From a virus (taxonomy: Duplodnaviria; Caudoviricetes), in IMG/VR virus record IMGVR_UViG_3300020129_000041, positions 1 through 52,946 of that record: a stretch of 52,946 nucleotides of DNA. One strand, given 5' to 3'. The position numbers and the translations under genes are program-made. Shown here piece by piece: positions 1-52,946 of this stretch. Positions within the stretch are counted from its first letter, which is position 1, and each line of letters opens with the position of its first letter. The notes beneath the pieces are model-generated. The model was not told the origin of the DNA and ran no database searches. It was given only the letters and a program-made list of their open reading frames with translations.

Positions 1-108
1 ACGGCGACGGCTCCGGCTACGGCTACGGCTCCGGCTACGGCTACGGCTCCGGCTCCGGCTACGGCTACGGCTCCGGCGACGGCTACGGCGACGGCTACGG
101 CTATGGCG
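1..108 (+). repeat. GGC-(TAC/GAC/TCC) hexamer tandem repeat, left end
   Basis: Directly visible 6-nt units. Confidence 0.95.
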
Positions 109-470
109 AAAAAATCGAAAAGGCGTACTGGTCGAAAGCGATCGCGTACTTTGCCGCGAAGTGGACGCCGGAGCAAAAAACCGAATTGCGAGCCGCGAAA
201 CTCGTCGGCGCGCGCATCGCATTCTGGCGTTCCGATGCGCGAGGTTTCCCCGCAAACGGCGGCAAGCAACTCATGCCAGTAGCGCCAGGAACCGTCGAGG
301 AAATAGCCGGACCGCTTAAGCTCTGTACGAGGAATGCACTGCACGCAACCGACCTGCCGCGCAAGTGGAAAGGCGAACGGCTATGGGTCGTCGCGCTTTA
401 CGGCGAAGTAGCTGATGGCGGCGACAAGATAGGCGCGCTCAAGCGCGAGATTTTGGGAGAATGCATTTGA
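1..470 (+). CDS. 3' part of a Gly-Tyr/Asp/Ser repeat protein with a globular C-terminal domain (probably continues from 52593 across the window junction)
   Basis: The frame of ORF 186..470 is open back to base 3 and encodes (G-[Y/D/S])n then EKIEKAYWSKAIAYF...ILGECI*. The same repeat fills 52626-52946. Confidence 0.75.
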   Translation, partial: GDGSGYGYGSGYGYGSGSGYGYGSGDGYGDGYGYGEKIEKAYWSKAIAYFAAKWTPEQKTELRAAKLVGARIAFWRSDARGFPANGGKQLMPVAPGTVEEIAGPLKLCTRNALHATDLPRKWKGERLWVVALYGEVADGGDKIGALKREILGECI

Positions 471-562
471 GCCAACTAGCCAAACAGTTTGGTGTTTGGC
501 CGACTCTCATCCGGCGCATCGTGTTAGGCCAAGCTTGGAAACACATCGGCGAGTGTGTATGA
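461..562 (+). pseudogene. 33-aa HTH fragment resembling the C-terminal DNA-binding tail of phage HNH endonucleases
   Basis: Hand translation MHLSQLAKQFGVWPTLIRRIVLGQAWKHIGECV*. The LA..FGV....I..I..G..WKH pattern is present and there is no nuclease domain. Confidence 0.5.
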
Positions 563-590
563 CGCCCCCTGGCGCCTTGGCCGCGAAGCC

Positions 591-851
591 ATGACCGATA
601 AGCCCGCGCAGGTGAGTATCGAGGCGCAGATAGAGGCGTGCAAGGATGCTGCGCTTGGTGAGGTAGCTGTAACCGAACGCGAGAAGGCCACTCTCCGTGC
701 CGCCGCCGCGACCCTGCGCCAAGCAAAGACGCTCGCTGAGACACAGTGCAAGTCATGCGATTATGACGAGGCCGAGGGCTATCTGTTCAACCATTGCGAT
801 ACGTGCTGCCGCGCAATCGCTACAACCCTATGGGCGCTGACTCATGACTGA
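591..851 (+). CDS. hypothetical protein with C-terminal CxxC...CxxC motifs
   Basis: ORF 555..851. ATG at 591 preferred because of ATGA coupling. Confidence 0.6.
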   Translation: MTDKPAQVSIEAQIEACKDAALGEVAVTEREKATLRAAAATLRQAKTLAETQCKSCDYDEAEGYLFNHCDTCCRAIATTLWALTHD

Positions 852-1038
852 CACCCCGCCGCCGAGCACCGCCGCTCACAATGCAGCATTGGTAGAGGCC
901 GCCGATATTGTCGCCAAGCGCGCGAAGTCCCTGCGCGACGTGACCATCTTCGACGAGGGCCGATGCGTGATTACGATTGCACAGGTCGAGAAATACATGG
1001 ATGGAGTCGTCGGCGCAATCCTTGCGAGGCGCATATGA
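844..1038 (+). CDS. hypothetical protein starting with the PSTAA scaffold motif
   Basis: Overlap-coupled to both neighbours. Confidence 0.6.
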   Translation: MTDTPPPSTAAHNAALVEAADIVAKRAKSLRDVTIFDEGRCVITIAQVEKYMDGVVGAILARRI

Positions 1039-1784
1039 CCGGCCAGCCGAGCACCGCCGCGAGCGAGTTACACGCCGGTCCGTGTGTAGTCTGCGGATTG
1101 CGCAATTACCCGCTGAGCTTCGGCGGTCCGACGATCTGCCCTGCCTGCGATTGCGGCAACAGCGGTCCGCAACTGGTGCGCTCGCAGAAGCATCGCATCG
1201 CTGAACTTGAATCTGCGCTCTCGCGCCTGTCCGCTGGCGAGGGTGGGGCGCTGGTCAAGGAGATACACGCCCTGCTCGCCGAGACTCGCAAGCAGCGCGC
1301 CTTTACCAGCGAGAGCGAGTTCCGGTGGGAGTCGATTGTCCAGCGCGCCCGCGACGAGCTGGTGCGGAGGACGGAGAAGTTCAGCGAGCACACGAAGGCG
1401 GTCGAGTCATTCCTGTCGGACCTGTATTGCACGATGGTCGACCCGTGCGCCGAGGGAAAAATGTCCGTCGCCGATATGAAGGCCGCGTTGCTGAAAGCGG
1501 CTGAACAGGTGCGCGAGGATCAGGCCAAGCTCGCCGAGGCGGAGCGGGATGCACGGATGAACGACGAAATGTTGAAAGCAGCGGTGGACAGATTTCTCTC
1601 ATGGAAGCTGCCTGCTACGTTTCATCCCGACTGCGGTATTAGCTTCGACGGTCGCGGCAAGGACGCGCGTGGATTCGACAAAGGTTGGCCGGTCGGGACA
1701 AATCTATTTACGGCGGATGAAGCGCGGGCGATGCTTGCCCACTGCCTTGAGTACCTCGCCGCCGACCCGAGCAGGGAGGGGTGA
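1035..1784 (+). CDS. mosaic accessory protein (Zn-finger N-terminus, coiled coil), scaffold copy A
   Basis: ATGA start at 1035 is in frame with ORF 963..1784. Shares five short blocks with 4441..5109. Confidence 0.75.
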   Translation: MTGQPSTAASELHAGPCVVCGLRNYPLSFGGPTICPACDCGNSGPQLVRSQKHRIAELESALSRLSAGEGGALVKEIHALLAETRKQRAFTSESEFRWESIVQRARDELVRRTEKFSEHTKAVESFLSDLYCTMVDPCAEGKMSVADMKAALLKAAEQVREDQAKLAEAERDARMNDEMLKAAVDRFLSWKLPATFHPDCGISFDGRGKDARGFDKGWPVGTNLFTADEARAMLAHCLEYLAADPSREG

Positions 1785-1786
1785 GC

Positions 1787-1999
1787 ATGGCATACCGATT
1801 CTATCCGCCAGACGAAGGGTTCAGCGCCGACGAGATTAAGCGCGGGCTGCATTGGGTATACGCCGACGTTGAGTGTCCGCACTGCGGCAAGGTGCAGCCG
1901 GTTGCAGCAACAACCTATGTCGGCGGTCCTTGCGTGCAATGCGGACTGCACACTGGCGATAACGTCAGTGCCGCCCCTCCCACGAAAGGCGAGCGATGA
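1787..1999 (+). CDS. small zinc-ribbon protein
   Basis: CPHC...CVQC motifs. GGAGG upstream. Confidence 0.65.
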   Translation: MAYRFYPPDEGFSADEIKRGLHWVYADVECPHCGKVQPVAATTYVGGPCVQCGLHTGDNVSAAPPTKGER

Positions 2000-2199
2000 T
2001 CCATTACGCCGAATGCTACAACTGTTATGCCGAGGTTAGCATCGACGGATCACGCGATCCCGATGCTCGCCGCGATGCGCTCAAACAGGCCATGAAAGCC
2101 TGCACGTTCGAGCTTAATGGTGAGACGGTCTATCACATGACCGGGCGTGAGTGCTACGACGCAATCCGCGCCCTGCTGGAGCCGAGCGATGAGCGCTGA
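1996..2199 (+). CDS. hypothetical protein, paralog of 5946..6149
   Basis: Shares RR.A.KQA.K.C and the terminal IRALLEPSDER. Confidence 0.65.
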   Translation: MIHYAECYNCYAEVSIDGSRDPDARRDALKQAMKACTFELNGETVYHMTGRECYDAIRALLEPSDER

Positions 2200-2220
2200 C
2201 ACCGAGCGCGGGTATTGGAT

Positions 2221-4431
2221 ATGAGCGGGCCATCGTATGGGCAGTTTCTGCGCTCCAAGGTTATCAGCGATCCGGCAACGGGTCTGCGCGATGTGCCGGA
2301 CCTGTCGCCGATGCTGTTTGACTTTCAGCGCGACATCGTGCGCTGGGCACTCCGCCGTGGCCGTGCTGCGATCTTCGCTGATTGCGGACTCGGTAAGACG
2401 CCAATGCAGCTTGAATGGGCGCGGCACATACCGGGCCGCGTGCTGATCTTGGCACCGCTCGCGGTATCGGCGCAGACCGTGCGCGAAGCGCAGAAGTTCG
2501 GGATTGAGGGCGTTGTCTATGCTCGCCAGCCGACACTCACGAATGAGAAGATCATCGTCACGAATTACGAGATGCTTTCGCATTTCGACCCGGCCGACTT
2601 TACCGGGATCGTGCTCGATGAATCTTCCATCCTCAAGTCCTACGATGGCGCGACTCGCAATGCGATCATTTCCGCCTTCGAGCGGACGCCATTTCGGCTC
2701 GCTTGCACTGCGACGCCAGCCCCGAACGATTACATGGAGCTCGGCAATCACGCCGAGTTTCTAGGCACGCTGACACGCACGGAAATGCTCTCAACCTACT
2801 TCGTCCATGATGGCGGAGAGACGCAGAAATGGCGCCTGAAGGGCCATGCCGAGCGCGACTTCTGGCGCTGGCTCTGTTCGTGGGCAATCACGATCCGCAA
2901 GCCATCTGACCTTGGCTACGATGACGGCGATTTCGTTCTGCCTCCGATTGAGTTCATCGAGCATACGGTCGGCGCAACCCATGCCCAAGAAGGCTATCTG
3001 TTCGCGCTGCCGGCAGCGGGCCTTCAGGAGCGCATTGCAGCGCGCCGCGATACGTTAGTCGAGCGCGTGACCGAGGCCGCAGCGATCGTGGCAGAAGATG
3101 ATGGGACTTGGGTCGTCTGGTGCAATCTCAATGCAGAATCAGAAGCGCTCGCCAGTCAGATTATCGACTCCGTAGAGGTACGCGGGTCGGATTCTGCCGA
3201 TGAGAAAGAGCAAGCGCTTGTCGACTTCTCGACCGGCAAGACGCGGATCATGGTCACGAAGCCGAGCATCGCCGGCTTCGGGTTGAACTGGCAGCACTGC
3301 GCGAATGTCGCCTTCGTTGGACTCTCGGACTCGTGGGAATCCTACTATCAGGCCGTGCGTCGTTGCTGGCGCTTCGGGCAGAAAAAACCAGTCAAGGTGC
3401 ATATCATCACGGCCGACATTGAAGGCGCCGTGCTCGCCAATATCAAGCGCAAGGAAGCCGACGCGGAGAGGATGGCAAGTGAAATGCTGGAACATATGCG
3501 GGATCTGAACGCGGAGGCCTTGCACGGCGCAACCGTGCGCCAACGCGACGATTACAAGCCAGAGGTATCGCAGGGCGAGGATTGGACGCTCTATCTCGCC
3601 GATTGCGTGGACGTGACGCGGGAACTGCCGGACAACTCGCTGCATTATTCGATCTTCTCGCCGCCGTTCTCATCGCTCTATACCTACTCGGCGAGCGAGC
3701 GCGATCTTGGCAACTGCCGCGACTTGGATACTTTTATCGCTCACTTCGGGTTTCTGGTGAAGGAACTGCATCGGGCGATGATGCCCGGTCGTCTCGTGAG
3801 CTTCCACTGCATGAATCTGCCGACGAGTAAGGTCAAGCATGGCGTCATCGGGTTGCAAGACTTCCGCGGCGATCTGATCCGACTCTTTGAGCAGCATGGT
3901 TTCATCTATCATAGCGAAGTCGTGATCTGGAAAGACCCCGTCACGGCGATGCAGCGCACCAAGGCACTCGGACTGCTGCACAAGCAGCTCAAGAAGGACT
4001 CCTGCATGAGCCGTCAGGGCGTACCGGACTATCTCGTGACCATGCGCAAGGCTGGCGACAATCCAGAGCGCGTGACGCATACCGCCGATGACTTTCCGGT
4101 TGAACTCTGGCAAAACTACGCGAGCCCGGTCTGGATGGATATCAACCCGAACGAGACGCTGCAATTCAGGAGCGCACGCGAGCACGCCGACGAGCGCCAC
4201 ATCTGCCCGCTACAACTCGAGGTGATTCGCCGCGCGCTCAAGCTTTGGACCAATCCCGGCGATCTAGTGTATAGCCCGTTCGCTGGCATCGGCTCCGAAG
4301 GCTTCTGCGCGCTCCAAGCCGGTCGGCGATTTGTCGGCGCGGAACTCAAGCGCAGCTATTGGGAGCAGGCTAGCCGCAATCTACCGAGGGCGCGCGAGGA
4401 ACAAGGGCTGCTACTGGCGGACAGCGCATGA
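2221..4431 (+). CDS. SNF2-like helicase fused to an N4-C/N6-A DNA methyltransferase
   Basis: Walker A-like DCGLGKT, DESS, TATP and QAVRRCWRFGQ motifs, then SPPF (motif IV) and PFAGIGS (SAM binding). Confidence 0.85.
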   Translation: MSGPSYGQFLRSKVISDPATGLRDVPDLSPMLFDFQRDIVRWALRRGRAAIFADCGLGKTPMQLEWARHIPGRVLILAPLAVSAQTVREAQKFGIEGVVYARQPTLTNEKIIVTNYEMLSHFDPADFTGIVLDESSILKSYDGATRNAIISAFERTPFRLACTATPAPNDYMELGNHAEFLGTLTRTEMLSTYFVHDGGETQKWRLKGHAERDFWRWLCSWAITIRKPSDLGYDDGDFVLPPIEFIEHTVGATHAQEGYLFALPAAGLQERIAARRDTLVERVTEAAAIVAEDDGTWVVWCNLNAESEALASQIIDSVEVRGSDSADEKEQALVDFSTGKTRIMVTKPSIAGFGLNWQHCANVAFVGLSDSWESYYQAVRRCWRFGQKKPVKVHIITADIEGAVLANIKRKEADAERMASEMLEHMRDLNAEALHGATVRQRDDYKPEVSQGEDWTLYLADCVDVTRELPDNSLHYSIFSPPFSSLYTYSASERDLGNCRDLDTFIAHFGFLVKELHRAMMPGRLVSFHCMNLPTSKVKHGVIGLQDFRGDLIRLFEQHGFIYHSEVVIWKDPVTAMQRTKALGLLHKQLKKDSCMSRQGVPDYLVTMRKAGDNPERVTHTADDFPVELWQNYASPVWMDINPNETLQFRSAREHADERHICPLQLEVIRRALKLWTNPGDLVYSPFAGIGSEGFCALQAGRRFVGAELKRSYWEQASRNLPRAREEQGLLLADSA

Positions 4432-4479
4432 CCGCCCGCCCCGCCGAGCACCGCCGCGAGCGAGATTAACGCCGAGCGC

Positions 4480-5109
4480 ATGGCGCGGCTATTCCACGGT
4501 CACTATGAGCGGCTTGCGCCTTCGTTCAGCTACGTGACGCGCAAGGATTCGCGTGTCTCGTTCGATGATCTACCGCCGAACAATCGCGCGCTCATGCTGG
4601 CCGTGTGCAAGGAAATCGTCGAGTGGATCGAGGATTGCGAGCGTGCTGTGCCGCTCTCGCGCCTGTCCGCCGGCGAGGGTGACGTGACGGAACTCTTGCG
4701 CGACGCGGACGAATGCCCCGAATGGTCAAGCCTCGACGCCGTCAAGAACGTGGTGCGGAAACTGGCTATTGAGTTACGGCGCGCCCGCGACGAGCTTGTG
4801 CGGCAGGCGGATCACATTGTGAGCATGACCGAGGACCGCGATGCGTTCCAGCAGATGTACATGGACACGAAGGCCAAGCTCGCCGAGGCGGAGCGGGATG
4901 CGCGGAGGATAGACTGGCTAGAGTCGCACAAGAGCGCGCACATGGGTCCGCTGAATACTCACGTTACGCGCAAAGCCGCGTCAGTTGAAATGACGTGGTT
5001 GCCGGAACACAGCGTTATCCAGCGGGTAAATGCTGAGACTGTGCGTGCGGCTATCGACGCCGCCCTCGCCGCCGACCCGAGCAGGAGCAACGATGCCGCT
5101 CGCGATTGA
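4480..5109 (+). CDS. mosaic accessory protein, scaffold copy B
   Basis: LSRLSAGEG, RARDELVR, AKLAEAERDAR and LAADPSR are shared with 1035..1784. PSTAASE lies in frame upstream at 4444. Confidence 0.7.
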   Translation: MARLFHGHYERLAPSFSYVTRKDSRVSFDDLPPNNRALMLAVCKEIVEWIEDCERAVPLSRLSAGEGDVTELLRDADECPEWSSLDAVKNVVRKLAIELRRARDELVRQADHIVSMTEDRDAFQQMYMDTKAKLAEAERDARRIDWLESHKSAHMGPLNTHVTRKAASVEMTWLPEHSVIQRVNAETVRAAIDAALAADPSRSNDAARD

Positions 5110-5917
5110 CCTGTTCTGCGGCCTTGGCGGCTGGACCGAGGGCTTGCTTGCGGAGGGCTGGGACGTGATCGGGTTCGACATTGAGCAGCACGCATACGGC
5201 GAGCATCGCTATCCAGCGCAACTCGTCCTGCAAGACGTGCTGACGCTGCACGGCTCGCAGTTCCGCTCGGCTGATCTGATCGTCGCCTCGCCGCCGTGCC
5301 AGAAGTATTCGTACATGGCGATGCCGTGGTCGAAGTCGAAAGCGCTGATCGCTTGGTATCTGGAGTCGCCCGAGCGCATCGCCGAACTGAACGCGCTGTT
5401 TGACGCTTGCTTTCGCATCCAGCGCGAGGCGTGCGAGGCCAGCGGTCGGCATATCCCGCTGGTGGTCGAGAACGTGCGCGGGGCGGTTCCGTGGGTCGGC
5501 AGGAGTCGCTGGAACTTCGGCAGCTTCCACCTATGGGGCGACGTGCCCGCGCTAATGCCGATGACGAAGCGCACGGCCATCTTGAAGCCACAGGAGTATC
5601 AGCGGCGGCATGGGACGGGTTCATGGTTCGCAATCGACATGAAGTCGGCGCGAGCAGGAATCACTGATCCGGCTGCGATCAAGCAACCCGGAACGCGCTT
5701 CGACGGCAGCGGCAAGTCGTGGCAGACCGCAGCGGTTGAGGCGACCGGCACGAAGCAGGGCGGCGATTCGTTCAACGATTCGCAGCCGTCAATCTCGCGA
5801 CTCTATGGCAGCAAGAGCAGCAAGCGCAAGGCCGCGTCGGCGCTGATCGCCAAAATACCGCTGGTGCTGGCGCGGCACATCGGCCACTACTGGCATCCCG
5901 ACAGGATCGCGTCATGA
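5093..5917 (+). CDS. DNA (cytosine-5) methyltransferase
   Basis: DLFCGLGG (motif I), SPPCQ (catalytic), ENV (motif VI). AGGAG RBS before ATG 5093. Confidence 0.85.
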   Translation: MPLAIDLFCGLGGWTEGLLAEGWDVIGFDIEQHAYGEHRYPAQLVLQDVLTLHGSQFRSADLIVASPPCQKYSYMAMPWSKSKALIAWYLESPERIAELNALFDACFRIQREACEASGRHIPLVVENVRGAVPWVGRSRWNFGSFHLWGDVPALMPMTKRTAILKPQEYQRRHGTGSWFAIDMKSARAGITDPAAIKQPGTRFDGSGKSWQTAAVEATGTKQGGDSFNDSQPSISRLYGSKSSKRKAASALIAKIPLVLARHIGHYWHPDRIAS

Positions 5918-5945
5918 GTGCCGCCACTCCCGCGAAAGGCGAGCG

Positions 5946-6149
5946 ATGAGCCATCCGATGCAGCACGTACAGAATTTATGCGACATGGCGGCTGCCGATT
6001 CTAGGCGCGTCGCGATCAAACAGGCGATCAAGTGCTGCGAGGATTACGCCGTGGCGATGCAGATCAACCAAGAATTCTTGGCGCACGGAGCGGCCCATGC
6101 GTGTGCCAAGCGCATCCGCGCCCTGCTGGAGCCGAGCGATGAGCGCTGA
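5946..6149 (+). CDS. hypothetical protein, paralog of 1996..2199
   Basis: Identical C-terminal IRALLEPSDER. Confidence 0.65.
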   Translation: MSHPMQHVQNLCDMAAADSRRVAIKQAIKCCEDYAVAMQINQEFLAHGAAHACAKRIRALLEPSDER

Positions 6150-6663
6150 CACCGAGCGCAGGTGCGCCTCCGCTGACGAGATCGCGTATGCGCTGACGCG
6201 ACCGCAGGGTCCGTTCCCCTATCGCCGGTATGTGTGCGTGCCCAACGTCAGTTGGGGCTTGGACTTAGCGGGCGAGGCCGATGTCGTCGCTCTCTCCGGC
6301 TCCGGGTATCTGACCGAGATCGAGATCAAGATCAGCGTCGCCGATTTCCGCCGCGACGCCGGCAAGCGCAAGCACAGGCTTCCGAACGGGAGCGCGCACG
6401 GACTCGTCAGCGCCTTCTACTACGCAATGCCGGATACGATCTGGCCCAAAATTGAAGCCGAGTTTCCGCCGCACGCGGGATTGATCCTTGTCGATGACGA
6501 ATATCGGGCGCGGGTCGTTATCAAAGCGCCGGCGCGAGCGTGTCGCAAGCTCAGAGACGACGAGCGCGAACAGCTCGGGCGCTTGGGGACGATGCGATAC
6601 TGGACGCGGCTCAATCACGGCCAGTGGACCGCCCGCCCCGCCGAGCAGCGCGAGAGGGAGTAA
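6139..6663 (+). CDS. MmcB-like PD-(D/E)XK nuclease
   Basis: EADVVAL...EIEIKISVADFRRD and FYYAMP motifs. Start at MSADTER. Confidence 0.7.
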   Translation: MSADTERRCASADEIAYALTRPQGPFPYRRYVCVPNVSWGLDLAGEADVVALSGSGYLTEIEIKISVADFRRDAGKRKHRLPNGSAHGLVSAFYYAMPDTIWPKIEAEFPPHAGLILVDDEYRARVVIKAPARACRKLRDDEREQLGRLGTMRYWTRLNHGQWTARPAEQRERE

Positions 6664-6685
6664 AAAACCCCGACCGGAGCCGGGG
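6662..6685 (-). terminator. intrinsic terminator ending the leftward late operon
   Basis: Minus strand CCCCG-N8-CGGGG-TTTTTT, where the two operons converge. Confidence 0.7.
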
Positions 6686-6710
6686 CCGAAGTGGAAGGAA
6701 TAACAGACGG

Positions 6711-7193
6711 CTACGGAGTGACGCCGGGCCCGGTAACCTCAATCGCTCCGGCTACTGCCAGGCCGGCGGCGACGCCGAGCGAACCTTGCAGCAGGTAGTT
6801 GCCGGGCGTCCCGAGCTTGGTCTGATCTCCGAAAGCCGCGGTAATATTGACCGCGCCTTGCTTGCCGGTCAGCGTCAGGGTCGCGCCTTGCGGGTTCGCG
6901 GGATCGGGCGCGACCAGCGTCGCAACGGTCGTGTCGTCGATCGCCCATACTGGGATATCGGCGTCCGTGGTCGTGTTGCCCTTGTCATCGACGAACTTGT
7001 CAACGGCCAGTTGGAACGGGCCGCCGTCTACGGTTGTATTGCTCATGAAATCTCCTTCGAATGTAATCGAGAACCCCGGGTATTTCAGGGTAACGACGGG
7101 CCGTGCCGGCTCCGGTTTGCAGCGGCAGAATACCCAACAAAAGAGCCGCCGGAAGGCTTCCGCCGCAGGGCCGTCGTGTTCGTGGTGGCTCAT
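6711..7193 (-). CDS. Ig-like beta-sandwich protein, with an in-frame internal start at 7046
   Basis: W..DD..VATLV...GAVNITA pattern. GAAGGAG RBS before ATG 7046. Confidence 0.55.
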   Translation of the reverse strand: MSHHEHDGPAAEAFRRLFCWVFCRCKPEPARPVVTLKYPGFSITFEGDFMSNTTVDGGPFQLAVDKFVDDKGNTTTDADIPVWAIDDTTVATLVAPDPANPQGATLTLTGKQGAVNITAAFGDQTKLGTPGNYLLQGSLGVAAGLAVAGAIEVTGPGVTP

Positions 7194-7234
7194 GCCTGTA
7201 GTATACGCGCGGCGGTTTACGGTGGCGTTACCCG

Positions 7235-7624
7235 CTAGCCGAAATAGGCTGCGTTGAATGCCTTGGCGTCGGTCGCCGGGTCGCCGGTGAGCTGGAGCGT
7301 GAGCGGGCCCGGCGTCCCGTTCTTGCCGGGCGCTGGCGCTGGAGTGGCAGGCTCGGCTGCGGCCGGCCCCGCCGCGGTCACCGCCATGTGCGCCTCGACC
7401 GCCCCGCGCAATTTGGAAAGCTCCGTCGCGATATCGCTTCCTACGGCCTTCAGATCGGCCCCGGCGGTCGCGGTCAAGGCTGCAGCGCCGGTCGGGTTCT
7501 TCTTGTGATACCAGACGAAGGCGACGACGGCGAGGACGACGACCAGGATCGCGCCGAACATCCACGGGTCGAAGGTTGAGCTGGCAGCCGCCACGGGGGC
7601 GAGGGTTTGGGCGTAAGCGTTCAT
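7235..7624 (-). CDS. single-pass membrane protein in the lysis region
   Basis: Hydrophobic WMFGAILVVVLAVVAFVWY followed by a Pro/Ala-rich tail. ATGA-coupled. Confidence 0.7.
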   Translation of the reverse strand: MNAYAQTLAPVAAASSTFDPWMFGAILVVVLAVVAFVWYHKKNPTGAAALTATAGADLKAVGSDIATELSKLRGAVEAHMAVTAAGPAAAEPATPAPAPGKNGTPGPLTLQLTGDPATDAKAFNAAYFG

Positions 7625-8013
7625 TTGGGGGCGACTCCTTTGGTGGTCTGACATTGGACAAACAGGGCTTCGAGCTGGCGCATGTAGAGCTCGTCGGCGG
7701 CGTTATCGGCCGCGATCGCATCCGCCATCTGGTCGGTCGTGGCGTGGTCGATATCGATCGGCGTCGGGACCGGCGCGACGGGGCGATCGGCCTCGCTGAA
7801 GCAGGGCACCGGGACCGGAACCTTGACCTCGACGGTCGTGGTCCGCGTTTCCGGCGGCAACGTCGGATCGGATGCGCAGCCGACAAGCGCCACCGCTATA
7901 ATTGCGATTGTGAGCCGACCATATCGCGGACGTCGATAGCGGCGCGGTGGCAACACGGAACAGGAGTTGGCGGGTCGACCCGCGACATCCCCGTACGATG
8001 CTGGCCGGCTCAT
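7621..8013 (-). CDS. o-spanin (Rz1-like lipoprotein)
   Basis: Lipobox LVGC, Pro-rich VEVKVPVPVPC, follows the i-spanin. Confidence 0.75.
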   Translation of the reverse strand: MSRPASYGDVAGRPANSCSVLPPRRYRRPRYGRLTIAIIAVALVGCASDPTLPPETRTTTVEVKVPVPVPCFSEADRPVAPVPTPIDIDHATTDQMADAIAADNAADELYMRQLEALFVQCQTTKGVAPK

Positions 8014-8456
8014 TTCGCCACCCCGCGCCGATCGCGCAGCGCCTGCCGCAGCGTGTCCTTTGCTTTGGCGAGTTCGTCCGCGCAGGCCATCAGTTTCGGC
8101 TTGGCGGCGGCGTCGGCCTGAAGTTGGGCGATCCGCGGGGCCGCTGCGGTTGCATCCTTCGCCTGCTGTACCCGCAGCGCCTTTGCCGCGTCAGAGTTCG
8201 CCTGCGCGCGGTTGTGCCAGAGGTCGACCAGATCGGATTGCGTCTTGGCGTTGGCGACGCAGGCCGCGGTATCGGCCTGGGCGTTCTCGATGCGCGTGTT
8301 CAATTGTGCGACCACCTTCTGGTCAGCCGCTAACTGTCGCGCCGCCCCTTCCTGCCGCGCCGGCTCGACGTAGTATTTCTGTTCGAATTCGTGGAAGGCG
8401 AAGGCCGCTCCGGCGGCGAGCGCGGCATAGATCGCGAGCTCGATGAGTATGCTCAC
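8010..8456 (-). CDS. i-spanin (Rz-like)
   Basis: N-terminal TM followed by an Ala/Gln-rich coiled coil with Cys. Confidence 0.7.
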   Translation of the reverse strand: MSILIELAIYAALAAGAAFAFHEFEQKYYVEPARQEGAARQLAADQKVVAQLNTRIENAQADTAACVANAKTQSDLVDLWHNRAQANSDAAKALRVQQAKDATAAAPRIAQLQADAAAKPKLMACADELAKAKDTLRQALRDRRGVAK

Positions 8457-8752
8457 GGCGCCGGCCCGATGTAGGTCTGCACGACGGGGTCTTCGAGCTC
8501 GGCGATTGCCGCGCGCGCCCGCTTGATGTCATTGTCGATCGCGCTCGCGCAGTGCGAGCGGCCCGTAACTGGGTCTTTGCGAAACGGCCAGCAACGATCA
8601 AGCAAATACCAGCCGACGAGGCCCCAGCGATGGCCATGAGCCGCCGCCGTGCCGCAACGCGAGGATATCGTTACGCCCAGCGTACCGTAATGGAAGAACG
8701 CCTGCACGAAGGCGTCGAAGCCGATCGCGAGACGTAGGAGATATGCTGTCAT
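8453..8752 (-). CDS. hypothetical lysis-region protein
   Basis: TISSRCG...HC motif. Coupled ORF. Confidence 0.6.
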   Translation of the reverse strand: MTAYLLRLAIGFDAFVQAFFHYGTLGVTISSRCGTAAAHGHRWGLVGWYLLDRCWPFRKDPVTGRSHCASAIDNDIKRARAAIAELEDPVVQTYIGPAP

Positions 8753-9126
8753 CTCGATGCTGCCTTGGCCGCATCCCTGGCCTTAGCAAGCTCTGCGGCG
8801 GCTACGTCGAGCTTCTTCTGCCACAGCGCGCGCTCACCCACCTCGGCTTTGCTCAAGTTCTGATATCGCGCCTTGGTGTCGAGTCGGTCTACTTCGTCGC
8901 CAAGGCGCTCGGCCCGTAAGTTAATGTGGGCGACATCATGCCAGCCCTCGTCCCGGCGATAGTCACTCTTGAAAACGAACGTACCGACGACCCACCCGCC
9001 GAACCCACCGAGTAACGCTACGATGGTTAGGAGCGAGGCAATCGCCGCCAATGGGTGCTCGGCGAACGACAGGAAGCCGCGGCTCAGGTTCTCTTTGCGG
9101 GTTGCCGGCTTGCGAGGTTTGGTCAT
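8749..9126 (-). CDS. membrane protein with coiled coil (holin/antiholin candidate)
   Basis: One TM segment. Coupled ORF. Confidence 0.55.
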   Translation of the reverse strand: MTKPRKPATRKENLSRGFLSFAEHPLAAIASLLTIVALLGGFGGWVVGTFVFKSDYRRDEGWHDVAHINLRAERLGDEVDRLDTKARYQNLSKAEVGERALWQKKLDVAAAELAKARDAAKAASR

Positions 9127-9506
9127 TTGGTTAGTGTAGTCTTTTGCGGAACGTCCGGAGGCGCGGTCGGCAGCACGCCAGCGGGCGCCGTGCCCCCGGC
9201 CGGAACGGTCGCGGTATGACTGTCGCTCCAGATGAAGGCAGCGATTCCCGGCAGCACGGTTACGAAGATTGCGGCCGAGATCGCGGCTACGGCGGTACTA
9301 TACGCTGAGAGAATCTTGGTGAGCTCCTCCGAGCTTGGCCATGCCGTCCAGTACGCGCCGCCGGCGGCAGCGGTAACAATCGCAAGCAAGCCCCCATAGA
9401 TACGCATGGTGCGGAACAGGAAGACGTACCCCGCATTGACGGTCCCATCGGCATTCATAATCGCCGAGTGGTACAGCGCAACCGGATCGAAGCGCGGAGC
9501 GCTCAT
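9123..9506 (-). CDS. two-TM membrane protein (holin candidate)
   Basis: Start MSAPRFDP overlaps the endolysin stop. Two hydrophobic segments. Confidence 0.6.
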   Translation of the reverse strand: MSAPRFDPVALYHSAIMNADGTVNAGYVFLFRTMRIYGGLLAIVTAAAGGAYWTAWPSSEELTKILSAYSTAVAAISAAIFVTVLPGIAAFIWSDSHTATVPAGGTAPAGVLPTAPPDVPQKTTLTK

Positions 9507-10045
9507 GCGAGCGCCTGGTTGGCGAGCTTGAGGTACGCTACTCGCCGATCGAAGTGCGTCGCTGGAGCTGTCACCGACCCGTTTATCTTGAGCGTGATTC
9601 GCTCGAAGTTTCCGGCGTCGGCGAGGTTGTTTAGGTCGTTTGTTTGCCAGAACCATGCGCCTCCCTGGGCAGCGCCCCACGGTTGCTCGAGCAGTTCGGG
9701 CGTATCGAGCAATCGCAGATCGCCATAGACGGCGAGTGAACAAGCCTGATAGTTGGCGCGGCCCGTGACTTCGAGCAAGCCGCGGCCCGGGAACTTGATG
9801 CCATCGCCGGGTTGCGTGTTGCCGAGGTCTGCGCGGCCCTCGTACGCCGCTCCGCTCGCGATCTCCCGCACATACCTGAGCTCGCCGGATTCCTCCGCCA
9901 CTTGGGCGAGGAATGCGGCCTGCCGCGCTTTCGTCTGGTCGATACCGAAGGCGACTTGCGCGTCGTTGATCGGCGAGATCCACGTCGCGGCGCGGTCCTC
10001 GGTCAACGTCCGCATGATCGTGCGAAGCTGCGTCGTTGAGATCAT
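9503..10045 (-). CDS. endolysin, glycoside hydrolase family 19
   Basis: AAFLAQ..EES, YEGR.DLGN...GDG..F.GRG....TGR.NY, ING motifs. Confidence 0.9.
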   Translation of the reverse strand: MISTTQLRTIMRTLTEDRAATWISPINDAQVAFGIDQTKARQAAFLAQVAEESGELRYVREIASGAAYEGRADLGNTQPGDGIKFPGRGLLEVTGRANYQACSLAVYGDLRLLDTPELLEQPWGAAQGGAWFWQTNDLNNLADAGNFERITLKINGSVTAPATHFDRRVAYLKLANQALA

Positions 10046-10046
10046 G

Positions 10047-10592
10047 TCATTTCGTCGTCGTGGTCGTCGTGGGACGGGCCACTTCCGGCGGCACGTTAAT
10101 GATAATTGTCGGCGGAGTGACTGCCGCAGTTGATGGCGCTACGTGACTGCCTAGCACCGCGTAGGCTGTTATGAATACTCCGACCGCAGCGATCACCGCG
10201 AAGATATATTTCCACGTGTTGTCTACGCCGCCGCCGCGTCCACGTTGTTGAGATACAAACTCCTGAATCGGTTTCAGCGTTTCCTCGATCTTCGCCACCG
10301 ACGACGCAAGATCGTCCTTGGAGGAGTAAAAACCCCGCTCTTTACTGATCTGCTCGCGCAATTCGTTCGCCTTTTCGTCTTTGTATGTTTGAATCTCACG
10401 CGCCAGACCGAGCGCTGCGAGGTCCGCAGTTTCCTTGATCTTCAGCGCCTTCTCGCGCTCGACGCCAACCTCCATATAGCGTCGGTCGCGCTCAGTTTGC
10501 AATTTTTCCTCAGCCGTCCGCAGCGCCTCGTTATGTGCGGCATAGGTGTCGACGGTCCAACCGCTTACCTGCTTTTCGGTTTCTCCGCTCAT
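10047..10592 (-). CDS. coiled-coil protein with C-terminal TM
   Basis: GAGGTG RBS. TM YIFAVIAAVGVFITAYAVL. Confidence 0.65.
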   Translation of the reverse strand: MSGETEKQVSGWTVDTYAAHNEALRTAEEKLQTERDRRYMEVGVEREKALKIKETADLAALGLAREIQTYKDEKANELREQISKERGFYSSKDDLASSVAKIEETLKPIQEFVSQQRGRGGGVDNTWKYIFAVIAAVGVFITAYAVLGSHVAPSTAAVTPPTIIINVPPEVARPTTTTTTK

Positions 10593-10596
10593 GGTT

Positions 10597-11001
10597 TCAC
10601 CTCTTGCCATTCCTGATCGCCATATAAATATCCGCGTGCTCGCGGACCATCCGCGACTCGAATTCCTTCATCAGCGCGGAATCGGTTTCCAGTTTGCTAA
10701 TCCGTTCCTCGTTGATCTCCTGCCGGCGCCGAGTGTAGGACGCGTTAGCGCGGTCGACTTCGGCATCGTGCTTAAGTTGCTTGACTTCCTCGGCGAGTTG
10801 TGTCTGAGCATGGGCTTCGCTCCAAACAATTCCGCCGAACGTCGTACCGAGCACGATCCCTAACCCAATGATGGCCACGACCAGATGCCAGAGCTCGACC
10901 CTTATACCACCGCGAGCCGCCGCGACCATGCCGAGCAGCGGAAAATGCTCCGCAATCTTGTGCAAATGGCTTGCGCTGTCAGGGCCGAAAGGGTCACTCA
11001 T
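10597..11001 (-). CDS. membrane-anchored coiled-coil protein
   Basis: TM LVVAIIGLGIVLG followed by a charged helix. Confidence 0.6.
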   Translation of the reverse strand: MSDPFGPDSASHLHKIAEHFPLLGMVAAARGGIRVELWHLVVAIIGLGIVLGTTFGGIVWSEAHAQTQLAEEVKQLKHDAEVDRANASYTRRRQEINEERISKLETDSALMKEFESRMVREHADIYMAIRNGKR

Positions 11002-11744
11002 GAATTCGGGAAGGCGCCCGATGGAATGGAAAAGTTAGCCGCGTATCTCCCGACGCCGTTAGTCACGCGGAGGTCATCGAACTTACCTACGCATGAGCCT
11101 CCGCCATTGCCAGCGATCCCGAGCGACATTTGGTTCTGCACATAAGTATTGCTGTCAGTGAAATTTGAACCAACTTGCGTTCCGTTCACGAAAAGCCGCG
11201 TCGTGCCGCTGGCCCGACAAAGCGCGACGTGCTGGAATACTCCAGCCGTTATCGCCCCCGCCGCGCTGGTAATACGCGCGACGCCGTTGCCAACATATCG
11301 GATGGTTCCATCGTGTAGTCCGCCATCATTTAGATTTGGCACCCAAGCAGCAGTCAGTGACGAATCGCGCATATCGAAATAGATTTTCGTCGCATTGAAA
11401 TCATCGTTGAGCGTCGTCGGATTAACCCAGAATTCCACGGTCCAATCGCTGGTACTGAAGTTGTAGTCAGCGTGCGTCGCTCCTCTGAGCCCATTGCCGA
11501 TGCCAGAGTTAGGATTATTGAGACAAGCCGTTCCCCATTTTGGAGAACTAGTGGTAAGCAGTGACCCGAGGCTTCCGGTGTTCGCCAAAGTATTGCCGCG
11601 CGAGCACGAATTCGTGTAGGTCGTCGATCCGTTCGTGCCGTCGAAGTGCGCGAGCTGCACAACTGAGGAAAAGAACGGATCGTGAGCCAAGCCGCTGGAC
11701 TGAGCGACAGGGCCTGAGATCATCGGCCAGTAGATCAGGCTCAT
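10998..11744 (-). CDS. LamG/concanavalin A-like tail fibre or receptor-binding protein
   Basis: HFDG.NGST, DWTVEFW, QHVALCR, LFVNG, DDLRVTNG motifs. Confidence 0.8.
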   Translation of the reverse strand: MSLIYWPMISGPVAQSSGLAHDPFFSSVVQLAHFDGTNGSTTYTNSCSRGNTLANTGSLGSLLTTSSPKWGTACLNNPNSGIGNGLRGATHADYNFSTSDWTVEFWVNPTTLNDDFNATKIYFDMRDSSLTAAWVPNLNDGGLHDGTIRYVGNGVARITSAAGAITAGVFQHVALCRASGTTRLFVNGTQVGSNFTDSNTYVQNQMSLGIAGNGGGSCVGKFDDLRVTNGVGRYAANFSIPSGAFPNS

Positions 11745-12763
11745 GCGAGCGCCCCCGAAAGCACGAATGTGTTGGCAGCGTATGCGAATAGCGTTGCGGA
11801 GGCGTATTGCCCTGAGAGTTTGGTCAGAGCGCCCAGGGAGTTAACCGTCGTGCTACTAGGCGTGACGGTAACCTGGCCGGCGCCGAGTTGGACGAGCATA
11901 CAGCCAAAGTTCGCGCCCAGGCCAGTCGGCACGGTGAGTGTGATCGCGCTCGCATTGTTCAGTGTCACTGTGACGCCATTATCGCTCGTTAGCAGCGTAT
12001 AGCTCGTCCCTGTCTGCGCGTTCGTGCTCGCGGCCCAGTCGGTCCCATTTGTACCGTTCGTTCCATTGGTCCCGTTAGTTCCGTTTGTACCGTCAACCCC
12101 AGGCTGGCCGGCGACATTGATATCCCAATCGGTGTGCGTTCCGGTGCCCGAATTCTTATCCATTGTCGCGACAAGAGTCGTCCCGGAGTACGAGGTGACG
12201 ACGCCCTCCATCCATTCGGCCGTTCCTCTCGACGTTGCGCGGATTCTCGCGCCGACGGTGTAAGCAAGTCCGGACTGCGTCGTGAACGATTTGGAACCAG
12301 AACCTGCGGTCGCGAGGCTTGTGGTGCTGGTCGCGGTATAGCCTGCACCGTTTGTTCCGTTCGCCCCGGGGAGGCCAGCGCCCTGAGCCGTGCGCCAATC
12401 GTTATAGCTCGAAACGAACCCGCTCGCGGTCAGCACGTCGTAAAGAGCGACGGATCCAGCCGCGAGAGGACCCGGCCAGCTTCCAGGGATGCTCGTCGTC
12501 GTATGGACGACTCCGGACGTATCGACGTAGATGTAATTGGTCGTGTTATCGGTCAGCGTCAGCGTCCCATTGGCGATCTGTGTCGGCGTGCCAGAGACTT
12601 GCAGCGTGCCGCCGTAGTATCCCCAGACGAGGCCGATGCAGACGCTTGCGTGCCGCCCGAATCCGGTCGACGGAGATGCCGCATCGGTTGCGGCATTGAA
12701 AGTTACCTCCTTCGACCCTTGCGATTGGAGCATCGTATCCAGATTTGTCGTCGAATTCGCCAT
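11741..12763 (-). CDS. tail fibre protein with (GTN)n collagen-like linkers
   Basis: N-terminal Q..KEVT.N motif of GTA-type fibre adaptors. Thr/Ser/Gly-rich. Follows the tail tip. Confidence 0.75.
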   Translation of the reverse strand: MANSTTNLDTMLQSQGSKEVTFNAATDAASPSTGFGRHASVCIGLVWGYYGGTLQVSGTPTQIANGTLTLTDNTTNYIYVDTSGVVHTTTSIPGSWPGPLAAGSVALYDVLTASGFVSSYNDWRTAQGAGLPGANGTNGAGYTATSTTSLATAGSGSKSFTTQSGLAYTVGARIRATSRGTAEWMEGVVTSYSGTTLVATMDKNSGTGTHTDWDINVAGQPGVDGTNGTNGTNGTNGTNGTDWAASTNAQTGTSYTLLTSDNGVTVTLNNASAITLTVPTGLGANFGCMLVQLGAGQVTVTPSSTTVNSLGALTKLSGQYASATLFAYAANTFVLSGALA

Positions 12764-12766
12764 TGC

Positions 12767-15700
12767 TTAACTCGCTTTCAGCTTGAAACCGATGTTGGCG
12801 ATCATGCCGCTGACGCCATCGGTTGTGATCGTGATGTAATAAGTCGTGTTCGGCTGCAATTGCGGATTCGTCTGCGGGTTCGGCACGAAGCCGGTATAAG
12901 CCGCGACTGAGATTTCATTATTGCCCTCGGCGTGTGCGGTCGGCTGGATCGGCACCCCGCATGGCGAGAGCGAGAGCACATAGTTCCGCGGCGTCGGCGG
13001 TCCGCCGAATTCGACCGCGATAAACTGGAGCACGTAGTTACCCGGGCTCGCTCCGATCACGAACTTGAACACCCAAGCATCGCCGGGGCCGAAGTCGGAT
13101 GGCGAGAAGAACGAACCGCCGCCCGTGCCCCAAGTCACGTTTTGATTGGTGACCGTTCCGCCGCCCGTGCAACCGCCGCCCGTTGGCGGGGAAGGTGGCG
13201 GCAGCGTATTGAACGGCTGCACGGGATGCGCTGGCGCATCTACGAATGAGCCGGCGCCTGGGATCGCGGCATTCGTTTGCGCCCCAAGACCGAAAGTTCC
13301 AAGTTGCGCGATCGATACGTAGACCGTTTGCTGAATGCGCGTGAAGTCGGCGACCTGCATTGCATTCGTATAGGTGAACGCTGGCGAGGTCAGCCCAGTG
13401 ACGACTCGCGCGCAAGTACTAAACTTTGAGTCCCAGATTTGTAATACATAGAGCTCGGTCGGTTCCGATACCGGCACGTCAGTAAAGTCGGCCCATGCCC
13501 CGCCGACGCGCGTCCGGCGCGTAGCCTGTATCAATATATCGCCAGCCGCATTCGGCGCGCCGTGCAGCAACGTCGGCGAATAGGGGCGCAACGTGACGCC
13601 ATTGCACACGAAACTGATCGCCTGCGTAGAATCAAGGCTGGAACCTATGCTTACCGGTTTCCACGATCGCGACTGACCAAGGTCCGAGAAGATAAGCGGT
13701 GCGCTGACCGTGGATGGCAGGAGGATAAAACGCTCGCCGGAGACGTGCGTCACCATCTCGAACTCCGTGCCCCTTCGCCCGCGCAACAATCCGGATAGCT
13801 TATAGGTTAACGGCGCGGTCAGAACGGCGTTCTTGAACTGTATGATCTCGCTCCCGAGCAGCGCCATATTCGCACCGCCAAGCACCGCGAGTTCATTCTG
13901 ATTGTCAAGCGTCCCGCCGCCTGCTCCGATCAATACGCTGACGCTATTTAGCTCGTCGAACATATTGCCGCCAGCGAAATTGCCCAGCGCTGTCTGCGCT
14001 GTGCCTATGACCGATGCGGTGCGCAGCGCAGCATCTTGGGTATAGGTCTGGCCGCCGTCAACGGAGAGGTAAAGATTTGCGCCCTTCCACGTATCGTCTG
14101 CCGTACCCGCCATTGCGGCATAGATGCCGATGGATGGATCAGTATCGACTAGCAGCGGAATGTCGAGCGGTACTAGCAGCGTCGGTTGCGAGGAGCCAGA
14201 GGACGGCGGCGTACCGCTGCCGCTTGTTGCATTAGACGCGACCTCGGCGGTATAGAGCGCTGGAATCGAGCGCTTGCCATCGAATTCCACAATCCCGCGC
14301 GCGGTCAGCCTCTTGTTCTCGATTCGGATAATGTGGCCGTTCGCTGCCACGACGTCGGTCGGTCGCAGGTAAGCGTACTTGCGCGAGGTCTGAAACCTGA
14401 ACGCGTCCCGTTCGGCTATGGTGTCGTATAGGAGAACGTTCGCAATCTGCCGCGCTTTCTGGTCCGACATGGCGATCGCGAGCGACAAGTCCGCAACGGA
14501 CGTGCTGAGCGTGACCTGCCTTATCGCCTGCTGAACCCCTGGCTGGTACGCTGCCCCAGTGTTCATGTAATGAATATCGACCTCGGCCGACAGCTCTAAC
14601 TCCTGTGTTCGCGCGTGCTCGACCAACGGCCCAGGCTCGCTGCCGTACTCGACCGCTGCTAATTCATCATCTGGAATCGTTATGACCGGAGCCGCACCGC
14701 GATTCACGAAGACCGCTTTACCGTCGCTATCTACTGCATCAACGAAGTAGGCAGAGCGCAATTGATCCAAGTCTGAACGCGCGTCCGTGCGAGTGGAGAT
14801 GAGGTAGCCATCGACTACCTGCGTCAGAGCGCTTACATCTATATCGCCGGCCGAGAGTCCTACGCGCGTAGAAACGTCGCTGACTATTTCTGACAGCAGG
14901 ATCGTACCGGCGCCGATTATCCTAGAGAATAGCGCCATCGATGAACCCTGGATTACGCCGCAGTAGCCATCGGATGGGCTGCACATCGCCGCGTAGGGGA
15001 TACCGGTCTCGTTCGGATTGGTCATGAATGCGGCGGCACCAGTCGAGTCCCAATCGAGTATTCCGGTGTTCGGGTCGATCTTGAACACTGTAGCGATACC
15101 GACCTGTCCGCTATAGTTCGGTTCGCCCACTTTCGGGTTGTAACTGTTGTTGGCGCTGTAGCACCAAAGAAACTCGCCGTTATCCTCAAGCACATTGATG
15201 TTGAAACTGGCTTGCCCTGCGGTGCCGCTATCGTTTCTCAATGATTGCGAGGCGAGTCCTATTATGTTTAGGTTGCTGGCGATCGTTCCGGTCGATGTGA
15301 CCGTGCCATCGACGATCCGATACCATTTAGTCGGCCGACTTGCCTGAGAGATGAGGCTCGTCATTACGAGCAATATCTTGCCGTTCTGAGATAAGGCCGA
15401 GTGGGTGAAAAACTCAGCGGCCGGAACTCCAGCATCATTAGCGAAATTCTTGCCAGTCAATCCGGTCGAACCCGATAGGGATGCAGAACCGGAGCCGACC
15501 GCGCAGTTGGTCGTACTCGCCCCAATCAGGCCGCCTCCGCTCCCGCCGAAATCTCCAGAGCACCAGAGCGGAGTCGTGCTCGTATCGGCATAGACGTAAG
15601 TCCCGATCGGCTTCCAGCCAAAGTTAGACCCAGCAGATGTGACCGGGGCGACGACGGAATCGCCGATAACGTCGGCAGCGGCCTCTACGTAACTCGGATT

Positions 15701-16486
15701 AGCATAAATCCGAGTCGTCGCGCTAGGATAGGAACGGACGCGGATGTCGGAGTTGTCGAGCGACCAGTGCGTGATATACGGAAACTGATCGCCGAAATCG
15801 CTCCCGCCGCCGCCGACAGCGGAATAGCACCACTCATGCGGCGGATTGTTGTGATACTCGTGCAGCTTAAAAATCGGCGACTCTTGGCCGCCGACGGTAT
15901 AGACCAGGAAGCTAAGTTGCGGCAGAGTATTGCCGTACTTGCCCAAGTCCCAATCCGCGAATACGACCGCAGCGTCATCGCGGAACGCGGGCACATTGCC
16001 GACGCCTAATTCAGCCTCCATTGTGGGATCTGGGTTAGCGTTCTCGACGCCGAGATAGACAGTGACCGGGACGGAGCCGTTATCAATATTCGTATAGGTT
16101 CCGCTCACATCCCAGATTGCTTCCCCTGCGGCCCATATCGTCAGAATGCCAGCTATTGGACCCTTGCAAATCTTCACCGCGAAGGATGCGGTATAAGTGA
16201 AAGTCGTTACTTCCGGACCGCCCTTGCCGCCGGTCTTGTGCTCATGCTCCTTGAGATCAGTTTGCCAGACGACTTGTGGCGCTGCTGGAGACGGTCCGCC
16301 AATCCGAATCGTCCCGTAGGGTATCGGGATCATTTCTCCGTAATTCGATCCCTGCAACTTCAGATTCGACAGCCGCGGCCCGTCCTGCTTTCCTGGGAAT
16401 AGGAGATTGCCAATAAGCGAGCCTGCCAGCCATCCAAGCGGTCCGAAGAAGTAGGCGCCGATGCCGCCAAGGACCAGTGAAGCCAT
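12767..16486 (-). CDS. GTA-like tail tip / host-specificity protein
   Basis: YG..IP..YG..R, VPAFR, and EIIQF..A......Y.LSGLLRGRRGTE motifs. Follows the NlpC/P60 gene. Confidence 0.85.
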   Translation of the reverse strand: MASLVLGGIGAYFFGPLGWLAGSLIGNLLFPGKQDGPRLSNLKLQGSNYGEMIPIPYGTIRIGGPSPAAPQVVWQTDLKEHEHKTGGKGGPEVTTFTYTASFAVKICKGPIAGILTIWAAGEAIWDVSGTYTNIDNGSVPVTVYLGVENANPDPTMEAELGVGNVPAFRDDAAVVFADWDLGKYGNTLPQLSFLVYTVGGQESPIFKLHEYHNNPPHEWCYSAVGGGGSDFGDQFPYITHWSLDNSDIRVRSYPSATTRIYANPSYVEAAADVIGDSVVAPVTSAGSNFGWKPIGTYVYADTSTTPLWCSGDFGGSGGGLIGASTTNCAVGSGSASLSGSTGLTGKNFANDAGVPAAEFFTHSALSQNGKILLVMTSLISQASRPTKWYRIVDGTVTSTGTIASNLNIIGLASQSLRNDSGTAGQASFNINVLEDNGEFLWCYSANNSYNPKVGEPNYSGQVGIATVFKIDPNTGILDWDSTGAAAFMTNPNETGIPYAAMCSPSDGYCGVIQGSSMALFSRIIGAGTILLSEIVSDVSTRVGLSAGDIDVSALTQVVDGYLISTRTDARSDLDQLRSAYFVDAVDSDGKAVFVNRGAAPVITIPDDELAAVEYGSEPGPLVEHARTQELELSAEVDIHYMNTGAAYQPGVQQAIRQVTLSTSVADLSLAIAMSDQKARQIANVLLYDTIAERDAFRFQTSRKYAYLRPTDVVAANGHIIRIENKRLTARGIVEFDGKRSIPALYTAEVASNATSGSGTPPSSGSSQPTLLVPLDIPLLVDTDPSIGIYAAMAGTADDTWKGANLYLSVDGGQTYTQDAALRTASVIGTAQTALGNFAGGNMFDELNSVSVLIGAGGGTLDNQNELAVLGGANMALLGSEIIQFKNAVLTAPLTYKLSGLLRGRRGTEFEMVTHVSGERFILLPSTVSAPLIFSDLGQSRSWKPVSIGSSLDSTQAISFVCNGVTLRPYSPTLLHGAPNAAGDILIQATRRTRVGGAWADFTDVPVSEPTELYVLQIWDSKFSTCARVVTGLTSPAFTYTNAMQVADFTRIQQTVYVSIAQLGTFGLGAQTNAAIPGAGSFVDAPAHPVQPFNTLPPPSPPTGGGCTGGGTVTNQNVTWGTGGGSFFSPSDFGPGDAWVFKFVIGASPGNYVLQFIAVEFGGPPTPRNYVLSLSPCGVPIQPTAHAEGNNEISVAAYTGFVPNPQTNPQLQPNTTYYITITTDGVSGMIANIGFKLKAS

Positions 16487-16924
16487 CTATGCCACGCCTC
16501 GGAACGAGTAGGCGCGCATAAGACGCCAGAACGTCGCCGTCGCCCCGTTTTCGACGACGGCGCCAGCGCGCTGGTAACCGTGAATGACGTAACGCGGTTC
16601 GGTACGCGAGACGATCGCGAAATGCATCGGCTCCTTGGCGAATGTGTATTGCAGAATATCGCCAAGCTGCACGCACTCGAGCGGCAGTTCGTCCAGATAT
16701 TCGGAGCAGGCTGCGAGCAAGCGCTTGGGTTCGGGCTGCCGCGCATAGCCCCGAAAACGCGCATCAGCGAGCCATGCGGGGACTTCGGCGACGCCGAGCG
16801 CGCTCGCCACGCCGACGACAAGCCCGATGCAGTCGCAACCGACGCCCTTGAGTGCCTGACCGTGGTGGAAAGGCGTTCCCATCCAGGTGCGAGCTTCGGC
16901 AACGATTGCGCCGCGCTCGATCAT
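16487..16924 (-). CDS. NlpC/P60 tail-associated peptidase
   Basis: EARTWMGTPFHH, GCDCIGL, H..I and IH motifs. Confidence 0.9.
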   Translation of the reverse strand: MIERGAIVAEARTWMGTPFHHGQALKGVGCDCIGLVVGVASALGVAEVPAWLADARFRGYARQPEPKRLLAACSEYLDELPLECVQLGDILQYTFAKEPMHFAIVSRTEPRYVIHGYQRAGAVVENGATATFWRLMRAYSFRGVA

Positions 16925-18054
16925 TGCTTGCCCACCTGGATAATTTTGTCGATCCCAGGCAGATACGGCTCTCCCCGGAAGTTGACCGCGTTGCCGAAAC
17001 GATTTATGCAAGTCGAAATCGACTTATCGCAGCCAGCCACCATAGAGTAGGTATCGCCGATTGCGACGGTATACGGGAATGGGAGTTGGAGCGTCCACTG
17101 CCCTGGAACGTAGGATAGAACATCCGACCTAAAACCGTTCGATAGTCCACTCGTCATCGTCATGATGCCAAAGTCGAAATATCCGGACGCGCCGCCAAGT
17201 GGTGTCACGGTCCCACTGTTGGCGGTGTACGATCCGGAAAAGGCAGACGTATCTATGGCTAGGTCGAATACGTTGCCGGATAGATTGCGGATAACCGTGT
17301 TCGCGTTCAGCGTCGCGAAGTCGCCAGCAACGCATCCGGATATTGTGATCGGCTCGCCGGTCCTGAATGTCGCCCCGCTCGCGAGCGTGACGTGACCGGG
17401 GTTCGACTTGGATATAGCTGTAATGAGCACGCCGCCGGCCGGTCCCGGCTCCGTGCGCGCAGTGTCGCGCATAACCACTTGATCCGAGCCCGCATCAACG
17501 CCAGTAAGCGTCCCCGTTACCGTGAACGACGGCGAGCCGCCAATGAGGACAACCTTGCAGCGAGCATCGCCAAGATTGGCGCGGCAACCCGGCTGCGTGA
17601 GCTCGCCGAGCGTCGTCGAGTAGGCCTGCATGATCCCGCGAATCTCGGCAACGAATTGGCCGCGCTTGCTCGTTATCTCGCCGAGTTTCCAACCTGGGAC
17701 GCGCAAGCCGCCCATCGTCAGATCGGCCCAATTGATGATCGAGACGCGGACGCCAGCGTAATCCCATAGGCCAGCTTGCAAGTCGGCTTCAGTGATAGAC
17801 GGGCTTGTCAGGACGCCATCGTATTCAGCATTATCGACCTGCATTGCGCTACCACTAGCCGAGTCGCTTGTGATGTAGCTTACGGCCGCCTGATACGTCA
17901 CCGAGCCGCTGCCGTCGTCATAAACGATATCTTGGTCGTGATCGGTAAAGCCTAAGACCGTACCATCGACCCTAGCGACGCGAATGATCGTGCAAAGCGT
18001 CTGATACTGGCTCGCCAGGTGAGCCTTAAGCGCCGCGCTGATCGAAATCGTCAT
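16921..18054 (-). CDS. DUF2163 / BR0599-like baseplate hub protein with an inserted domain
   Basis: R.DG..LGFTDHD, C.A.LGD.RC, GCDK....C..RF.N..NFRG.P motifs. Confidence 0.9.
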   Translation of the reverse strand: MTISISAALKAHLASQYQTLCTIIRVARVDGTVLGFTDHDQDIVYDDGSGSVTYQAAVSYITSDSASGSAMQVDNAEYDGVLTSPSITEADLQAGLWDYAGVRVSIINWADLTMGGLRVPGWKLGEITSKRGQFVAEIRGIMQAYSTTLGELTQPGCRANLGDARCKVVLIGGSPSFTVTGTLTGVDAGSDQVVMRDTARTEPGPAGGVLITAISKSNPGHVTLASGATFRTGEPITISGCVAGDFATLNANTVIRNLSGNVFDLAIDTSAFSGSYTANSGTVTPLGGASGYFDFGIMTMTSGLSNGFRSDVLSYVPGQWTLQLPFPYTVAIGDTYSMVAGCDKSISTCINRFGNAVNFRGEPYLPGIDKIIQVGKQ

Positions 18055-18866
18055 GGATTGCGCAATTCCACGATCGGTATCGACTGATAGCTGATAAGCA
18101 GTTGGCCCTTGCTGCGGTCTATGATCTCGCCCTTGAGCTGGTCGATATCGAAGCGGCATGGCACGTCGAATTCGCCCGACCAAGACGTTGGGGCGCCGCT
18201 GAAGGTCACGATCCCGGTCGTGTAATCAACGCTGATCCCGCTGCCTCCGGCGATGCTTATATTGCGTACCGGCTTGACGATCTTCCGATCTTCCGTTCCG
18301 GCGGTCAGCGTCCAATCGGCGTGAGTCCCGCTACCTCCAATCGTATCGACCGCGACGACCAGCGTAGTGCTCGAATACGATGTAACCGGCCCCTCCATGA
18401 AATTCGCGGAGTTGGCATTGGAGAACGCGCGCACGCGACCTCCGACGACGAAGGACAGACCGGCCTGCGTAGTGAATGTCTTGCTCGCGACCGCGATTGC
18501 CAAACTGCTTGTGCTCGTTCCGACGTAGACAGTCCCCAGCGTATAGCGTTTGTAGAGCTGGCAATGCGTCGAGTCGATCGCGCCAAAGACTCCCTCCGTG
18601 CTCGAGACAGTGAAGTCGGCCCAATCCTTGTACCGGAATCCATTGAGCTTCCCCTTGGCGATGCGGAAGAACGAAACGAGTTCCGACTGTTGCGTCGGAA
18701 GTTTGGCGGCGTGACTTACCTCGAATCCGCATAAGCCCTGCGACCACGCTCCCGTTCTATATTCAGCGCCCGAGTTCACGATCACGGCCGTTGTCGAATA
18801 TCCAGGGCCGCCGATGCCATGAAACGATATCCGCTCCGGGAAACGCGGTTGCTCTAGGAATGCCAT
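18051..18866 (-). CDS. DUF2460 (distal tail-like) protein with an inserted domain
   Basis: GGP.YST, G....FRYKDW.D, QLYKRY, FDVPCRFD motifs. Confidence 0.9.
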   Translation of the reverse strand: MAFLEQPRFPERISFHGIGGPGYSTTAVIVNSGAEYRTGAWSQGLCGFEVSHAAKLPTQQSELVSFFRIAKGKLNGFRYKDWADFTVSSTEGVFGAIDSTHCQLYKRYTLGTVYVGTSTSSLAIAVASKTFTTQAGLSFVVGGRVRAFSNANSANFMEGPVTSYSSTTLVVAVDTIGGSGTHADWTLTAGTEDRKIVKPVRNISIAGGSGISVDYTTGIVTFSGAPTSWSGEFDVPCRFDIDQLKGEIIDRSKGQLLISYQSIPIVELRNP

Positions 18867-18870
18867 CGGC

Positions 18871-21471
18871 TCACCTGCTCATCGCGCGGCGCGTAGCTAA
18901 TCCGGCTTCGCGCGCGATCTGTGACGCGGTGCGGGAATCTACGTTGCCGGGAACATTAATCGAGATATTGACCGATGGCGAACCGAACCTACGTCGAGTC
19001 AGTTCGCTGTTCGGGATGACCGTGCCACGGCTGCGCGGGAAGAAGAGTTCCGGACCCCGCTCGCCGACAATGGAAAACTTGCCGAGCGGAGGCGAGCCGC
19101 CAGACGCAAAGCCGCCTCCGAATAGGCCAGCGAGGTCGGAACCGACTCCAGAGTCAACACCGCTGCCGCCGAAAAGCGAGCCGATGCCGCCGCCTATCGC
19201 GCTGCTCGATCCGCTTACCGACAGAGATGCCGCGGCAGATTCCAAGGCCAGCGCCGCGGCGCTTAAACCGGTGCCAGCGAGGCCCAGAGTAGAGCCCGCG
19301 GCCGTCAATGATGCCGCTCCGGTCGCATCGCCTGCCTTCCCGAACAGGTCGCCCATTGCCGACCCCTTGCCGCCGAAGGCGCTTGCGAAAAAGTCGGAGA
19401 TTCCACCTAGCGGACCACCCTTGCCGAAAAGCTGCTCGGAGATATTCTTGGCCGCGATCTGGCTAATCGATTGCTCAATCGACTTCGCCATGTCCAGGAA
19501 TGCTTGCTTGACCGACTTAGTACCGCTAACGATATCGGTCAGGAACGTCGTAAACGAACCCTCAAAGATATCGCGGAATTTCTTGGCGAGCACATCGCTT
19601 TCGGCCGCTAGTTCCGCGATCTTTAGTCTGAGCTGGTCAATCGCCAATAGTTGTTCCGGCGTAGTTGCCACCGCTGCCGCCGCATCGGCTGCCTTACTTA
19701 GAACGCCGATATAGGCTTTCGCAGCGTCCGCGCGCCTTACCAGTCCGCCGATCTCCGTCTCGGTGCCGGTCTGAACCGCCAAGTCAATACGCGACTGCTC
19801 TATGTCTATCCCTGCTAGAACGGTAGCGTACGCCCGCGCCAGATCATTTAGCGCAGCCTGCTCTACCGCTGCCTTACGGATCGCAGCGGCGTTTTCAAGC
19901 GCCACTCGGGCGGCTGCGTCTCCAGCAGCGGCCGTGGTCTGAAGCCGTGCTATCTCGTCGCGATGCTGAATGTCGAAACTAACTCCAGCACCGAGTGCCG
20001 TGTTGCCGCGCGTAGCGGCTGCCTGTGCCGCTAGTTCCGCGTACGCGTCTGTTTGGGCTTGGACGGCGAGGACTTGATCCTGGTCAGCCTTGAGTATCTT
20101 CTGCTGCATCGCGAAGAACGCCTTGGCGTCCTCCATCGTGATCGCGCGCAATCTGGCCTCGGCCGCAGCCTTCTGGGCCGGATCATAGGAATTCGAGGAG
20201 AGAATTCGCGCCTGATCCGCAGCCTGCTTTTCCAAGTCGTCTTGGACTGCTTTGTAGGCATCGGCGGCGGATTTCCGCTCGGCGTCAAAGAACGCGGCTA
20301 CCGTTACCGTTCCGCGCTCGTAGCCGAACGCGAGTTGGGTCTGCTGACGCTGAAGGAACGCCTGCTGTTTAGTCAATTCCAGAGCGTAGAAAGATGCCGA
20401 CTGCTCGGCGCGGCGCAGTAGTTCCGCTTTCTCTAGGGCCAGTGCGGCCTCAGCGCGTGCGGTCAGATTCGCGTTTAGCGCGGCCTCTCGCGCGGCCTCT
20501 TCGCGCGGATCCACGCCGCCGATAAAACCGCTCGCCGAACGCCTAGACTCCGGCAAAGGCGGCGGCAGCGGCGCGCCAGCCATGATCGAACCGGCGACGG
20601 TTGCCCCGCGTTTTAGCGTCTCGAAGAATCCACCTACGCGGTCCTGCGAGTTCTTGATGCCATCCGCGAGGTTGTCGAAGAACTTCGTGAGCTTGCTCAG
20701 CGCCCCGCCTTCTCCAGCGAACTTCTCGCCAATCACTATTTCCAAGTCGCTGAATGACCGCGACAGCCGCTTCGTCGCTCCGTAGAGATTAGTGGTATCG
20801 GCCTCGGAGGCGCCGCCTATCGTCTGGGCCAGAGCCTCCAACGTGACCCGCTGCGCGCCCGCGATGTCGCCGCTCTCTCGCATCCGAGCGGCAAGGTCAA
20901 TCTGCGTTTCTTTTAGGTTTAGACCGGCTGCCTTGAGCAATCGCATCTGGCCGCCGGTCCCCTCGAGCGCGCGGCCCATTGCCACCGCTGCGGTTGGCAG
21001 ATCAGTTCCAAGCGCGGCGGCTAGGTCAGGCACCAGCTTGATTGCATCCTCGAAAACGCCCGTCTGCACGCTGCGGAAACGTAGGAGCGCGGTTTCCGCT
21101 TTGCGGATATCTTCGTCGCTGAATATCGTCGTCGCTTTGACGCCAGTCCCGATCTGCGCGAGAGCCTTGGCGGTGAGTCCAGCGGAGGTTCCAGTCGCGA
21201 TCAGAACCGCGTTGAGCTGCGCGACGGCGCGCTGGCTTTCCTCAGTCTTCTGCTTGATATCCTCGAATAGGGCGACGACTCCGGCGATAGATACGCTTAC
21301 GCCGAGCGCACTGCCGAGCTGGCGCATTACGCCCTGGACGCTCTTGGCTGATGCTGCGATCTGATCTAGCGATCGCTGCGCCGTGTATTGGGCCTTCGTC
21401 AGACCGGCTGTGAATTCCGCCGCGTCAAGCCCAAGACTTACAACAAGGGAGCCGAGGCTACTGGCGGCCAT
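18871..21471 (-). CDS. tape measure protein
   Basis: LGSLVVSLGLD N-terminus, Ala-rich helices, VGERGPELF C-terminus. Confidence 0.9.
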   Translation of the reverse strand: MAASSLGSLVVSLGLDAAEFTAGLTKAQYTAQRSLDQIAASAKSVQGVMRQLGSALGVSVSIAGVVALFEDIKQKTEESQRAVAQLNAVLIATGTSAGLTAKALAQIGTGVKATTIFSDEDIRKAETALLRFRSVQTGVFEDAIKLVPDLAAALGTDLPTAAVAMGRALEGTGGQMRLLKAAGLNLKETQIDLAARMRESGDIAGAQRVTLEALAQTIGGASEADTTNLYGATKRLSRSFSDLEIVIGEKFAGEGGALSKLTKFFDNLADGIKNSQDRVGGFFETLKRGATVAGSIMAGAPLPPPLPESRRSASGFIGGVDPREEAAREAALNANLTARAEAALALEKAELLRRAEQSASFYALELTKQQAFLQRQQTQLAFGYERGTVTVAAFFDAERKSAADAYKAVQDDLEKQAADQARILSSNSYDPAQKAAAEARLRAITMEDAKAFFAMQQKILKADQDQVLAVQAQTDAYAELAAQAAATRGNTALGAGVSFDIQHRDEIARLQTTAAAGDAAARVALENAAAIRKAAVEQAALNDLARAYATVLAGIDIEQSRIDLAVQTGTETEIGGLVRRADAAKAYIGVLSKAADAAAAVATTPEQLLAIDQLRLKIAELAAESDVLAKKFRDIFEGSFTTFLTDIVSGTKSVKQAFLDMAKSIEQSISQIAAKNISEQLFGKGGPLGGISDFFASAFGGKGSAMGDLFGKAGDATGAASLTAAGSTLGLAGTGLSAAALALESAAASLSVSGSSSAIGGGIGSLFGGSGVDSGVGSDLAGLFGGGFASGGSPPLGKFSIVGERGPELFFPRSRGTVIPNSELTRRRFGSPSVNISINVPGNVDSRTASQIAREAGLATRRAMSR

Positions 21472-21772
21472 TGCCCACTACCTTTCTCGGAGCGAACTCG
21501 AGCGCGACCTTGGCCGCGTCAAGAGCATCGTCGGGCTGAGTCTGCCCATCGGCGTCGCGATCATCATCGAAAAGGAAATCCGACAGGCTTAGGTTTTCGG
21601 CGCCCGCCGCACGCATGACCATGAGCGCAATCTGCGCGAGATAAAGCTCCAGCCGGCGCGAAGGCAAACCGCGCCGCCGGTTATAGGCCATCCAACTGCG
21701 GAAATCACGCTCCGGCAATGCCCGAGCAAGCGCGCCGAGGTTTGGCTGGCCGACCTCTAAAGCCAAGTCCAT
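21458..21772 (-). CDS. tail assembly chaperone, gpT-like part reached by -1 frameshift
   Basis: In the -1 frame relative to 21793..22134 and open through the slippery site. Confidence 0.75.
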   Translation of the reverse strand: MDLALEVGQPNLGALARALPERDFRSWMAYNRRRGLPSRRLELYLAQIALMVMRAAGAENLSLSDFLFDDDRDADGQTQPDDALDAAKVALEFAPRKVVGNGRQ

Positions 21773-21792
21773 AAGGAACTCCCGGCGCGCCG

Positions 21793-22134
21793 TTATTTTC
21801 CCGGTTCGTCCCCTTCCGTAAGCCTAGCCGCAGCCAGGACCCTGCTCAGCTTCGCCCAATCGCGCTTGCTGATGAGTTTGACGTCGGCTTCGCTGTTCGG
21901 GTCGAATAGGCGATTACCTTCGGCGTCGCAGATGATGACCGCCGCCGCGCCGCTGAGCGGAGCGTTTTTCTTCCACTCGACGCCGTTAACGGCCTGCGCC
22001 GCATCGACTTCCGCCGTCGTCACTGAACGGACGTAGATCGTCGGCCAGCCCTCGACGTTAACCGCAGTCGGCGGCTCCGCATCCTCGGCGGCCCAGGCCG
22101 CAAGGAGAGCGTCCCTCAATGTAGGTTTGCTCAT
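21793..22134 (-). CDS. tail assembly chaperone (gpG-like)
   Basis: Position after the tail tube. ICD.EGNRLF motif. Confidence 0.8.
   Translation of the reverse strand: MSKPTLRDALLAAWAAEDAEPPTAVNVEGWPTIYVRSVTTAEVDAAQAVNGVEWKKNAPLSGAAAVIICDAEGNRLFDPNSEADVKLISKRDWAKLSRVLAAARLTEGDEPGK
21796..21802 (-). other. -1 programmed frameshift heptamer GGGAAAA
   Basis: CCG GGA AAA TAA. The -1 frame reads GGG AAA ATA ACG ... ATG GAC TTG into the next ORF. Confidence 0.8.
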
Positions 22135-22796
22135 GCAGCAGCGACGTCAAAGGGCGCCCCCGTGAGTTTCAGCGTCATCGAGCCGGTCCACATCCCATTG
22201 ACCGCAGCCCGCTCGCTAGTTTGCTGCACGAACCCTAGCACCGTCCGCTGGCCGCCGCCCTTGGGCAGCACGATCCGAACCGCCGTGATATCTCCGGACG
22301 AGTCGAAGGATCGAAGCGCAGATTGGATCGCTGTCTCTGGAGCGAAATTGAAGTCCAATTGCGCCGTGCCGAGGTCACCGAGGCCGAGTTCGTACTCCCT
22401 GAAGTCAACGCTGCAAATCGTCGTCGCGTCGATTTCTGGCTTAGTGCCGCCAGTCCGGTTGTAGCCAGTCAACTCGCAGAAGTTGCTGAACAGGCCCTTG
22501 TCGATATGGCCGCCGCTCGTATATGTCCCGTAGCCGGTGGAATCGATATCGACGAGTTCGAATTGCGTCGAACTGGTAACGTTGACGATGTAGGAGTTAT
22601 TGTTGACCTCCGTCATTCCTACGACGCCCGTGATCTGAACGACGTCGCCATCAACCAGATTATGCGTCCCAGTCGTGACGACGGCCGGATTTGCCTTCGT
22701 GATCGCGCTGATTGCCGGGGAAGGGCTTTCTGCGTCGTAGCCAGTAAGGACAGAGACCGTAGAACCTTGGAATTTGTACCGCCGTCCACCTGCCAT
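22131..22796 (-). CDS. major tail tube protein
   Basis: ISAITKANPAVVT accessory domain. EIDATT and GL.D.G motifs. Confidence 0.85.
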   Translation of the reverse strand: MAGGRRYKFQGSTVSVLTGYDAESPSPAISAITKANPAVVTTGTHNLVDGDVVQITGVVGMTEVNNNSYIVNVTSSTQFELVDIDSTGYGTYTSGGHIDKGLFSNFCELTGYNRTGGTKPEIDATTICSVDFREYELGLGDLGTAQLDFNFAPETAIQSALRSFDSSGDITAVRIVLPKGGGQRTVLGFVQQTSERAAVNGMWTGSMTLKLTGAPFDVAAA

Positions 22797-22810
22797 GATG
22801 TTTCCCTTTC

Positions 22811-22832
22811 AAAAATGCCCGCTCGCGCGGAC
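22811..22832 (-). terminator. terminator-like hairpin upstream of the tail tube gene
   Basis: Minus strand GTCCGC-GCGA-GCGGGC-ATTTTT. Confidence 0.45.
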
Positions 22833-22857
22833 GGTTTATGCCGGTTGACTGAGCCTG

Positions 22858-23238
22858 CTACGGCGAGTTGCCGCTCGGAGTCGAACCGTGCAACATATAA
22901 TCAAGTATTTCCCTGTACGTCTTGGTTTCCGCGTCGAAATCCGACGTCGAGCTTTGCAGCGTCGCGGGCGGATCGAATACCGCCATCGCCGCCATAACCT
23001 GAAGGCGCAGGCTCCTCGCCGCCGAGAACGTCGTCGCCACTACATCCAACTGTAACCGAATTTCGGCCGTGTCATCGTCGCCATCGCCGCAAGCATCAAC
23101 AATCGGAACCGAGTCGATGAAGCTGTATCGAATCGCCGGCCAAGTAGGGACCACGGGCGCCTGCGGGAAGATGACCGGAGCCACGCGCTTACCGACCAGC
23201 GACTGAAGCGCGGTGAAGATATCGGCTTCGACGCTCAT
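22858..23238 (-). CDS. tail terminator (DUF3168-like)
   Basis: P.I.Y, RLQLDV motifs. Synteny. Confidence 0.8.
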   Translation of the reverse strand: MSVEADIFTALQSLVGKRVAPVIFPQAPVVPTWPAIRYSFIDSVPIVDACGDGDDDTAEIRLQLDVVATTFSAARSLRLQVMAAMAVFDPPATLQSSTSDFDAETKTYREILDYMLHGSTPSGNSP

Positions 23239-23684
23239 CGGCTCGCCTTCCTGATGGCCCTGGTAAGACCGCCCGCTAGTTCAGCAGCGATGATTTGCGC
23301 CGCTTCCTCTTTCCCCGTATCAAAGCTCGAACGGAGGAACGAATTCGCGCCCATCTTGACCGTACCGAACTCCACCAAGCGGCCATAGCGCGCGGCATAG
23401 GCGTCCTTTCGTTTCCCGCGAACGGTGACGATATATTCCGCCGTCAGCGGAGACTTGATCTTCTTCACTACGATATTCTTTTTTAGGTTCCCGGGCGGCA
23501 CAAGCACGCCATCTAGCATATGCGGCAGCGGCCACTCAGGAGCCTTGGCAATCGCCATCTCTTTAATCAGTTGCGCTCCCTTGTTCGTCGCGGTCGCACA
23601 AAGCCGGGTATTGACCTCAGCCGATAGCGCCTTCATCGACTCGCCGAGCTCACGCAATCCCTTGATCTCGACGATATTAGCCAC
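23235..23684 (-). CDS. HK97 gp10-like neck protein
   Basis: GL.EL, GNLKKNI, VEFGT.KM motifs. Confidence 0.85.
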   Translation of the reverse strand: MANIVEIKGLRELGESMKALSAEVNTRLCATATNKGAQLIKEMAIAKAPEWPLPHMLDGVLVPPGNLKKNIVVKKIKSPLTAEYIVTVRGKRKDAYAARYGRLVEFGTVKMGANSFLRSSFDTGKEEAAQIIAAELAGGLTRAIRKASR

Positions 23685-24051
23685 TGCTCACCCCGCCACG
23701 GCAGATCATGCTGATCTTACGCCGCCTGCCGTCCATATCCTGAAGCGAAAGAATCTCAAAGGGTTGATCCGGCGGCCCGATGACGATAAGCCGGTCCATC
23801 GTCGTCAGTCCAGCAACGAAGCGGATGATTACCCGGTAGATTGCCGACGAAAGTATCTCCTTGCCGATCAGGCTCTCGATCTCCATCCCGCGCAGGCCTT
23901 CGATGGGCTGGATATCTGCCCACGCTGCGGCAAAGTCGGTGAAGGTCGGGACCATCTCGCCGGTATCGTCCTGCGAGTCGGCGCGCTTCTGGATCATAAC
24001 CCGATCGCGAAGCTGGCCCGCGCGGACGCCAGGATAGGTTGCGGCTGGCAT
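23677..24051 (-). CDS. head closure / head-tail adaptor
   Basis: AG.LR.RV.IQ and WA.I.P motifs. Confidence 0.85.
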   Translation of the reverse strand: MPAATYPGVRAGQLRDRVMIQKRADSQDDTGEMVPTFTDFAAAWADIQPIEGLRGMEIESLIGKEILSSAIYRVIIRFVAGLTTMDRLIVIGPPDQPFEILSLQDMDGRRRKISMICRGGVSSG

Positions 24052-24779
24052 CAGGCGATCCCTAGGCGCACGGAGTAGCGTTCCATCAGCGCCGCTGCTC
24101 CAAGCGGTATTTCATGCAATTCTACGTCGAGCGAATTTTCGCGATTCTCATGCAGATGCCCGAGGACGAGCAGCATTGCCGCGCGGAACTCGAATGGTAA
24201 ATCCTGACTGACGGTCGGACTCTGCCCCGTCAACTGATAGCCGCAGGTGTAGCGCACCCTGACGGCCCGCATATTCTGGAACTGCGCGATCGGCCAGAAC
24301 GTCCCCGGTGCCGGATAGAGGACCGACGGTCGAGCGTAATCATTGACGTAATACGCGGATGGGTCCAGCGTCTGCTCCACGCCGCTGCCATCATCGTATT
24401 TTACGGATTCAATTGAGATGAACGGCGATGCCATCGGCAGCATGATGCCGTAGCCCGAACAGTACGGGTACGGCAGATAGCCGCCTGGTGAAACGAAGTT
24501 CCACGCCGACCACGGCGCGCCGGGAAAGGCCCCAATCCCGAGTTCGAGCATCTGCACGCACAGCGCGCACATCGATTGACCTTCGCACCACTCGCGAGCA
24601 ACCGATATGTTCGATTCGATCCAAGCATCTTCATCGCTTAGCGGCGGGCTGCCATAGGCGATTACGCGCAGATGCTCCCGCGCTTCCGAGAGCGTAATCT
24701 GCTCGGCGCTAGGCGGCGTCACGACCTTGAAGTTGAACCGGTCGTAGCGGTAGCGGCTTAAGTCACGGAGATACATCAC
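24051..24779 (-). CDS. head-tail connector (gp6-like)
   Basis: TL.EA..HLR, V.V.Y..GY, A.L...GHL.ENRE motifs. Confidence 0.85.
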   Translation of the reverse strand: MMYLRDLSRYRYDRFNFKVVTPPSAEQITLSEAREHLRVIAYGSPPLSDEDAWIESNISVAREWCEGQSMCALCVQMLELGIGAFPGAPWSAWNFVSPGGYLPYPYCSGYGIMLPMASPFISIESVKYDDGSGVEQTLDPSAYYVNDYARPSVLYPAPGTFWPIAQFQNMRAVRVRYTCGYQLTGQSPTVSQDLPFEFRAAMLLVLGHLHENRENSLDVELHEIPLGAAALMERYSVRLGIA

Positions 24780-25462
24780 GCCCTCGCAGTTTCCCGCCAG
24801 AGTTCGGCGTGTTCGCAGTGCTCGTATCCCGGCAGGTCAGGCGTACCCTCGGTGAAGTGGACGATGGCCGGACTGTTCCTGCGCGCGTCAATCCCGACCA
24901 GGTGATTCCATTCCGGCGGCAGGCCGCCAATTTCGTCATCTGCGAGGAACCGGAAGGCGTGCAAATCCCGTCCGGGCCACTGATTGAGGGCCATGATGTT
25001 CAATCGGCGAAGCGCGGGATGCGAAGCGTTCCAAAGCGCGACGGAGCTCCAGTTCTTGCGCGGATAGCCGACTTGGGGCTGGCAATCCATCTTCAGGCCA
25101 TCCGCCGCCTGCCACTCCCGCTTCACGACCATGACCGCCTTCGACTCATCAGCGATGGCGAGCAACTCGTTCGGGTCGCGCAGGAACAGCACGTCGGAAT
25201 CCGCGAATAGGCACCAGCCATCATGAGCTAGCACGGGGACGAAGAAGCGCGAGATGGCGAACGCGGTTGACTGCGGAGCGTCGCTATTGATATCCCACAT
25301 CTGCCCTCGGCGGTCCGTGGGCCGCGTAAGCAATCCCGCAGCGCGCAAGCGATCATCGCGCAGCTGGATGACTTCGCAGCCGAACCGGCGAGCAGACTTC
25401 GCGGCCACGTCCCAGGCCGTCGAGAACCTGTCATCCCAGCCGATGTAGACGCGGAGGCTCAA
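24776..25462 (-). CDS. GT-A glycosyltransferase (GT8-like)
   Basis: VYIGWD, SRF.VP, DSD (DxD), YPRKNWSS, WNHLVG, HFT.G.P motifs. Confidence 0.8.
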   Translation of the reverse strand: MSLRVYIGWDDRFSTAWDVAAKSARRFGCEVIQLRDDRLRAAGLLTRPTDRRGQMWDINSDAPQSTAFAISRFFVPVLAHDGWCLFADSDVLFLRDPNELLAIADESKAVMVVKREWQAADGLKMDCQPQVGYPRKNWSSVALWNASHPALRRLNIMALNQWPGRDLHAFRFLADDEIGGLPPEWNHLVGIDARRNSPAIVHFTEGTPDLPGYEHCEHAELWRETARA

Positions 25463-26046
25463 GCTTTCCTCGCCTCTATCCGCATATCGCGCCTAGCACG
25501 GCCTACGGGATGATGTTGCGTCTTAGTTCTCAAGGCATACGCGAAGCCGTTTTCCTCGAGAAACGCTCGCAATGACTTTTCGCTCCAACCCCACTTATGG
25601 AGCATATATGGGTCCTTCGTCCTCGGATCGCCGTAAGCTGCCCACAGTCCGAGCTGGTCCGGATGCTTGTCGCCCGGAATTCCCTCCAAGATATTGCGCG
25701 CCCACTTCATCATGTCCGGCAATTCGAGCACAAGCAGGCCGCCGATCTTCAGTAGCCGTCGCCACTCTGCGATAACTGCCTCGCAGTCCCAGCGGTAGAA
25801 GTGCTCCCAAACGTGAATAGCCATGACCTCGTCCGCGCAGGCGTCCGGAAGTTGGATATTCTTCGCATCGGCGATAAAGTCAGGCGTCACGCCAGCCGCA
25901 GTCTCAACCTCCTGCACGTCTATATTCACATACCCTTCGGCATGATTAATGCCGCACCCGATATTCAGGCGCAGAGGCGATCGGCTAAGTACCGATGCGA
26001 TAAGTTCTTGCCGCTCCTCAAGCTGCAACACGGTCGCGCTCCTCAA
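25459..26046 (-). CDS. class I SAM-dependent methyltransferase
   Basis: LNIGCG, YVNID, H..EH, LK.GG.L.L.PD motifs. Confidence 0.85.
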   Translation of the reverse strand: MRSATVLQLEERQELIASVLSRSPLRLNIGCGINHAEGYVNIDVQEVETAAGVTPDFIADAKNIQLPDACADEVMAIHVWEHFYRWDCEAVIAEWRRLLKIGGLLVLELPDMMKWARNILEGIPGDKHPDQLGLWAAYGDPRTKDPYMLHKWGWSEKSLRAFLEENGFAYALRTKTQHHPVGRARRDMRIEARKA

Positions 26047-26839
26047 TCCGCGATAGCAGAAACTGCCAGCACTGCGCCGCCTCGCTAGGCCGCCATTGGA
26101 ACCAAGCCAGATTGCGCAGGAAGCGCAGACGCTGCTCTAGCGTCGGCCTCACCGGGAAAGCCAACTCATTACCGTAAAGCGCGCTCGCAGCGCCGTCCCA
26201 GCAAACGACCGGAATACCAGCGATACAAGCGTCGACAGCCACATTGGAGTGCCGGCATACGACCAGCGAAGCGCCCTTTAGAACCTGCTCGATCGGCATA
26301 CCCGCCATCTTGCTCGTCCCGGGCAGCGTGGTTCCATCTTCGCGCTTCGGTCGGAAAATAACCTCGGCTCTCGGATACGCCGCTCGGATGCGCTTGAGCG
26401 CGTCGCGCTCCCAGGTCAACCACGGTTGAGCAAGCGCGGTATTCGTCTTCGGCCCGAGCCCGACGAGCACGATCGGGCCGTTCGGGTCGTAGTCCTCGCG
26501 CAACTTGACCCCGGAAGAGTCGAAGCGCTCGGCCGGTCGATCATCCAGCCACGCCTGCGGGTGATCTTGATCGATCGTCATGCGCATGGCCCGGTCGGTC
26601 TCTCCGCCACGCATCCAGTATCCAAGATCGAAGCCGACCATGTGCCGCCCGCTAGCGAGGTGCTTATCGATCCAAGGACGGCGGCCGACGTGACCCATCC
26701 CGTAGACCATAAGCAAGTCGGATTGGCCGAGATAGCGCTGATTGCGGACAATCAGCATAGGCGAGGAGCGATACATCGCATCCAGCATATCCCTGCCCGG
26801 TTTATACATCAGTGGATCGACCAGAATCTCGCACTTCAT
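26018..26839 (-). CDS. KpsS/KpsC-like capsule-polysaccharide glycosyltransferase
   Basis: DLGY, FRPK, VVCRHSNVAVDA.IAG.P, L...QW...E motifs. Paralog of 27944..28726. Confidence 0.65.
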   Translation of the reverse strand: MKCEILVDPLMYKPGRDMLDAMYRSSPMLIVRNQRYLGQSDLLMVYGMGHVGRRPWIDKHLASGRHMVGFDLGYWMRGGETDRAMRMTIDQDHPQAWLDDRPAERFDSSGVKLREDYDPNGPIVLVGLGPKTNTALAQPWLTWERDALKRIRAAYPRAEVIFRPKREDGTTLPGTSKMAGMPIEQVLKGASLVVCRHSNVAVDACIAGIPVVCWDGAASALYGNELAFPVRPTLEQRLRFLRNLAWFQWRPSEAAQCWQFLLSRIEERDRVAA

Positions 26840-27684
26840 AGCGACTCCAGCCAGGTGCGGTACTGCGCTGCGATTGCCTCTATTCGCGGGGTCTTGGCGT
26901 GCATCAGTTCCGAACGCCACGAACGGGCGCCGTTCTCAGCCGACAGCGTATCGAAGGCTGACTCCATCTCAACGGGCGTGTCGGCCCAGAGTTCGGCGCC
27001 GCTGGCGGTCTCGAGGTATCCGCGTTCCCGGTTCAGCACGCAGGGAACGCCGGCCGCCTGCGCATTGGCGAGCTTGACGTTGCTCTTCCAGTTCTTCGCT
27101 GCGTATCCGTCGGCATCCCTGACGGCGACCACGATATCGAGTGCGGAGACTGAGGGCGGCTTTGGGTCGAATCGCCAGCCGCGTTTGCGGCAGGCTCCGT
27201 CGATGTCCGCGAACCAGCCGTTGATATAACTTTGACCGCCTTCGTAGCCGACACGGCTTATCTCCGGTCTGACGGTGGCGCGCTCCAATCCCGGGCGAGC
27301 ATGGTGCGGCAGGACAAGCGTCGGCAGGCCGAACGGCGAGAGGTCGGAGGCCATTGCCGAAGTCGATGCTACGACCGCTGCCGGCCGGATCGCCTTGATC
27401 TCGCGCTTTAACCATTGGACGCAGACGTCGCGCTCCCACCAATTGCCTATCGGCTGCGGCCAAGCGTCGACGATATCCCAGACGATCGGCACACCGGCGG
27501 CGCGCAGCCGCGCTACTGCGCCGGCGTTCGGACGCTTGACTACGATCGCCAGATCAGGCCTCTGGCCTCCCGCGAGCGGGTCGCCGAAGTTCGACAGCGA
27601 CGCGCCGAGCGCGCGCCCCAGCTGTTCCCCGCGGATGCGCCAGGAGGCGGAAGCGTTCGAGCCGACGAGTAGGAGCCGCTTCAT
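26836..27684 (-). CDS. GT-B glycosyltransferase-like protein
   Basis: S..IRG.Q, VWD.VD, KS..KLANA.A.GVP motifs. Confidence 0.6.
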   Translation of the reverse strand: MKRLLLVGSNASASWRIRGEQLGRALGASLSNFGDPLAGGQRPDLAIVVKRPNAGAVARLRAAGVPIVWDIVDAWPQPIGNWWERDVCVQWLKREIKAIRPAAVVASTSAMASDLSPFGLPTLVLPHHARPGLERATVRPEISRVGYEGGQSYINGWFADIDGACRKRGWRFDPKPPSVSALDIVVAVRDADGYAAKNWKSNVKLANAQAAGVPCVLNRERGYLETASGAELWADTPVEMESAFDTLSAENGARSWRSELMHAKTPRIEAIAAQYRTWLESL

Positions 27685-27689
27685 GGTCC

Positions 27690-27947
27690 TTACGTCGGCG
27701 TTCCCACGCAGGCGAAGACGCACGGCGCGTTGCCGCCCGTATCCGGACTCCCGACCGCCGGGAAGCCATAGGAGACCAGCCAATAACTGTCCGAAACCTT
27801 CGTCAAGGTCGGGTTATCCGAACTGCCAACCCCAAGCGCTTGGAGGATCTTGCCGACCGTCGGCGGCGTATCGCCCGAGAACGTATTTACCGGGCTATTG
27901 ATCGCCAAAAACTGGTTCAGGGGATAAAGCCGCCAGGTATAGTTCAT
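27690..27947 (-). CDS. small hypothetical protein within the glycosyltransferase cluster
   Basis: ATGA-coupled. Ser/Pro/Gly-rich. Confidence 0.6.
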   Translation of the reverse strand: MNYTWRLYPLNQFLAINSPVNTFSGDTPPTVGKILQALGVGSSDNPTLTKVSDSYWLVSYGFPAVGSPDTGGNAPCVFACVGTPT

Positions 27948-28726
27948 GCCGCCTCCATGAGTTTCCGGTCAAGCAGATGCGCTATCGCTTCGCCGCTGGC
28001 GATCTCGCCGATTCGCCACTGCGCCCAGATCAGGCGCCGGAACATCGCAAGCCGCGCGGCTTGGTCAGTGTTCGGCTCAACGGTCCCGAACTGCTCGAGC
28101 GGTCGGCCAGCGCCGGCCCCGATCCAGTGCTGGAACCCGTACCAGACCGGAACGCCGAGCATGAGCGCGCCTAACGCGGCCGCGCTATTCCAGGTTGCGA
28201 CCGCCGAAATATCGGCCAGATCACGCGCCAGCGCGACCTTTGGCGGATTCGTGCCCGGGTGCGGCCTGATGCGTCCGCCGTACTTGGCGCGCGTCCTTTC
28301 CGCCCATTGCGGCGGGGAGGCAATGCCAGGTTCTCCAATCCCGCGCTGCGCGAGCACCAGCAAGCAGCCAGAACGCTCGCGGAAAGGCGCTAGATCGATG
28401 CCTAATGCATCCCAGCGCTCGGGGTCGCCCTCAGACCAAGTCCCCGCGCCCGCATGGTGTCCTAGGGCCATTGCGAGCCAGGTATCGCCACGCCAGGACT
28501 TGCCTAGATAGCCGTTTTCGACCACGAGCACGGCCGCGCCAGCGCGCTCGTACTGCTTAGCAGCCTCTGCGCTCGCTCCGTAACGGTTCCAGATCACCAA
28601 GGCGTCGCCTGGTGCCGGGTCCGGAATCGACGGCCTGACCGAGAAGCCGGCGGCCGACAGACCCTTCAGGAACGCTGCCCGCCGGTCCTTAAGAGAATCC
28701 CGGATCATGCAGCAGGCGCGGTTCAT
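27944..28726 (-). CDS. KpsS/KpsC-like capsule-polysaccharide glycosyltransferase
   Basis: ENGY, R.HP, TWNS.AA..A...GVP, L..AQW...EI..G motifs. Confidence 0.7.
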   Translation of the reverse strand: MNRACCMIRDSLKDRRAAFLKGLSAAGFSVRPSIPDPAPGDALVIWNRYGASAEAAKQYERAGAAVLVVENGYLGKSWRGDTWLAMALGHHAGAGTWSEGDPERWDALGIDLAPFRERSGCLLVLAQRGIGEPGIASPPQWAERTRAKYGGRIRPHPGTNPPKVALARDLADISAVATWNSAAALGALMLGVPVWYGFQHWIGAGAGRPLEQFGTVEPNTDQAARLAMFRRLIWAQWRIGEIASGEAIAHLLDRKLMEAA

Positions 28727-29484
28727 GCCAGCGCCTCGTCCAGTTTCACGCGCGGGAAGCAGGTCAGGCGCGTGCGCCGGCTGGCATTCCTAACAACGAC
28801 GCCCATTTCTGCCAAGCCCCACGCCAATCGGACGAAATTAGCCGCCCAGATCTCGTATTGCGGAACGCTATGCATGGGCCGCGGGTGATCGCCATGCCAG
28901 TGCGAGCGCCCAACAGCGTCTGCTCCGACGTCGAAGCCGAGCAGAACGATCCGCGCCGCTCCGACTTGATATGCCAGGCCAACCGCCTGATAGCCTCCGT
29001 TCGCACCCTGGTTGATGACTCCGATGCGCTTGCCGAGTCCCGGCTTGGTCTCGCTTCGCACCAAGTGTAGCCGCGTCCATTTCTTCGCGGCGACCTCGTC
29101 CTGGGTCCAAAGCTGGCCGGCGAATGAGTCGAGTTTCTGGTAAAAGGCGTTCCACCAGCGACCGTCGCAGGCGTAGAGGACATCGGCCCAGGGCGCGCGC
29201 TGGTAACTGTTATTGACCACAATCACCCGGCGATCCCTGCCATTGCGCCACGCGCCGACAGCCTCGCAATCCTCAACCGTCAGGCTCGGGCCGCTCGCGA
29301 TCACGACCACGGAAGCGCCGCGCCACGGCAGCGCATCCCAATATAGCCGCTGGCCGACCGGCGCGGCCGCGCCTTCGCTGACCAGTTGCAGAGCGGTCCG
29401 CTCACAGTCGGCAACGAATTCCTGCCCGTCGGCGATCGTTCCGACGCCGATATCCAAGTTTCGGAGGGCGACTAGGCGGGTCAA
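28723..29484 (-). CDS. Maf/MptE-like (DUF115-type) transferase with an N-terminal capsid-accessory-like domain
   Basis: IASGPSL, VVN, D..YA.D..WW, G.QAV.LA...GA..I.LLGFD motifs. Confidence 0.7.
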   Translation of the reverse strand: MTRLVALRNLDIGVGTIADGQEFVADCERTALQLVSEGAAAPVGQRLYWDALPWRGASVVVIASGPSLTVEDCEAVGAWRNGRDRRVIVVNNSYQRAPWADVLYACDGRWWNAFYQKLDSFAGQLWTQDEVAAKKWTRLHLVRSETKPGLGKRIGVINQGANGGYQAVGLAYQVGAARIVLLGFDVGADAVGRSHWHGDHPRPMHSVPQYEIWAANFVRLAWGLAEMGVVVRNASRRTRLTCFPRVKLDEALA

Positions 29485-29798
29485 GCTTCCCTCACCGGGA
29501 GTATCGAGAGCTTCTGGAAGATGCAGCCGTCAGCGCGTTCCACGGTCGCCCGTACCCGATAATCGGCGCCGACCACGCCTCCGCGCATCAGTTGGAACAT
29601 CGCCCCATCCTCCATCCAAGGCTCCGAATCAAGTATAGCCTTCGGGTCAGGATCCTGGACGCGGGAACTCGAATCAATTTCAGCCTCCACGTGCAGCGAT
29701 TTCGCCGCCATCCCGCCGAGTTCCGACCGGAAGTCCCAAGAGATCGGCAACCGCTCCGCCGGGTATTTGAGGTTCAGTCTCACGCCGCTTCCCTCCAT
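29481..29798 (-). CDS. fibre/virion adaptor protein
   Basis: K.P.E......DF and GG..G..Y motifs. Confidence 0.6.
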   Translation of the reverse strand: MEGSGVRLNLKYPAERLPISWDFRSELGGMAAKSLHVEAEIDSSSRVQDPDPKAILDSEPWMEDGAMFQLMRGGVVGADYRVRATVERADGCIFQKLSILPVREA

Positions 29799-30715
29799 TC
29801 GCGCTCATCGAAGGCGCGCAACTCATCGTTGTGGAAGGATCGCGACTCCTCGTTTAGCCGCCCGCGCTGTTCCATTTGGTCAAAGTTCCGATAGCCAACC
29901 GCCAGCGATGCCCCTTCGGCAACAGCGGATGCCATTCCCGACGCCGTTCCTGCGGCGCTTGCAATGGACCTAGCATCACCCTTCGATATCGCGCCAGCGA
30001 CCGCGTATGCGGACGCAGACCGGACCATGACAAAGCGGATCGGACCGAGGCCAGGTGGGCCGCCAGTTCCGACGTTTACTTCGGCGTGCGGCGTGACGCC
30101 GCGGGCAGACGAACTGCCGTTCGCTATCCCGGTAGCCTGAGCGATCTCACCCGATGCGGCTGCTGCGCTGGCGGCTCCGAGAGCGGTCCCGCTCGCGGCC
30201 CACAGCGAGCGAGCGTGACCGACGGCGGCGCTCGAGCCGGATGCCATTCCTGCGGCTTCGTCGGCTTCCTCCGACGCCCCGACCGCGGACGCCGAGCCAA
30301 GAGCCGAGCCGACCGCGCGTTTGAGCGCTGCGGAGACTGCGGCGGCGATCGATGATCCAGATGCGGTGCCATTGGCAGAAAACAGTTCCCGGCCGACCGC
30401 TGCGGCAGTCGAAACCCCTGATGCTGAGCCGACTGCTTTGTCTGTTTCCCGACCAACGGCGGCGGCGGTAGCGTGTCCGCTTGCCGCGCCAACCGCAGTT
30501 CCAACTTCCTTCCCGACGGCCGAAGCGGTCGCATGACCTGACGCGCTGCCAACCGCAATGCCAAGTTCGGCGCCAACGGCGGACGCGGTTGCTTGTCCTG
30601 TCGCCGTACCGACACCAGATACGAGCAAGACTAACGGCCGATCGATCGTCCACGACGCGAGGTCGCTCGACTGCCCGGGGTCAGTGAATAGATTGGACGA
30701 CCAAAGAAAGATCAT
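29780..30715 (-). CDS. Ala/Ser/Gly-rich repetitive virion protein
   Basis: About 8 repeats of ~20 aa (AVG.ASG.ATA.AVG). Confidence 0.7.
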   Translation of the reverse strand: MIFLWSSNLFTDPGQSSDLASWTIDRPLVLLVSGVGTATGQATASAVGAELGIAVGSASGHATASAVGKEVGTAVGAASGHATAAAVGRETDKAVGSASGVSTAAAVGRELFSANGTASGSSIAAAVSAALKRAVGSALGSASAVGASEEADEAAGMASGSSAAVGHARSLWAASGTALGAASAAAASGEIAQATGIANGSSSARGVTPHAEVNVGTGGPPGLGPIRFVMVRSASAYAVAGAISKGDARSIASAAGTASGMASAVAEGASLAVGYRNFDQMEQRGRLNEESRSFHNDELRAFDEREWREAA

Positions 30716-31341
30716 ACCTGCACCGTGCTAATCAGGAATGACAGCTCGCGAGCACCGGTCGCCGCGAAGCGAATCGCGATGCTGTTCCCATTCAGATCGG
30801 CAGCCGCGAAGCTTACCTTATACCAGCCGTTGGATATTTCCGTGATCGTGGCGATGTTTGTCAGGTCGGCAAACGCCCCACCGTCAATCGCCGCCTGCGA
30901 ATTGCCTGCCGTGCGGAGCGACGCCTGCAACCCCGTCTTCAACACGCCCGACGTGTCGAACATGGCGAACATGAAGTTCGCGAGTGCCGCGTTCTTCTTG
31001 ATGCCTTGCACGTTAGTGAGCGTCACACCCGCTGCCGTCGTGTTGATGCAGAGAAAGAAATCAGCCCATTCCTTCGGCGACGTCTGGTCGATTCCCACAA
31101 CCGTGATGACGTCTCCGTTCATTTCCGCCGCCGACAGGGAGAGCAATACTGCTACCGTTGCGGATGGGCTAACGCTCGGCAGCGTTCCCAAATTGGTTAA
31201 GCCTCCGCCATCGATATCGACCTTGAAATCGCCAGTGGCAAGCGTCGGATTGCTCCTGAACGAACCGACGGCCGTCATATCGTTCAACGCTATACGCCTG
31301 GTCCACGCTTGATTCTTGATTGGCGGGTTTGCGTTAGCCAT
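30712..31341 (-). CDS. virion protein with two tandem homologous beta domains
   Basis: IDGG...LSAAEMNG and IDGG...FAAADLNG. Confidence 0.7.
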   Translation of the reverse strand: MANANPPIKNQAWTRRIALNDMTAVGSFRSNPTLATGDFKVDIDGGGLTNLGTLPSVSPSATVAVLLSLSAAEMNGDVITVVGIDQTSPKEWADFFLCINTTAAGVTLTNVQGIKKNAALANFMFAMFDTSGVLKTGLQASLRTAGNSQAAIDGGAFADLTNIATITEISNGWYKVSFAAADLNGNSIAIRFAATGARELSFLISTVQV

Positions 31342-32562
31342 TTACATGGTCGCCAGGATAGGCGCCCCGGCCATATTGTTGGATGACGTATTGGCCGGGT
31401 AGTTCGTGGCTACGTTGAAGCAGCGCGTCGCTAGACAATTAAAGCTCACGAGAGTGAGTCCAAGGCTTGCATCGCAATCGGTAAAGTTTGTGAAGATAGC
31501 CAAGGAAAACGCGCCAGATGGAATTACGATCTTGTAGTGTCCGCTCCCTGGAGTGGTGGATACAAAGTTTGCAGAAGAAGTCGTGGTGGTCGTCCCCGAG
31601 GTAGCGAACTGACCACTCACGGTCATCTTCTGACCCGCGGTGATGGTGTAGGTCTTTGGACCGCCGCTAAGAGCAGAGTTGTTCAAGATGCCAAGCGTGA
31701 AGTCAGAGCCAGCAAAAGTCAGTGCTGCATTCGGTAACGTGAACGTATGCGTAGCAGGCAAAGTATTCGTGCCACTCCATGTGATCGTTGCCGCAGCAGC
31801 TACCACGATCGTAACGGTAGCAGCCCAACCCGTTCCCAAAACCAACGTGCAACTGGACTGCAAGTTCAAGCTCGGTGTCGAGGCACCGGTTGTTGTGCCG
31901 CTCGTATAACTCAGCGTCCCGGTTCCGTATTTAACCGATCCGCTAACAGTGAAAGTATTTGCTCCAGCCGCGATAGTGAGGTTGTTATTGATTGTCCCGC
32001 CGCCGGAAGTCCACGTCGTCGTCGATATTGCCGACGTGATGTTGATGAGAGTCGTCCCCGTAATTGAACCCGAGGTCAAGCCATTGAAGTTTCCGCCGGC
32101 AACATTTATCGTGTGTCCATTCACGACAACATTGCTAGAACCGGACCCAAAATTAAGAGTGGAACTTGGAGCAATAAGTCCTCCAACAGTCCAATCGTCG
32201 CCTAGCGTGTAAGTGTTTGCTCCCTGCAAGTTAAGACTGCCCTGCCACGCCTTGCCACCGCTCGTCATGGTGAGCGTGCCATTAAGCGTAATCGTAGCCG
32301 TCCCGGATGCGGCGACCAAGGTCATTCCAGAAACGAATTTTAGAGTGCTGGTGAGCGTCAGAACAATGGAGCCGTTAATCGTGAACGTACCAACGTAATT
32401 CGTGAAGTCAAGCGACGCGCAAGCGGCATTCGCCGTTACTGTCAGATTGCCAGAGGAAGCGGTCGCGGTTACCGTGTCCCCGGCTACTGGCACCTGCGCA
32501 GGAGACCAACTGGCGGTCGAGTTCCAGTTCCCTCCGGCATTGCTGATGACGATTGCGGTCAT
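31342..32562 (-). CDS. Thr/Ser/Gly-rich beta-helix-like fibre or decoration protein
   Basis: GNWN....W....VP..GD N-terminus. Passenger-like repeats. Confidence 0.65.
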   Translation of the reverse strand: MTAIVISNAGGNWNSTASWSPAQVPVAGDTVTATASSGNLTVTANAACASLDFTNYVGTFTINGSIVLTLTSTLKFVSGMTLVAASGTATITLNGTLTMTSGGKAWQGSLNLQGANTYTLGDDWTVGGLIAPSSTLNFGSGSSNVVVNGHTINVAGGNFNGLTSGSITGTTLINITSAISTTTWTSGGGTINNNLTIAAGANTFTVSGSVKYGTGTLSYTSGTTTGASTPSLNLQSSCTLVLGTGWAATVTIVVAAAATITWSGTNTLPATHTFTLPNAALTFAGSDFTLGILNNSALSGGPKTYTITAGQKMTVSGQFATSGTTTTTSSANFVSTTPGSGHYKIVIPSGAFSLAIFTNFTDCDASLGLTLVSFNCLATRCFNVATNYPANTSSNNMAGAPILATM

Positions 32563-35500
32563 GGCTTAAACGAGAACCGAGCTTGTGTTTGGACACCGGG
32601 AAACTTCGGCAGCTTCGCCGCGAGCGCAGCGTGATACCAGGAGTAGCAAGCATCAGCACCCGCTACGAGCATCGTCTTGGCAAGCGCGAGCGCCGCATCC
32701 AGGTGCAGATAGAACGACAGATAGCCGTGCGGCGGGTAGGAAGTCAGGTCCGGTATCAGCGTCTTGCCATCCCATCCCGCATCATTGATCGGCCAAAACT
32801 GCGGATAGGATGAGGCGTCAGTGTCAGAGTGCCCATCGCTGCCATGCTTATAGTACGCCCAGCAATCCGCCCAGTTGATCGGCGCGGTTGCATCGCTGCT
32901 GATCGGCTGCGGATATTGGGTATAGTCGCTATACGCTGCCGTGTTCTTGTTCGGGATCGAGTAGTACGGCATCGGCCATTGCCGATTCCAGCCGCTGGTG
33001 CCGTTGGTCATCGCGATCTGTTTGCCGATAGACCAATTAAAGACGGGCGTCCATTCCGAGAATCCCATCTGTACGCCGATGCCGACCTGCGTCGATAGCC
33101 ACGCACCTTGCCATGACGAGCAGATGTTCGTATGCGTCCACTCGCGGAACATCGAGTGGATGCGCGCGGGCGCGTTGACGAACTGCATCGAGAACGCGAG
33201 GTTGTCGTCGAGGCACGCCTTGAAGTACGAGCGCGGTTGCAGCCACATCGGGACGCTTGTCGGCGTCGATGCCGCAGCGAGGAACAGATCACGCAAGCCC
33301 CAAGCGTAGCAGCGCGTCTCGCCAGGATAGATGAGGCCCGGGAGCTTCTGGAGTTGACGCGGCCCGAGGTCATAGAGAATGCGCCGATTGATCCCGAACT
33401 GTAACGCCTCGAGCATGAACGGATCATCGGTCAGGAGCCACGGCGCGTTGGCGTTCGCGTACCAGTGTGCGCCGCCATCGATGCCGACGAAGCCCGGATT
33501 GGCCGGCCCGGCATCATAGCGGGAGTGCGGCGTCGCGTTGAGCGCGCCGCCTTCGTTGCTCACGGCGCTGGTCAGATCCCGGCACATGAGCATCGAGCCA
33601 TCCGCCGCGCGAATATGCATCGGGAAGTTGCCGGTCCACTCGCCTTCAGTGCGCAGGGTGCGCAGATTGTTCGCTGCGCCAAATATCGCGTAGCTTGCGG
33701 CGCTCTCGGTAAGGTGTCCGAGCTCGTCATGATCGCCACCGGCAGCGGTTGCCGGAGTGAAACCGCCGGTAAACATGCCGGGGTTTGGCTGCGTCAGCGG
33801 CCCCGGCCACGCGACGTCTGCGCCATATGAGCCCTGGCCGAACATTCCATCCGTGGCGAAGTTCGGGATCCACTTCCGAGCGATTAATGTCGCTGGAGTG
33901 CGAACGACCGGCCGCATCGAAGATTGGTGCCGCCAACGCGAATACCACCAATGCTTGGCGATCGCGTAAGTTGCGAGCGTCTTGCCAACCTTGCTGACGG
34001 TCGCCGTATACGGTCCAACGTCGACCGGAGTCCCGACTGTCGCACGCCCGTACTCGACGACGATCTCGTCGCGCCAGCCAGCGGCGGGCGCGACGATACG
34101 CGCCCCGGTAGCATCGGCGTCCACGCGAAACCAGATGCGCCAATCGGGAAACGCGGCCGACATGCAGAGATACGACTTCTGTCGCACGAACTCGCCGACG
34201 AAATCGCCCATATCGGCCGCGCCCTTTCCCGCGAAGGCTGCCACCTTGCCGCCACCGAAGTCGAGCGTGATCGCGAGATCATCTACGTTCGACTGCTTAC
34301 TCGGTGACGGCAGGCTAGGGTTTACTGCATTTCCCGGAGGTCGGTAGACCCATGTTCGCGGCTTCGTCAGATTGTTTCCGTCCTTGTCGCTGTTCCATAG
34401 GAACACGAAGCATCCGCTGGCGTCATCGAAGGCTACGCAGTGCGACTCGGAGCAGATATTTACTCCGGTAGGATTGTCAGGATTCGGCTCGACCGTGACG
34501 ACGCTGGTACTCCATACGCGCGTCACCGGATCGAGTTCGTAGTGTGTGCCGTCCAGGATCATGCCGCCGAACTTCTTGCTCCAATTGTTGCGCCGCGAAT
34601 TCGAATTCTTGCTCCACTTCCACGTCGGGACCGGCCCTGTGCATGGCACAAGGATGCAAGTGCTCGCCGCGAAGTTGGCGCGGTTCAGTGTGACTTCATA
34701 AAGCTTGTACGGCAGCGGTGTCTGCGCCGAGCCGCCGTAGTCGTTCGCCACAATGTAAAACTTGTCGTTTTCTGGCCAATACGCCATTGAGTGCGCTTCG
34801 ATGGATGCGCCTGGCGCGCCGGCTGTCGCGACGCTCGGCCCTTTTTGCACTACCACGTCCGAGCCGCCCAGCGTAACGAGCCAGAAGTTCGCGGCTCCAT
34901 CCTGGCGATCATTCGACACGATCAGCACCTTGCCCGTAACCGGGTCGAGAACTCCCGCACCCGCATTCGACCACGCCTGTCCCCCACGATGGTCTTCAAC
35001 TCCGCCCGTGAAGTCGCCCGTCTTGATCGCGGAGAACGCGTACTGCCCCGAATCCAGGTCGTACCAAAACATCCGGCCGCCCCAGTACGTACCGCTCGTG
35101 ACGCCAGGGAGATAATCCGGCTGACCCCGCCCGGTGAGGCAATAGAGGTAGCGATGCCCGCCAGTATCAACTCGGAAAATCAGTTGATAAGTATGGCGAG
35201 CGGTCGGGTGGTTCGTGCTTATATAGCGCCCGAAGTTGAGATCGATATTCGCGACCGTCATATCTGCGACGTTCGTCGGCGCGTGAACGTTCGACCAAGT
35301 AAGCGTGACGAGATCGAACACCCGAATCGTCGTCTCCTGCGACGGGCCATGGCCGCCCCCGCGCAGGTAGACCTTGTCGCCGATAATCTCTGCGCAAAGG
35401 CCGCTGTCGTCCACGATGCTCGCGGCCCGCAATCCGTTCGTGCTGAACTGCGGGTCTGGGTTTGCGTAAGGCCCGAGATTCCGCGCCGTATTCGCGGGCA

Positions 35501-35837
35501 GATCGGCGAAGCGGCTCGTCGTCGCAGTCGCAACCGTTACCAACGCACTCGCCGTCGCGCTGCCGGCGCTGTTCGTCGCCCCGAGCGCAAAGGTGTGGTT
35601 GGCCGTCACCGGCAGCGTCACCGGCAAGCTTGGCAGCGCAACGCCGTCCAGAGTAAGTGTCGGCGCCGGGCTTCCGCCAATCGTCGCCGATAGCGTGACG
35701 CTGCCGCCACCGACTGGCAATGTTGCCGGGACCACCGCGAAACTAGTGATCGTTGGAGCAACGGGTGGAGCGCTAAGAGACTGCGCCGTCGCCAGCGCCG
35801 TTTGCAAATCAGTAATAACCGTTGCAACGGTCGCCAT
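32559..35837 (-). CDS. 1092-aa virion-associated protein (Ig-like + propeller-like + helical domain)
   Basis: PTITSF...P Ig-like start, Kelch-like GG/FD/W spacing, Trp/Tyr-rich C-terminal half. Confidence 0.7.
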   Translation of the reverse strand: MATVATVITDLQTALATAQSLSAPPVAPTITSFAVVPATLPVGGGSVTLSATIGGSPAPTLTLDGVALPSLPVTLPVTANHTFALGATNSAGSATASALVTVATATTSRFADLPANTARNLGPYANPDPQFSTNGLRAASIVDDSGLCAEIIGDKVYLRGGGHGPSQETTIRVFDLVTLTWSNVHAPTNVADMTVANIDLNFGRYISTNHPTARHTYQLIFRVDTGGHRYLYCLTGRGQPDYLPGVTSGTYWGGRMFWYDLDSGQYAFSAIKTGDFTGGVEDHRGGQAWSNAGAGVLDPVTGKVLIVSNDRQDGAANFWLVTLGGSDVVVQKGPSVATAGAPGASIEAHSMAYWPENDKFYIVANDYGGSAQTPLPYKLYEVTLNRANFAASTCILVPCTGPVPTWKWSKNSNSRRNNWSKKFGGMILDGTHYELDPVTRVWSTSVVTVEPNPDNPTGVNICSESHCVAFDDASGCFVFLWNSDKDGNNLTKPRTWVYRPPGNAVNPSLPSPSKQSNVDDLAITLDFGGGKVAAFAGKGAADMGDFVGEFVRQKSYLCMSAAFPDWRIWFRVDADATGARIVAPAAGWRDEIVVEYGRATVGTPVDVGPYTATVSKVGKTLATYAIAKHWWYSRWRHQSSMRPVVRTPATLIARKWIPNFATDGMFGQGSYGADVAWPGPLTQPNPGMFTGGFTPATAAGGDHDELGHLTESAASYAIFGAANNLRTLRTEGEWTGNFPMHIRAADGSMLMCRDLTSAVSNEGGALNATPHSRYDAGPANPGFVGIDGGAHWYANANAPWLLTDDPFMLEALQFGINRRILYDLGPRQLQKLPGLIYPGETRCYAWGLRDLFLAAASTPTSVPMWLQPRSYFKACLDDNLAFSMQFVNAPARIHSMFREWTHTNICSSWQGAWLSTQVGIGVQMGFSEWTPVFNWSIGKQIAMTNGTSGWNRQWPMPYYSIPNKNTAAYSDYTQYPQPISSDATAPINWADCWAYYKHGSDGHSDTDASSYPQFWPINDAGWDGKTLIPDLTSYPPHGYLSFYLHLDAALALAKTMLVAGADACYSWYHAALAAKLPKFPGVQTQARFSFKP

Positions 35838-35840
35838 TAT

Positions 35841-36068
35841 TCACGCCTTCAGGGCATTCTCGACTGCGTCCGCCGCTGCTTGCACATTGGCAAGTTTCGC
35901 TGTCAGTTTCGCGTCGTCGGCTGTAACATTCGCGAGGCTTGCTTGCAAAGTGGATACTTGGGCCTGTGCTGCGGTCAGTAGATCCATCGGCGACTGCGTG
36001 CCAGCGACCGAGCAAGCATCCTGAAGTGCGGTCTGAATCTCTGTTACGACGTCCGTGATGGTTGCCAT
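35841..36068 (-). CDS. small coiled-coil protein
   Basis: AAGGA RBS. Heptad pattern. Confidence 0.65.
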   Translation of the reverse strand: MATITDVVTEIQTALQDACSVAGTQSPMDLLTAAQAQVSTLQASLANVTADDAKLTAKLANVQAAADAVENALKA

Positions 36069-36081
36069 GTTTGTTTCCTTC

Positions 36082-36369
36082 TCAGTTCCTACGTTGACCG
36101 AAAAAATCCTTCTCCTGAATCTGACCGCCGATTCCAACAGCCTTTCCGACAGCCGCCATTACCAGTCTTGGCCTTGGGACCGGCCGCAGTGCCATAGCGA
36201 GTTCCGCGTCATGGACCGTTATCCATTTCCCGTCGGGCAGGTATTGATTCAACTCCGCGACCATAGCCTGATAATCCAGACTGAGCCGCGCGCTATACAA
36301 GTTCGGGTTCGCATCGATCGCCGCCCTCAGCGAACCGAAGTCGCGAACAGCGCTCTGCGGCTTCGCCAT
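36082..36369 (-). CDS. hypothetical protein
   Basis: TAATG-coupled to the upstream gene. Confidence 0.5.
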   Translation of the reverse strand: MAKPQSAVRDFGSLRAAIDANPNLYSARLSLDYQAMVAELNQYLPDGKWITVHDAELAMALRPVPRPRLVMAAVGKAVGIGGQIQEKDFFGQRRN

Positions 36370-36815
36370 TAGGACTCCGTAATGGTCGTAGCCGTCGTCA
36401 GCTGCGGCGTCACCCCGCCTCCCGCGCTGACCGAGATAGTCGGCGCTATCGTCCCGAAGTGGAATATCACGCCAGCTCCAGCGCTTGCAACTGAGCCAGT
36501 GAAAAAATCCGTCTCCACTTCCGCGCTGCCGACTCCCGACTGCGGGAAAGATACCGTCGCAACAGGCGAGATCGATTGGCCCGAGATGCTATGACCGCCT
36601 GACGTTCGCGCCACCGCTTGGCGAACGTAGTTCGTGTATGCGGCCTCGTTCGTCGTTTCGTTGCCAGTCGCGCCAGGACTCGCGGTGCATAGTCCCCAAT
36701 AGATATTGGTCAGCGGCGTGCCCGTATCGTTGACGGCGATCCCTGTCCACGTCACCGCTTGATAGAGCAGTTTGAGGAAATTCGCGGAAGTTGTATTGCC
36801 TTTGCCAGTAGCCAT
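36369..36815 (-). CDS. virion structural (head fibre/decoration-type) protein
   Basis: Y..L.TA.PG..G.....E..Y..Y.R.AV.R motif. GGAG RBS. Confidence 0.7.
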   Translation of the reverse strand: MATGKGNTTSANFLKLLYQAVTWTGIAVNDTGTPLTNIYWGLCTASPGATGNETTNEAAYTNYVRQAVARTSGGHSISGQSISPVATVSFPQSGVGSAEVETDFFTGSVASAGAGVIFHFGTIAPTISVSAGGGVTPQLTTATTITES

Positions 36816-36834
36816 CTTGTCTCCAGTCGATCCG

Positions 36835-37824
36835 TTATCTCAGTCTCACTACTGGCTGAGGAGCCGGCGCGCTGCGCGCAACGGCGTCTCCATCCCGTCC
36901 GTCGGTTCCCTTCTTCACGCACAGAATCCAATCATCGCTCTGCCCTGGGCATTCGATTGTTTTCTCGGCGCGGCAATACCATTGCGATCCGCTCCGCGTA
37001 ACCGTATCTCCGAGCTCGTATTGGTCTTGCTTCCACACGCCACGGTTGAGCTGCGTCGGCGTAAAGAATGGCGCCTCGAGCACAGTCCCATTGAGCAGCG
37101 TGAGCAGCATCATGAAATGCCGATGATCTCCCGAGTCCTTGACCTCGAACTTGATACCAGCGAGCAACTTGGGGAGCACGGCATCGGCGACCGTCGCGAT
37201 CACCGAAGGATCATCCGCGCTCTTCCCATCGCGACCCGGCCTTCCGTCGCGCCCTAATTCGCCTTGCTTGCCGCGTAGCCCAGGCTCGCCCTGAACGCCG
37301 AAGCCGTCTTTGCCCTTCAGCGATACCAGCCATTGCTGAACCGTCCCCGCGAAACCTTCCTTGACAGCGAGATCGAACGCGCTTGCTCCAGGCGGCCCCA
37401 TCTCTCCGCGATCACCTTTTATCGACTCGCCTTTTTCGCCGCGCTCTCCGGGTTGCCCATCCTTCGGCTTCGGGACTCGCTCGAGTACGGCAGTTACGAT
37501 GGCATCAACGTCCGGCGCTGGCGCATCCTTTCCAGGCTCCCCATCTTTAGCAGGCGGAAGCGCCTTGAACGCTTGGTCGACCCGCACCAGAACGTCATGC
37601 GTGACCGTCTCAGAGACTTCAGCGGCCAACGCCTTCACGTCCACCGCCGGAGCGTCCTTACCCGGCTGCCCAGGAGCGCCGTCTTTAGGCACAGGAAGCG
37701 CCCTTAGCTTCGCCTCCAATTCATCCACGCGATCCATCAAAGGCGCATAGCGCTTGGCGACATAGCCCTCGATCGCTTGGAACAGTTCCTCCTCGAATTC
37801 CAGCGTCAGGCCGTCATCGCTCAT
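36835..37824 (-). CDS. collagen-like protein downstream of the portal
   Basis: G-X-Y repeats, duplicated KDG.PGKDAP, C-terminal Y..GD.V...GS.W motif. Confidence 0.8.
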   Translation of the reverse strand: MSDDGLTLEFEEELFQAIEGYVAKRYAPLMDRVDELEAKLRALPVPKDGAPGQPGKDAPAVDVKALAAEVSETVTHDVLVRVDQAFKALPPAKDGEPGKDAPAPDVDAIVTAVLERVPKPKDGQPGERGEKGESIKGDRGEMGPPGASAFDLAVKEGFAGTVQQWLVSLKGKDGFGVQGEPGLRGKQGELGRDGRPGRDGKSADDPSVIATVADAVLPKLLAGIKFEVKDSGDHRHFMMLLTLLNGTVLEAPFFTPTQLNRGVWKQDQYELGDTVTRSGSQWYCRAEKTIECPGQSDDWILCVKKGTDGRDGDAVARSAPAPQPVVRLR

Positions 37825-39194
37825 GCGGCGTTCCTTAGTCTGCGCGCGACGCGGGCGAAAGACAGCACCTTGGTCGGCACCTTCGGTTCATTCGGCGTCG
37901 GCAATGCGGGCGGACTCGGATCGGACGCGGCAGGCGTAGCACTCGGAGGCCCGCGCTCGGCGAGCTGGTTGAGCGGGTAATTCTGTTGCTGCAAGTAAGG
38001 CGTCTCGCCACCCTTGACTGGCGGCAGGTCTTCCTTCGCCCGCGCTTCGTTCGGCGAGAACACCGCGCTCTGGATCAGTTTCGAGTAGGTCTCGGCGCGG
38101 GCCTGCGGGTCCATCCTGAGCAAGCCCTCTAGATCGAACTCGACATATTGGCCCGCGGCAAGTCCGAGTCCTTCGCCAAGCAGCGCTTCGATGCCCTCGA
38201 TGTGTTCCTGTAACGCCTGCGAATAGTATTCCTGATTCAACGTCGCCAATCCCGATGCCGGCAACGTCGAGCCGCCAAGTTTGTAAAGCGGAATACCGAA
38301 CGGCCGTACCACGTCCTCGACGGTCCACTTCAGCTGCTCGATCAACTGTGCCTGGTCCGCCGGCATCGTCATGGTCTCGAACTTCATGCCGCCCGTCGTC
38401 ACGAGAATGCGGCCGACGTTGGCGCCGGTAAAGCCTTCGGTAAGTTCCTTTTTCAATTCCGCGAGCCGAGGGTCGGAGATCGTTCCCGGCGCATCCAGAT
38501 GCCCGCTCGGGCGCGACATGTTCTCGAAGAATCGCGCGCTGTTCGCCTGGATCCTTATGCCCTGCGTTGCGCTCGCAGCGCAAGCATAGATGGGCGAGAC
38601 TCCGACCAGCGGATGCCAGAGCGCAGGGCAACGGTCGTGGATGATCTCGCGCGCGGCTACCGTCGGGCTGTCTGTCACACCAGCTAACTGATCCGGAGAA
38701 GCGATCTGATACCAAACGCTTCCGTCACCGCCAACCAACGGCTTGACGTGGAAAGGATTCAGTGGATACAGCGCGATCACAACTCCGCTTCCGTCGCGCT
38801 CCTTTAGGATGTACGAATTGCCATGCATCAGTTTCGACACCATCCACTGCGAGAAGAACTGGATGCGCGTCTGATAACGATTGGGCTTGCGCAGTACCGC
38901 TAGCGCTGCATCGCCTTGCATAACCTCCTGTCCGATGTCGCCAACCTGCCGCATCAGTTTCGGGCGGATCTTGGAAATGTCGCCAGCGATCAAGCGGACG
39001 CAGGCGTAAACCGTGGAGAATGCGAAAATATTGGCGTTGCCGAGCGGTTCTATGTTCCGCTGCCACGCACCGGGGAACATCTCGCGCACGATCCCCCAGA
39101 GCGGCGCAAAGCCTCCTGGCGGAAGCTGCGTGACCATCTCCATGCCTTTTTCAAGGCCGTCATAGTCGCGCTGTGGCTGGGCGAAGAGTCTCAT
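37821..39194 (-). CDS. HK97-family portal protein
   Basis: VYACV..IA, PN..QT, GNSY, G.SP, FF.N...P.G, NEAR motifs. Confidence 0.92.
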   Translation of the reverse strand: MRLFAQPQRDYDGLEKGMEMVTQLPPGGFAPLWGIVREMFPGAWQRNIEPLGNANIFAFSTVYACVRLIAGDISKIRPKLMRQVGDIGQEVMQGDAALAVLRKPNRYQTRIQFFSQWMVSKLMHGNSYILKERDGSGVVIALYPLNPFHVKPLVGGDGSVWYQIASPDQLAGVTDSPTVAAREIIHDRCPALWHPLVGVSPIYACAASATQGIRIQANSARFFENMSRPSGHLDAPGTISDPRLAELKKELTEGFTGANVGRILVTTGGMKFETMTMPADQAQLIEQLKWTVEDVVRPFGIPLYKLGGSTLPASGLATLNQEYYSQALQEHIEGIEALLGEGLGLAAGQYVEFDLEGLLRMDPQARAETYSKLIQSAVFSPNEARAKEDLPPVKGGETPYLQQQNYPLNQLAERGPPSATPAASDPSPPALPTPNEPKVPTKVLSFARVARRLRNAA

Positions 39195-39391
39195 TCCTCG
39201 GCCGTCAGGTCACGGCGCCGGTACTGGCGCTTCATCCGTGGTTCCTGACTCTGCTGCGCGCTATCGTCGGCGGGGCGTGCGGCACCAGAGCGCACGAACT
39301 GCCGTCCTTCAACGTCGTCTGTCTCGAAAGACTTCCCTGGCATGACCATGCCGCCCGGCAGGAAGATCTTCATGTTTGCGATCAATTTCAA
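39191..39391 (-). CDS. small capsid-accessory protein
   Basis: Directly after the capsid gene. G..F......Q.V..GAA and Y.RRDL.AE motifs. Confidence 0.7.
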   Translation of the reverse strand: MKLIANMKIFLPGGMVMPGKSFETDDVEGRQFVRSGAARPADDSAQQSQEPRMKRQYRRRDLTAEE

Positions 39392-39410
39392 AGATTGGCC
39401 TCCGACTGCG

Positions 39411-39444
39411 AAACCGCCGCGCCAAGGCGGACCCTAGCGCGGCG
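39411..39444 (-). terminator. GC-rich hairpin after the capsid gene
   Basis: Minus strand CGCCGCGCTAGG...CCTTGGCGCGGCG-GTTT. Confidence 0.45.
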
Positions 39445-39454
39445 TATTGCGTCG

Positions 39455-41884
39455 CTACAGAGTGATACCGTCCCAGACCACGACTGCGTGCGTGTGCCGC
39501 GGCAGGTAGTTGATGTACCTCTCGGCGCGCAGGGCGATCAAGTTGTTCTGATACAGGGAAACCAGACTGACCGCGCCGCCCGCTGGTGCATCGCTCATCT
39601 CGAGCGATGCCTCCGAGCTCATATCGACCGTCATCGCGCCGTCGTCCGAGAGGAAAATCTCGCTCGGATTCATAAACACGGCGTAAGTCTCGTTGGCCGA
39701 CACTGCGCTGATGTGGATGTTATTGGTCGTCAGGACTGGATAGCCCTTGAACGTTCCGCCCTCTGGTCCGACGTCCGGATATGCGAGGACGCCGTTCGTC
39801 GTGCGGAGCGTGCTCAGGCCGATCGCCGTCCTGGGAGACATTACCCAGACGCAACCCGTCAACGGGATATTGTTATTCGCCAACTCCCCATAGATCTTCG
39901 CGACGTCGGAATCGACGCCGGCAATCGTTGCAGCGCTAAAGTTGATCTTCGTCGCGCCGTTAGTCAGAGAGGCCGGCGAGACGTTGGATACCGCGGCGAC
40001 GTCCGGATCAAGCGCTTGCTCATCGCCGAATTGCGAGATTGCCCGTGCCATGTCGGTCCGGACCGTCTCTTGCGCCGACGGATTGGAGAACCGCACCAGT
40101 TCGTCCGTGGTCACGACGAGGCTCACCTGCTTGGCGAAACGCATCGTGATGAGATCGAACGCAGCCTTCGATAGCGGCTTCGGCGCGCCCTGTCCCGCCC
40201 ACTTGCCAGACGTTCCCGCGGTCATCCTCGGGATGGAGACGTTGAACGGAACGCGGTGGAAATTGTTGATGCGCCCAAGCACTGTCATCGGGCGCAGGAA
40301 TTCGACGAACTCGGAGGCCATCGGCTGCAACTGCACCAACGGACCCGCCCAGCTTCCATCGGTCGTCGTGCCGGCAGCAACTGCGGTCTTGAATGCGATC
40401 TCGACCTCCGGCGTCGAGTCGCGGAACTGCTTCGCGCGTTCGGCCGCCAGCATGAGATTACCGCGGGCGTTCGCCAGACACATCGCGTAGCGAACGAACG
40501 CCATGCCCTTCGGCAGATTTGAGTTGGCGCGAATCACGCCATCGCCGTATTTCACGGTCGACGCCGGCTCGACTACCGCCGCAGCCGCACCGCCGGCCCC
40601 GTTCTTAGCGGGTTCGACCGCTTGGGCGTGCTTGAGTATGAAGGCTTCGTGATCTTTCAGCCGGACGATGTGCTTGTCGCACGTTTCGACTTCGCGCTTC
40701 AGTTCCTCGTATCTCTCGTTTTCCTCCGCGGTCGCAGTGCGGCCTTCCTTGGCCCAAACCGCGACGATTTCGTTCATCGCCGCAGACGACGATGCGCGCT
40801 TCGCCTCGTATTGCGTTACCTGTTCCGTTGTGGTGCTCATTGTTTCTGTTCCTTTGGTTGATTGGGATGAGGTTCCCGAAGCGCCGGGAGGATTCAAACG
40901 CACGACTCGGTCTGCATTTTGGCCTAGCGCGGCCGGCAGTCCTATGTCGTAAGCCTTCACCGAGGTAATACAAGCCTCGACGTTCATTGGTATGGAGACG
41001 GCTGACAACTCGTGCCAGCCCCATTTGGTCCAGCGTGTGGCGAGCGGATTGCCTTTGATCGGCTCGCCTTCGATTCCGCTCCAGCCGATTGATAGTCCGC
41101 GGACAAGTTTGTCGCGTATCTTGACCCATGCGCCTTGCAGATCATCCTTGAGTTGCTGCGGATAGTCGGCTTTCGGTTTCGCGACCATTCCCTTGACCGG
41201 AATGCCCTTGGCATTCGGCGTCGCCGCGGTAATCCAGCCGATTGGATCGGTGATCGAGCCTTTGCCGTGCTGCCAAAGCAGAGGAATCGGGAGCGCAAAC
41301 TCCGCGCCCATCGGATCCATGCTGTCGTCGCCGAAGTCGAGCAGCGGCGTCGATGCGATTCCCTCGAAGGTGTAGGAGTCGCCCGTCTCCCCGACGGCCT
41401 TGATATCGAAAGTCGCCCACGCGATTCGGTGATGGGCCTCTTTTCCTGATGCGGCAGTCGTATCTGCGCCCCACGGCACCGCGATCGTGTCATCGCTGAA
41501 TTTGTCCCGCGCCTTCGCATAGTAGGCGGCAACCTTGCGCTTGACGCCAGCTCGATCAGCGGCCGGGATATCGACCCCGCCGCGCGCGCCCTGCATGACC
41601 GCTGCAACGGCGACGATGGCGTGCCAGACGGAGACCGCCGCGCCGTCGATCACATCCGCGAACTTCAGCTTATAGCCGCTGAAATTCATCTTGTTGCCGG
41701 GATCGCGCCAGAAATGGACCGAGGCGTACTTCTCCCAATCCATCTTGTCCTTATCCCCGCTCCCATCGCTTGACGCCCAGGCGCGGATGCGCGTCTCCGC
41801 CTCGTTGTCGATATAGGCGCGGTCGCGCTCGTCCGATAGGGGAATGTCCGTCGAGCCGGACGCCGCCTTGGTCTGTTCGCTCAT
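39455..41884 (-). CDS. N-terminal domain + HK97-type prohead protease + major capsid protein fusion
   Basis: EGIAST, LLWQH, GLSIG, ELSAVSIP.N (protease). Capsid motifs WVMSP, YQNN..ALRAER. Confidence 0.9.
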   Translation of the reverse strand: MSEQTKAASGSTDIPLSDERDRAYIDNEAETRIRAWASSDGSGDKDKMDWEKYASVHFWRDPGNKMNFSGYKLKFADVIDGAAVSVWHAIVAVAAVMQGARGGVDIPAADRAGVKRKVAAYYAKARDKFSDDTIAVPWGADTTAASGKEAHHRIAWATFDIKAVGETGDSYTFEGIASTPLLDFGDDSMDPMGAEFALPIPLLWQHGKGSITDPIGWITAATPNAKGIPVKGMVAKPKADYPQQLKDDLQGAWVKIRDKLVRGLSIGWSGIEGEPIKGNPLATRWTKWGWHELSAVSIPMNVEACITSVKAYDIGLPAALGQNADRVVRLNPPGASGTSSQSTKGTETMSTTTEQVTQYEAKRASSSAAMNEIVAVWAKEGRTATAEENERYEELKREVETCDKHIVRLKDHEAFILKHAQAVEPAKNGAGGAAAAVVEPASTVKYGDGVIRANSNLPKGMAFVRYAMCLANARGNLMLAAERAKQFRDSTPEVEIAFKTAVAAGTTTDGSWAGPLVQLQPMASEFVEFLRPMTVLGRINNFHRVPFNVSIPRMTAGTSGKWAGQGAPKPLSKAAFDLITMRFAKQVSLVVTTDELVRFSNPSAQETVRTDMARAISQFGDEQALDPDVAAVSNVSPASLTNGATKINFSAATIAGVDSDVAKIYGELANNNIPLTGCVWVMSPRTAIGLSTLRTTNGVLAYPDVGPEGGTFKGYPVLTTNNIHISAVSANETYAVFMNPSEIFLSDDGAMTVDMSSEASLEMSDAPAGGAVSLVSLYQNNLIALRAERYINYLPRHTHAVVVWDGITL

Positions 41885-41888
41885 CGCG

Positions 41889-42101
41889 TCACCTCACGTA
41901 AACGACGCCCGGTTTCTTAGTCTCCAGAGCAGCAACGGCCTTCGGTGCCTTCGCTTTCTTGGCCCCGGTCATCGCCTCGTGCGCCGACTGCGCCATGCCC
42001 ATCATCTTCTGTATATCGGCCGCCGGCATCGGCTCGCCGCTCGAGACGCAGGCGTCCATCATGTCGATCATATCCGCGATGTTGCCGATTGCGCCGCTCA
42101 T
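41889..42101 (-). CDS. small Met-rich hypothetical protein
   Basis: ATGA-coupled chain. Confidence 0.5.
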   Translation of the reverse strand: MSGAIGNIADMIDMMDACVSSGEPMPAADIQKMMGMAQSAHEAMTGAKKAKAPKAVAALETKKPGVVYVR

Positions 42102-42256
42102 TTCTTGCCTCTCGGTTTCGGTTTGGGTTTCGGCTTAAGTACGGCCGGAATCTGGTTCGGCGGAACGAGCGCTGGCGTGTTCGTCGTCGACATCGGCGCG
42201 ACGTCGCCCTTCGTCTTTTCCTTGCCCTGTCCGGTCAATTTCGCCCAGGTGCCCAT
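42098..42256 (-). CDS. small basic Pro/Lys-rich protein (52 aa)
   Basis: Hand translation MGTWAKLTGQ...KPKPKPKPRGKK*. Coupled at both ends. Confidence 0.5.
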   Translation of the reverse strand: MGTWAKLTGQGKEKTKGDVAPMSTTNTPALVPPNQIPAVLKPKPKPKPRGKK

Positions 42257-42423
42257 CAGAGTTTCCCCATGACGGCGAGGATCAGGACCACGATCAAGAC
42301 GAGGAATATCAATCCCGAGCCGGCGTAGGGAACGCCTAGCGGCAGGCCGCCGAGCAGGATCACGATCAGGATGATGAGCAACACGACGGCGAGCGTCGAC
42401 ATACCTTTCTGGAACGTTCTCAT
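42256..42423 (-). CDS. two-TM small membrane protein, DUF3309-like (55 aa)
   Basis: Hand translation ...LLIILIVILLGGLP...SGLIFLVLIVVLILAVMGKL*. AAAGGAG RBS. Confidence 0.65.
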   Translation of the reverse strand: MRTFQKGMSTLAVVLLIILIVILLGGLPLGVPYAGSGLIFLVLIVVLILAVMGKL

Positions 42424-42445
42424 GCGAACTCCTTTGCGTAGGCGT

Positions 42446-44161
42446 TCATACGACCATGACCCGAAAGCGCTGCTCTTCCTCGCGCTTTAGCGACCGGCCG
42501 GCGGCCATCACTGCGGCGACAATGCCGTCGATCCGGCCGGTGGAGCGCTGCTTAGTCGGCTTACGGTTTCCGGCCGGGTCGGTATCGAGCACCACACTAG
42601 CGGCGTTCCAAGTCATCAGCGGATTGCCGTCATGCTTGAGCTCGCCCGCCTTTAGCATCCGCTCGTACTCGTCGACCGCGGGCGCCATGTCCTTCCAGCC
42701 CTGACCGAATGAATGAAGCGGCAGTTCGATCCCTTCCGTGCTCGCGAACTGGAGCAAATCCTCAATCCGGTAGCGGTCATAGCCGATCGATTGGACCTCG
42801 TATTTCTGTGCCGCATCGACTAAGCGGGCGAGCACGAAAAGTTTATCGATCGCCGATCCCGGCGTGGTCTCCAGCCAGCCCGCGGCGCGCCAAGTCCCGT
42901 AATGGGCGCGGTCCGCCCGTTCCTTCTCCGCCAAGGCCTCCGCGGGGAGCCAGAACCAGACCTTTTGCCGCCAGATCGGATCGTCGCCGGTCGGTTCGAA
43001 GAGCAGCGCGAAGGCGGTCAGGTCCGTGGTCGATGCCAAGTCCAGACCGCCAAAGCAGCGCCGGCCGAGCAGCCGCGCATCATCGAATTCCGCATCCTCG
43101 GCCCGCTTCCAGGACTCGTAGGAGAGCCACGGATTGGCCGCATCGGTCCACTGGCAGAAATTAAGGCGCCGCACTGTCGCCTCTTTCGACGGCATCCCGC
43201 GCGCTTGGAGCACCTGCTCGCGCAGGTACTGCGGCTGGATGGTGATGCCGAGTAGCGGGTTTGCTTTCGGCCAGCAAGACTCGTCCGAGAACGGGTCGTC
43301 GTCGACGTCGAGCGCGCACACGTAGCCGAAAAAGGCGTCATCGGTCAGCGAGCCGTCGCAGACCTTGCGCGCGTATTCGTGATACTCCCAGCACACCGAC
43401 TGCCGGTCGGTCCCGCTATTGGTGATGAGCACGATCAGCGGCTGGCGGCGCCCTTTCAGGCCCGCGCGCATCATCTCGACCATCAGCGCCGACTTGTGCT
43501 CATGCACCTCATCGCCGAGCGAGCAATGCGGGCGCGGCCCAGACTGCGAATCATCGCTTGAGATCGGGCGGAAGAACGACGCCGTATGGTCGTCGTAGAT
43601 GTTCCACTCGCTGCCCTTGCCGCCGGCGCACTTTAGCGCTTGGCTAAGTTCCGGCGACTGTTCGACCATCGCCACCGCATCCCGGAAGAGGATTTGCGCC
43701 TGGTCCCGCTTGGTCGCGAACGCGTAGACTTCGGCCCGCGGCTCGTTGTCCGCCGAGAGCATCTTGAGCCCAATCCCCGCCGCCATCGGCGACTTGCCGC
43801 TGCCCTTGCCCTCCTCGATGTAGGCCATCCGGAAGCGCCGGGTACCGTCGGCCCGCTTCCAGCCGAACAGGCTGCCAACGATAAACTCCTGCGATTCGTG
43901 GAGCTCGAACTCCCGCCCCTCGAACTCGCCGCCGTTCAGACGCAGGATCTCGCGAAAGAACCGGAAGGCCTCGCCAGCCTCATGCTCATCCCATTCCAGC
44001 CCTCGCTTCGGCCCGTCCTCCAAGTCCCGAAGATGCCTAAGGCACGCCGCGCGGACGTGCGGGCCGGCGACGGCTTGCCCTTGGGAAACCCGTTGGGCAT
44101 AGGCCGTCACCGGATCAGCTCCGGAACGAGGCAAGCCCCGTCTTCGGCTTTTGCGCGGCAT
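42446..44161 (-). CDS. terL: terminase large subunit
   Basis: GKGSGKS Walker A, DEVHEH, GLDLAST.D, RIDG.VA motifs. Confidence 0.95.
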   Translation of the reverse strand: MPRKSRRRGLPRSGADPVTAYAQRVSQGQAVAGPHVRAACLRHLRDLEDGPKRGLEWDEHEAGEAFRFFREILRLNGGEFEGREFELHESQEFIVGSLFGWKRADGTRRFRMAYIEEGKGSGKSPMAAGIGLKMLSADNEPRAEVYAFATKRDQAQILFRDAVAMVEQSPELSQALKCAGGKGSEWNIYDDHTASFFRPISSDDSQSGPRPHCSLGDEVHEHKSALMVEMMRAGLKGRRQPLIVLITNSGTDRQSVCWEYHEYARKVCDGSLTDDAFFGYVCALDVDDDPFSDESCWPKANPLLGITIQPQYLREQVLQARGMPSKEATVRRLNFCQWTDAANPWLSYESWKRAEDAEFDDARLLGRRCFGGLDLASTTDLTAFALLFEPTGDDPIWRQKVWFWLPAEALAEKERADRAHYGTWRAAGWLETTPGSAIDKLFVLARLVDAAQKYEVQSIGYDRYRIEDLLQFASTEGIELPLHSFGQGWKDMAPAVDEYERMLKAGELKHDGNPLMTWNAASVVLDTDPAGNRKPTKQRSTGRIDGIVAAVMAAGRSLKREEEQRFRVMVV

Positions 44162-44510
44162 CAGGCTTCGGAGGAGCGAAAACCCGCGATCGGTCGGACG
44201 GCGTCATGCCACAGCGCGCGAGCAGGTTAATCAGAAGCGCCGTCTGCCGTATCCCGAAATGGTACGGGTCGCGCCGAGAGGCAGCGATGAGCCGCGCCAT
44301 GTGCTCGAGCAGTTTCCGGTCGCTCGACTGGAATACCCCAGGCGCGCACTCAGCGACGATTTCGTCCCAAATGGCCCGCTCGTCCTCTGGCATGGACTCC
44401 GGTGCCGGACCGACCCCGCCTGCCTTCGGTTCCGAACGCCGCCTGGACGGATTGTGCTGCCACGAACCCGAGGCCTCCTGGACAGCCGCTGGCTTCCTAA
44501 CGGCCGACAC
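44115..44510 (-). CDS. terS: terminase small subunit (P27-like)
   Basis: RKP N-terminus and GMTPSDRSR motif. Confidence 0.8.
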   Translation of the reverse strand: MSAVRKPAAVQEASGSWQHNPSRRRSEPKAGGVGPAPESMPEDERAIWDEIVAECAPGVFQSSDRKLLEHMARLIAASRRDPYHFGIRQTALLINLLARCGMTPSDRSRVFAPPKPDAAQKPKTGLASFRS

Positions 44511-44931
44511 TTATCCCCCGCGTTGCTATTTGGGGCGATTCTTTTCGTGCCCGCGCGCGGTTTCCAAAGATGTATTCGTGATTTTTTTCCACTCCCCCCC
44601 CGGTCTTAGCCGATGATCCCGCCGGCTGATTCCAGTGATGCGCAGGCTCGATCGGGACACCTGATGCGTTGACGTCGGTCTTGAGTGCTCGCTTGCCGGC
44701 CTCGGCGATGGACTTGGCCTTGTGGCATGGGCGGCACAGGGACTGCCGGTTGCTTGCCTCGTCCAGGCCGCCTTGGTCGAGCGGCTTGACGTGGTCGACC
44801 TGGGTTGCCGCGGCGCAACGCCCCATGAGCAGGCAGTAGGCGCAGAGGGGAAACTCGGCGAGGTGGCCGCGGCGTATGGCTTGCAGTTGCCTGCCGCGGA
44901 TGCGTTTGACGAATGGCCTATGCTCGGTCAT
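44497..44931 (-). CDS. HNH endonuclease (packaging-associated, HK97 gp74-like)
   Basis: PLC..C, VDH..P, N.QSLC..CH..K motifs, upstream of terS. Confidence 0.9.
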   Translation of the reverse strand: MTEHRPFVKRIRGRQLQAIRRGHLAEFPLCAYCLLMGRCAAATQVDHVKPLDQGGLDEASNRQSLCRPCHKAKSIAEAGKRALKTDVNASGVPIEPAHHWNQPAGSSAKTGGGVEKNHEYIFGNRARARKESPQIATRGISVGR

Positions 44932-44934
44932 CGC

Positions 44935-45033
44935 AAAGAAACCCGCGCGCCAAGGGAGTGGAGTTGCAACGCGCGGGGGATCACTTCACCAGGAGAAGTG
45001 CGTAAAAAACCCGCAGAGCCATAGGCTTGCGGG
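44935..45033 (-). terminator. two tandem intrinsic terminators in the late leader
   Basis: CCCGCAAGCC-tat-GGCTCTGCGGG-TTTTTT (45004-45033) and CCCGCGCG-N20-CGCGCGGG-TTTCTTT (44935-44977). Confidence 0.7.
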
Positions 45034-45101
45034 GATGTTGAACGTGAAACCTTGCGCACAATGCGCTCCAGAAGTCAGAGAATGTCTGACCCTAGGGCTG
45101 C

Positions 45102-45131
45102 AAGATAGAACCGATGGTTAGGTTATGTCAA
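45102..45131 (-). promoter_or_regulatory. putative late promoter (pR'-like)
   Basis: TTGACA-N18-TATCTT upstream of the structured leader. Confidence 0.6.
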
Positions 45132-45151
45132 GACAATTCGAATAGAGCGGG

Positions 45152-45736
45152 TTATAAGCCTGACTGCAAAGCCTTCCGTTCGGCTATGGCTTCTGGCGAC
45201 TGATCGATTCCAGAATCTCTTCCTTTAACGCCGAGCACCTCGCGCGCTATCTCAATCGATCTCGGAGGCGGCGGTTCACCAAGTTCTGCGAGCCTTATTA
45301 TTCGCTTGGCCCACCATTTCCCGAACCCGTTTTCTGGGCGAGGAATTTCTTCTGCCACTTGAGCTTCGATAGGCGTTCGCTTCGGGATTCCCGATGAAAT
45401 ATACAGCCCCAAGGTAGCAGCATAAAGTTCCGCCGTTGAATATGCGGCGTTTCCGCCAGTATATCGAAGCGATTCTTGGACCACCCTCTGCCCATGAGCT
45501 GCATCAGTGCAGAGAATGTGCGCCCGACAAAACAAAGATCCGTCGCCGCGCGTTCCGTGCCCTATTGTCCCAGCGTACCAGCATCTATCTTGACCCGAAG
45601 ACCAGGCGCACCTGTTCCGGTCTTGGCTAGCCTGCTCTGTCGGCGTAGTCCTCGGCTTGGCTCTCCATCCGCACTTATGGGACGCGGCTGACAATGCAAT
45701 ATCGTCTCCGCATTCTGGGCAGGTCTTAGTTTGCAT
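45152..45736 (-). CDS. Cys-rich hypothetical protein downstream of the initiator
   Basis: CPEC..C.CGW. GAGGAG RBS before ATG 45736. Confidence 0.65.
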   Translation of the reverse strand: MQTKTCPECGDDIALSAASHKCGWRAKPRTTPTEQASQDRNRCAWSSGQDRCWYAGTIGHGTRGDGSLFCRAHILCTDAAHGQRVVQESLRYTGGNAAYSTAELYAATLGLYISSGIPKRTPIEAQVAEEIPRPENGFGKWWAKRIIRLAELGEPPPPRSIEIAREVLGVKGRDSGIDQSPEAIAERKALQSGL

Positions 45737-46445
45737 TTGGCTCCTCAGTCGGGACTTCGCCAATATATTGGGCGAACTTGGTAGCATTGAATAGAGTTAC
45801 TGGACGCAGAAATTTTCGCATTTTTTCGTCGTCCTTCCACTCGCGACACTTGCGGGCTATCACCGCCTTGCAGTCGCTGACGGTGTTTCCTTCCTTGAGT
45901 CTGGCAAGGATTGGCTCGAGCGTCTTTGGGGTCGGCCTGTAGAAACGGTTTGCCTTCGAATTCAGGAAATGAAGGAGGCCAGCCGCGTCGGTGTTCGCCT
46001 GCGAACCCGACGATGTTTTTGACTTTCTTGATTTTGAATCTAGTTCTAGATCTGACTCTGACTCTGACTCTGACTCTGGATTAGCATTGCGTCCGCTTTG
46101 CGTTCGCTTTGCGTTCGCATTATCCTTTTTCCAGCGCGCCAATGCTGAGTCCCGCGCCGCAAAAGTCTTGCTTGAAAGATGCTCCAGTTCCTCGTCGCAA
46201 CGCTTGTGCTTCCAAGTCGGCCCAGCCTTGGTGAAGAACTCCGAAAGTACAAATTCCACGGCGGCGCGTTCCTCTCCAGAAAGAGCACCGCAAACACGGC
46301 ACATTCCATCCAAATCGCCGCGGAGTCCGCCCGCGCCCATATATTCGTCAATCAGGATTCGGTAAGCCCCGTGCTGGAGCAGGGTAAGTCGGCGAGTATC
46401 GCGAAGATAATCAGCCGGGAAAAAGCGATAGTAGGGTAAGCCCAA
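45726..46445 (-). CDS. replication initiator (YdaU/DUF1376 N-terminus, conserved phage C-terminal domain)
   Basis: YY.F...DY..DT..L....HGAY..L and FLRP.TLF...KF..Y motifs. Confidence 0.85.
   Translation of the reverse strand: MGLPYYRFFPADYLRDTRRLTLLQHGAYRILIDEYMGAGGLRGDLDGMCRVCGALSGEERAAVEFVLSEFFTKAGPTWKHKRCDEELEHLSSKTFAARDSALARWKKDNANAKRTQSGRNANPESESESESDLELDSKSRKSKTSSGSQANTDAAGLLHFLNSKANRFYRPTPKTLEPILARLKEGNTVSDCKAVIARKCREWKDDEKMRKFLRPVTLFNATKFAQYIGEVPTEEPNAN
46051..46119. repeat. putative origin: three 11-bp iterons plus a (TCTGAC)n tract inside the initiator gene
   Basis: TTGCGTCCGCT/TTGCGTTCGCT/TTGCGTTCGCA at 46087-46119. Hexamer tract at 46051-46078. Confidence 0.6.
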
Positions 46446-46538
46446 GACGCCTCCGATAAGGCAGGTGAAGGTGCCGGTAAGCCCCGTATCGGCGGGGCAG
46501 GCGCGCTCGTTGCAGACGCGCTTGTCCCGGCATTGAGA

Positions 46539-46835
46539 CTATACGCGCAGCTGGCTGCGCCAGCGCGTTTTAGGGCTCCCGAATTTGTCGGTTTCGTAGC
46601 CCGCTGGCTCGATGATCTTCTCCCGCTCGGCGCGCTTCATCACATGGCCCCAGGCGCGCTTGTCCGGCGGCGGGATGAAACCATCGGCCTCAGCCATGCC
46701 ACGTACGTGCTCAGTGCGGAAATAGGGCTGGACCATAGCGTGCAACTTGACATAGCCGAGAGCTCTGTCGGACCAGGCTTCGCAGACGTGGTCGGCATGG
46801 TCGGTATGTAGTATCGGAATCTCAAGTTGAGTCAT
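46539..46835 (-). CDS. hypothetical protein
   Basis: Coupled ORF. P.D.RAWG motif. Confidence 0.65.
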   Translation of the reverse strand: MTQLEIPILHTDHADHVCEAWSDRALGYVKLHAMVQPYFRTEHVRGMAEADGFIPPPDKRAWGHVMKRAEREKIIEPAGYETDKFGSPKTRWRSQLRV

Positions 46836-47122
46836 TGCAGCGGGTCGCTTCGTGGAATTGATTTATTCTCGGGGCCGGCTACTTTCGCCAAAGTGCCGCC
46901 GATAAACGGATTTGGCATAACGCGCTTAGGAGACAGCGCCACAAGCCGCTTGAGATCGAACCATTTCCCGCTACTGCCATCAGGATTATCTTTAACCGCG
47001 TGGGGCGTGACAACGACCTGGATGCATCCGTAAAGATCAAACGAGACCGACGTTGCTACTCCAGCGAAACCAGTAACGACATCCTTAACGTGCTTGCCCA
47101 AAATTTCAAATTCCGTTCTCAT
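46832..47122 (-). CDS. SH3-like phage protein
   Basis: LG..VKD.VTGF.G.....L.GC...WFD..RL. Confidence 0.65.
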   Translation of the reverse strand: MRTEFEILGKHVKDVVTGFAGVATSVSFDLYGCIQVVVTPHAVKDNPDGSSGKWFDLKRLVALSPKRVMPNPFIGGTLAKVAGPENKSIPRSDPLQ

Positions 47123-47599
47123 AGCGCTTCCTTTTGGTGGGTCAAAATAGTTCCTAACTTCGTCCTCCGACAGAAAATAGCGATGGCTTCGGCGCGGGTC
47201 CGTGCTTGGATCACCCGCACGACAAATGTAGCTCCGTACTGGTTGCGGTATTGCCTTACCACGAATCTCGATGGCCGTGGATCGTTCATCGCCTGCTCTG
47301 CGCCGCGCCGAGTTCAGCCTTCAGGTCGCGGAGAGCGTGCTCTGCGGCTTGGACGTAGGCGAGGGCCATTCCGTAATTGCCGAGCAGCGCTTGCTGGTCA
47401 GCGAGTTGGAGTTGCTTCTCGACGGTGATCGAATATGCCGACCAGTCGGTCATTGAATCCGCCATGCGAGGAACGCGCAGCCGCAGGCAGCGAGGAAAGT
47501 AAACGTCGCGAGCGCAGGCGAATGGGCATAGAACGCCCAGAGGCCGCTATTGGTCAGCCACAGCAGGCCGTCGACGGTGTAGAGAACGCGGGAGCTCAT
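47119..47599 (-). other. chain of three short ATGA-coupled ORFs (47450..47599, 47286..47453, 47119..47289)
   Basis: Hand-translated, 49-56 aa each, each start overlapping the previous stop. Confidence 0.55.
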
Positions 47600-47757
47600 T
47601 GAGGTTTCGCTTTCAAAGTTGGCGGCAAGAACTGATCCGCGGTCGTCGGCGTGGGGACGCGCTTCGCGGTCTTGCGCGCCTTCGCTAACTCTTCCTGCGG
47701 CAATTTCGGTGTGAGGACGCAGACGAGGATTGCTTGCAAGAATAGGCGACGGGTCAT
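47596..47757 (-). CDS. small protein with N-terminal TRRLFL and a hydrophobic stretch
   Basis: ATGA-coupled start with GGAGG RBS. Confidence 0.5.
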   Translation of the reverse strand: MTRRLFLQAILVCVLTPKLPQEELAKARKTAKRVPTPTTADQFLPPTLKAKPQ

Positions 47758-47921
47758 CGTTGCTGCCTCCGGTTGTACCAGCGCAGCCAAGAGCAGATCA
47801 GATCAACGGTCGCGGCTAGCAATACCAGCGCCGTGCCGAACATCCAAAACCAGAGCGCCCATAGCCCGATCACGATCGCGAGCACGGCGCAGATAACGCA
47901 GAAGAGGAGGTAATTCGTCAC
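47754..47921 (-). CDS. small membrane protein
   Basis: Two hydrophobic segments. GTGA coupling. Confidence 0.55.
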   Translation of the reverse strand: MTNYLLFCVICAVLAIVIGLWALWFWMFGTALVLLAATVDLICSWLRWYNRRQQR

Positions 47922-48226
47922 CTCACCCCCATGCACGCTATTAGCGGCGAGAAATCGTATCTGAGATAATGCGTCCCGCCGCCGTGCTGGTGCGGATTGT
48001 CAACCCGATGCTGGACGGCTTCCCGATCGCGGACGAGGAAGCGCCGGGGATGCCCGGGGCGGATCATGCCGACGCCTTCCACGATATCCCAATTGACGAG
48101 CTGCCCAAGGGCGCCCGCCGCCTGGTTCTTGGTCAGTTTCGTGCCGGCGATGATCTCGCGCAAGTAAACGGCGCGGCCGGCTTTGAGCAGGAACGCGCCT
48201 ACCTTTTGGACGTTCGTCGTGGTCAT
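47918..48226 (-). CDS. winged-helix-like DNA-binding protein
   Basis: LREI...T.LT..Q...AL..L pattern. Confidence 0.55.
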   Translation of the reverse strand: MTTTNVQKVGAFLLKAGRAVYLREIIAGTKLTKNQAAGALGQLVNWDIVEGVGMIRPGHPRRFLVRDREAVQHRVDNPHQHGGGTHYLRYDFSPLIACMGVR

Positions 48227-48669
48227 AAGAGGATCGCCTTCAGCGGTTCGATGATAGAAGCCATCTTTTCCGGCACCACGCGCAGTACGCGCCAGCCCAA
48301 GACCGCCGCCGCGTTGTATTTCTCAATGTCGCGCTCAATGTTCTGCGGATGACTATGCGCGCCGCCGCCTCTGCGCCAGATTCCGCCTTCGACCTCGACG
48401 GCGATCTTGCGGTCGATCCAGGCATAGTCGAAGCGCCAGCCGCGCGTAGGAGAAAAGTTATATTCGGGTTGAGGCAGCGGCAGACCGTGCGCTTGGCAGA
48501 GCAAGACAAGAGGATAGAGCGTCGGCATCGCAGCAGTAAGTGCCGCAGCTTTTGGCTTCGATAGAGTGCCCGGATACGCAATCATAGCGGCCGCCGCCTC
48601 ATGCCGCGCCAGACGCTTCTTGACCCATGCGTCGATGGTCGCGCGATCCCATCTAACCGCTTTAGCCAT
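48223..48669 (-). CDS. PD-(D/E)XK endonuclease (DUF559/Vsr-like)
   Basis: EY.F...R.WRFD.AW....IAVEVEGG, D.EKYN.A...GW.V.R motifs. Confidence 0.8.
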   Translation of the reverse strand: MAKAVRWDRATIDAWVKKRLARHEAAAAMIAYPGTLSKPKAAALTAAMPTLYPLVLLCQAHGLPLPQPEYNFSPTRGWRFDYAWIDRKIAVEVEGGIWRRGGGAHSHPQNIERDIEKYNAAAVLGWRVLRVVPEKMASIIEPLKAILL

Positions 48670-48904
48670 GACGATAACGCCTTGCTGGACGAACCGCGTC
48701 CTCATTGGACCACGTATTAAGTCTGTGCCAGATAGTTGATTCTCCAAGCCCAAACCGCCTAGCAGCTACAGCTAGAGTCATGGTTTCTCCGTTGACTGTA
48801 AGAAGGCGGCTGCATCGCCGATTGTTCTGTTGTTGTTCGGGCGTCGCCCATCTGCAATTTTCCGGGGCGATCCGCGTAGCGTTAAAATGGGTTGACGGCT
48901 TCAT
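48662..48904 (-). pseudogene. C-terminal half of an HNH homing endonuclease, retaining the HTH
   Basis: P.NCRWAT..QQ.NNRR....T.NGET.TL...A...G....TI..RL..WS. The upstream catalytic part is missing. Confidence 0.65.
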
Positions 48905-48908
48905 CTCA

Positions 48909-48943
48909 CTTGACATATTACAGCGGATAAGCGTATTGTCAAG
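48909..48943. promoter_or_regulatory. overlapping divergent promoters at the strand switch
   Basis: Inverted CTTGACA...TGTCAAG. Plus strand TTGACA-N18-TATTGT, minus strand TTGACA-N16-TAATAT. Confidence 0.65.
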
Positions 48944-48959
48944 CCTGAAAGGATCGCAC

Positions 48960-49157
48960 ATGGATGAAGCCACCCTGCTCAAGCGCTTGCGCCGTCGTTG
49001 CGACGAGGAAACTCAGGCAGTAGTCGCGGCCCAGATCGGCATCAGCCAGCAATACTTGTCCGACATTCTCGCTGGCCGAAGGAAGATCGGGCCGACCGTG
49101 CTCGATGCGCTAGGGGTGGAACGCAGGGTGACATACCAGCCGACGAACGGTAGTTGA
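48960..49157 (+). CDS. Cro/XRE-like HTH regulator
   Basis: TQ..VA..IGISQ.YLS.IL.G.R. AAAGGA RBS. Confidence 0.85.
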   Translation: MDEATLLKRLRRRCDEETQAVVAAQIGISQQYLSDILAGRRKIGPTVLDALGVERRVTYQPTNGS

Positions 49158-49185
49158 CAGCGTTACAGCTGAAGCGCAGTATAGC
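49154..49185 (+). promoter_or_regulatory. second rightward promoter/operator candidate
   Basis: TTGACA followed by TTACAGC..AAGCG, as at 48910-48933. Confidence 0.5.
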
Positions 49186-49188
49186 GCC

Positions 49189-49473
49189 ATGAACACGACG
49201 ACCACAAAGGAGCCCATGACTACCGCCGCCCACGCCGTCACCGCCGATCCTAATCGCACGACGCCGTACCTCGGCCTGTTCGGCCGTGCTGATCTGTTCG
49301 CATCGCGCCAAGCCTACGGATGGGGCTCCTGTCCTTGCACTATCTGGCTGCACGCTGACCTGGACGAGCATCAGCGCGCGGAGGCCCTTCGCATCGTAGA
49401 GGGCGCGTTCCCGGTCATGGGCTACGGCTGGCGCGTAGACGGCAAAAAGATCGACGTGTGGAGTTGTGAATGA
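49189..49473 (+). CDS. hypothetical protein
   Basis: ORF track. AAGGAG suggests an alternative start at MTTAAH. Confidence 0.55.
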   Translation: MNTTTTKEPMTTAAHAVTADPNRTTPYLGLFGRADLFASRQAYGWGSCPCTIWLHADLDEHQRAEALRIVEGAFPVMGYGWRVDGKKIDVWSCE

Positions 49474-49564
49474 TCCGCTGGCTTGCGATGCATCACGACG
49501 ACGCCGATGCGGCTATTCTTTTTCTCGCGCTGGTCGGGATCATGGCGATAGCGATGGGGTGGAT

Positions 49565-49762
49565 ATGAGAAAACTACTCGACGTGAAGGTCAAGCGCGGC
49601 TTGGTGCTGGACGAATGGGAAAAAGCAGACGCACAGAATACGCTGGATGGTCTACGCTCGTTCGCAGAGCGTCAGGAAGCGCGGCGCATAGCGGCCCAGG
49701 GCAAACCCGTCGCCGATAACGTGACCGAGATATTGCCGGTCGTGCGGAAGCGCAAGCCATGA
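49565..49762 (+). CDS. hypothetical protein
   Basis: In-frame ATG of ORF 49466..49762, coupled to the next ORF. Confidence 0.5.
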   Translation: MRKLLDVKVKRGLVLDEWEKADAQNTLDGLRSFAERQEARRIAAQGKPVADNVTEILPVVRKRKP

Positions 49763-50048
49763 GTATTAACAGCGAGAGCGTTACCAAACTGTGCGACGCG
49801 CTAATCGACAACGGTCATCCGACGCCTGACGAGATTCGCCGCGCGATGGCAATCGCCTACGAGGCCGGGAAGATCGACGGCTCGCTGGAGCAATTGAATA
49901 AATGGCTATCGGTCGCGGAGGTCAAAGCATGAGGCGTTTGCGGCGCTGGTTCCGTCTGGCATTCGCGTGGTCCAAGGCGAGCCGGACGCGCGTCAAGCGC
50001 AGCGAGGCGCAGCGCGGACGCAAGCGCACGCCGAAGGTTGCGGCATGA
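49759..50048 (+). other. two short coupled ORFs (49759..49932 and Arg-rich 49929..50048)
   Basis: Hand-translated ATGA chain leading into the YqaJ gene. Confidence 0.5.
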
Positions 50049-50965
50049 ACCGGCGCGGCTTCATTGGCGGCAGCGATATCCCGGTCATCATCGGTGTGTC
50101 GCCTTGGAAGGATCGGCTGCGTCTGTTCGCGGAAAAGACGGGCGCGATCGAGCCGGATCAACGCGAGAGTAAGGTCAAGCGCCGCGGGAAGATTCTCGAA
50201 GCCCCGATCGTCGAACTCTACCGCGAAGAGGTCGGCGAGGTAGCGATCTCTAGCGGGGGCGTCTTCAGGCTGGACGGCGAGCCGCACTTCTGCGCCCAGG
50301 TTGATGCGATCGAATCGGCGGACGGCTACGATATCCCGCTCGAGATCAAGAGCGCGAGCGAATTCACGCGCGGCAAGTGGGGGCCGAGCGGGACAGATGA
50401 TGCGCCGACCGCATATTGCGCGCAGCTCCATTGGCAACTTGCCGTGACCGGTGCGCCGCGTGGGAAGATCGTCGCGCTACTCGGGGCCGATGACTTACGG
50501 GTCTATCCGATTGACCGCGACGAGAAGATCGTCGAATTCCTGCTCGAGAAGGCACGCGAGTTCTGGACGATGATCCAGACCAATACCGCGCCCGATATCG
50601 ACTTCGATCATCCGACGGCCGGGGATACGCTTGCGGCGTTATTCCGCAATTTCAAGGCCACGGAAATACTCCAGGCCGACGATGCGCTGCGCGCTTGGCG
50701 CGACGTTATGGTCGACGCAACCGCGCTCGAGACGCGCTACCGCGTCACGAAAGAGAACGCGCGCAACCATCTGCTCGAAGCGATGCGCAACGCCGCCGTG
50801 ATCGACTTCGGCGACGGGCAGATGTACGAGCGCAAGGTCGTCAAGCGCGCAGGCTATACGGTCGGACCGACGGAACACGTCGACGCCCGCTTGAAGAAAA
50901 CGAAAGCCGACGCCGCCGCGTTGGCGCTACCGGAGAGGATCGGCAATGTCGAACGCAGCGCTTAA
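50045..50965 (+). CDS. YqaJ-like viral recombinase exonuclease
   Basis: R..FIGGSD...I.G.SP, LEIK, Y..Q..WQ..V motifs. Confidence 0.9.
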   Translation: MNRRGFIGGSDIPVIIGVSPWKDRLRLFAEKTGAIEPDQRESKVKRRGKILEAPIVELYREEVGEVAISSGGVFRLDGEPHFCAQVDAIESADGYDIPLEIKSASEFTRGKWGPSGTDDAPTAYCAQLHWQLAVTGAPRGKIVALLGADDLRVYPIDRDEKIVEFLLEKAREFWTMIQTNTAPDIDFDHPTAGDTLAALFRNFKATEILQADDALRAWRDVMVDATALETRYRVTKENARNHLLEAMRNAAVIDFGDGQMYERKVVKRAGYTVGPTEHVDARLKKTKADAAALALPERIGNVERSA

Positions 50966-51890
50966 GTCCGTCGCAGGCTCGGAAGTCGTCGTCGCCGAGA
51001 AGGATCCAAAGACGTTCCCGGGGATGCTGGTCGCGTTCAAGTCGCAGATCGCGGCGGCGCTCCCGAAGCATATCAATCCCGACCGGATGTGCCGCGTCGC
51101 CCTGACGAGCTTCCGGCTCAATCCGCTCTTGAGCCAATGCACTCCGGGCAGCGTTTTCGCCAGCGTTGTCGTGCTCGCGCAGCAAGGGCTGGAGCCTGGG
51201 CTCAATGGGCGCGCCTTCCTCGTTCCGTATAAGGACAGGTCGGGGCAGTATCAGTGTCAACCGATCCCAGGATGGAAGGGCCTCGTCGAGCTCGCCAACC
51301 GCACGGGCCGCGCATCGGTCTGGACGGGCGCCGTATTCCCCGGCGACGATTTCAGCTTTCAACTTGGCGATGATCCGCACGTCACGCACCGCCCCGGCGA
51401 CGAGGATGATCCGGCGAAGCTTACGCACGCCTATGCGGTCGGGCGCGTTCGCGGTAACGAGTATCCGGTGATCGAAGTCTGGTCGAACGCGAAGCTTCAG
51501 AAGCACCTAAAGCGCTATAACAAGGTCGGCGAGAAGCACTACGCCTATGCGAATTGGGAACTCTACGCGCGCAAGATTCCGCTGCTCCAAGTGCTCAAGT
51601 ATCTGCCGTCGAGTCCCGAGCTTGAGGCAGCGATCAATCTTAGCTACGCGGCCGATGCCGGCCAGCAAGTGACGATCAATGAGGCGATCGACGGCACGTT
51701 CGCGCCGACTACGACCAGCGATAGCGAAGCGCCGCCGACCTATGCCGAACTCGCAGAGGCGATCAACAAGGCCGAAGACAAGGACGGCGTCGATCTCGCT
51801 GAGTCGCTAATAGACAAGGCAATCGCCGACGAGAAGCAACGCATCGAGCTTCACGATCTGGCGAAAGCGCGCCGGATCGAACTCACCTAA
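50946..51890 (+). CDS. recT: RecT-family single-strand annealing protein
   Basis: LP.H....R..R, L..C...S, GLEP, LVPY, G..GL..LA.R, LKYLP.S motifs. Confidence 0.9.
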   Translation: MSNAALKSVAGSEVVVAEKDPKTFPGMLVAFKSQIAAALPKHINPDRMCRVALTSFRLNPLLSQCTPGSVFASVVVLAQQGLEPGLNGRAFLVPYKDRSGQYQCQPIPGWKGLVELANRTGRASVWTGAVFPGDDFSFQLGDDPHVTHRPGDEDDPAKLTHAYAVGRVRGNEYPVIEVWSNAKLQKHLKRYNKVGEKHYAYANWELYARKIPLLQVLKYLPSSPELEAAINLSYAADAGQQVTINEAIDGTFAPTTTSDSEAPPTYAELAEAINKAEDKDGVDLAESLIDKAIADEKQRIELHDLAKARRIELT

Positions 51891-51925
51891 CCCCGCGCCG
51901 CTGGCGCACACACGAGAGAGCAATC

Positions 51926-52249
51926 ATGCCGCATCCGCAATCGAACAATCCGCACCAAGGGCAGCACGGTATCAAGCACTACGGGGAGTATCCCGGCGCA
52001 CTTTTCCTCGACGCTGGCAGCCTGTCGGACAATGACCTGATCTACGTCGCCACGCATCCCGGCTTTGGCGGCCCGAACTGTCTCGCCGACATCCTGACCA
52101 AGGCATCGCAGGATACGGCCTACCACGCGCGCTACAACACGCTGTTCCAAGGCGTGCAGCCGAGCGTGCCTGCGGGCTATGTGGCGCCGGCCAATGTCGA
52201 GGCCGCCTGCGCGAAGTATGCGGAGTTCGTCGCGCAGAAGCACGGATGA
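51926..52249 (+). CDS. hypothetical protein
   Basis: ORF with GAGAG upstream. Confidence 0.6.
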   Translation: MPHPQSNNPHQGQHGIKHYGEYPGALFLDAGSLSDNDLIYVATHPGFGGPNCLADILTKASQDTAYHARYNTLFQGVQPSVPAGYVAPANVEAACAKYAEFVAQKHG

Positions 52250-52596
52250 CGGATATGGGGCTGCGCGAGCGGCCCCAATTACAGAGAGGGCAAACGATGG
52301 CAGCGAAGAAAACGAATGGCAAGGAGCGAGCGGTGCTGGTAACGACCGCGCATCGCGGAGTGTTCTTCGGATACGCGAGGAAGACGGACGGCGCGACGAT
52401 TGCGCTGCGGGCGGCGCGGAATTGCATCTATTGGCCGACTGCTAACAAGGGCTTCCTCGGCCTCGCGGCAACCGGTCCGGTCAGCGGTGCGCGCGTCGGA
52501 CCGCCAGCGGATATCGAGTTGCGCGATATCACATGCGTAGCCGCCTGCACGCCGGAGGCCGTTGCGGCGTGGGAGAAGTCGCCATGGAGTGCGTGA
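52246..52596 (+). CDS. conserved phage protein preceding the Gly-repeat protein (alternative start 52297)
   Basis: V.V.T...GVFFG, L..AR..IYW, LA..G motifs. Confidence 0.7.
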   Translation: MTDMGLRERPQLQRGQTMAAKKTNGKERAVLVTTAHRGVFFGYARKTDGATIALRAARNCIYWPTANKGFLGLAATGPVSGARVGPPADIELRDITCVAACTPEAVAAWEKSPWSA

Positions 52597-52946
52597 TTCG
52601 AGGCGCGCCGCCGGAGGGTTTTAACGGCTCCGGCTCCGGCGACGGCTACGGCTCCGGCTACGGCGACGGCTACGGCTACGGCTCCGGCGACGGCTACGGC
52701 TACGGCGACGGCTACGGCGACGGCTACGGCGACGGCGACGGCTACGGCGACGGCTACGGCTACGGCGACGGCTACGGCTACGGCGACGGCTACGGCTACG
52801 GCTACGGCGACGGCTACGGCTACGGCTACGGCTACGGCTACGGCTACGGCTACGGCTACGGCGACGGCGACGGCGACGGCTACGGCGACGGCTACGGCTA
52901 CGGCGACGGCGACGGCGACGGCTACGGCGACGGCTACGGCTACGGC
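52593..52946 (+). CDS. 5' part of the Gly-Tyr/Asp/Ser repeat protein
   Basis: GTGA-coupled start. MIRGAPPEGFN(G-X)n is open to the window end. Confidence 0.75.
   Translation, partial: MIRGAPPEGFNGSGSGDGYGSGYGDGYGYGSGDGYGYGDGYGDGYGDGDGYGDGYGYGDGYGYGDGYGYGYGDGYGYGYGYGYGYGYGYGDGDGDGYGDGYGYGDGDGDGYGDGYGYG
52626..52946 (+). repeat. GGC-(TAC/GAC/TCC) hexamer tandem repeat, right end
   Basis: Directly visible. Confidence 0.95.

Follow-up and report, generated by a model that had tools for sequence, protein, structure and literature searches.

One gene scaffold present twice in tandem, with different fillers, in a soil phage, probably produced by ordinary mosaicism at short conserved sequences

Ordered slots with exchangeable content between conserved sequences are known from integron gene cassettes and from mini-cassette conversion of the pilE/pilS type. 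In laboratory recombineering, homology arms of 35-50 nt are used with Red or RecET. The PeSL cassettes of T4-type phages were reportedly treated by Comeau and colleagues in 2014. In the description of these cassettes given by Arbiol et al. (2010, PMC2839356), a plastic region contains non-essential ORFs with short repeats on either side, and genes are inserted, deleted or replaced when the PeSLs recombine. The gp38 adhesins of T-even phages are presented by Trojet et al. (2011, PMC3157838) as having hypervariable segments between conserved glycine-rich motifs. The idea of phage mosaicism is summarised in PMC3029335, and experiments are reported in PMC3945230.

The window analysed here is a whole 52,946-bp metagenome contig of a soil phage, with a completeness estimate of 68%. 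The distal part of the rightward early operon of this phage comprises two units in tandem, A (1035-4431) and B (4428-6663), which are linked by nine exact matches, colinear and 17-46 bp long. The order of the scaffold in each unit is a0 leader, multi-domain gene 1, slot 2, gene 3, slot 4 and a0-type tail. The units are probably two versions of a single mosaic scaffold with different fillings, formed by ordinary phage mosaicism via short conserved sequences. Such tandem alleles represent a clean footprint of part-swapping at short shared sequences, which is not unprecedented. The genes and related features are the following.

844-1038, plus strand: 64-aa ORF whose leader is of the a0 type and whose stop overlaps the start of A1 (ATGA)
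1035-1784, plus strand: A1, gene 1 of unit A, 249 aa
1787-1999, plus strand: A2, 70-aa Zn-ribbon protein that fills slot 2 of unit A, with the scaffold tail SAAPPTKGER as an in-frame fusion
1996-2199, plus strand: A3, gene 3 of unit A, 67 aa
2189-2224, plus strand: mini-ORF MSADTERGYWI, whose stop overlaps the A4 start (ATGA)
2221-4431, plus strand: A4, slot-4 filler of unit A, with SNF2/Helicase_C and N6_N4_Mtase domains
4428-4469, plus strand: mini-ORF MTARPAEHRRERD (then stop), which holds a0 copy 3 and parallels the B4 tail TARPAEQRERE (then stop)
4480-5109, plus strand: B1, gene 1 of unit B, 209 aa
5093-5917, plus strand: B2, slot-2 filler of unit B, a C5 cytosine DNA methyltransferase
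5914-5949, plus strand: mini-ORF MSAATPAKGER (then stop; a5), with ATGA overlaps to B2 upstream and B3 downstream
5946-6149, plus strand: B3, gene 3 of unit B, 67 aa
6139-6663, plus strand: B4, slot-4 filler of unit B, an MmcB-like (PD-(D/E)XK-type) protein with the a6 head first and an a0-type tail last
6666-6692, strand not applicable: GC-rich hairpin between convergent operons
49967-50965, plus strand: YqaJ-type exonuclease (79.5 bits, over the family cut-off)
50946-51890, plus strand: RecT annealase (101.9 bits, over the family cut-off)

The preliminary description had read A2 as a Zn-ribbon gene, B2 as a C5 methylase, A4 as a helicase-methylase and B4 as MmcB-like, and had credited the phage with its own YqaJ and RecT; all of these calls were upheld. 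Along the ORF chain from 555 to 6663, in which the mini-ORFs are counted, no gap exceeds 10 nt, and 7 of the 12 junctions are ATGA overlaps. The hairpin, the sole strong one detected, follows unit B and is likely the end of the early operon. Both contig ends lie within a tandem repeat coding for Gly-Tyr-Gly (GYG), and because they meet in one repeat gene, YqaJ and RecT probably belong to the same operon as the A/B region and lie upstream of it, at a distance of about 2 kb if the ends join.

The near-identical islands common to the two units are referred to as anchors. Eight repeat pairs had been listed beforehand, and all were recovered at the positions given there, in the same order.

854-875, plus strand: a0 copy 1, the leader of ORF 844-1038 (MTDTPPPSTAAH...); 859-875 equals 4441-4457 (17 nt exact)
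1039-1067, plus strand: a0 copy 2 (PSTAASE); 1046-1067 equals 4443-4464 (22 nt exact)
1216-1245, plus strand: a1 (LSRLSAGEG), partner 4652-4681, 30 nt with 1 mismatch; 1216-1234 equals 4652-4670 (19 nt exact)
1343-1367, plus strand: a2 (RARDELVR), partner 4779-4803, 25 nt with 1 mismatch; 1343-1360 equals 4779-4796 (18 nt exact)
1522-1552, plus strand: a3 (AKLAEAERDA), partner 4871-4901, 31/31 nt
1754-1775, plus strand: a4 (LAADPSR; its 3' bases are the Shine-Dalgarno site of slot 2), partner 5064-5085, 22 nt exact
1967-1999, plus strand: a5 (tail, SD and ATGA start of gene 3), partner 5917-5949, 33 nt with 2 mismatches; 1983-1999 equals 5933-5949 (17 nt exact)
2164-2209, plus strand: a6 (gene 3 end IRALLEPSDER, stop, and start/head MSADTER of slot 4), partner 6114-6159, 46/46 nt
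4430-4464, plus strand: a0 copy 3; 4430-4450 equals 6627-6647 (21 nt exact, the ninth match)
6627-6651, plus strand: a0-type tail at the end of B4

The match search compared 840-4431 with 4428-6700, and the ninth match came from a repeat search of the whole window. The longest A-B match in the real sequence is 46 nt and eight matches have at least 14 nt, whereas shuffling the triplets of unit B 100 times gave longest matches of 12.0 nt on average (maximum 16) and 0.09 matches of at least 14 nt per shuffle. Throughout the window, exact direct repeats of at least 16 nt, separated by more than 60 nt, are limited to these nine and the GYG-coding end repeat. Each anchor has its own sequence and is present twice; a0 alone occurs in four copies and is found at every unit boundary. 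Two of the nine exact matches have at least 30 nt (31 and 46) and seven have 17-22 nt, while four reach 30 nt when one or two mismatches are allowed. Identity falls sharply at the island edge, as at 2210, where it drops from 1.0 to 0.13 in 15-nt windows. Where the islands encode the same residue, the codon is identical at 58 of 61 synonymous-capable positions (P ~1e-24 given the codon usage of this phage); the islands are therefore recently shared DNA, with an identity beyond that expected from peptide conservation alone. In two distant relatives (P0091 and P0010) the island peptides are recognisable and diverged, so that protein-level selection explains part of the conservation. None of the anchors was found to contain an inverted repeat or a terminator, the single weak inverted repeat in 800-6700 lying away from them, and the two sigma-70-like promoter sites in 1-9000 (shuffles mean 2.3) are both on the minus strand and outside the anchors. 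The anchors are not free-standing elements: five are connectors of gene 1 and the others are coupled gene junctions.

Gene 1 is built of small parts. A1 comprises the a0 leader, a Zn ribbon, a1, a2, the 'HTKAV..FLSDLYCTMVDP' mini-domain, a3, the 'RFLSWKLP..PDCGISFDGR..WPVGTNLFTADEA' mini-domain and the a4 tail. B1 comprises the 'FHxxYERLAPxFxYxTR' mini-domain, a1, a2, a3, the 'RIDWLES...AIDAA' mini-domain and a4; its frame is open from 4432, with an a0 portion that has no in-frame start. Comparison of the inter-island segments of A and B gave z scores of -0.4, 0.0, -1.6 and 2.5 (500 shuffles each). In the AF2 model of A1 (mean pLDDT 73.7), a2 and a3 are within long helices; in that of B1 (mean pLDDT 73.8) they are in helix 83-169, and a1 occupies a linker whose pLDDT is below 50. 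These models suggest that the gene-1 islands are helical connectors joining small exchangeable domains. The C-terminal domain of A1 dominates 1,296 proteins at E<=0.001 in a representative search, the proteins ranging from 80 to 816 aa and the position of the domain varying. The 'HTKAV..FLSDLYCTM' domain and the 'FHxxYERLAP' and 'RLDWLE' domains of B1 are found elsewhere in other combinations, and the BLAST alignments of mini-domain homologues to A1 and B1 begin and end at the islands. The gene-1 fillers are thus independent mini-domains. Relative to near-identical variants of A1 and B1, three of four amino-acid differences fall within a1 and a2. The 64-aa ORF at 844-1038, for which no Pfam or PHROG match was obtained, is possibly a minimal 'unit 0'.

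Slots 2 and 4 contain different Pfam families in A and B, and A4 is predicted to be an SNF2-type helicase fused to an N6/N4 DNA methyltransferase. The accessory genes include three DNA methyltransferases, one nuclease and small Zn proteins. Domains and entire accessory genes between the anchors have been swapped for unrelated ones, and the islands are the scaffold parts that stayed in place. The junction anchors are overlapping and translationally coupled, each consisting of gene tail, SD, start codon and the first codons of the next gene. Mini-ORFs of 9-13 codons, left by replaced genes, keep the chain of overlapping frames intact. That at 2189-2224 is the remnant head of a replaced slot-4 gene, its MSADTER head being common to the B4 start and a 9-codon mini-ORF of a third allele (L004, see below), and that at 5914-5949 is a remnant of the scaffold tail. 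The 'SAAPPTKGER' tail of A2 is absent from its close relatives P0220 and P0221 on other contigs; this anchor is therefore part of the scaffold and not of the filler.

A3 and B3 are equal in length and share 48% amino-acid identity over 50 residues, a similarity that is still significant without the shared C-terminus (z 8.8, 0/500 shuffles). Gene 3 is the sole true diverged homologue between the units and is homologous in all four known versions, and its slot is therefore no example of cassette exchange. The preliminary description had considered the fillers unrelated. This is correct for the gene-1 segments and for slots 2 and 4, but not for the stretch from 1999/5949 to 2164/6114, which is the homologous body of the 67-aa gene 3. 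Remote homology between fillers, named there as contrary evidence, is confined to this gene.

The third allele, L004, is an independent 1,242-bp metagenome contig from another sample, with a4 (24/24 nt versus unit B), a5 (33/35 nt) and a6 (51/51 nt versus B and 46/46 versus A). Its anchors have 94-100% nucleotide identity overall and every filler is different: gene 1 has another C-terminal domain, nothing occupies slot 2, the 76-aa gene 3 represents a third variant, and a 71-aa gene and a phrog_757 methyltransferase are found in slot 4. The gene-1 tail runs straight into the scaffold tail (LAADPS-SAAPPAKGER, then stop); either fillers were inserted into an L004-like ancestor or a deletion produced L004. 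Together with the tailless A2 relatives and the codon identity, L004 bears out the earlier proposal of fixed anchors with exchangeable content. The search for the repeats in viral metagenomes, also suggested there, succeeded in part: anchor-based scans yielded one relative with other fillers in JGI metagenomes (L004) and 0 relatives with the scaffold in IMG/VR. The population picture consists of three alleles, with this 1.2-kb contig as the only relative having several anchors at the DNA level. Three single-anchor matches in IMG/VR were rejected as relatives on inspection.

The likeness to integrons and pilE/pilS lies in the ordered slots with exchangeable content. However, the integrase (a tyrosine recombinase) and palindromic attC sites that characterise integrons were not found within the record, nor were attC-like hairpins at the anchors. 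The geometry of recombineering is also present, with two short arms, an unrelated cassette between them and an encoded exonuclease/annealase pair, but it is natural, not designed, and most arms have less than 30 nt. Mosaic phages, as portrayed in PMC3029335 and PMC3945230, share with this locus the sharp transitions between near-identical and unrelated sequence at gene boundaries, the phage-encoded exonuclease and annealase, and the variability of early accessory genes. In contrast to these accounts, two module alleles stand here in tandem within one genome, and anchors are also intragenic, at domain boundaries. Compared with the substrates described in PMC3945230, the anchors are shorter (17-51 nt). 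De Paepe et al. (PMC3945230) quote ~30 bp as the minimum homology for Red-beta; seven of the nine exact matches are below this value, which was counted against the best explanation. The PeSL of PMC2839356 is one motif repeated many times, with an early promoter and a terminator stem-loop, whereas the anchors have none of these properties, being all different and coding. Like gp38 as described in PMC3157838, gene 1 has short conserved motifs bounding readily interchanged variable segments. Yet gp38 is a virion adhesin with known host-range selection, while gene 1 is an early protein in which whole unrelated mini-domains, not loops, are swapped, and the scaffold spans three further genes.

The tandem could have been created in assembly, by joining two strain variants of a single-copy locus at a common short k-mer. 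The record is indeed a metagenome contig with both ends inside a repeat, and a 21-25-nt repeat is located exactly at the join. Nevertheless, such a chimera is highly improbable, as that repeat is shorter than 31 nt and an independent k=31 Logan contig of run X2 spans 4357-4572 with zero differences. The Logan contigs of run X1 (400-1551, 1523-2029 and 4872-7400) likewise have similar depths over both units (12.3, 8.3 and 10.4), and their sole breaks are at the 31-bp repeat a3, because the assembly used k=31. Exact copies of the window's proteins are also present on JGI contigs, one to five contigs for each protein and more than one for six of the nine. Plain tandem duplication of long ago, followed by divergence with purifying selection on island peptides or ribosome-binding sites, agrees with the colinear order, with gene 3 and with the SD-like sequences and start codons inside the junction anchors. 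It was judged already refuted by the codon identity and the different families and domains of the fillers, and is given next to no probability; the a0 of unit B is, moreover, conserved outside the gene-1 reading frame. Concerted evolution, in which short-patch gene conversion homogenised similar motifs of old paralogous units without exchange with other phages, is improbable. Conversion cannot produce the non-homologous genes of slots 2 and 4, and the identity of L004 to B (a6 51 nt, a4 24 nt) is longer than that of A to B, which requires exchange or shared ancestry extending past the pair of units. Points in its favor are the sharp island boundaries, the survival of the motifs in diverged form in P0091 and P0010, and the clustering of variant differences in a1 and a2.

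A dedicated and selected shuffling system, with anchors kept as homology arms for YqaJ/RecT and the second unit as a parts reservoir, is rather unlikely. Several observations are in line with it: heterologous cassettes of 67-2,220 nt lie between anchors placed like recombineering arms, YqaJ and RecT are in the same record, L004 has the same anchors with other fillers, the a0 of unit B retains 22/22 nt despite lying outside the translated gene-1 frame, and the variable genes include three DNA methyltransferases, which as a class are under diversifying pressure. On the other hand, the scaffold is rare in IMG/VR and JGI metagenomes, most anchors are below 30 nt and can be explained as protein connectors and translation-initiation regions, and the pattern as a whole is explicable without selection for evolvability. 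The deletion junctions between copies that the preliminary description had envisaged did not appear: the contigs of four runs, which cannot reveal rare forms, contained no in-register deletion or exchange junction between anchors.

According to the preferred reading of ordinary mosaicism, related phages, or the two copies themselves, would exchange content by homologous recombination with cross-overs within the islands. Each foreign filler would first have come in by an illegitimate join, and selection would have retained the joins that preserved the overlapping-frame chain, which may account for the remnant mini-ORFs. The tandem state might have resulted from out-of-register crossing-over at a0, with its four copies at the unit boundaries. 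No tyrosine (PF00589, 0 matches) or serine recombinase was detected in the record, which is perhaps incomplete, and the anchors are devoid of hairpin, promoter and terminator; general homologous recombination is therefore the most economical agent. It could plausibly be catalysed by the phage-encoded YqaJ/RecT pair.

Every repeat listed in the preliminary description is present at the locus, which holds two tandem copies of one scaffold with different fillers, unit A (1035-4431) and unit B (4428-6663). Comparison of 840-4431 with 4428-6700 yields eight colinear exact matches of 17-46 nt, and a ninth match (4430-4450 = 6627-6647) is located where unit B ends. Across 100 triplet shuffles, no match was longer than 16 nt, against 46 nt in the real sequence, and matches of at least 14 nt numbered 0.09 on average, against the eight observed. 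These nine matches and the terminal GYG repeat are the only exact direct repeats of at least 16 nt in the contig; only two of the nine reach 30 nt. The islands are recently shared DNA and not conserved peptides. Same-residue codons in the seven coding islands are identical between the units in 58 of 61 cases (P near 1e-24 given the phage's own codon usage), and at the island edges a single 15-nt window takes identity from 100% down to background. The island a0, the first of the anchors a0-a6 common to both units, is kept at 22/22 nt in unit B, though no start codon opens the gene-1 frame there.

On the plus strand, reading frames follow one another as an unbroken relay between 555 and 6663, with gaps of at most 10 nt, three mini-ORFs included, and ATGA overlaps occur at 7 of the 12 junctions. 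Each unit comprises gene 1, slot 2, gene 3 and slot 4 (A1-A4 and B1-B4), the functions of slots 2 and 4 being domain assignments.

Genes and mini-ORFs of the two units
1035-1784, plus strand, A1, gene 1
1787-1999, plus strand, A2, slot 2, 70-aa Zn ribbon
1996-2199, plus strand, A3, gene 3
2189-2224, plus strand, mini-ORF MSADTERGYWI, its stop overlapping the A4 start
2221-4431, plus strand, A4, slot 4, SNF2 helicase and N6/N4 methylase
4428-4469, plus strand, mini-ORF MTARPAEHRRERD, beginning on the A4 stop and paralleling the B4 tail TARPAEQRERE-stop
4480-5109, plus strand, B1, gene 1
5093-5917, plus strand, B2, slot 2, C5 methylase
5914-5949, plus strand, mini-ORF MSAATPAKGER, between B2 and B3 with two ATGA overlaps
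5946-6149, plus strand, B3, gene 3
6139-6663, plus strand, B4, slot 4, MmcB-like

The anchors fall into two classes, those inside gene 1 and those at gene junctions.

Anchors of the scaffold
a0-a4, gene-1 anchors, peptides PSTAASE, LSRLSAGEG, RARDELVR, AKLAEAERDAR and LAADPSR
a0, at all unit boundaries (854, 1039, 4430, 6627)
a4, provides the SD of slot 2
a5, tail SAAPPxKGER-stop, SD and ATGA start of gene 3
a6, gene-3 end IRALLEPSDER-stop, with the slot-4 start and opening seven codons (MSADTER)

In slots with a foreign gene, the head or tail of the scaffold remains as a mini-ORF. Unlike these slots, A2 carries the tail fused in frame. Closely related proteins from other contigs (P0220, 61 aa; P0221, 73 aa) have different ends exactly at the onset of this tail, which therefore belongs to the scaffold and not to the Zn-ribbon gene. 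A4 and the open frame 4432-5109 leading into B1 share one frame, with the A4 TGA stop (4429-4431) alone between them, so that read-through would fuse the helicase-methylase to B1.

The tandem arrangement could in principle be a chimera of the assembly, and sequencing runs containing the phage bear on this point. In run X2, a k=31 Logan contig spans 4357-4572 with zero differences, and the A/B join carries a repeat of 21-25 nt, below what fuses a k=31 graph. Contigs of run X1 cover 400-1551, 1523-2029 and 4872-7400 at similar depth over both units, and their breaks coincide exactly with the 31-bp repeat, as a true repeat would give; the X2 contigs that stop at 1551 and 4900 or begin at 6130 do so because of the repeats as well. 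With a spanning contig, similar depth and so short a join repeat, a chimera is very improbable. The survey used contigs and not reads, and its coverage holes are uninformative. Contigs of four runs contain no in-register anchor-to-anchor joints; as contigs lose rare variants, the missing joints are no evidence against exchange. Three odd joints were seen, all with short sides or low depth: 1239 to 5055 in X4 (anchor a1 to just before a4), 4431 followed by 39 nt and then 5054 in X10 (the A4 stop to just before a4), and 6781 to 5061 in X2. Those of X4 and X10 may represent further alleles without most of B1, their sides being too short to judge.

Outside the islands, A1 and B1 have no detectable similarity (z of -0.4, 0.0, -1.6 and 2.5 for the four inter-island segments in a protein shuffle test). 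Each gene-1 filler is a small domain, which many metagenomic proteins carry by itself or in different combinations. The C-terminal domain of A1 ('RFLSWKLP..PDCGISFDGR..WPVGTNLFTADEA') makes up most of 1,296 matches at E<=0.001. This domain of about 60 aa (window 1570-1750, 'RFLxWxLPxxFxPDCGISFDGR...WPxGTNLFTAxxA') takes varied positions in proteins of 80-816 aa and had no Pfam or PHROG match in the scans. The middle domain of A1 ('HTKAV..FLSDLYCTMVDP..ALLKAA') is also present in the metagenomic proteins P0153, P0159, P0160, P0169, P0172, P0181, P0209 and P0216, and the N-terminal ('FHxxYERLAPxFGYxTR..NRxLM') and C-terminal ('RLDWLE...AIDAA') domains of B1 are likewise found again in other proteins. 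For both A1 and B1, homologue coverage starts and stops at the islands. In the AlphaFold models (mean pLDDT 73.7 for A1 and 73.8 for B1), a1 sits in a flexible linker or where a helix ends, a2 and a3 within long helices, and a4 in the last helices. Gene 1 thus consists of interchangeable domains, like beads strung on conserved helical connectors.

Near-identical variants of both proteins are encoded on other contigs. P0218 differs from A1 at one residue (105, window about 1347-1349), and P0075 differs from B1 at three (residues 64, 91 and 106; window about 4669-4671, 4750-4752 and 4795-4797). Three of these four amino-acid changes fall inside islands a1 and a2, two of them in exactly the codons where A1 and B1 differ synonymously. 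The island changes could be recombination-associated polymorphism or sequencing error of the C>A type.

A third allele is carried by L004, a 1,242-bp metagenome contig returned by a scan with a degenerate a6 pattern. Its a4 is identical to unit B at 24/24 nt, its a5 matches at 33/35, and its a6 is identical to B at 51/51 and to A at 46/46. The C-terminal segment of its gene 1 is unlike both A1 and B1. Slot 2 is empty, and gene 1 runs through LAADPS-SAAPPAKGER and a stop directly into gene 3, which has an ATGA start and encodes 76 aa. Downstream of a6, the stop of a mini-ORF, MSADTERRL, overlaps the start of the next gene (71 aa), and behind that gene lies a DNA methyltransferase of phrog_757. 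P0074 (61 aa), a fourth gene-3 protein, likewise ends RTRALLEPSDER; its contig had no match to the nucleotide pattern.

These comparisons bear on the preliminary description, which had proposed fixed homology anchors for swapping modules. Its observation of repeats around differing fillers holds, the fillers being mostly unrelated. Its interpretation is partly supported, through L004, where the anchors enclose other fillers: relatives do not always carry the same ones, since gene-1 domains, slot 2 and slot 4 all differ there. It has to be amended for gene 3, the only filler with remote homology. Compared without the shared end, the three gene-3 pairs give z of 6.9-8.8, and 0/500 shuffles reach the score of each. 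The scaffold is kept, the fillers are otherwise unrelated, the identity of the anchors is recent, and a third allele exists.

Further relatives were sought in several collections. In IMG/VR, no locus was confirmed by the protein-alignment scans for genes 3 and 1, and an a5 pattern, an a1 pattern and a degenerate a6 pattern gave 0 matches each; a gene-3 alignment scan of GTDB also confirmed no locus. An exact a4 20-mer matched the IMG/VR contigs L005 and L006, and an a3 29-mer matched L007. All three were rejected as relatives: each had 0 tblastx HSPs against the window, so the matches are taken as chance or compositional. In L007, the 29-nt exact a3 copy (4491-4519, coding AKLAEAERDA) lies in a 416-aa Zn-ribbon/coiled-coil protein, and it may reflect chance, given the peptide in common and the codon bias, or be a remnant of exchange on a wider scale. 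A RecT-based IMG/VR scan returned L008 (52% identity, YqaJ-RecT syntenic) and L009, neither with the scaffold downstream.

The window comprises one entire IMG/VR virus contig (52,946 bp, GC 61%, classed as linear) from a tailed phage, with a CheckV completeness estimate of 68%.

Other features of the phage
9503-10045, endolysin
37821-39194, portal
39455-41884, major head/protease fusion
42446-44161, terminase large subunit
44497-44931, HNH endonuclease
49967-50965, plus strand, YqaJ
50946-51890, plus strand, RecT
within 49.9-52.9 kb, plus strand, DUF6948 protein
about 52533 to contig end, then 3-470, plus strand, Gly-Tyr-Gly-repeat gene
6666-6692, hairpin closing the probable early operon
28723-29484, minus strand, alpha-2,3-sialyltransferase annotation (phrog_4603; 253 aa, E 4e-45)

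Both contig ends (1-110 and 52620-52946) lie inside one (GYG[S/D])n-coding tandem repeat, where the assembly probably broke. The genome may therefore have a circular or permuted form, and CheckV may underestimate its completeness. As the ends fall within one gene, the plus-strand genes of 49.9-52.9 kb probably run on into 1-6663, and the YqaJ, RecT and DUF6948 genes probably form one early operon with this region. Near-identical sequence occurs in 24 listed runs from soil or rhizosphere, and 11 of these contain at least half of the sampled words. A TerL scan of GTDB genomes, no more than a hint to the host, found 30 loci with 33-66% identity, most of them from Burkholderiales or other Pseudomonadota. 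The closest relatives in species genomes are prophage genes at 53-58% (Massilia, Polaromonas, Noviherbaspirillum, Nitrosomonas), and the best match (66%) comes from a MAG labelled Planctomycetales, where its contig is 2.5 kb long. The host, judged from these TerL relatives, is probably a soil proteobacterium. No tRNA genes or Rfam matches were found.

The record contains no site-specific recombinase, and the anchors contain no hairpins, promoters or terminators. Exchange would proceed by general homologous recombination with cross-overs within the islands, and the phage's own YqaJ/RecT is a plausible, putative agent. Each foreign filler would first have entered through an illegitimate join, selection would have retained the joins that preserved the reading-frame relay, and the tandem state may have arisen by unequal crossing-over at a0. 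A more ambitious reading, which we regard as rather unlikely, makes the scaffold a natural recombineering platform of 20-50-nt identical connectors and coupled junctions, at which YqaJ/RecT would repeatedly swap mini-domains, as well as genes against restriction (methyltransferases and a nuclease), with relatives infecting the same cell and with the tandem reservoir copy, the mini-ORFs serving as coupling adaptors. If it were true, the anchors could serve to retrieve new counter-defence genes from metagenomes and, in phage engineering, as insertion sites already in place.

Among described systems, the nearest are the T4-type PeSLs, repeated promoter-terminator cassettes that mediate modular shuffling (PMC2839356), and the gp38 adhesins, in which hypervariable segments alternate with conserved glycine-rich motifs (PMC3157838). 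The promoter, the stem-loop and the single repeated motif of a PeSL array are each lacking here, so the locus is not such an array; nor is it integron-like. In contrast to the known cases, the anchors are coding connectors and coupled junctions, domain-level and gene-level slots share one scaffold, replaced genes leave adaptor mini-ORFs, and two alleles stand in tandem. The locus is real and unusually legible phage mosaicism at short conserved sequences. Mosaicism by exchange at such sequences is long established, and this is a well-resolved instance, not a new mechanism. It shows at base-pair resolution how a phage operon accepts foreign genes and domains with expression unbroken: conservation is confined to the connectors and overlapping stop/start junctions, and from replaced genes there remain tiny frames that sustain the translational relay. 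With two alleles side by side and a third elsewhere, it offers a natural substrate for measuring RecT-type recombination at 20-50-nt homologies. Since DNA-modification genes occupy the variable slots, searching soil metagenomes with the anchors as guides could bring up further accessory genes, probably for counter-defence.

The sialyltransferase annotation is unusual for a soil phage. A4 alone has DNA matches in public phage records, all distant (e.g., Synechococcus phage S-CBS3, 69%). In this gene, an X10 contig shows seven differences from the window at 3957-3988, six of them spaced 3 nt apart (3957-3975), which looks like third-codon-position variation from a related strain.

Follow-up and report, generated by a model that had tools for sequence, protein, structure and literature searches.

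A module shared by a small post-capsid protein and a Maf/CstII-like enzyme of tailed phages, and its apparent expression by −1 frameshifting in D3-like relatives

The 52,946-nt stretch of DNA analyzed here (the window) is a phage genome fragment, in which one N-terminal module is used twice: residues 1–43 of a 253-aa enzyme-like protein are homologous to residues 1–40 of a 66-aa protein that is encoded directly behind the capsid gene. We strongly infer from sequence that relatives of phage D3 make the corresponding fusion of module and enzyme by −1 ribosomal frameshifting from the small gene, so that small product and fusion form a conserved pair. What the module binds can be judged less firmly. 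The reading we prefer, to which we give about even weight, is that it brings both proteins to one partner, most probably the capsid lattice of the prohead, and that some component of the head is modified there by the enzyme.

The ORF of the enzyme (28723-29484, minus strand) begins with a TTG codon, which overlaps the upstream stop codon and is preceded by the sequence GAGG six bases 5’. The original prediction had placed the module at 29356-29484, and these coordinates, on the minus strand, correspond exactly to enzyme residues 1–43, the DUF7210-like module. Linker and catalytic core (residues 44–253), classed as Maf/CstII/MptE-like on the basis of phrog_4603 and Foldseek, occupy 28723..29355 on the same strand. 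The fusion is in frame, one continuous ORF with its own start encoding module and core without need for a frameshift, and the short product has a separate gene. This small ORF (39191-39391, minus) lies in the interval between capsid and portal genes; it also uses TTG as start codon, with GGAGG six bases 5’, and the initial residues M-K/R-L-I-A are retained among its homologues. Directly upstream of it, a fusion of prohead protease and major capsid protein comprising 809 aa is encoded (39455..41884, minus), which matches phrog_80 protease (residues 157-380), Pfam Phage_capsid (residues 548-803, E 3e-15) and phrog_617 major head protein (E 4e-106). On the other side follows the portal gene (37821..39194, minus; Pfam Phage_portal, E 5e-82), the start of which and the stop of the small gene overlap. 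The gene of the enzyme is located ~10 kb away from these head genes and is surrounded by fibre-adaptor-like, glycosyltransferase-like and methyltransferase genes.

The alignment of the enzyme N-terminus with the small protein, originally made by eye, was reproduced by Smith-Waterman comparison, which yielded a score of 41 (BLOSUM62) with 12 identities in 40 columns and one gap. Shuffled versions of the small protein reached this score in 3 of 2000 cases against the whole enzyme (z 4.6) and in 0 of 2000 against its first 60 residues (z 5.4). BLASTP with composition statistics did not report the alignment when the two window proteins were compared, and the pair on its own is therefore only marginal. 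Two short segments of similar composition might merely resemble each other by chance, a reading in line with the silence of BLASTP, with the three shuffles attaining the pairwise score and with the many protein pairs compared for the original prediction. We regard it as very improbable, because it is contradicted by profile-profile alignment, six-frame search and both structural models. When the N-termini of the enzymes (47 sequences, 43 columns) were aligned by hhalign with the small-protein family (8 sequences), a probability of 96.8% and an E-value of 2.8e-10 were obtained with 41 columns in register, and the enzyme core used as control gave no match to the same family (probability 0.06%). 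When the complete record was searched in six frames with a 92-sequence HMM of the small protein, exactly two places were detected, which are the small gene itself (39194-39388, E 7e-22) and the 5’ end of the enzyme gene (29356-29478, E 9.5e-4, model positions 2-41). AlphaFold2 predicts the same order of elements, beta-beta-beta-beta-alpha-beta, for both modules: E2-6, E10-12, E15-17, E22-25, H28-36 and E40-42 in the enzyme (pLDDT >90), and E2-5, E9-11, E14-16, E21-23, H26-35 and E38-40 in the small protein (pLDDT ~90 for residues 1-40). Thus, the predicted topology is common to both, and together with profile-profile alignment and six-frame search it upholds the claim that one module is reused by the post-capsid small protein and the enzyme.

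The fusion of module and enzyme is conserved. The module is present in 47 out of 54 aligned enzyme homologues, and among the 120 best homologues listed, 73 cover at least 95% of the query including the N-terminus. No short proteins related to the first 55 residues of the enzyme and occurring on their own emerged from a word-based search, and ESM Atlas returned no usable match for residues 1-45. Judged by sequence profiles, the module is a divergent relative of DUF7210 (PF23843), a 38-residue domain of unknown function with a gathering cut-off of 27 bits. Neither the small protein of the window nor the N-terminus of its enzyme matched DUF7210 at E up to 10, and none of the 54 enzyme homologues did so at E up to 0.1. 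Three out of six scanned homologues of the small protein exceed the cut-off (P0153, 32.5 bits; P0148, 30.8 bits; P0223, 30.0 bits), the match spanning model positions 1-38, and profile search groups the small protein of the window with these DUF7210-positive proteins. At the profile level, both window proteins are homologous to DUF7210 members (E 2.8e-10 for the enzyme N-termini), and they exhibit the same pattern of conserved glycine, phenylalanine and alanine positions. A literature search on DUF7210, covering one library, found no paper mentioning the family.

The small protein consists of three parts: the DUF7210-type module (residues 1-40; 39272..39391, minus), modeled with a pLDDT of ~90 and assigned through the homologues that pass the cut-off, an acidic linker, which is disordered, and a basic tail, which is conserved. 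Linker and tail together are encoded at 39194..39271 (minus) and are modeled with low confidence (pLDDT 58-72); the conserved C-terminal motif corresponds to the last 13 residues (39194-39232, minus). The same composition of DUF7210 domain, linker and basic C-terminal motif characterizes the whole family. The tail pattern aromatic-x-[RK][RK]-D-[LM]-x-x-[ED] occurs in 109 of 120 family members, and residues Y57, R59 and D61 are invariant across 92 sequences.

The catalytic core was assigned by family and by fold. Residues 62-253 match phrog_4603, annotated as ‘alpha-2,3-sialyltransferase’, with an E-value of 4e-45. The Pfam family MptE-like (PF01973) aligns with residues 154-187 only, at 19.3 bits and E 0.0011, and thus falls short of the 34.6-bit cut-off; 48 of the 54 enzyme homologues match it at E up to 0.1, the best E-value being 1.9e-7. 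In Foldseek, the model of the enzyme retrieved CstII (1ro8/1ro7) and Maf (5mu5) with probability 1.0 and TM-scores of 0.47-0.55, or 0.44-0.49 when CstII is taken by itself, the value for Maf 5mu5 being 0.55 on query length, and the MptE-type HPPK 8sd5 likewise with probability 1.0 (TM 0.38-0.43). The modeled core accordingly has the fold of the solved CstII, Maf and MptE-type members, and by this criterion it is nucleotide-sugar-transferase-like. It differs from Maf and CstII in that it comprises only ~190 residues, as compared to 632 for Maf 5mu5, in a sequence identity of 9-18% and in being encoded in the head or neck module of phages. The original designation as an ‘initiating transferase’ found no backing besides this Maf/CstII-like fold. 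Enzymes that stand alone without the module exist in P1 (PmgO), PAJU2 (gp10) and CcrPW, where they occur in tail or neck contexts, and the module is thus not needed for the enzyme as such. For PAJU2, a literature search for virion proteomics gave no useful result. A cassette of enzyme, ~270-aa protein and methyltransferase conserved between the window and D3/PAJU2 was considered and dismissed, since neither the 260-aa protein of the window and D3 orf12 (E 0.048) nor the pair of methyltransferases (E 0.86) matched significantly in BLASTP.

D3-like phages and prophages encode the enzyme core without a start codon of its own; its reading frame is −1 relative to that of a small ORF located behind the capsid gene. 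In phage D3 itself, the core starts at position 5843 in the −1 frame of orf6.5, and the in-phase slippery heptamer C CCA AAG is found at 5837-5843. The annotated start of orf7 at position 5951 removes the conserved N-terminal motif of the core. To be classed strictly as frameshift-type, a locus had to lack ATG, GTG and TTG in the core frame and to possess an overlapping upstream ORF with the core in its −1 frame. D3 and U7 agree with this definition except for a single TTG, which is in frame and precedes the core by 39 nt. Among 78 viral loci, 53 were assigned to the strict class, and among 41 loci from bacterial genomes, 15. A heptamer of the type X XXY YYZ is present in phase in 43 of the 53 viral loci, as compared to 8 and 7 for the two remaining phases, and in 8 of the 15 bacterial ones, as compared to 2 and 1; a canonical in-phase heptamer is absent from the remaining 10 viral and 7 bacterial loci, 17 in total. 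Module-like HMM matches upstream of the core were exclusively found in the core frame or in the frame of the upstream ORF and never in the third frame. The arrangement is conserved over 14 sequence clusters and several bacterial classes. The programmed −1 frameshift apparent in these relatives would yield the very fusion that the window encodes in frame.

An RNA element supports this reading in the largest group, which includes 28 distinct sequences. Here, a 9-bp stem begins 5 nt after the heptamer and shows compensatory changes in 8 of its 9 pairs. Within the alignment of this stem, 89% of the cells are paired as compared to 73% in shuffles, and the covariation score is 0.54 as compared to 0.10-0.20 with slid partners; none of 500 shuffles attained the observed pairing or covariation. 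In D3, the folding of the RNA 3’ of the slippery site did not surpass that of shuffled sequences (z 0.81). The modules upstream of the core in the largest frameshift group and in D3 match the profile of the enzyme module weakly (probability 22-26%, E ~1e-3), and an iterated HMM recruited only 20 of 58 distinct upstream ORFs. Beyond the slip site, the upstream frame continues for 45-115 codons, and its products end in basic tails, some of which contain R-G-R-P. The apparent conservation of a Ser/Pro/Ala/Gln-rich motif in these tails was discounted as an indication of tail function, as it is at least in part the shadow of the conserved enzyme motif in the other frame, which was worked out from the D3 sequence.

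The frameshift-type loci reside in the head module. In 64 of the 68 loci, a match to a capsid gene precedes the enzyme core and ends at a median of 263 nt upstream of it, and terminase, portal or capsid matches are found nearby in 35 of 44 bacterial loci. That a single post-capsid locus would give rise to both products in D3-like phages and prophages lends independent support to the link between small protein and enzyme. The putative site resembles the G/GT frameshift of the lambda tail assembly chaperones, which is reportedly the subject of Levin et al. 1993 and Xu et al. 2004: in both cases a −1 slip on X XXY YYZ would generate a short and a long product sharing the N-terminal module, from within a cluster of structural genes and presumably at a fixed ratio. 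The relatives’ site differs in its location, which is among the head genes and directly behind that of the capsid, and its extension is an enzyme-like rather than a chaperone domain. An apparent −1 site in the long-studied D3 and many relatives would represent a new conserved recoding site, situated in the head module and comparable in logic to that of the tail. The annotation of D3 orf7 and of the corresponding genes in its relatives, whose annotated starts cut the conserved N-terminal motif of the core, would thereby be corrected as well. Literature searches returned nothing relevant by title or abstract on frameshifting in D3 head genes, nothing on frameshifting together with phage sialyltransferases, and no paper on the module-enzyme fusion or on this frameshift.

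Fold searches with the module of the small protein point to several candidate relatives. The nearest solved folds are the N-domain of ribosomal protein bL9, the B-domain of GINS and the C-domain of lambda gpFI, all at Z values below ~8, a range which the tool warns is common. The bL9 N-domains score Z 5.1-5.8 (8rd8_C1: Z 5.7, rmsd 1.8 Å over 46 of 49 residues; 9d89_h: Z 5.1, rmsd 1.0 Å over 37 of 38 residues) and cover nearly the whole domain at 22-24% identity; however, the window proteins have no Pfam match to any ribosomal family, and their context is that of a phage. Both bL9 and GINS domains outrank gpFI, whose C-domain (2lsm) matches weakly with Z 4.5, an rmsd of 1.4 Å over 41 residues and 24% identity. 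At the sequence level, gpFI is likewise only weakly related to the combined module profile (hhalign probability 50%, E 1.6e-4, 35 columns in the C-terminal domain of gpFI; hmmsearch E 1.5e-4). The Pfam family Packaging_FI (PF14000), which recognizes lambda gpFI itself with 199 bits, had no match at E up to 10 in the small protein, in the enzyme N-terminus or in six upstream-frame ORFs from relatives. A search of solved-structure sequences with the profile of the small family gave a coat protein as sole match, which was discarded as spurious (E 7.4). With regard to charge, the module of the enzyme is acidic, and many modules of small proteins are basic.

The ranking of bL9 bears on the identity of the partner, which might be another packaging or head-completion component such as portal, terminase or DNA instead of the capsid lattice; in case of DNA, the module would act like the nucleic-acid-binding N-domain of L9. 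Such a partner would agree with bL9 N-domains as best fold matches, with the overlap between the stop of the small gene and the start of the portal gene, and with the basic, partly R-G-R-P-containing tails of the upstream-frame products. However, no conserved basic surface is evident on the module, given the charges of its two versions, and in D3-like genomes protease and capsid genes separate the small gene from the portal gene, the small gene always following the capsid gene. We consider a packaging or head-completion partner of this kind quite unlikely.

A capsid partner is suggested by the candidate kinship of the module with the head-binding domain of gpFI. As in lambda, where FI follows E, the small gene lies directly 3’ of the major capsid gene, and both proteins are two-part, a disordered linker connecting a small folded domain with another element that is charged. 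They differ in that the folded domain of gpFI is C-terminal, so that the order is reversed, and in that its other end is SAP-like, as opposed to the short basic motif of the small protein. It was reportedly the C-terminal domain of gpFI that Popovic et al. 2012 found to be the head-binding part, and we know of no enzyme fusion of gpFI. In the literature, gpFI is described as attached to the gpE lattice, where its action depends on binding DNA non-specifically (PMC4856287), and as a bridge between the capsid and the terminase-DNA complex (PMC13595911). For the small protein and the capsid domain of the protease-capsid fusion (residues 490-809), a complex prediction run without controls scored 0.03 (mark 0.32), which counts neither for nor against binding.

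That the module docks the enzyme on the phage head, as originally proposed, is plausible. The part of the proposal concerning a module reused behind the capsid gene held up. The step to docking draws on gene position and on the weak fold match to gpFI (Z 4.5). The simple docking picture is disfavored by the bL9 N-domains outranking gpFI and by the model of the enzyme, in which the module is packed firmly on the catalytic core (pTM 0.91, linker pLDDT 92-97), as would be expected of an integral domain rather than of a loose tether. Alternatively, the module could be integral to the enzyme and serve as a lid, a wall of the acceptor-binding site or an oligomerisation element, its kinship with the small protein reflecting history only: an ancestral overlapping or frameshifted gene pair would have been resolved into two genes, the module would not dock the enzyme on the head, and the substrate might be soluble or belong to the tail. 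Apart from the confident packing, the distance of the enzyme gene from the head genes, its neighbors of fibre-adaptor, glycosyltransferase and methyltransferase type, and the stand-alone enzymes in tail or neck contexts speak for this possibility. Against it, the small product lacks any enzyme core to which the module could belong, and two frameshift products with the same N-terminal module are most simply understood if the job of the module is the same in both. On balance, we consider an integral module unlikely, albeit a reading to be reckoned with.

Returning to the shared targeting module, which we favor at even weight, we envisage that it would bring the small protein, and the enzyme in smaller amounts, to one partner, most probably the lattice of the major capsid protein in the prohead, and that the enzyme would there modify a component of the head. 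Kinship with the head-binding domain of gpFI, the capsid as partner and a transferase activity on a head protein are inferred only, in contrast to module homology, shared predicted topology, conservation of the fusion and head-module context, which are shown. A more specific version, which we put forward as tentative and rather doubtful, assumes a gpFI-like lattice-binding module shared by a packaging-chaperone-like protein and a Maf/CstII-like glycosyltransferase in many tailed phages and prophages. Sharing would be achieved either by programmed −1 frameshifting, as in D3-like phages, or by two separate genes, as in the window; the enzyme would be delivered to proheads in sub-stoichiometric amounts, and the capsid or another head protein would be glycosylated during assembly. 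If the module targets the head, phages would possess a built-in route by which a modifying enzyme reaches assembling capsids, and many proteobacterial phages would encode candidate virion-glycosylating enzymes; to our knowledge, glycosylation of virions has so far been described mainly for mycobacteriophages. DUF7210 would gain a testable function, and packaging chaperones of the gpFI type would extend beyond lambda-like sequences.

Among loci of the window’s own lineage, the small gene and the fused enzyme occur together in one case: L007 possesses a small gene with the module in the interval from capsid to portal and, in addition, an in-frame fused enzyme. The corresponding interval of L011 contains a partial match to the small protein. 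Gene order is identical in L041 and L095, with a gap of 170-180 nt in this interval.

The Maf-like protein encoded in the window (253 aa; 28723-29484, minus strand) was originally predicted to carry at its N-terminus a copy of a small post-capsid protein (66 aa; 39191-39391, minus strand), reused to dock the enzyme on the procapsid. The segment in question, 29356-29484, indeed encodes residues 1–43 of the enzyme, and the alignment made by eye is the optimal local alignment with the small protein (score 41, 12 identities in 40 columns). This score was attained by 3 of 2000 shuffles of the small protein aligned with the whole enzyme, and by 0 of 2000 aligned with its first 60 residues. BLASTP did not report the alignment of the two proteins and the evidence from this single pair is therefore marginal. 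Profile-profile comparison with hhalign yielded a strong match between 47 enzyme N-termini and the small-protein family (probability 96.8%, E 2.8e-10, 41 columns), while no match to this family was detected for the enzyme core, which served as control. In a six-frame search of the record with a profile of 92 small-protein sequences, the small gene and positions 29356-29478 were the sole matches. At the family level, these sequence comparisons settle the common origin of the two segments. The order of secondary structure elements is identical in the AlphaFold2 models of the enzyme module (whole enzyme: pLDDT 96.3, pTM 0.91) and of the small protein (pLDDT ~90 for residues 1–40, low confidence for the tail).

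The enzyme has 630 relatives at E ≤0.001, and among the matches listed 73 of 120 cover at least 95% of it. The module is conserved across an alignment of 54 relatives, of which 47 are covered almost completely and 7 are short. The match to phrog_4603 is confined to residues 62–253, indicating that the core family has gained the module as an extra part. Among solved structures, the core is closest in fold to CstII sialyltransferase, the Maf glycosyltransferase 5mu5 and a kinase of the MptE type; in Pfam, 48 of the 54 homologues match the MptE-like family at E ≤0.1 and the enzyme of the window scores under the cut-off. A stand-alone member of the enzyme family is PmgO of phage P1 (2441-3103), a gene of “putative morphogenetic function” located near ppp and pmgQ, the latter annotated as glycosyltransferase. 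For the small protein, a single-sequence search of 1.8 billion representatives retrieved 8 relatives and a profile search 481. Members have three parts: the module, a variable linker that is acidic or rich in proline, and a C-terminal basic motif with D-L-T-A-E at its end, which is present in 109 of 120 members. The homologues P0124, P0126, P0139 and P0156 carry this motif (ending D-L/M-T-A-E) as a tandem double copy.

Three of six scanned small-protein homologues passed the cut-off for Pfam DUF7210, a 38-residue domain of unknown function, whereas neither window protein nor any of the 54 enzyme N-termini matched it. The two window proteins and the enzyme N-termini are, by sequence, divergent relatives of DUF7210 rather than formal members. 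When the small-protein model was searched against all structure representatives, the matches, all under the Z-score that the tool deems distinctive, were led by bL9 N-terminal domains (Z 5.1–5.8, rmsd 1.0–2.6 Å, 37–54 residues) and included GINS B-domains, the C-terminal domain of lambda gpFI (2lsm; Z 4.5, rmsd 1.4 Å, 41 residues, 24% identity) and Bacillus subtilis YqbF (Z 3.4). The combined module profile likewise aligned with the gpFI domain without register shift (hhalign E 1.6e-4, probability 50%; hmmsearch E 1.5e-4). The layout of the small-protein family resembles that of gpFI, but in reversed order. Popovic et al. reportedly assigned head binding to the C-terminal domain of gpFI in 2012. 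The FI gene directly follows capsid gene E. In PMC13595911, gpFI is described as a bridge from the capsid to the complex of terminase and DNA, and bypass mutations are reported in both terminase and capsid.

Searching phage genomes for relatives by tblastn (77 records) revealed a different arrangement in Pseudomonas phage D3 (NC_002484). Here, the enzyme match begins at 5843 within annotated orf6.5 (5691-5978), in the -1 frame; orf6.5 directly follows the capsid gene and its N-terminus looks module-like. The annotated start of orf7 at 5951 lies too far downstream to include the conserved N-terminal core motif, as does that of its counterpart in phage U7. A heptamer C CCA AAG at 5837-5843 is in phase with orf6.5, and a -1 slip at this site continues reading directly into the core. 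In the predicted fusion the first invariant core tryptophan would lie at about position 55 (counted from sequence) and in the in-frame window protein it lies at position 54, i.e. the spacing from the module is nearly equal. The arrangement of D3 5691-6409 recurs in locus L002 and in many of loci L008-L131.

To classify loci by script, 80 viral and 44 bacterial-genome loci were fetched. Strict frameshift-type loci had no ATG, GTG or TTG in the core frame from the upstream stop to core residue 54, an overlap of at least 100 nt and an upstream ORF reaching at least 90 nt further upstream. Two viral loci were left out because fewer than 200 nt preceded the core, as were three bacterial loci without a match to its N-terminal part. 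Of 78 analysable viral contigs, 53 were frameshift-type, 9 in-frame fusions and 16 other; the 41 analysable bacterial genomes gave 15, 1 and 25, respectively. The five annotated phages were also counted as “other”; D3 and U7 fall into this class solely through one in-frame TTG, and it also holds the true stand-alone enzymes P1 PmgO, PAJU2 gp10 and CcrPW. An X XXY YYZ heptamer was in phase in 43 of the 53 viral frameshift-type loci (8 and 7 in the other two phases) and in 8 of the 15 bacterial ones (2 and 1); no canonical heptamer was found in 17 of these 68 loci. Looser criteria, applied to the 80 viral loci plus D3 and U7, gave 68 overlap loci, 62 of them without in-frame start, with the heptamer in phase in 55 and in the two remaining phases in 10 and 11; these fall into 14 clusters at 50% identity. 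The largest group has its heptamer at a fixed position, and a 9-bp stem starts 5 nt downstream of it, with compensatory changes in 8 of 9 pairs. In this stem 89.3% of cells are paired versus 73.4% in shuffles (0 of 500 reach the observed value), and covariation is 0.54 versus 0.26 in shuffles and 0.10–0.20 with partners slid. The D3 RNA downstream of the slippery site is unremarkable. Ahead of the core, module-like HMM matches are restricted to two frames, that of the core itself and the one relative to which the core is -1. Against the enzyme-module profile, the upstream modules of D3 and the largest group score only weakly, and an iterated HMM recruited only 20 of 58 distinct upstream ORFs. 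The arrangement appears to be a conserved -1 programmed frameshift from the small post-capsid ORF into the Maf-like core, a reading weakened by the loci lacking a heptamer, the D3 RNA and the poor matching and recruitment of upstream modules. The unshifted short products of relatives (L001, i.e. D3, L010, L085, L131 and others) have strongly basic tail ends, in several of them with an AT-hook-like R-G-R-P. As the mid-section of the tail mirrors the conserved enzyme motif in the other frame, only the basic end looks independently selected.

In 64 of the 68 frameshift-type loci a capsid-gene match ends upstream of the core, at a median distance of 263 nt, and 35 of the 44 bacterial loci have terminase, portal or capsid matches, which identifies those loci as prophage head modules. 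In the lineage of the window the order is terminase, capsid, small gene, portal, and the two products are encoded by separate genes. Locus L007 encodes the fused enzyme and also carries a small gene that separates capsid from portal; a partial small-gene match is seen at this position in L011, and L041 and L095 show the same order with a short gap where the small gene would sit. L063 has a D3-like gene order, but an in-frame fusion directly after the capsid gene. What is conserved therefore appears to be the pair of a small module-bearing protein and a module-enzyme fusion, the mode of encoding being variable.

The lambda tail chaperones G and GT are short and long products with a common N-terminal module, and the present pair can be likened to them. 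By this logic, the module would bind a partner common to both products and the long form would carry an extra activity to that partner at lower dose. Gene position and the resemblance to gpFI point to the capsid lattice as shared partner. Module reuse as originally predicted is borne out, and with this partner docking on the capsid would be right in outline. In the AlphaFold2 model the module is held tightly against the core, as would suit an integral enzyme domain more than a flexible attachment. This reading may hold instead, as may a shared partner other than the capsid lattice, such as portal, terminase or nucleic acid, given that capsid binding is a prediction, that small alpha/beta folds of this kind are common and that the module packs tightly. 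In the literature searched, which omits most subscription journals, we found no mention of DUF7210 and no papers on the fusion, the domain or the frameshift.

The IMG/VR virus record of 52,946 bases has an estimated completeness of 68%, and its structural genes all lie on the minus strand. The large terminase gene (42446-44161) is followed by a prohead protease-major capsid fusion (809 aa, 39455-41884), in which ~155 N-terminal residues lack family coverage, the small gene and the portal gene (37821-39194). This head-gene order (37821-44161) is unusual in that portal follows capsid rather than preceding it, and is shared by L007, L011, L041 and L095. Several large proteins without family matches are encoded between the collagen-like gene, which follows portal, and a 105-aa ORF (29481-29798) with weak likeness to gp77, the fibre-tail adaptor of podophage GP4 (Pfam E 9.7e-5, under the cut-off). 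The stop of this ORF overlaps the TTG at which the Maf-like gene begins. Beyond the Maf-like gene in minus-strand order lie genes for a 260-aa protein without known family, a weakly glycosyltransferase-like protein and a methyltransferase. The collagen-like protein (36835-37824) has repeated P-x-K-D-G motifs; it may form a head fibre and may be a substrate candidate for the enzyme. Such a protein also occurs in L006, L007, L019, L025 and L099, and in several relatives the gene for it immediately precedes that of the fused Maf-like protein.
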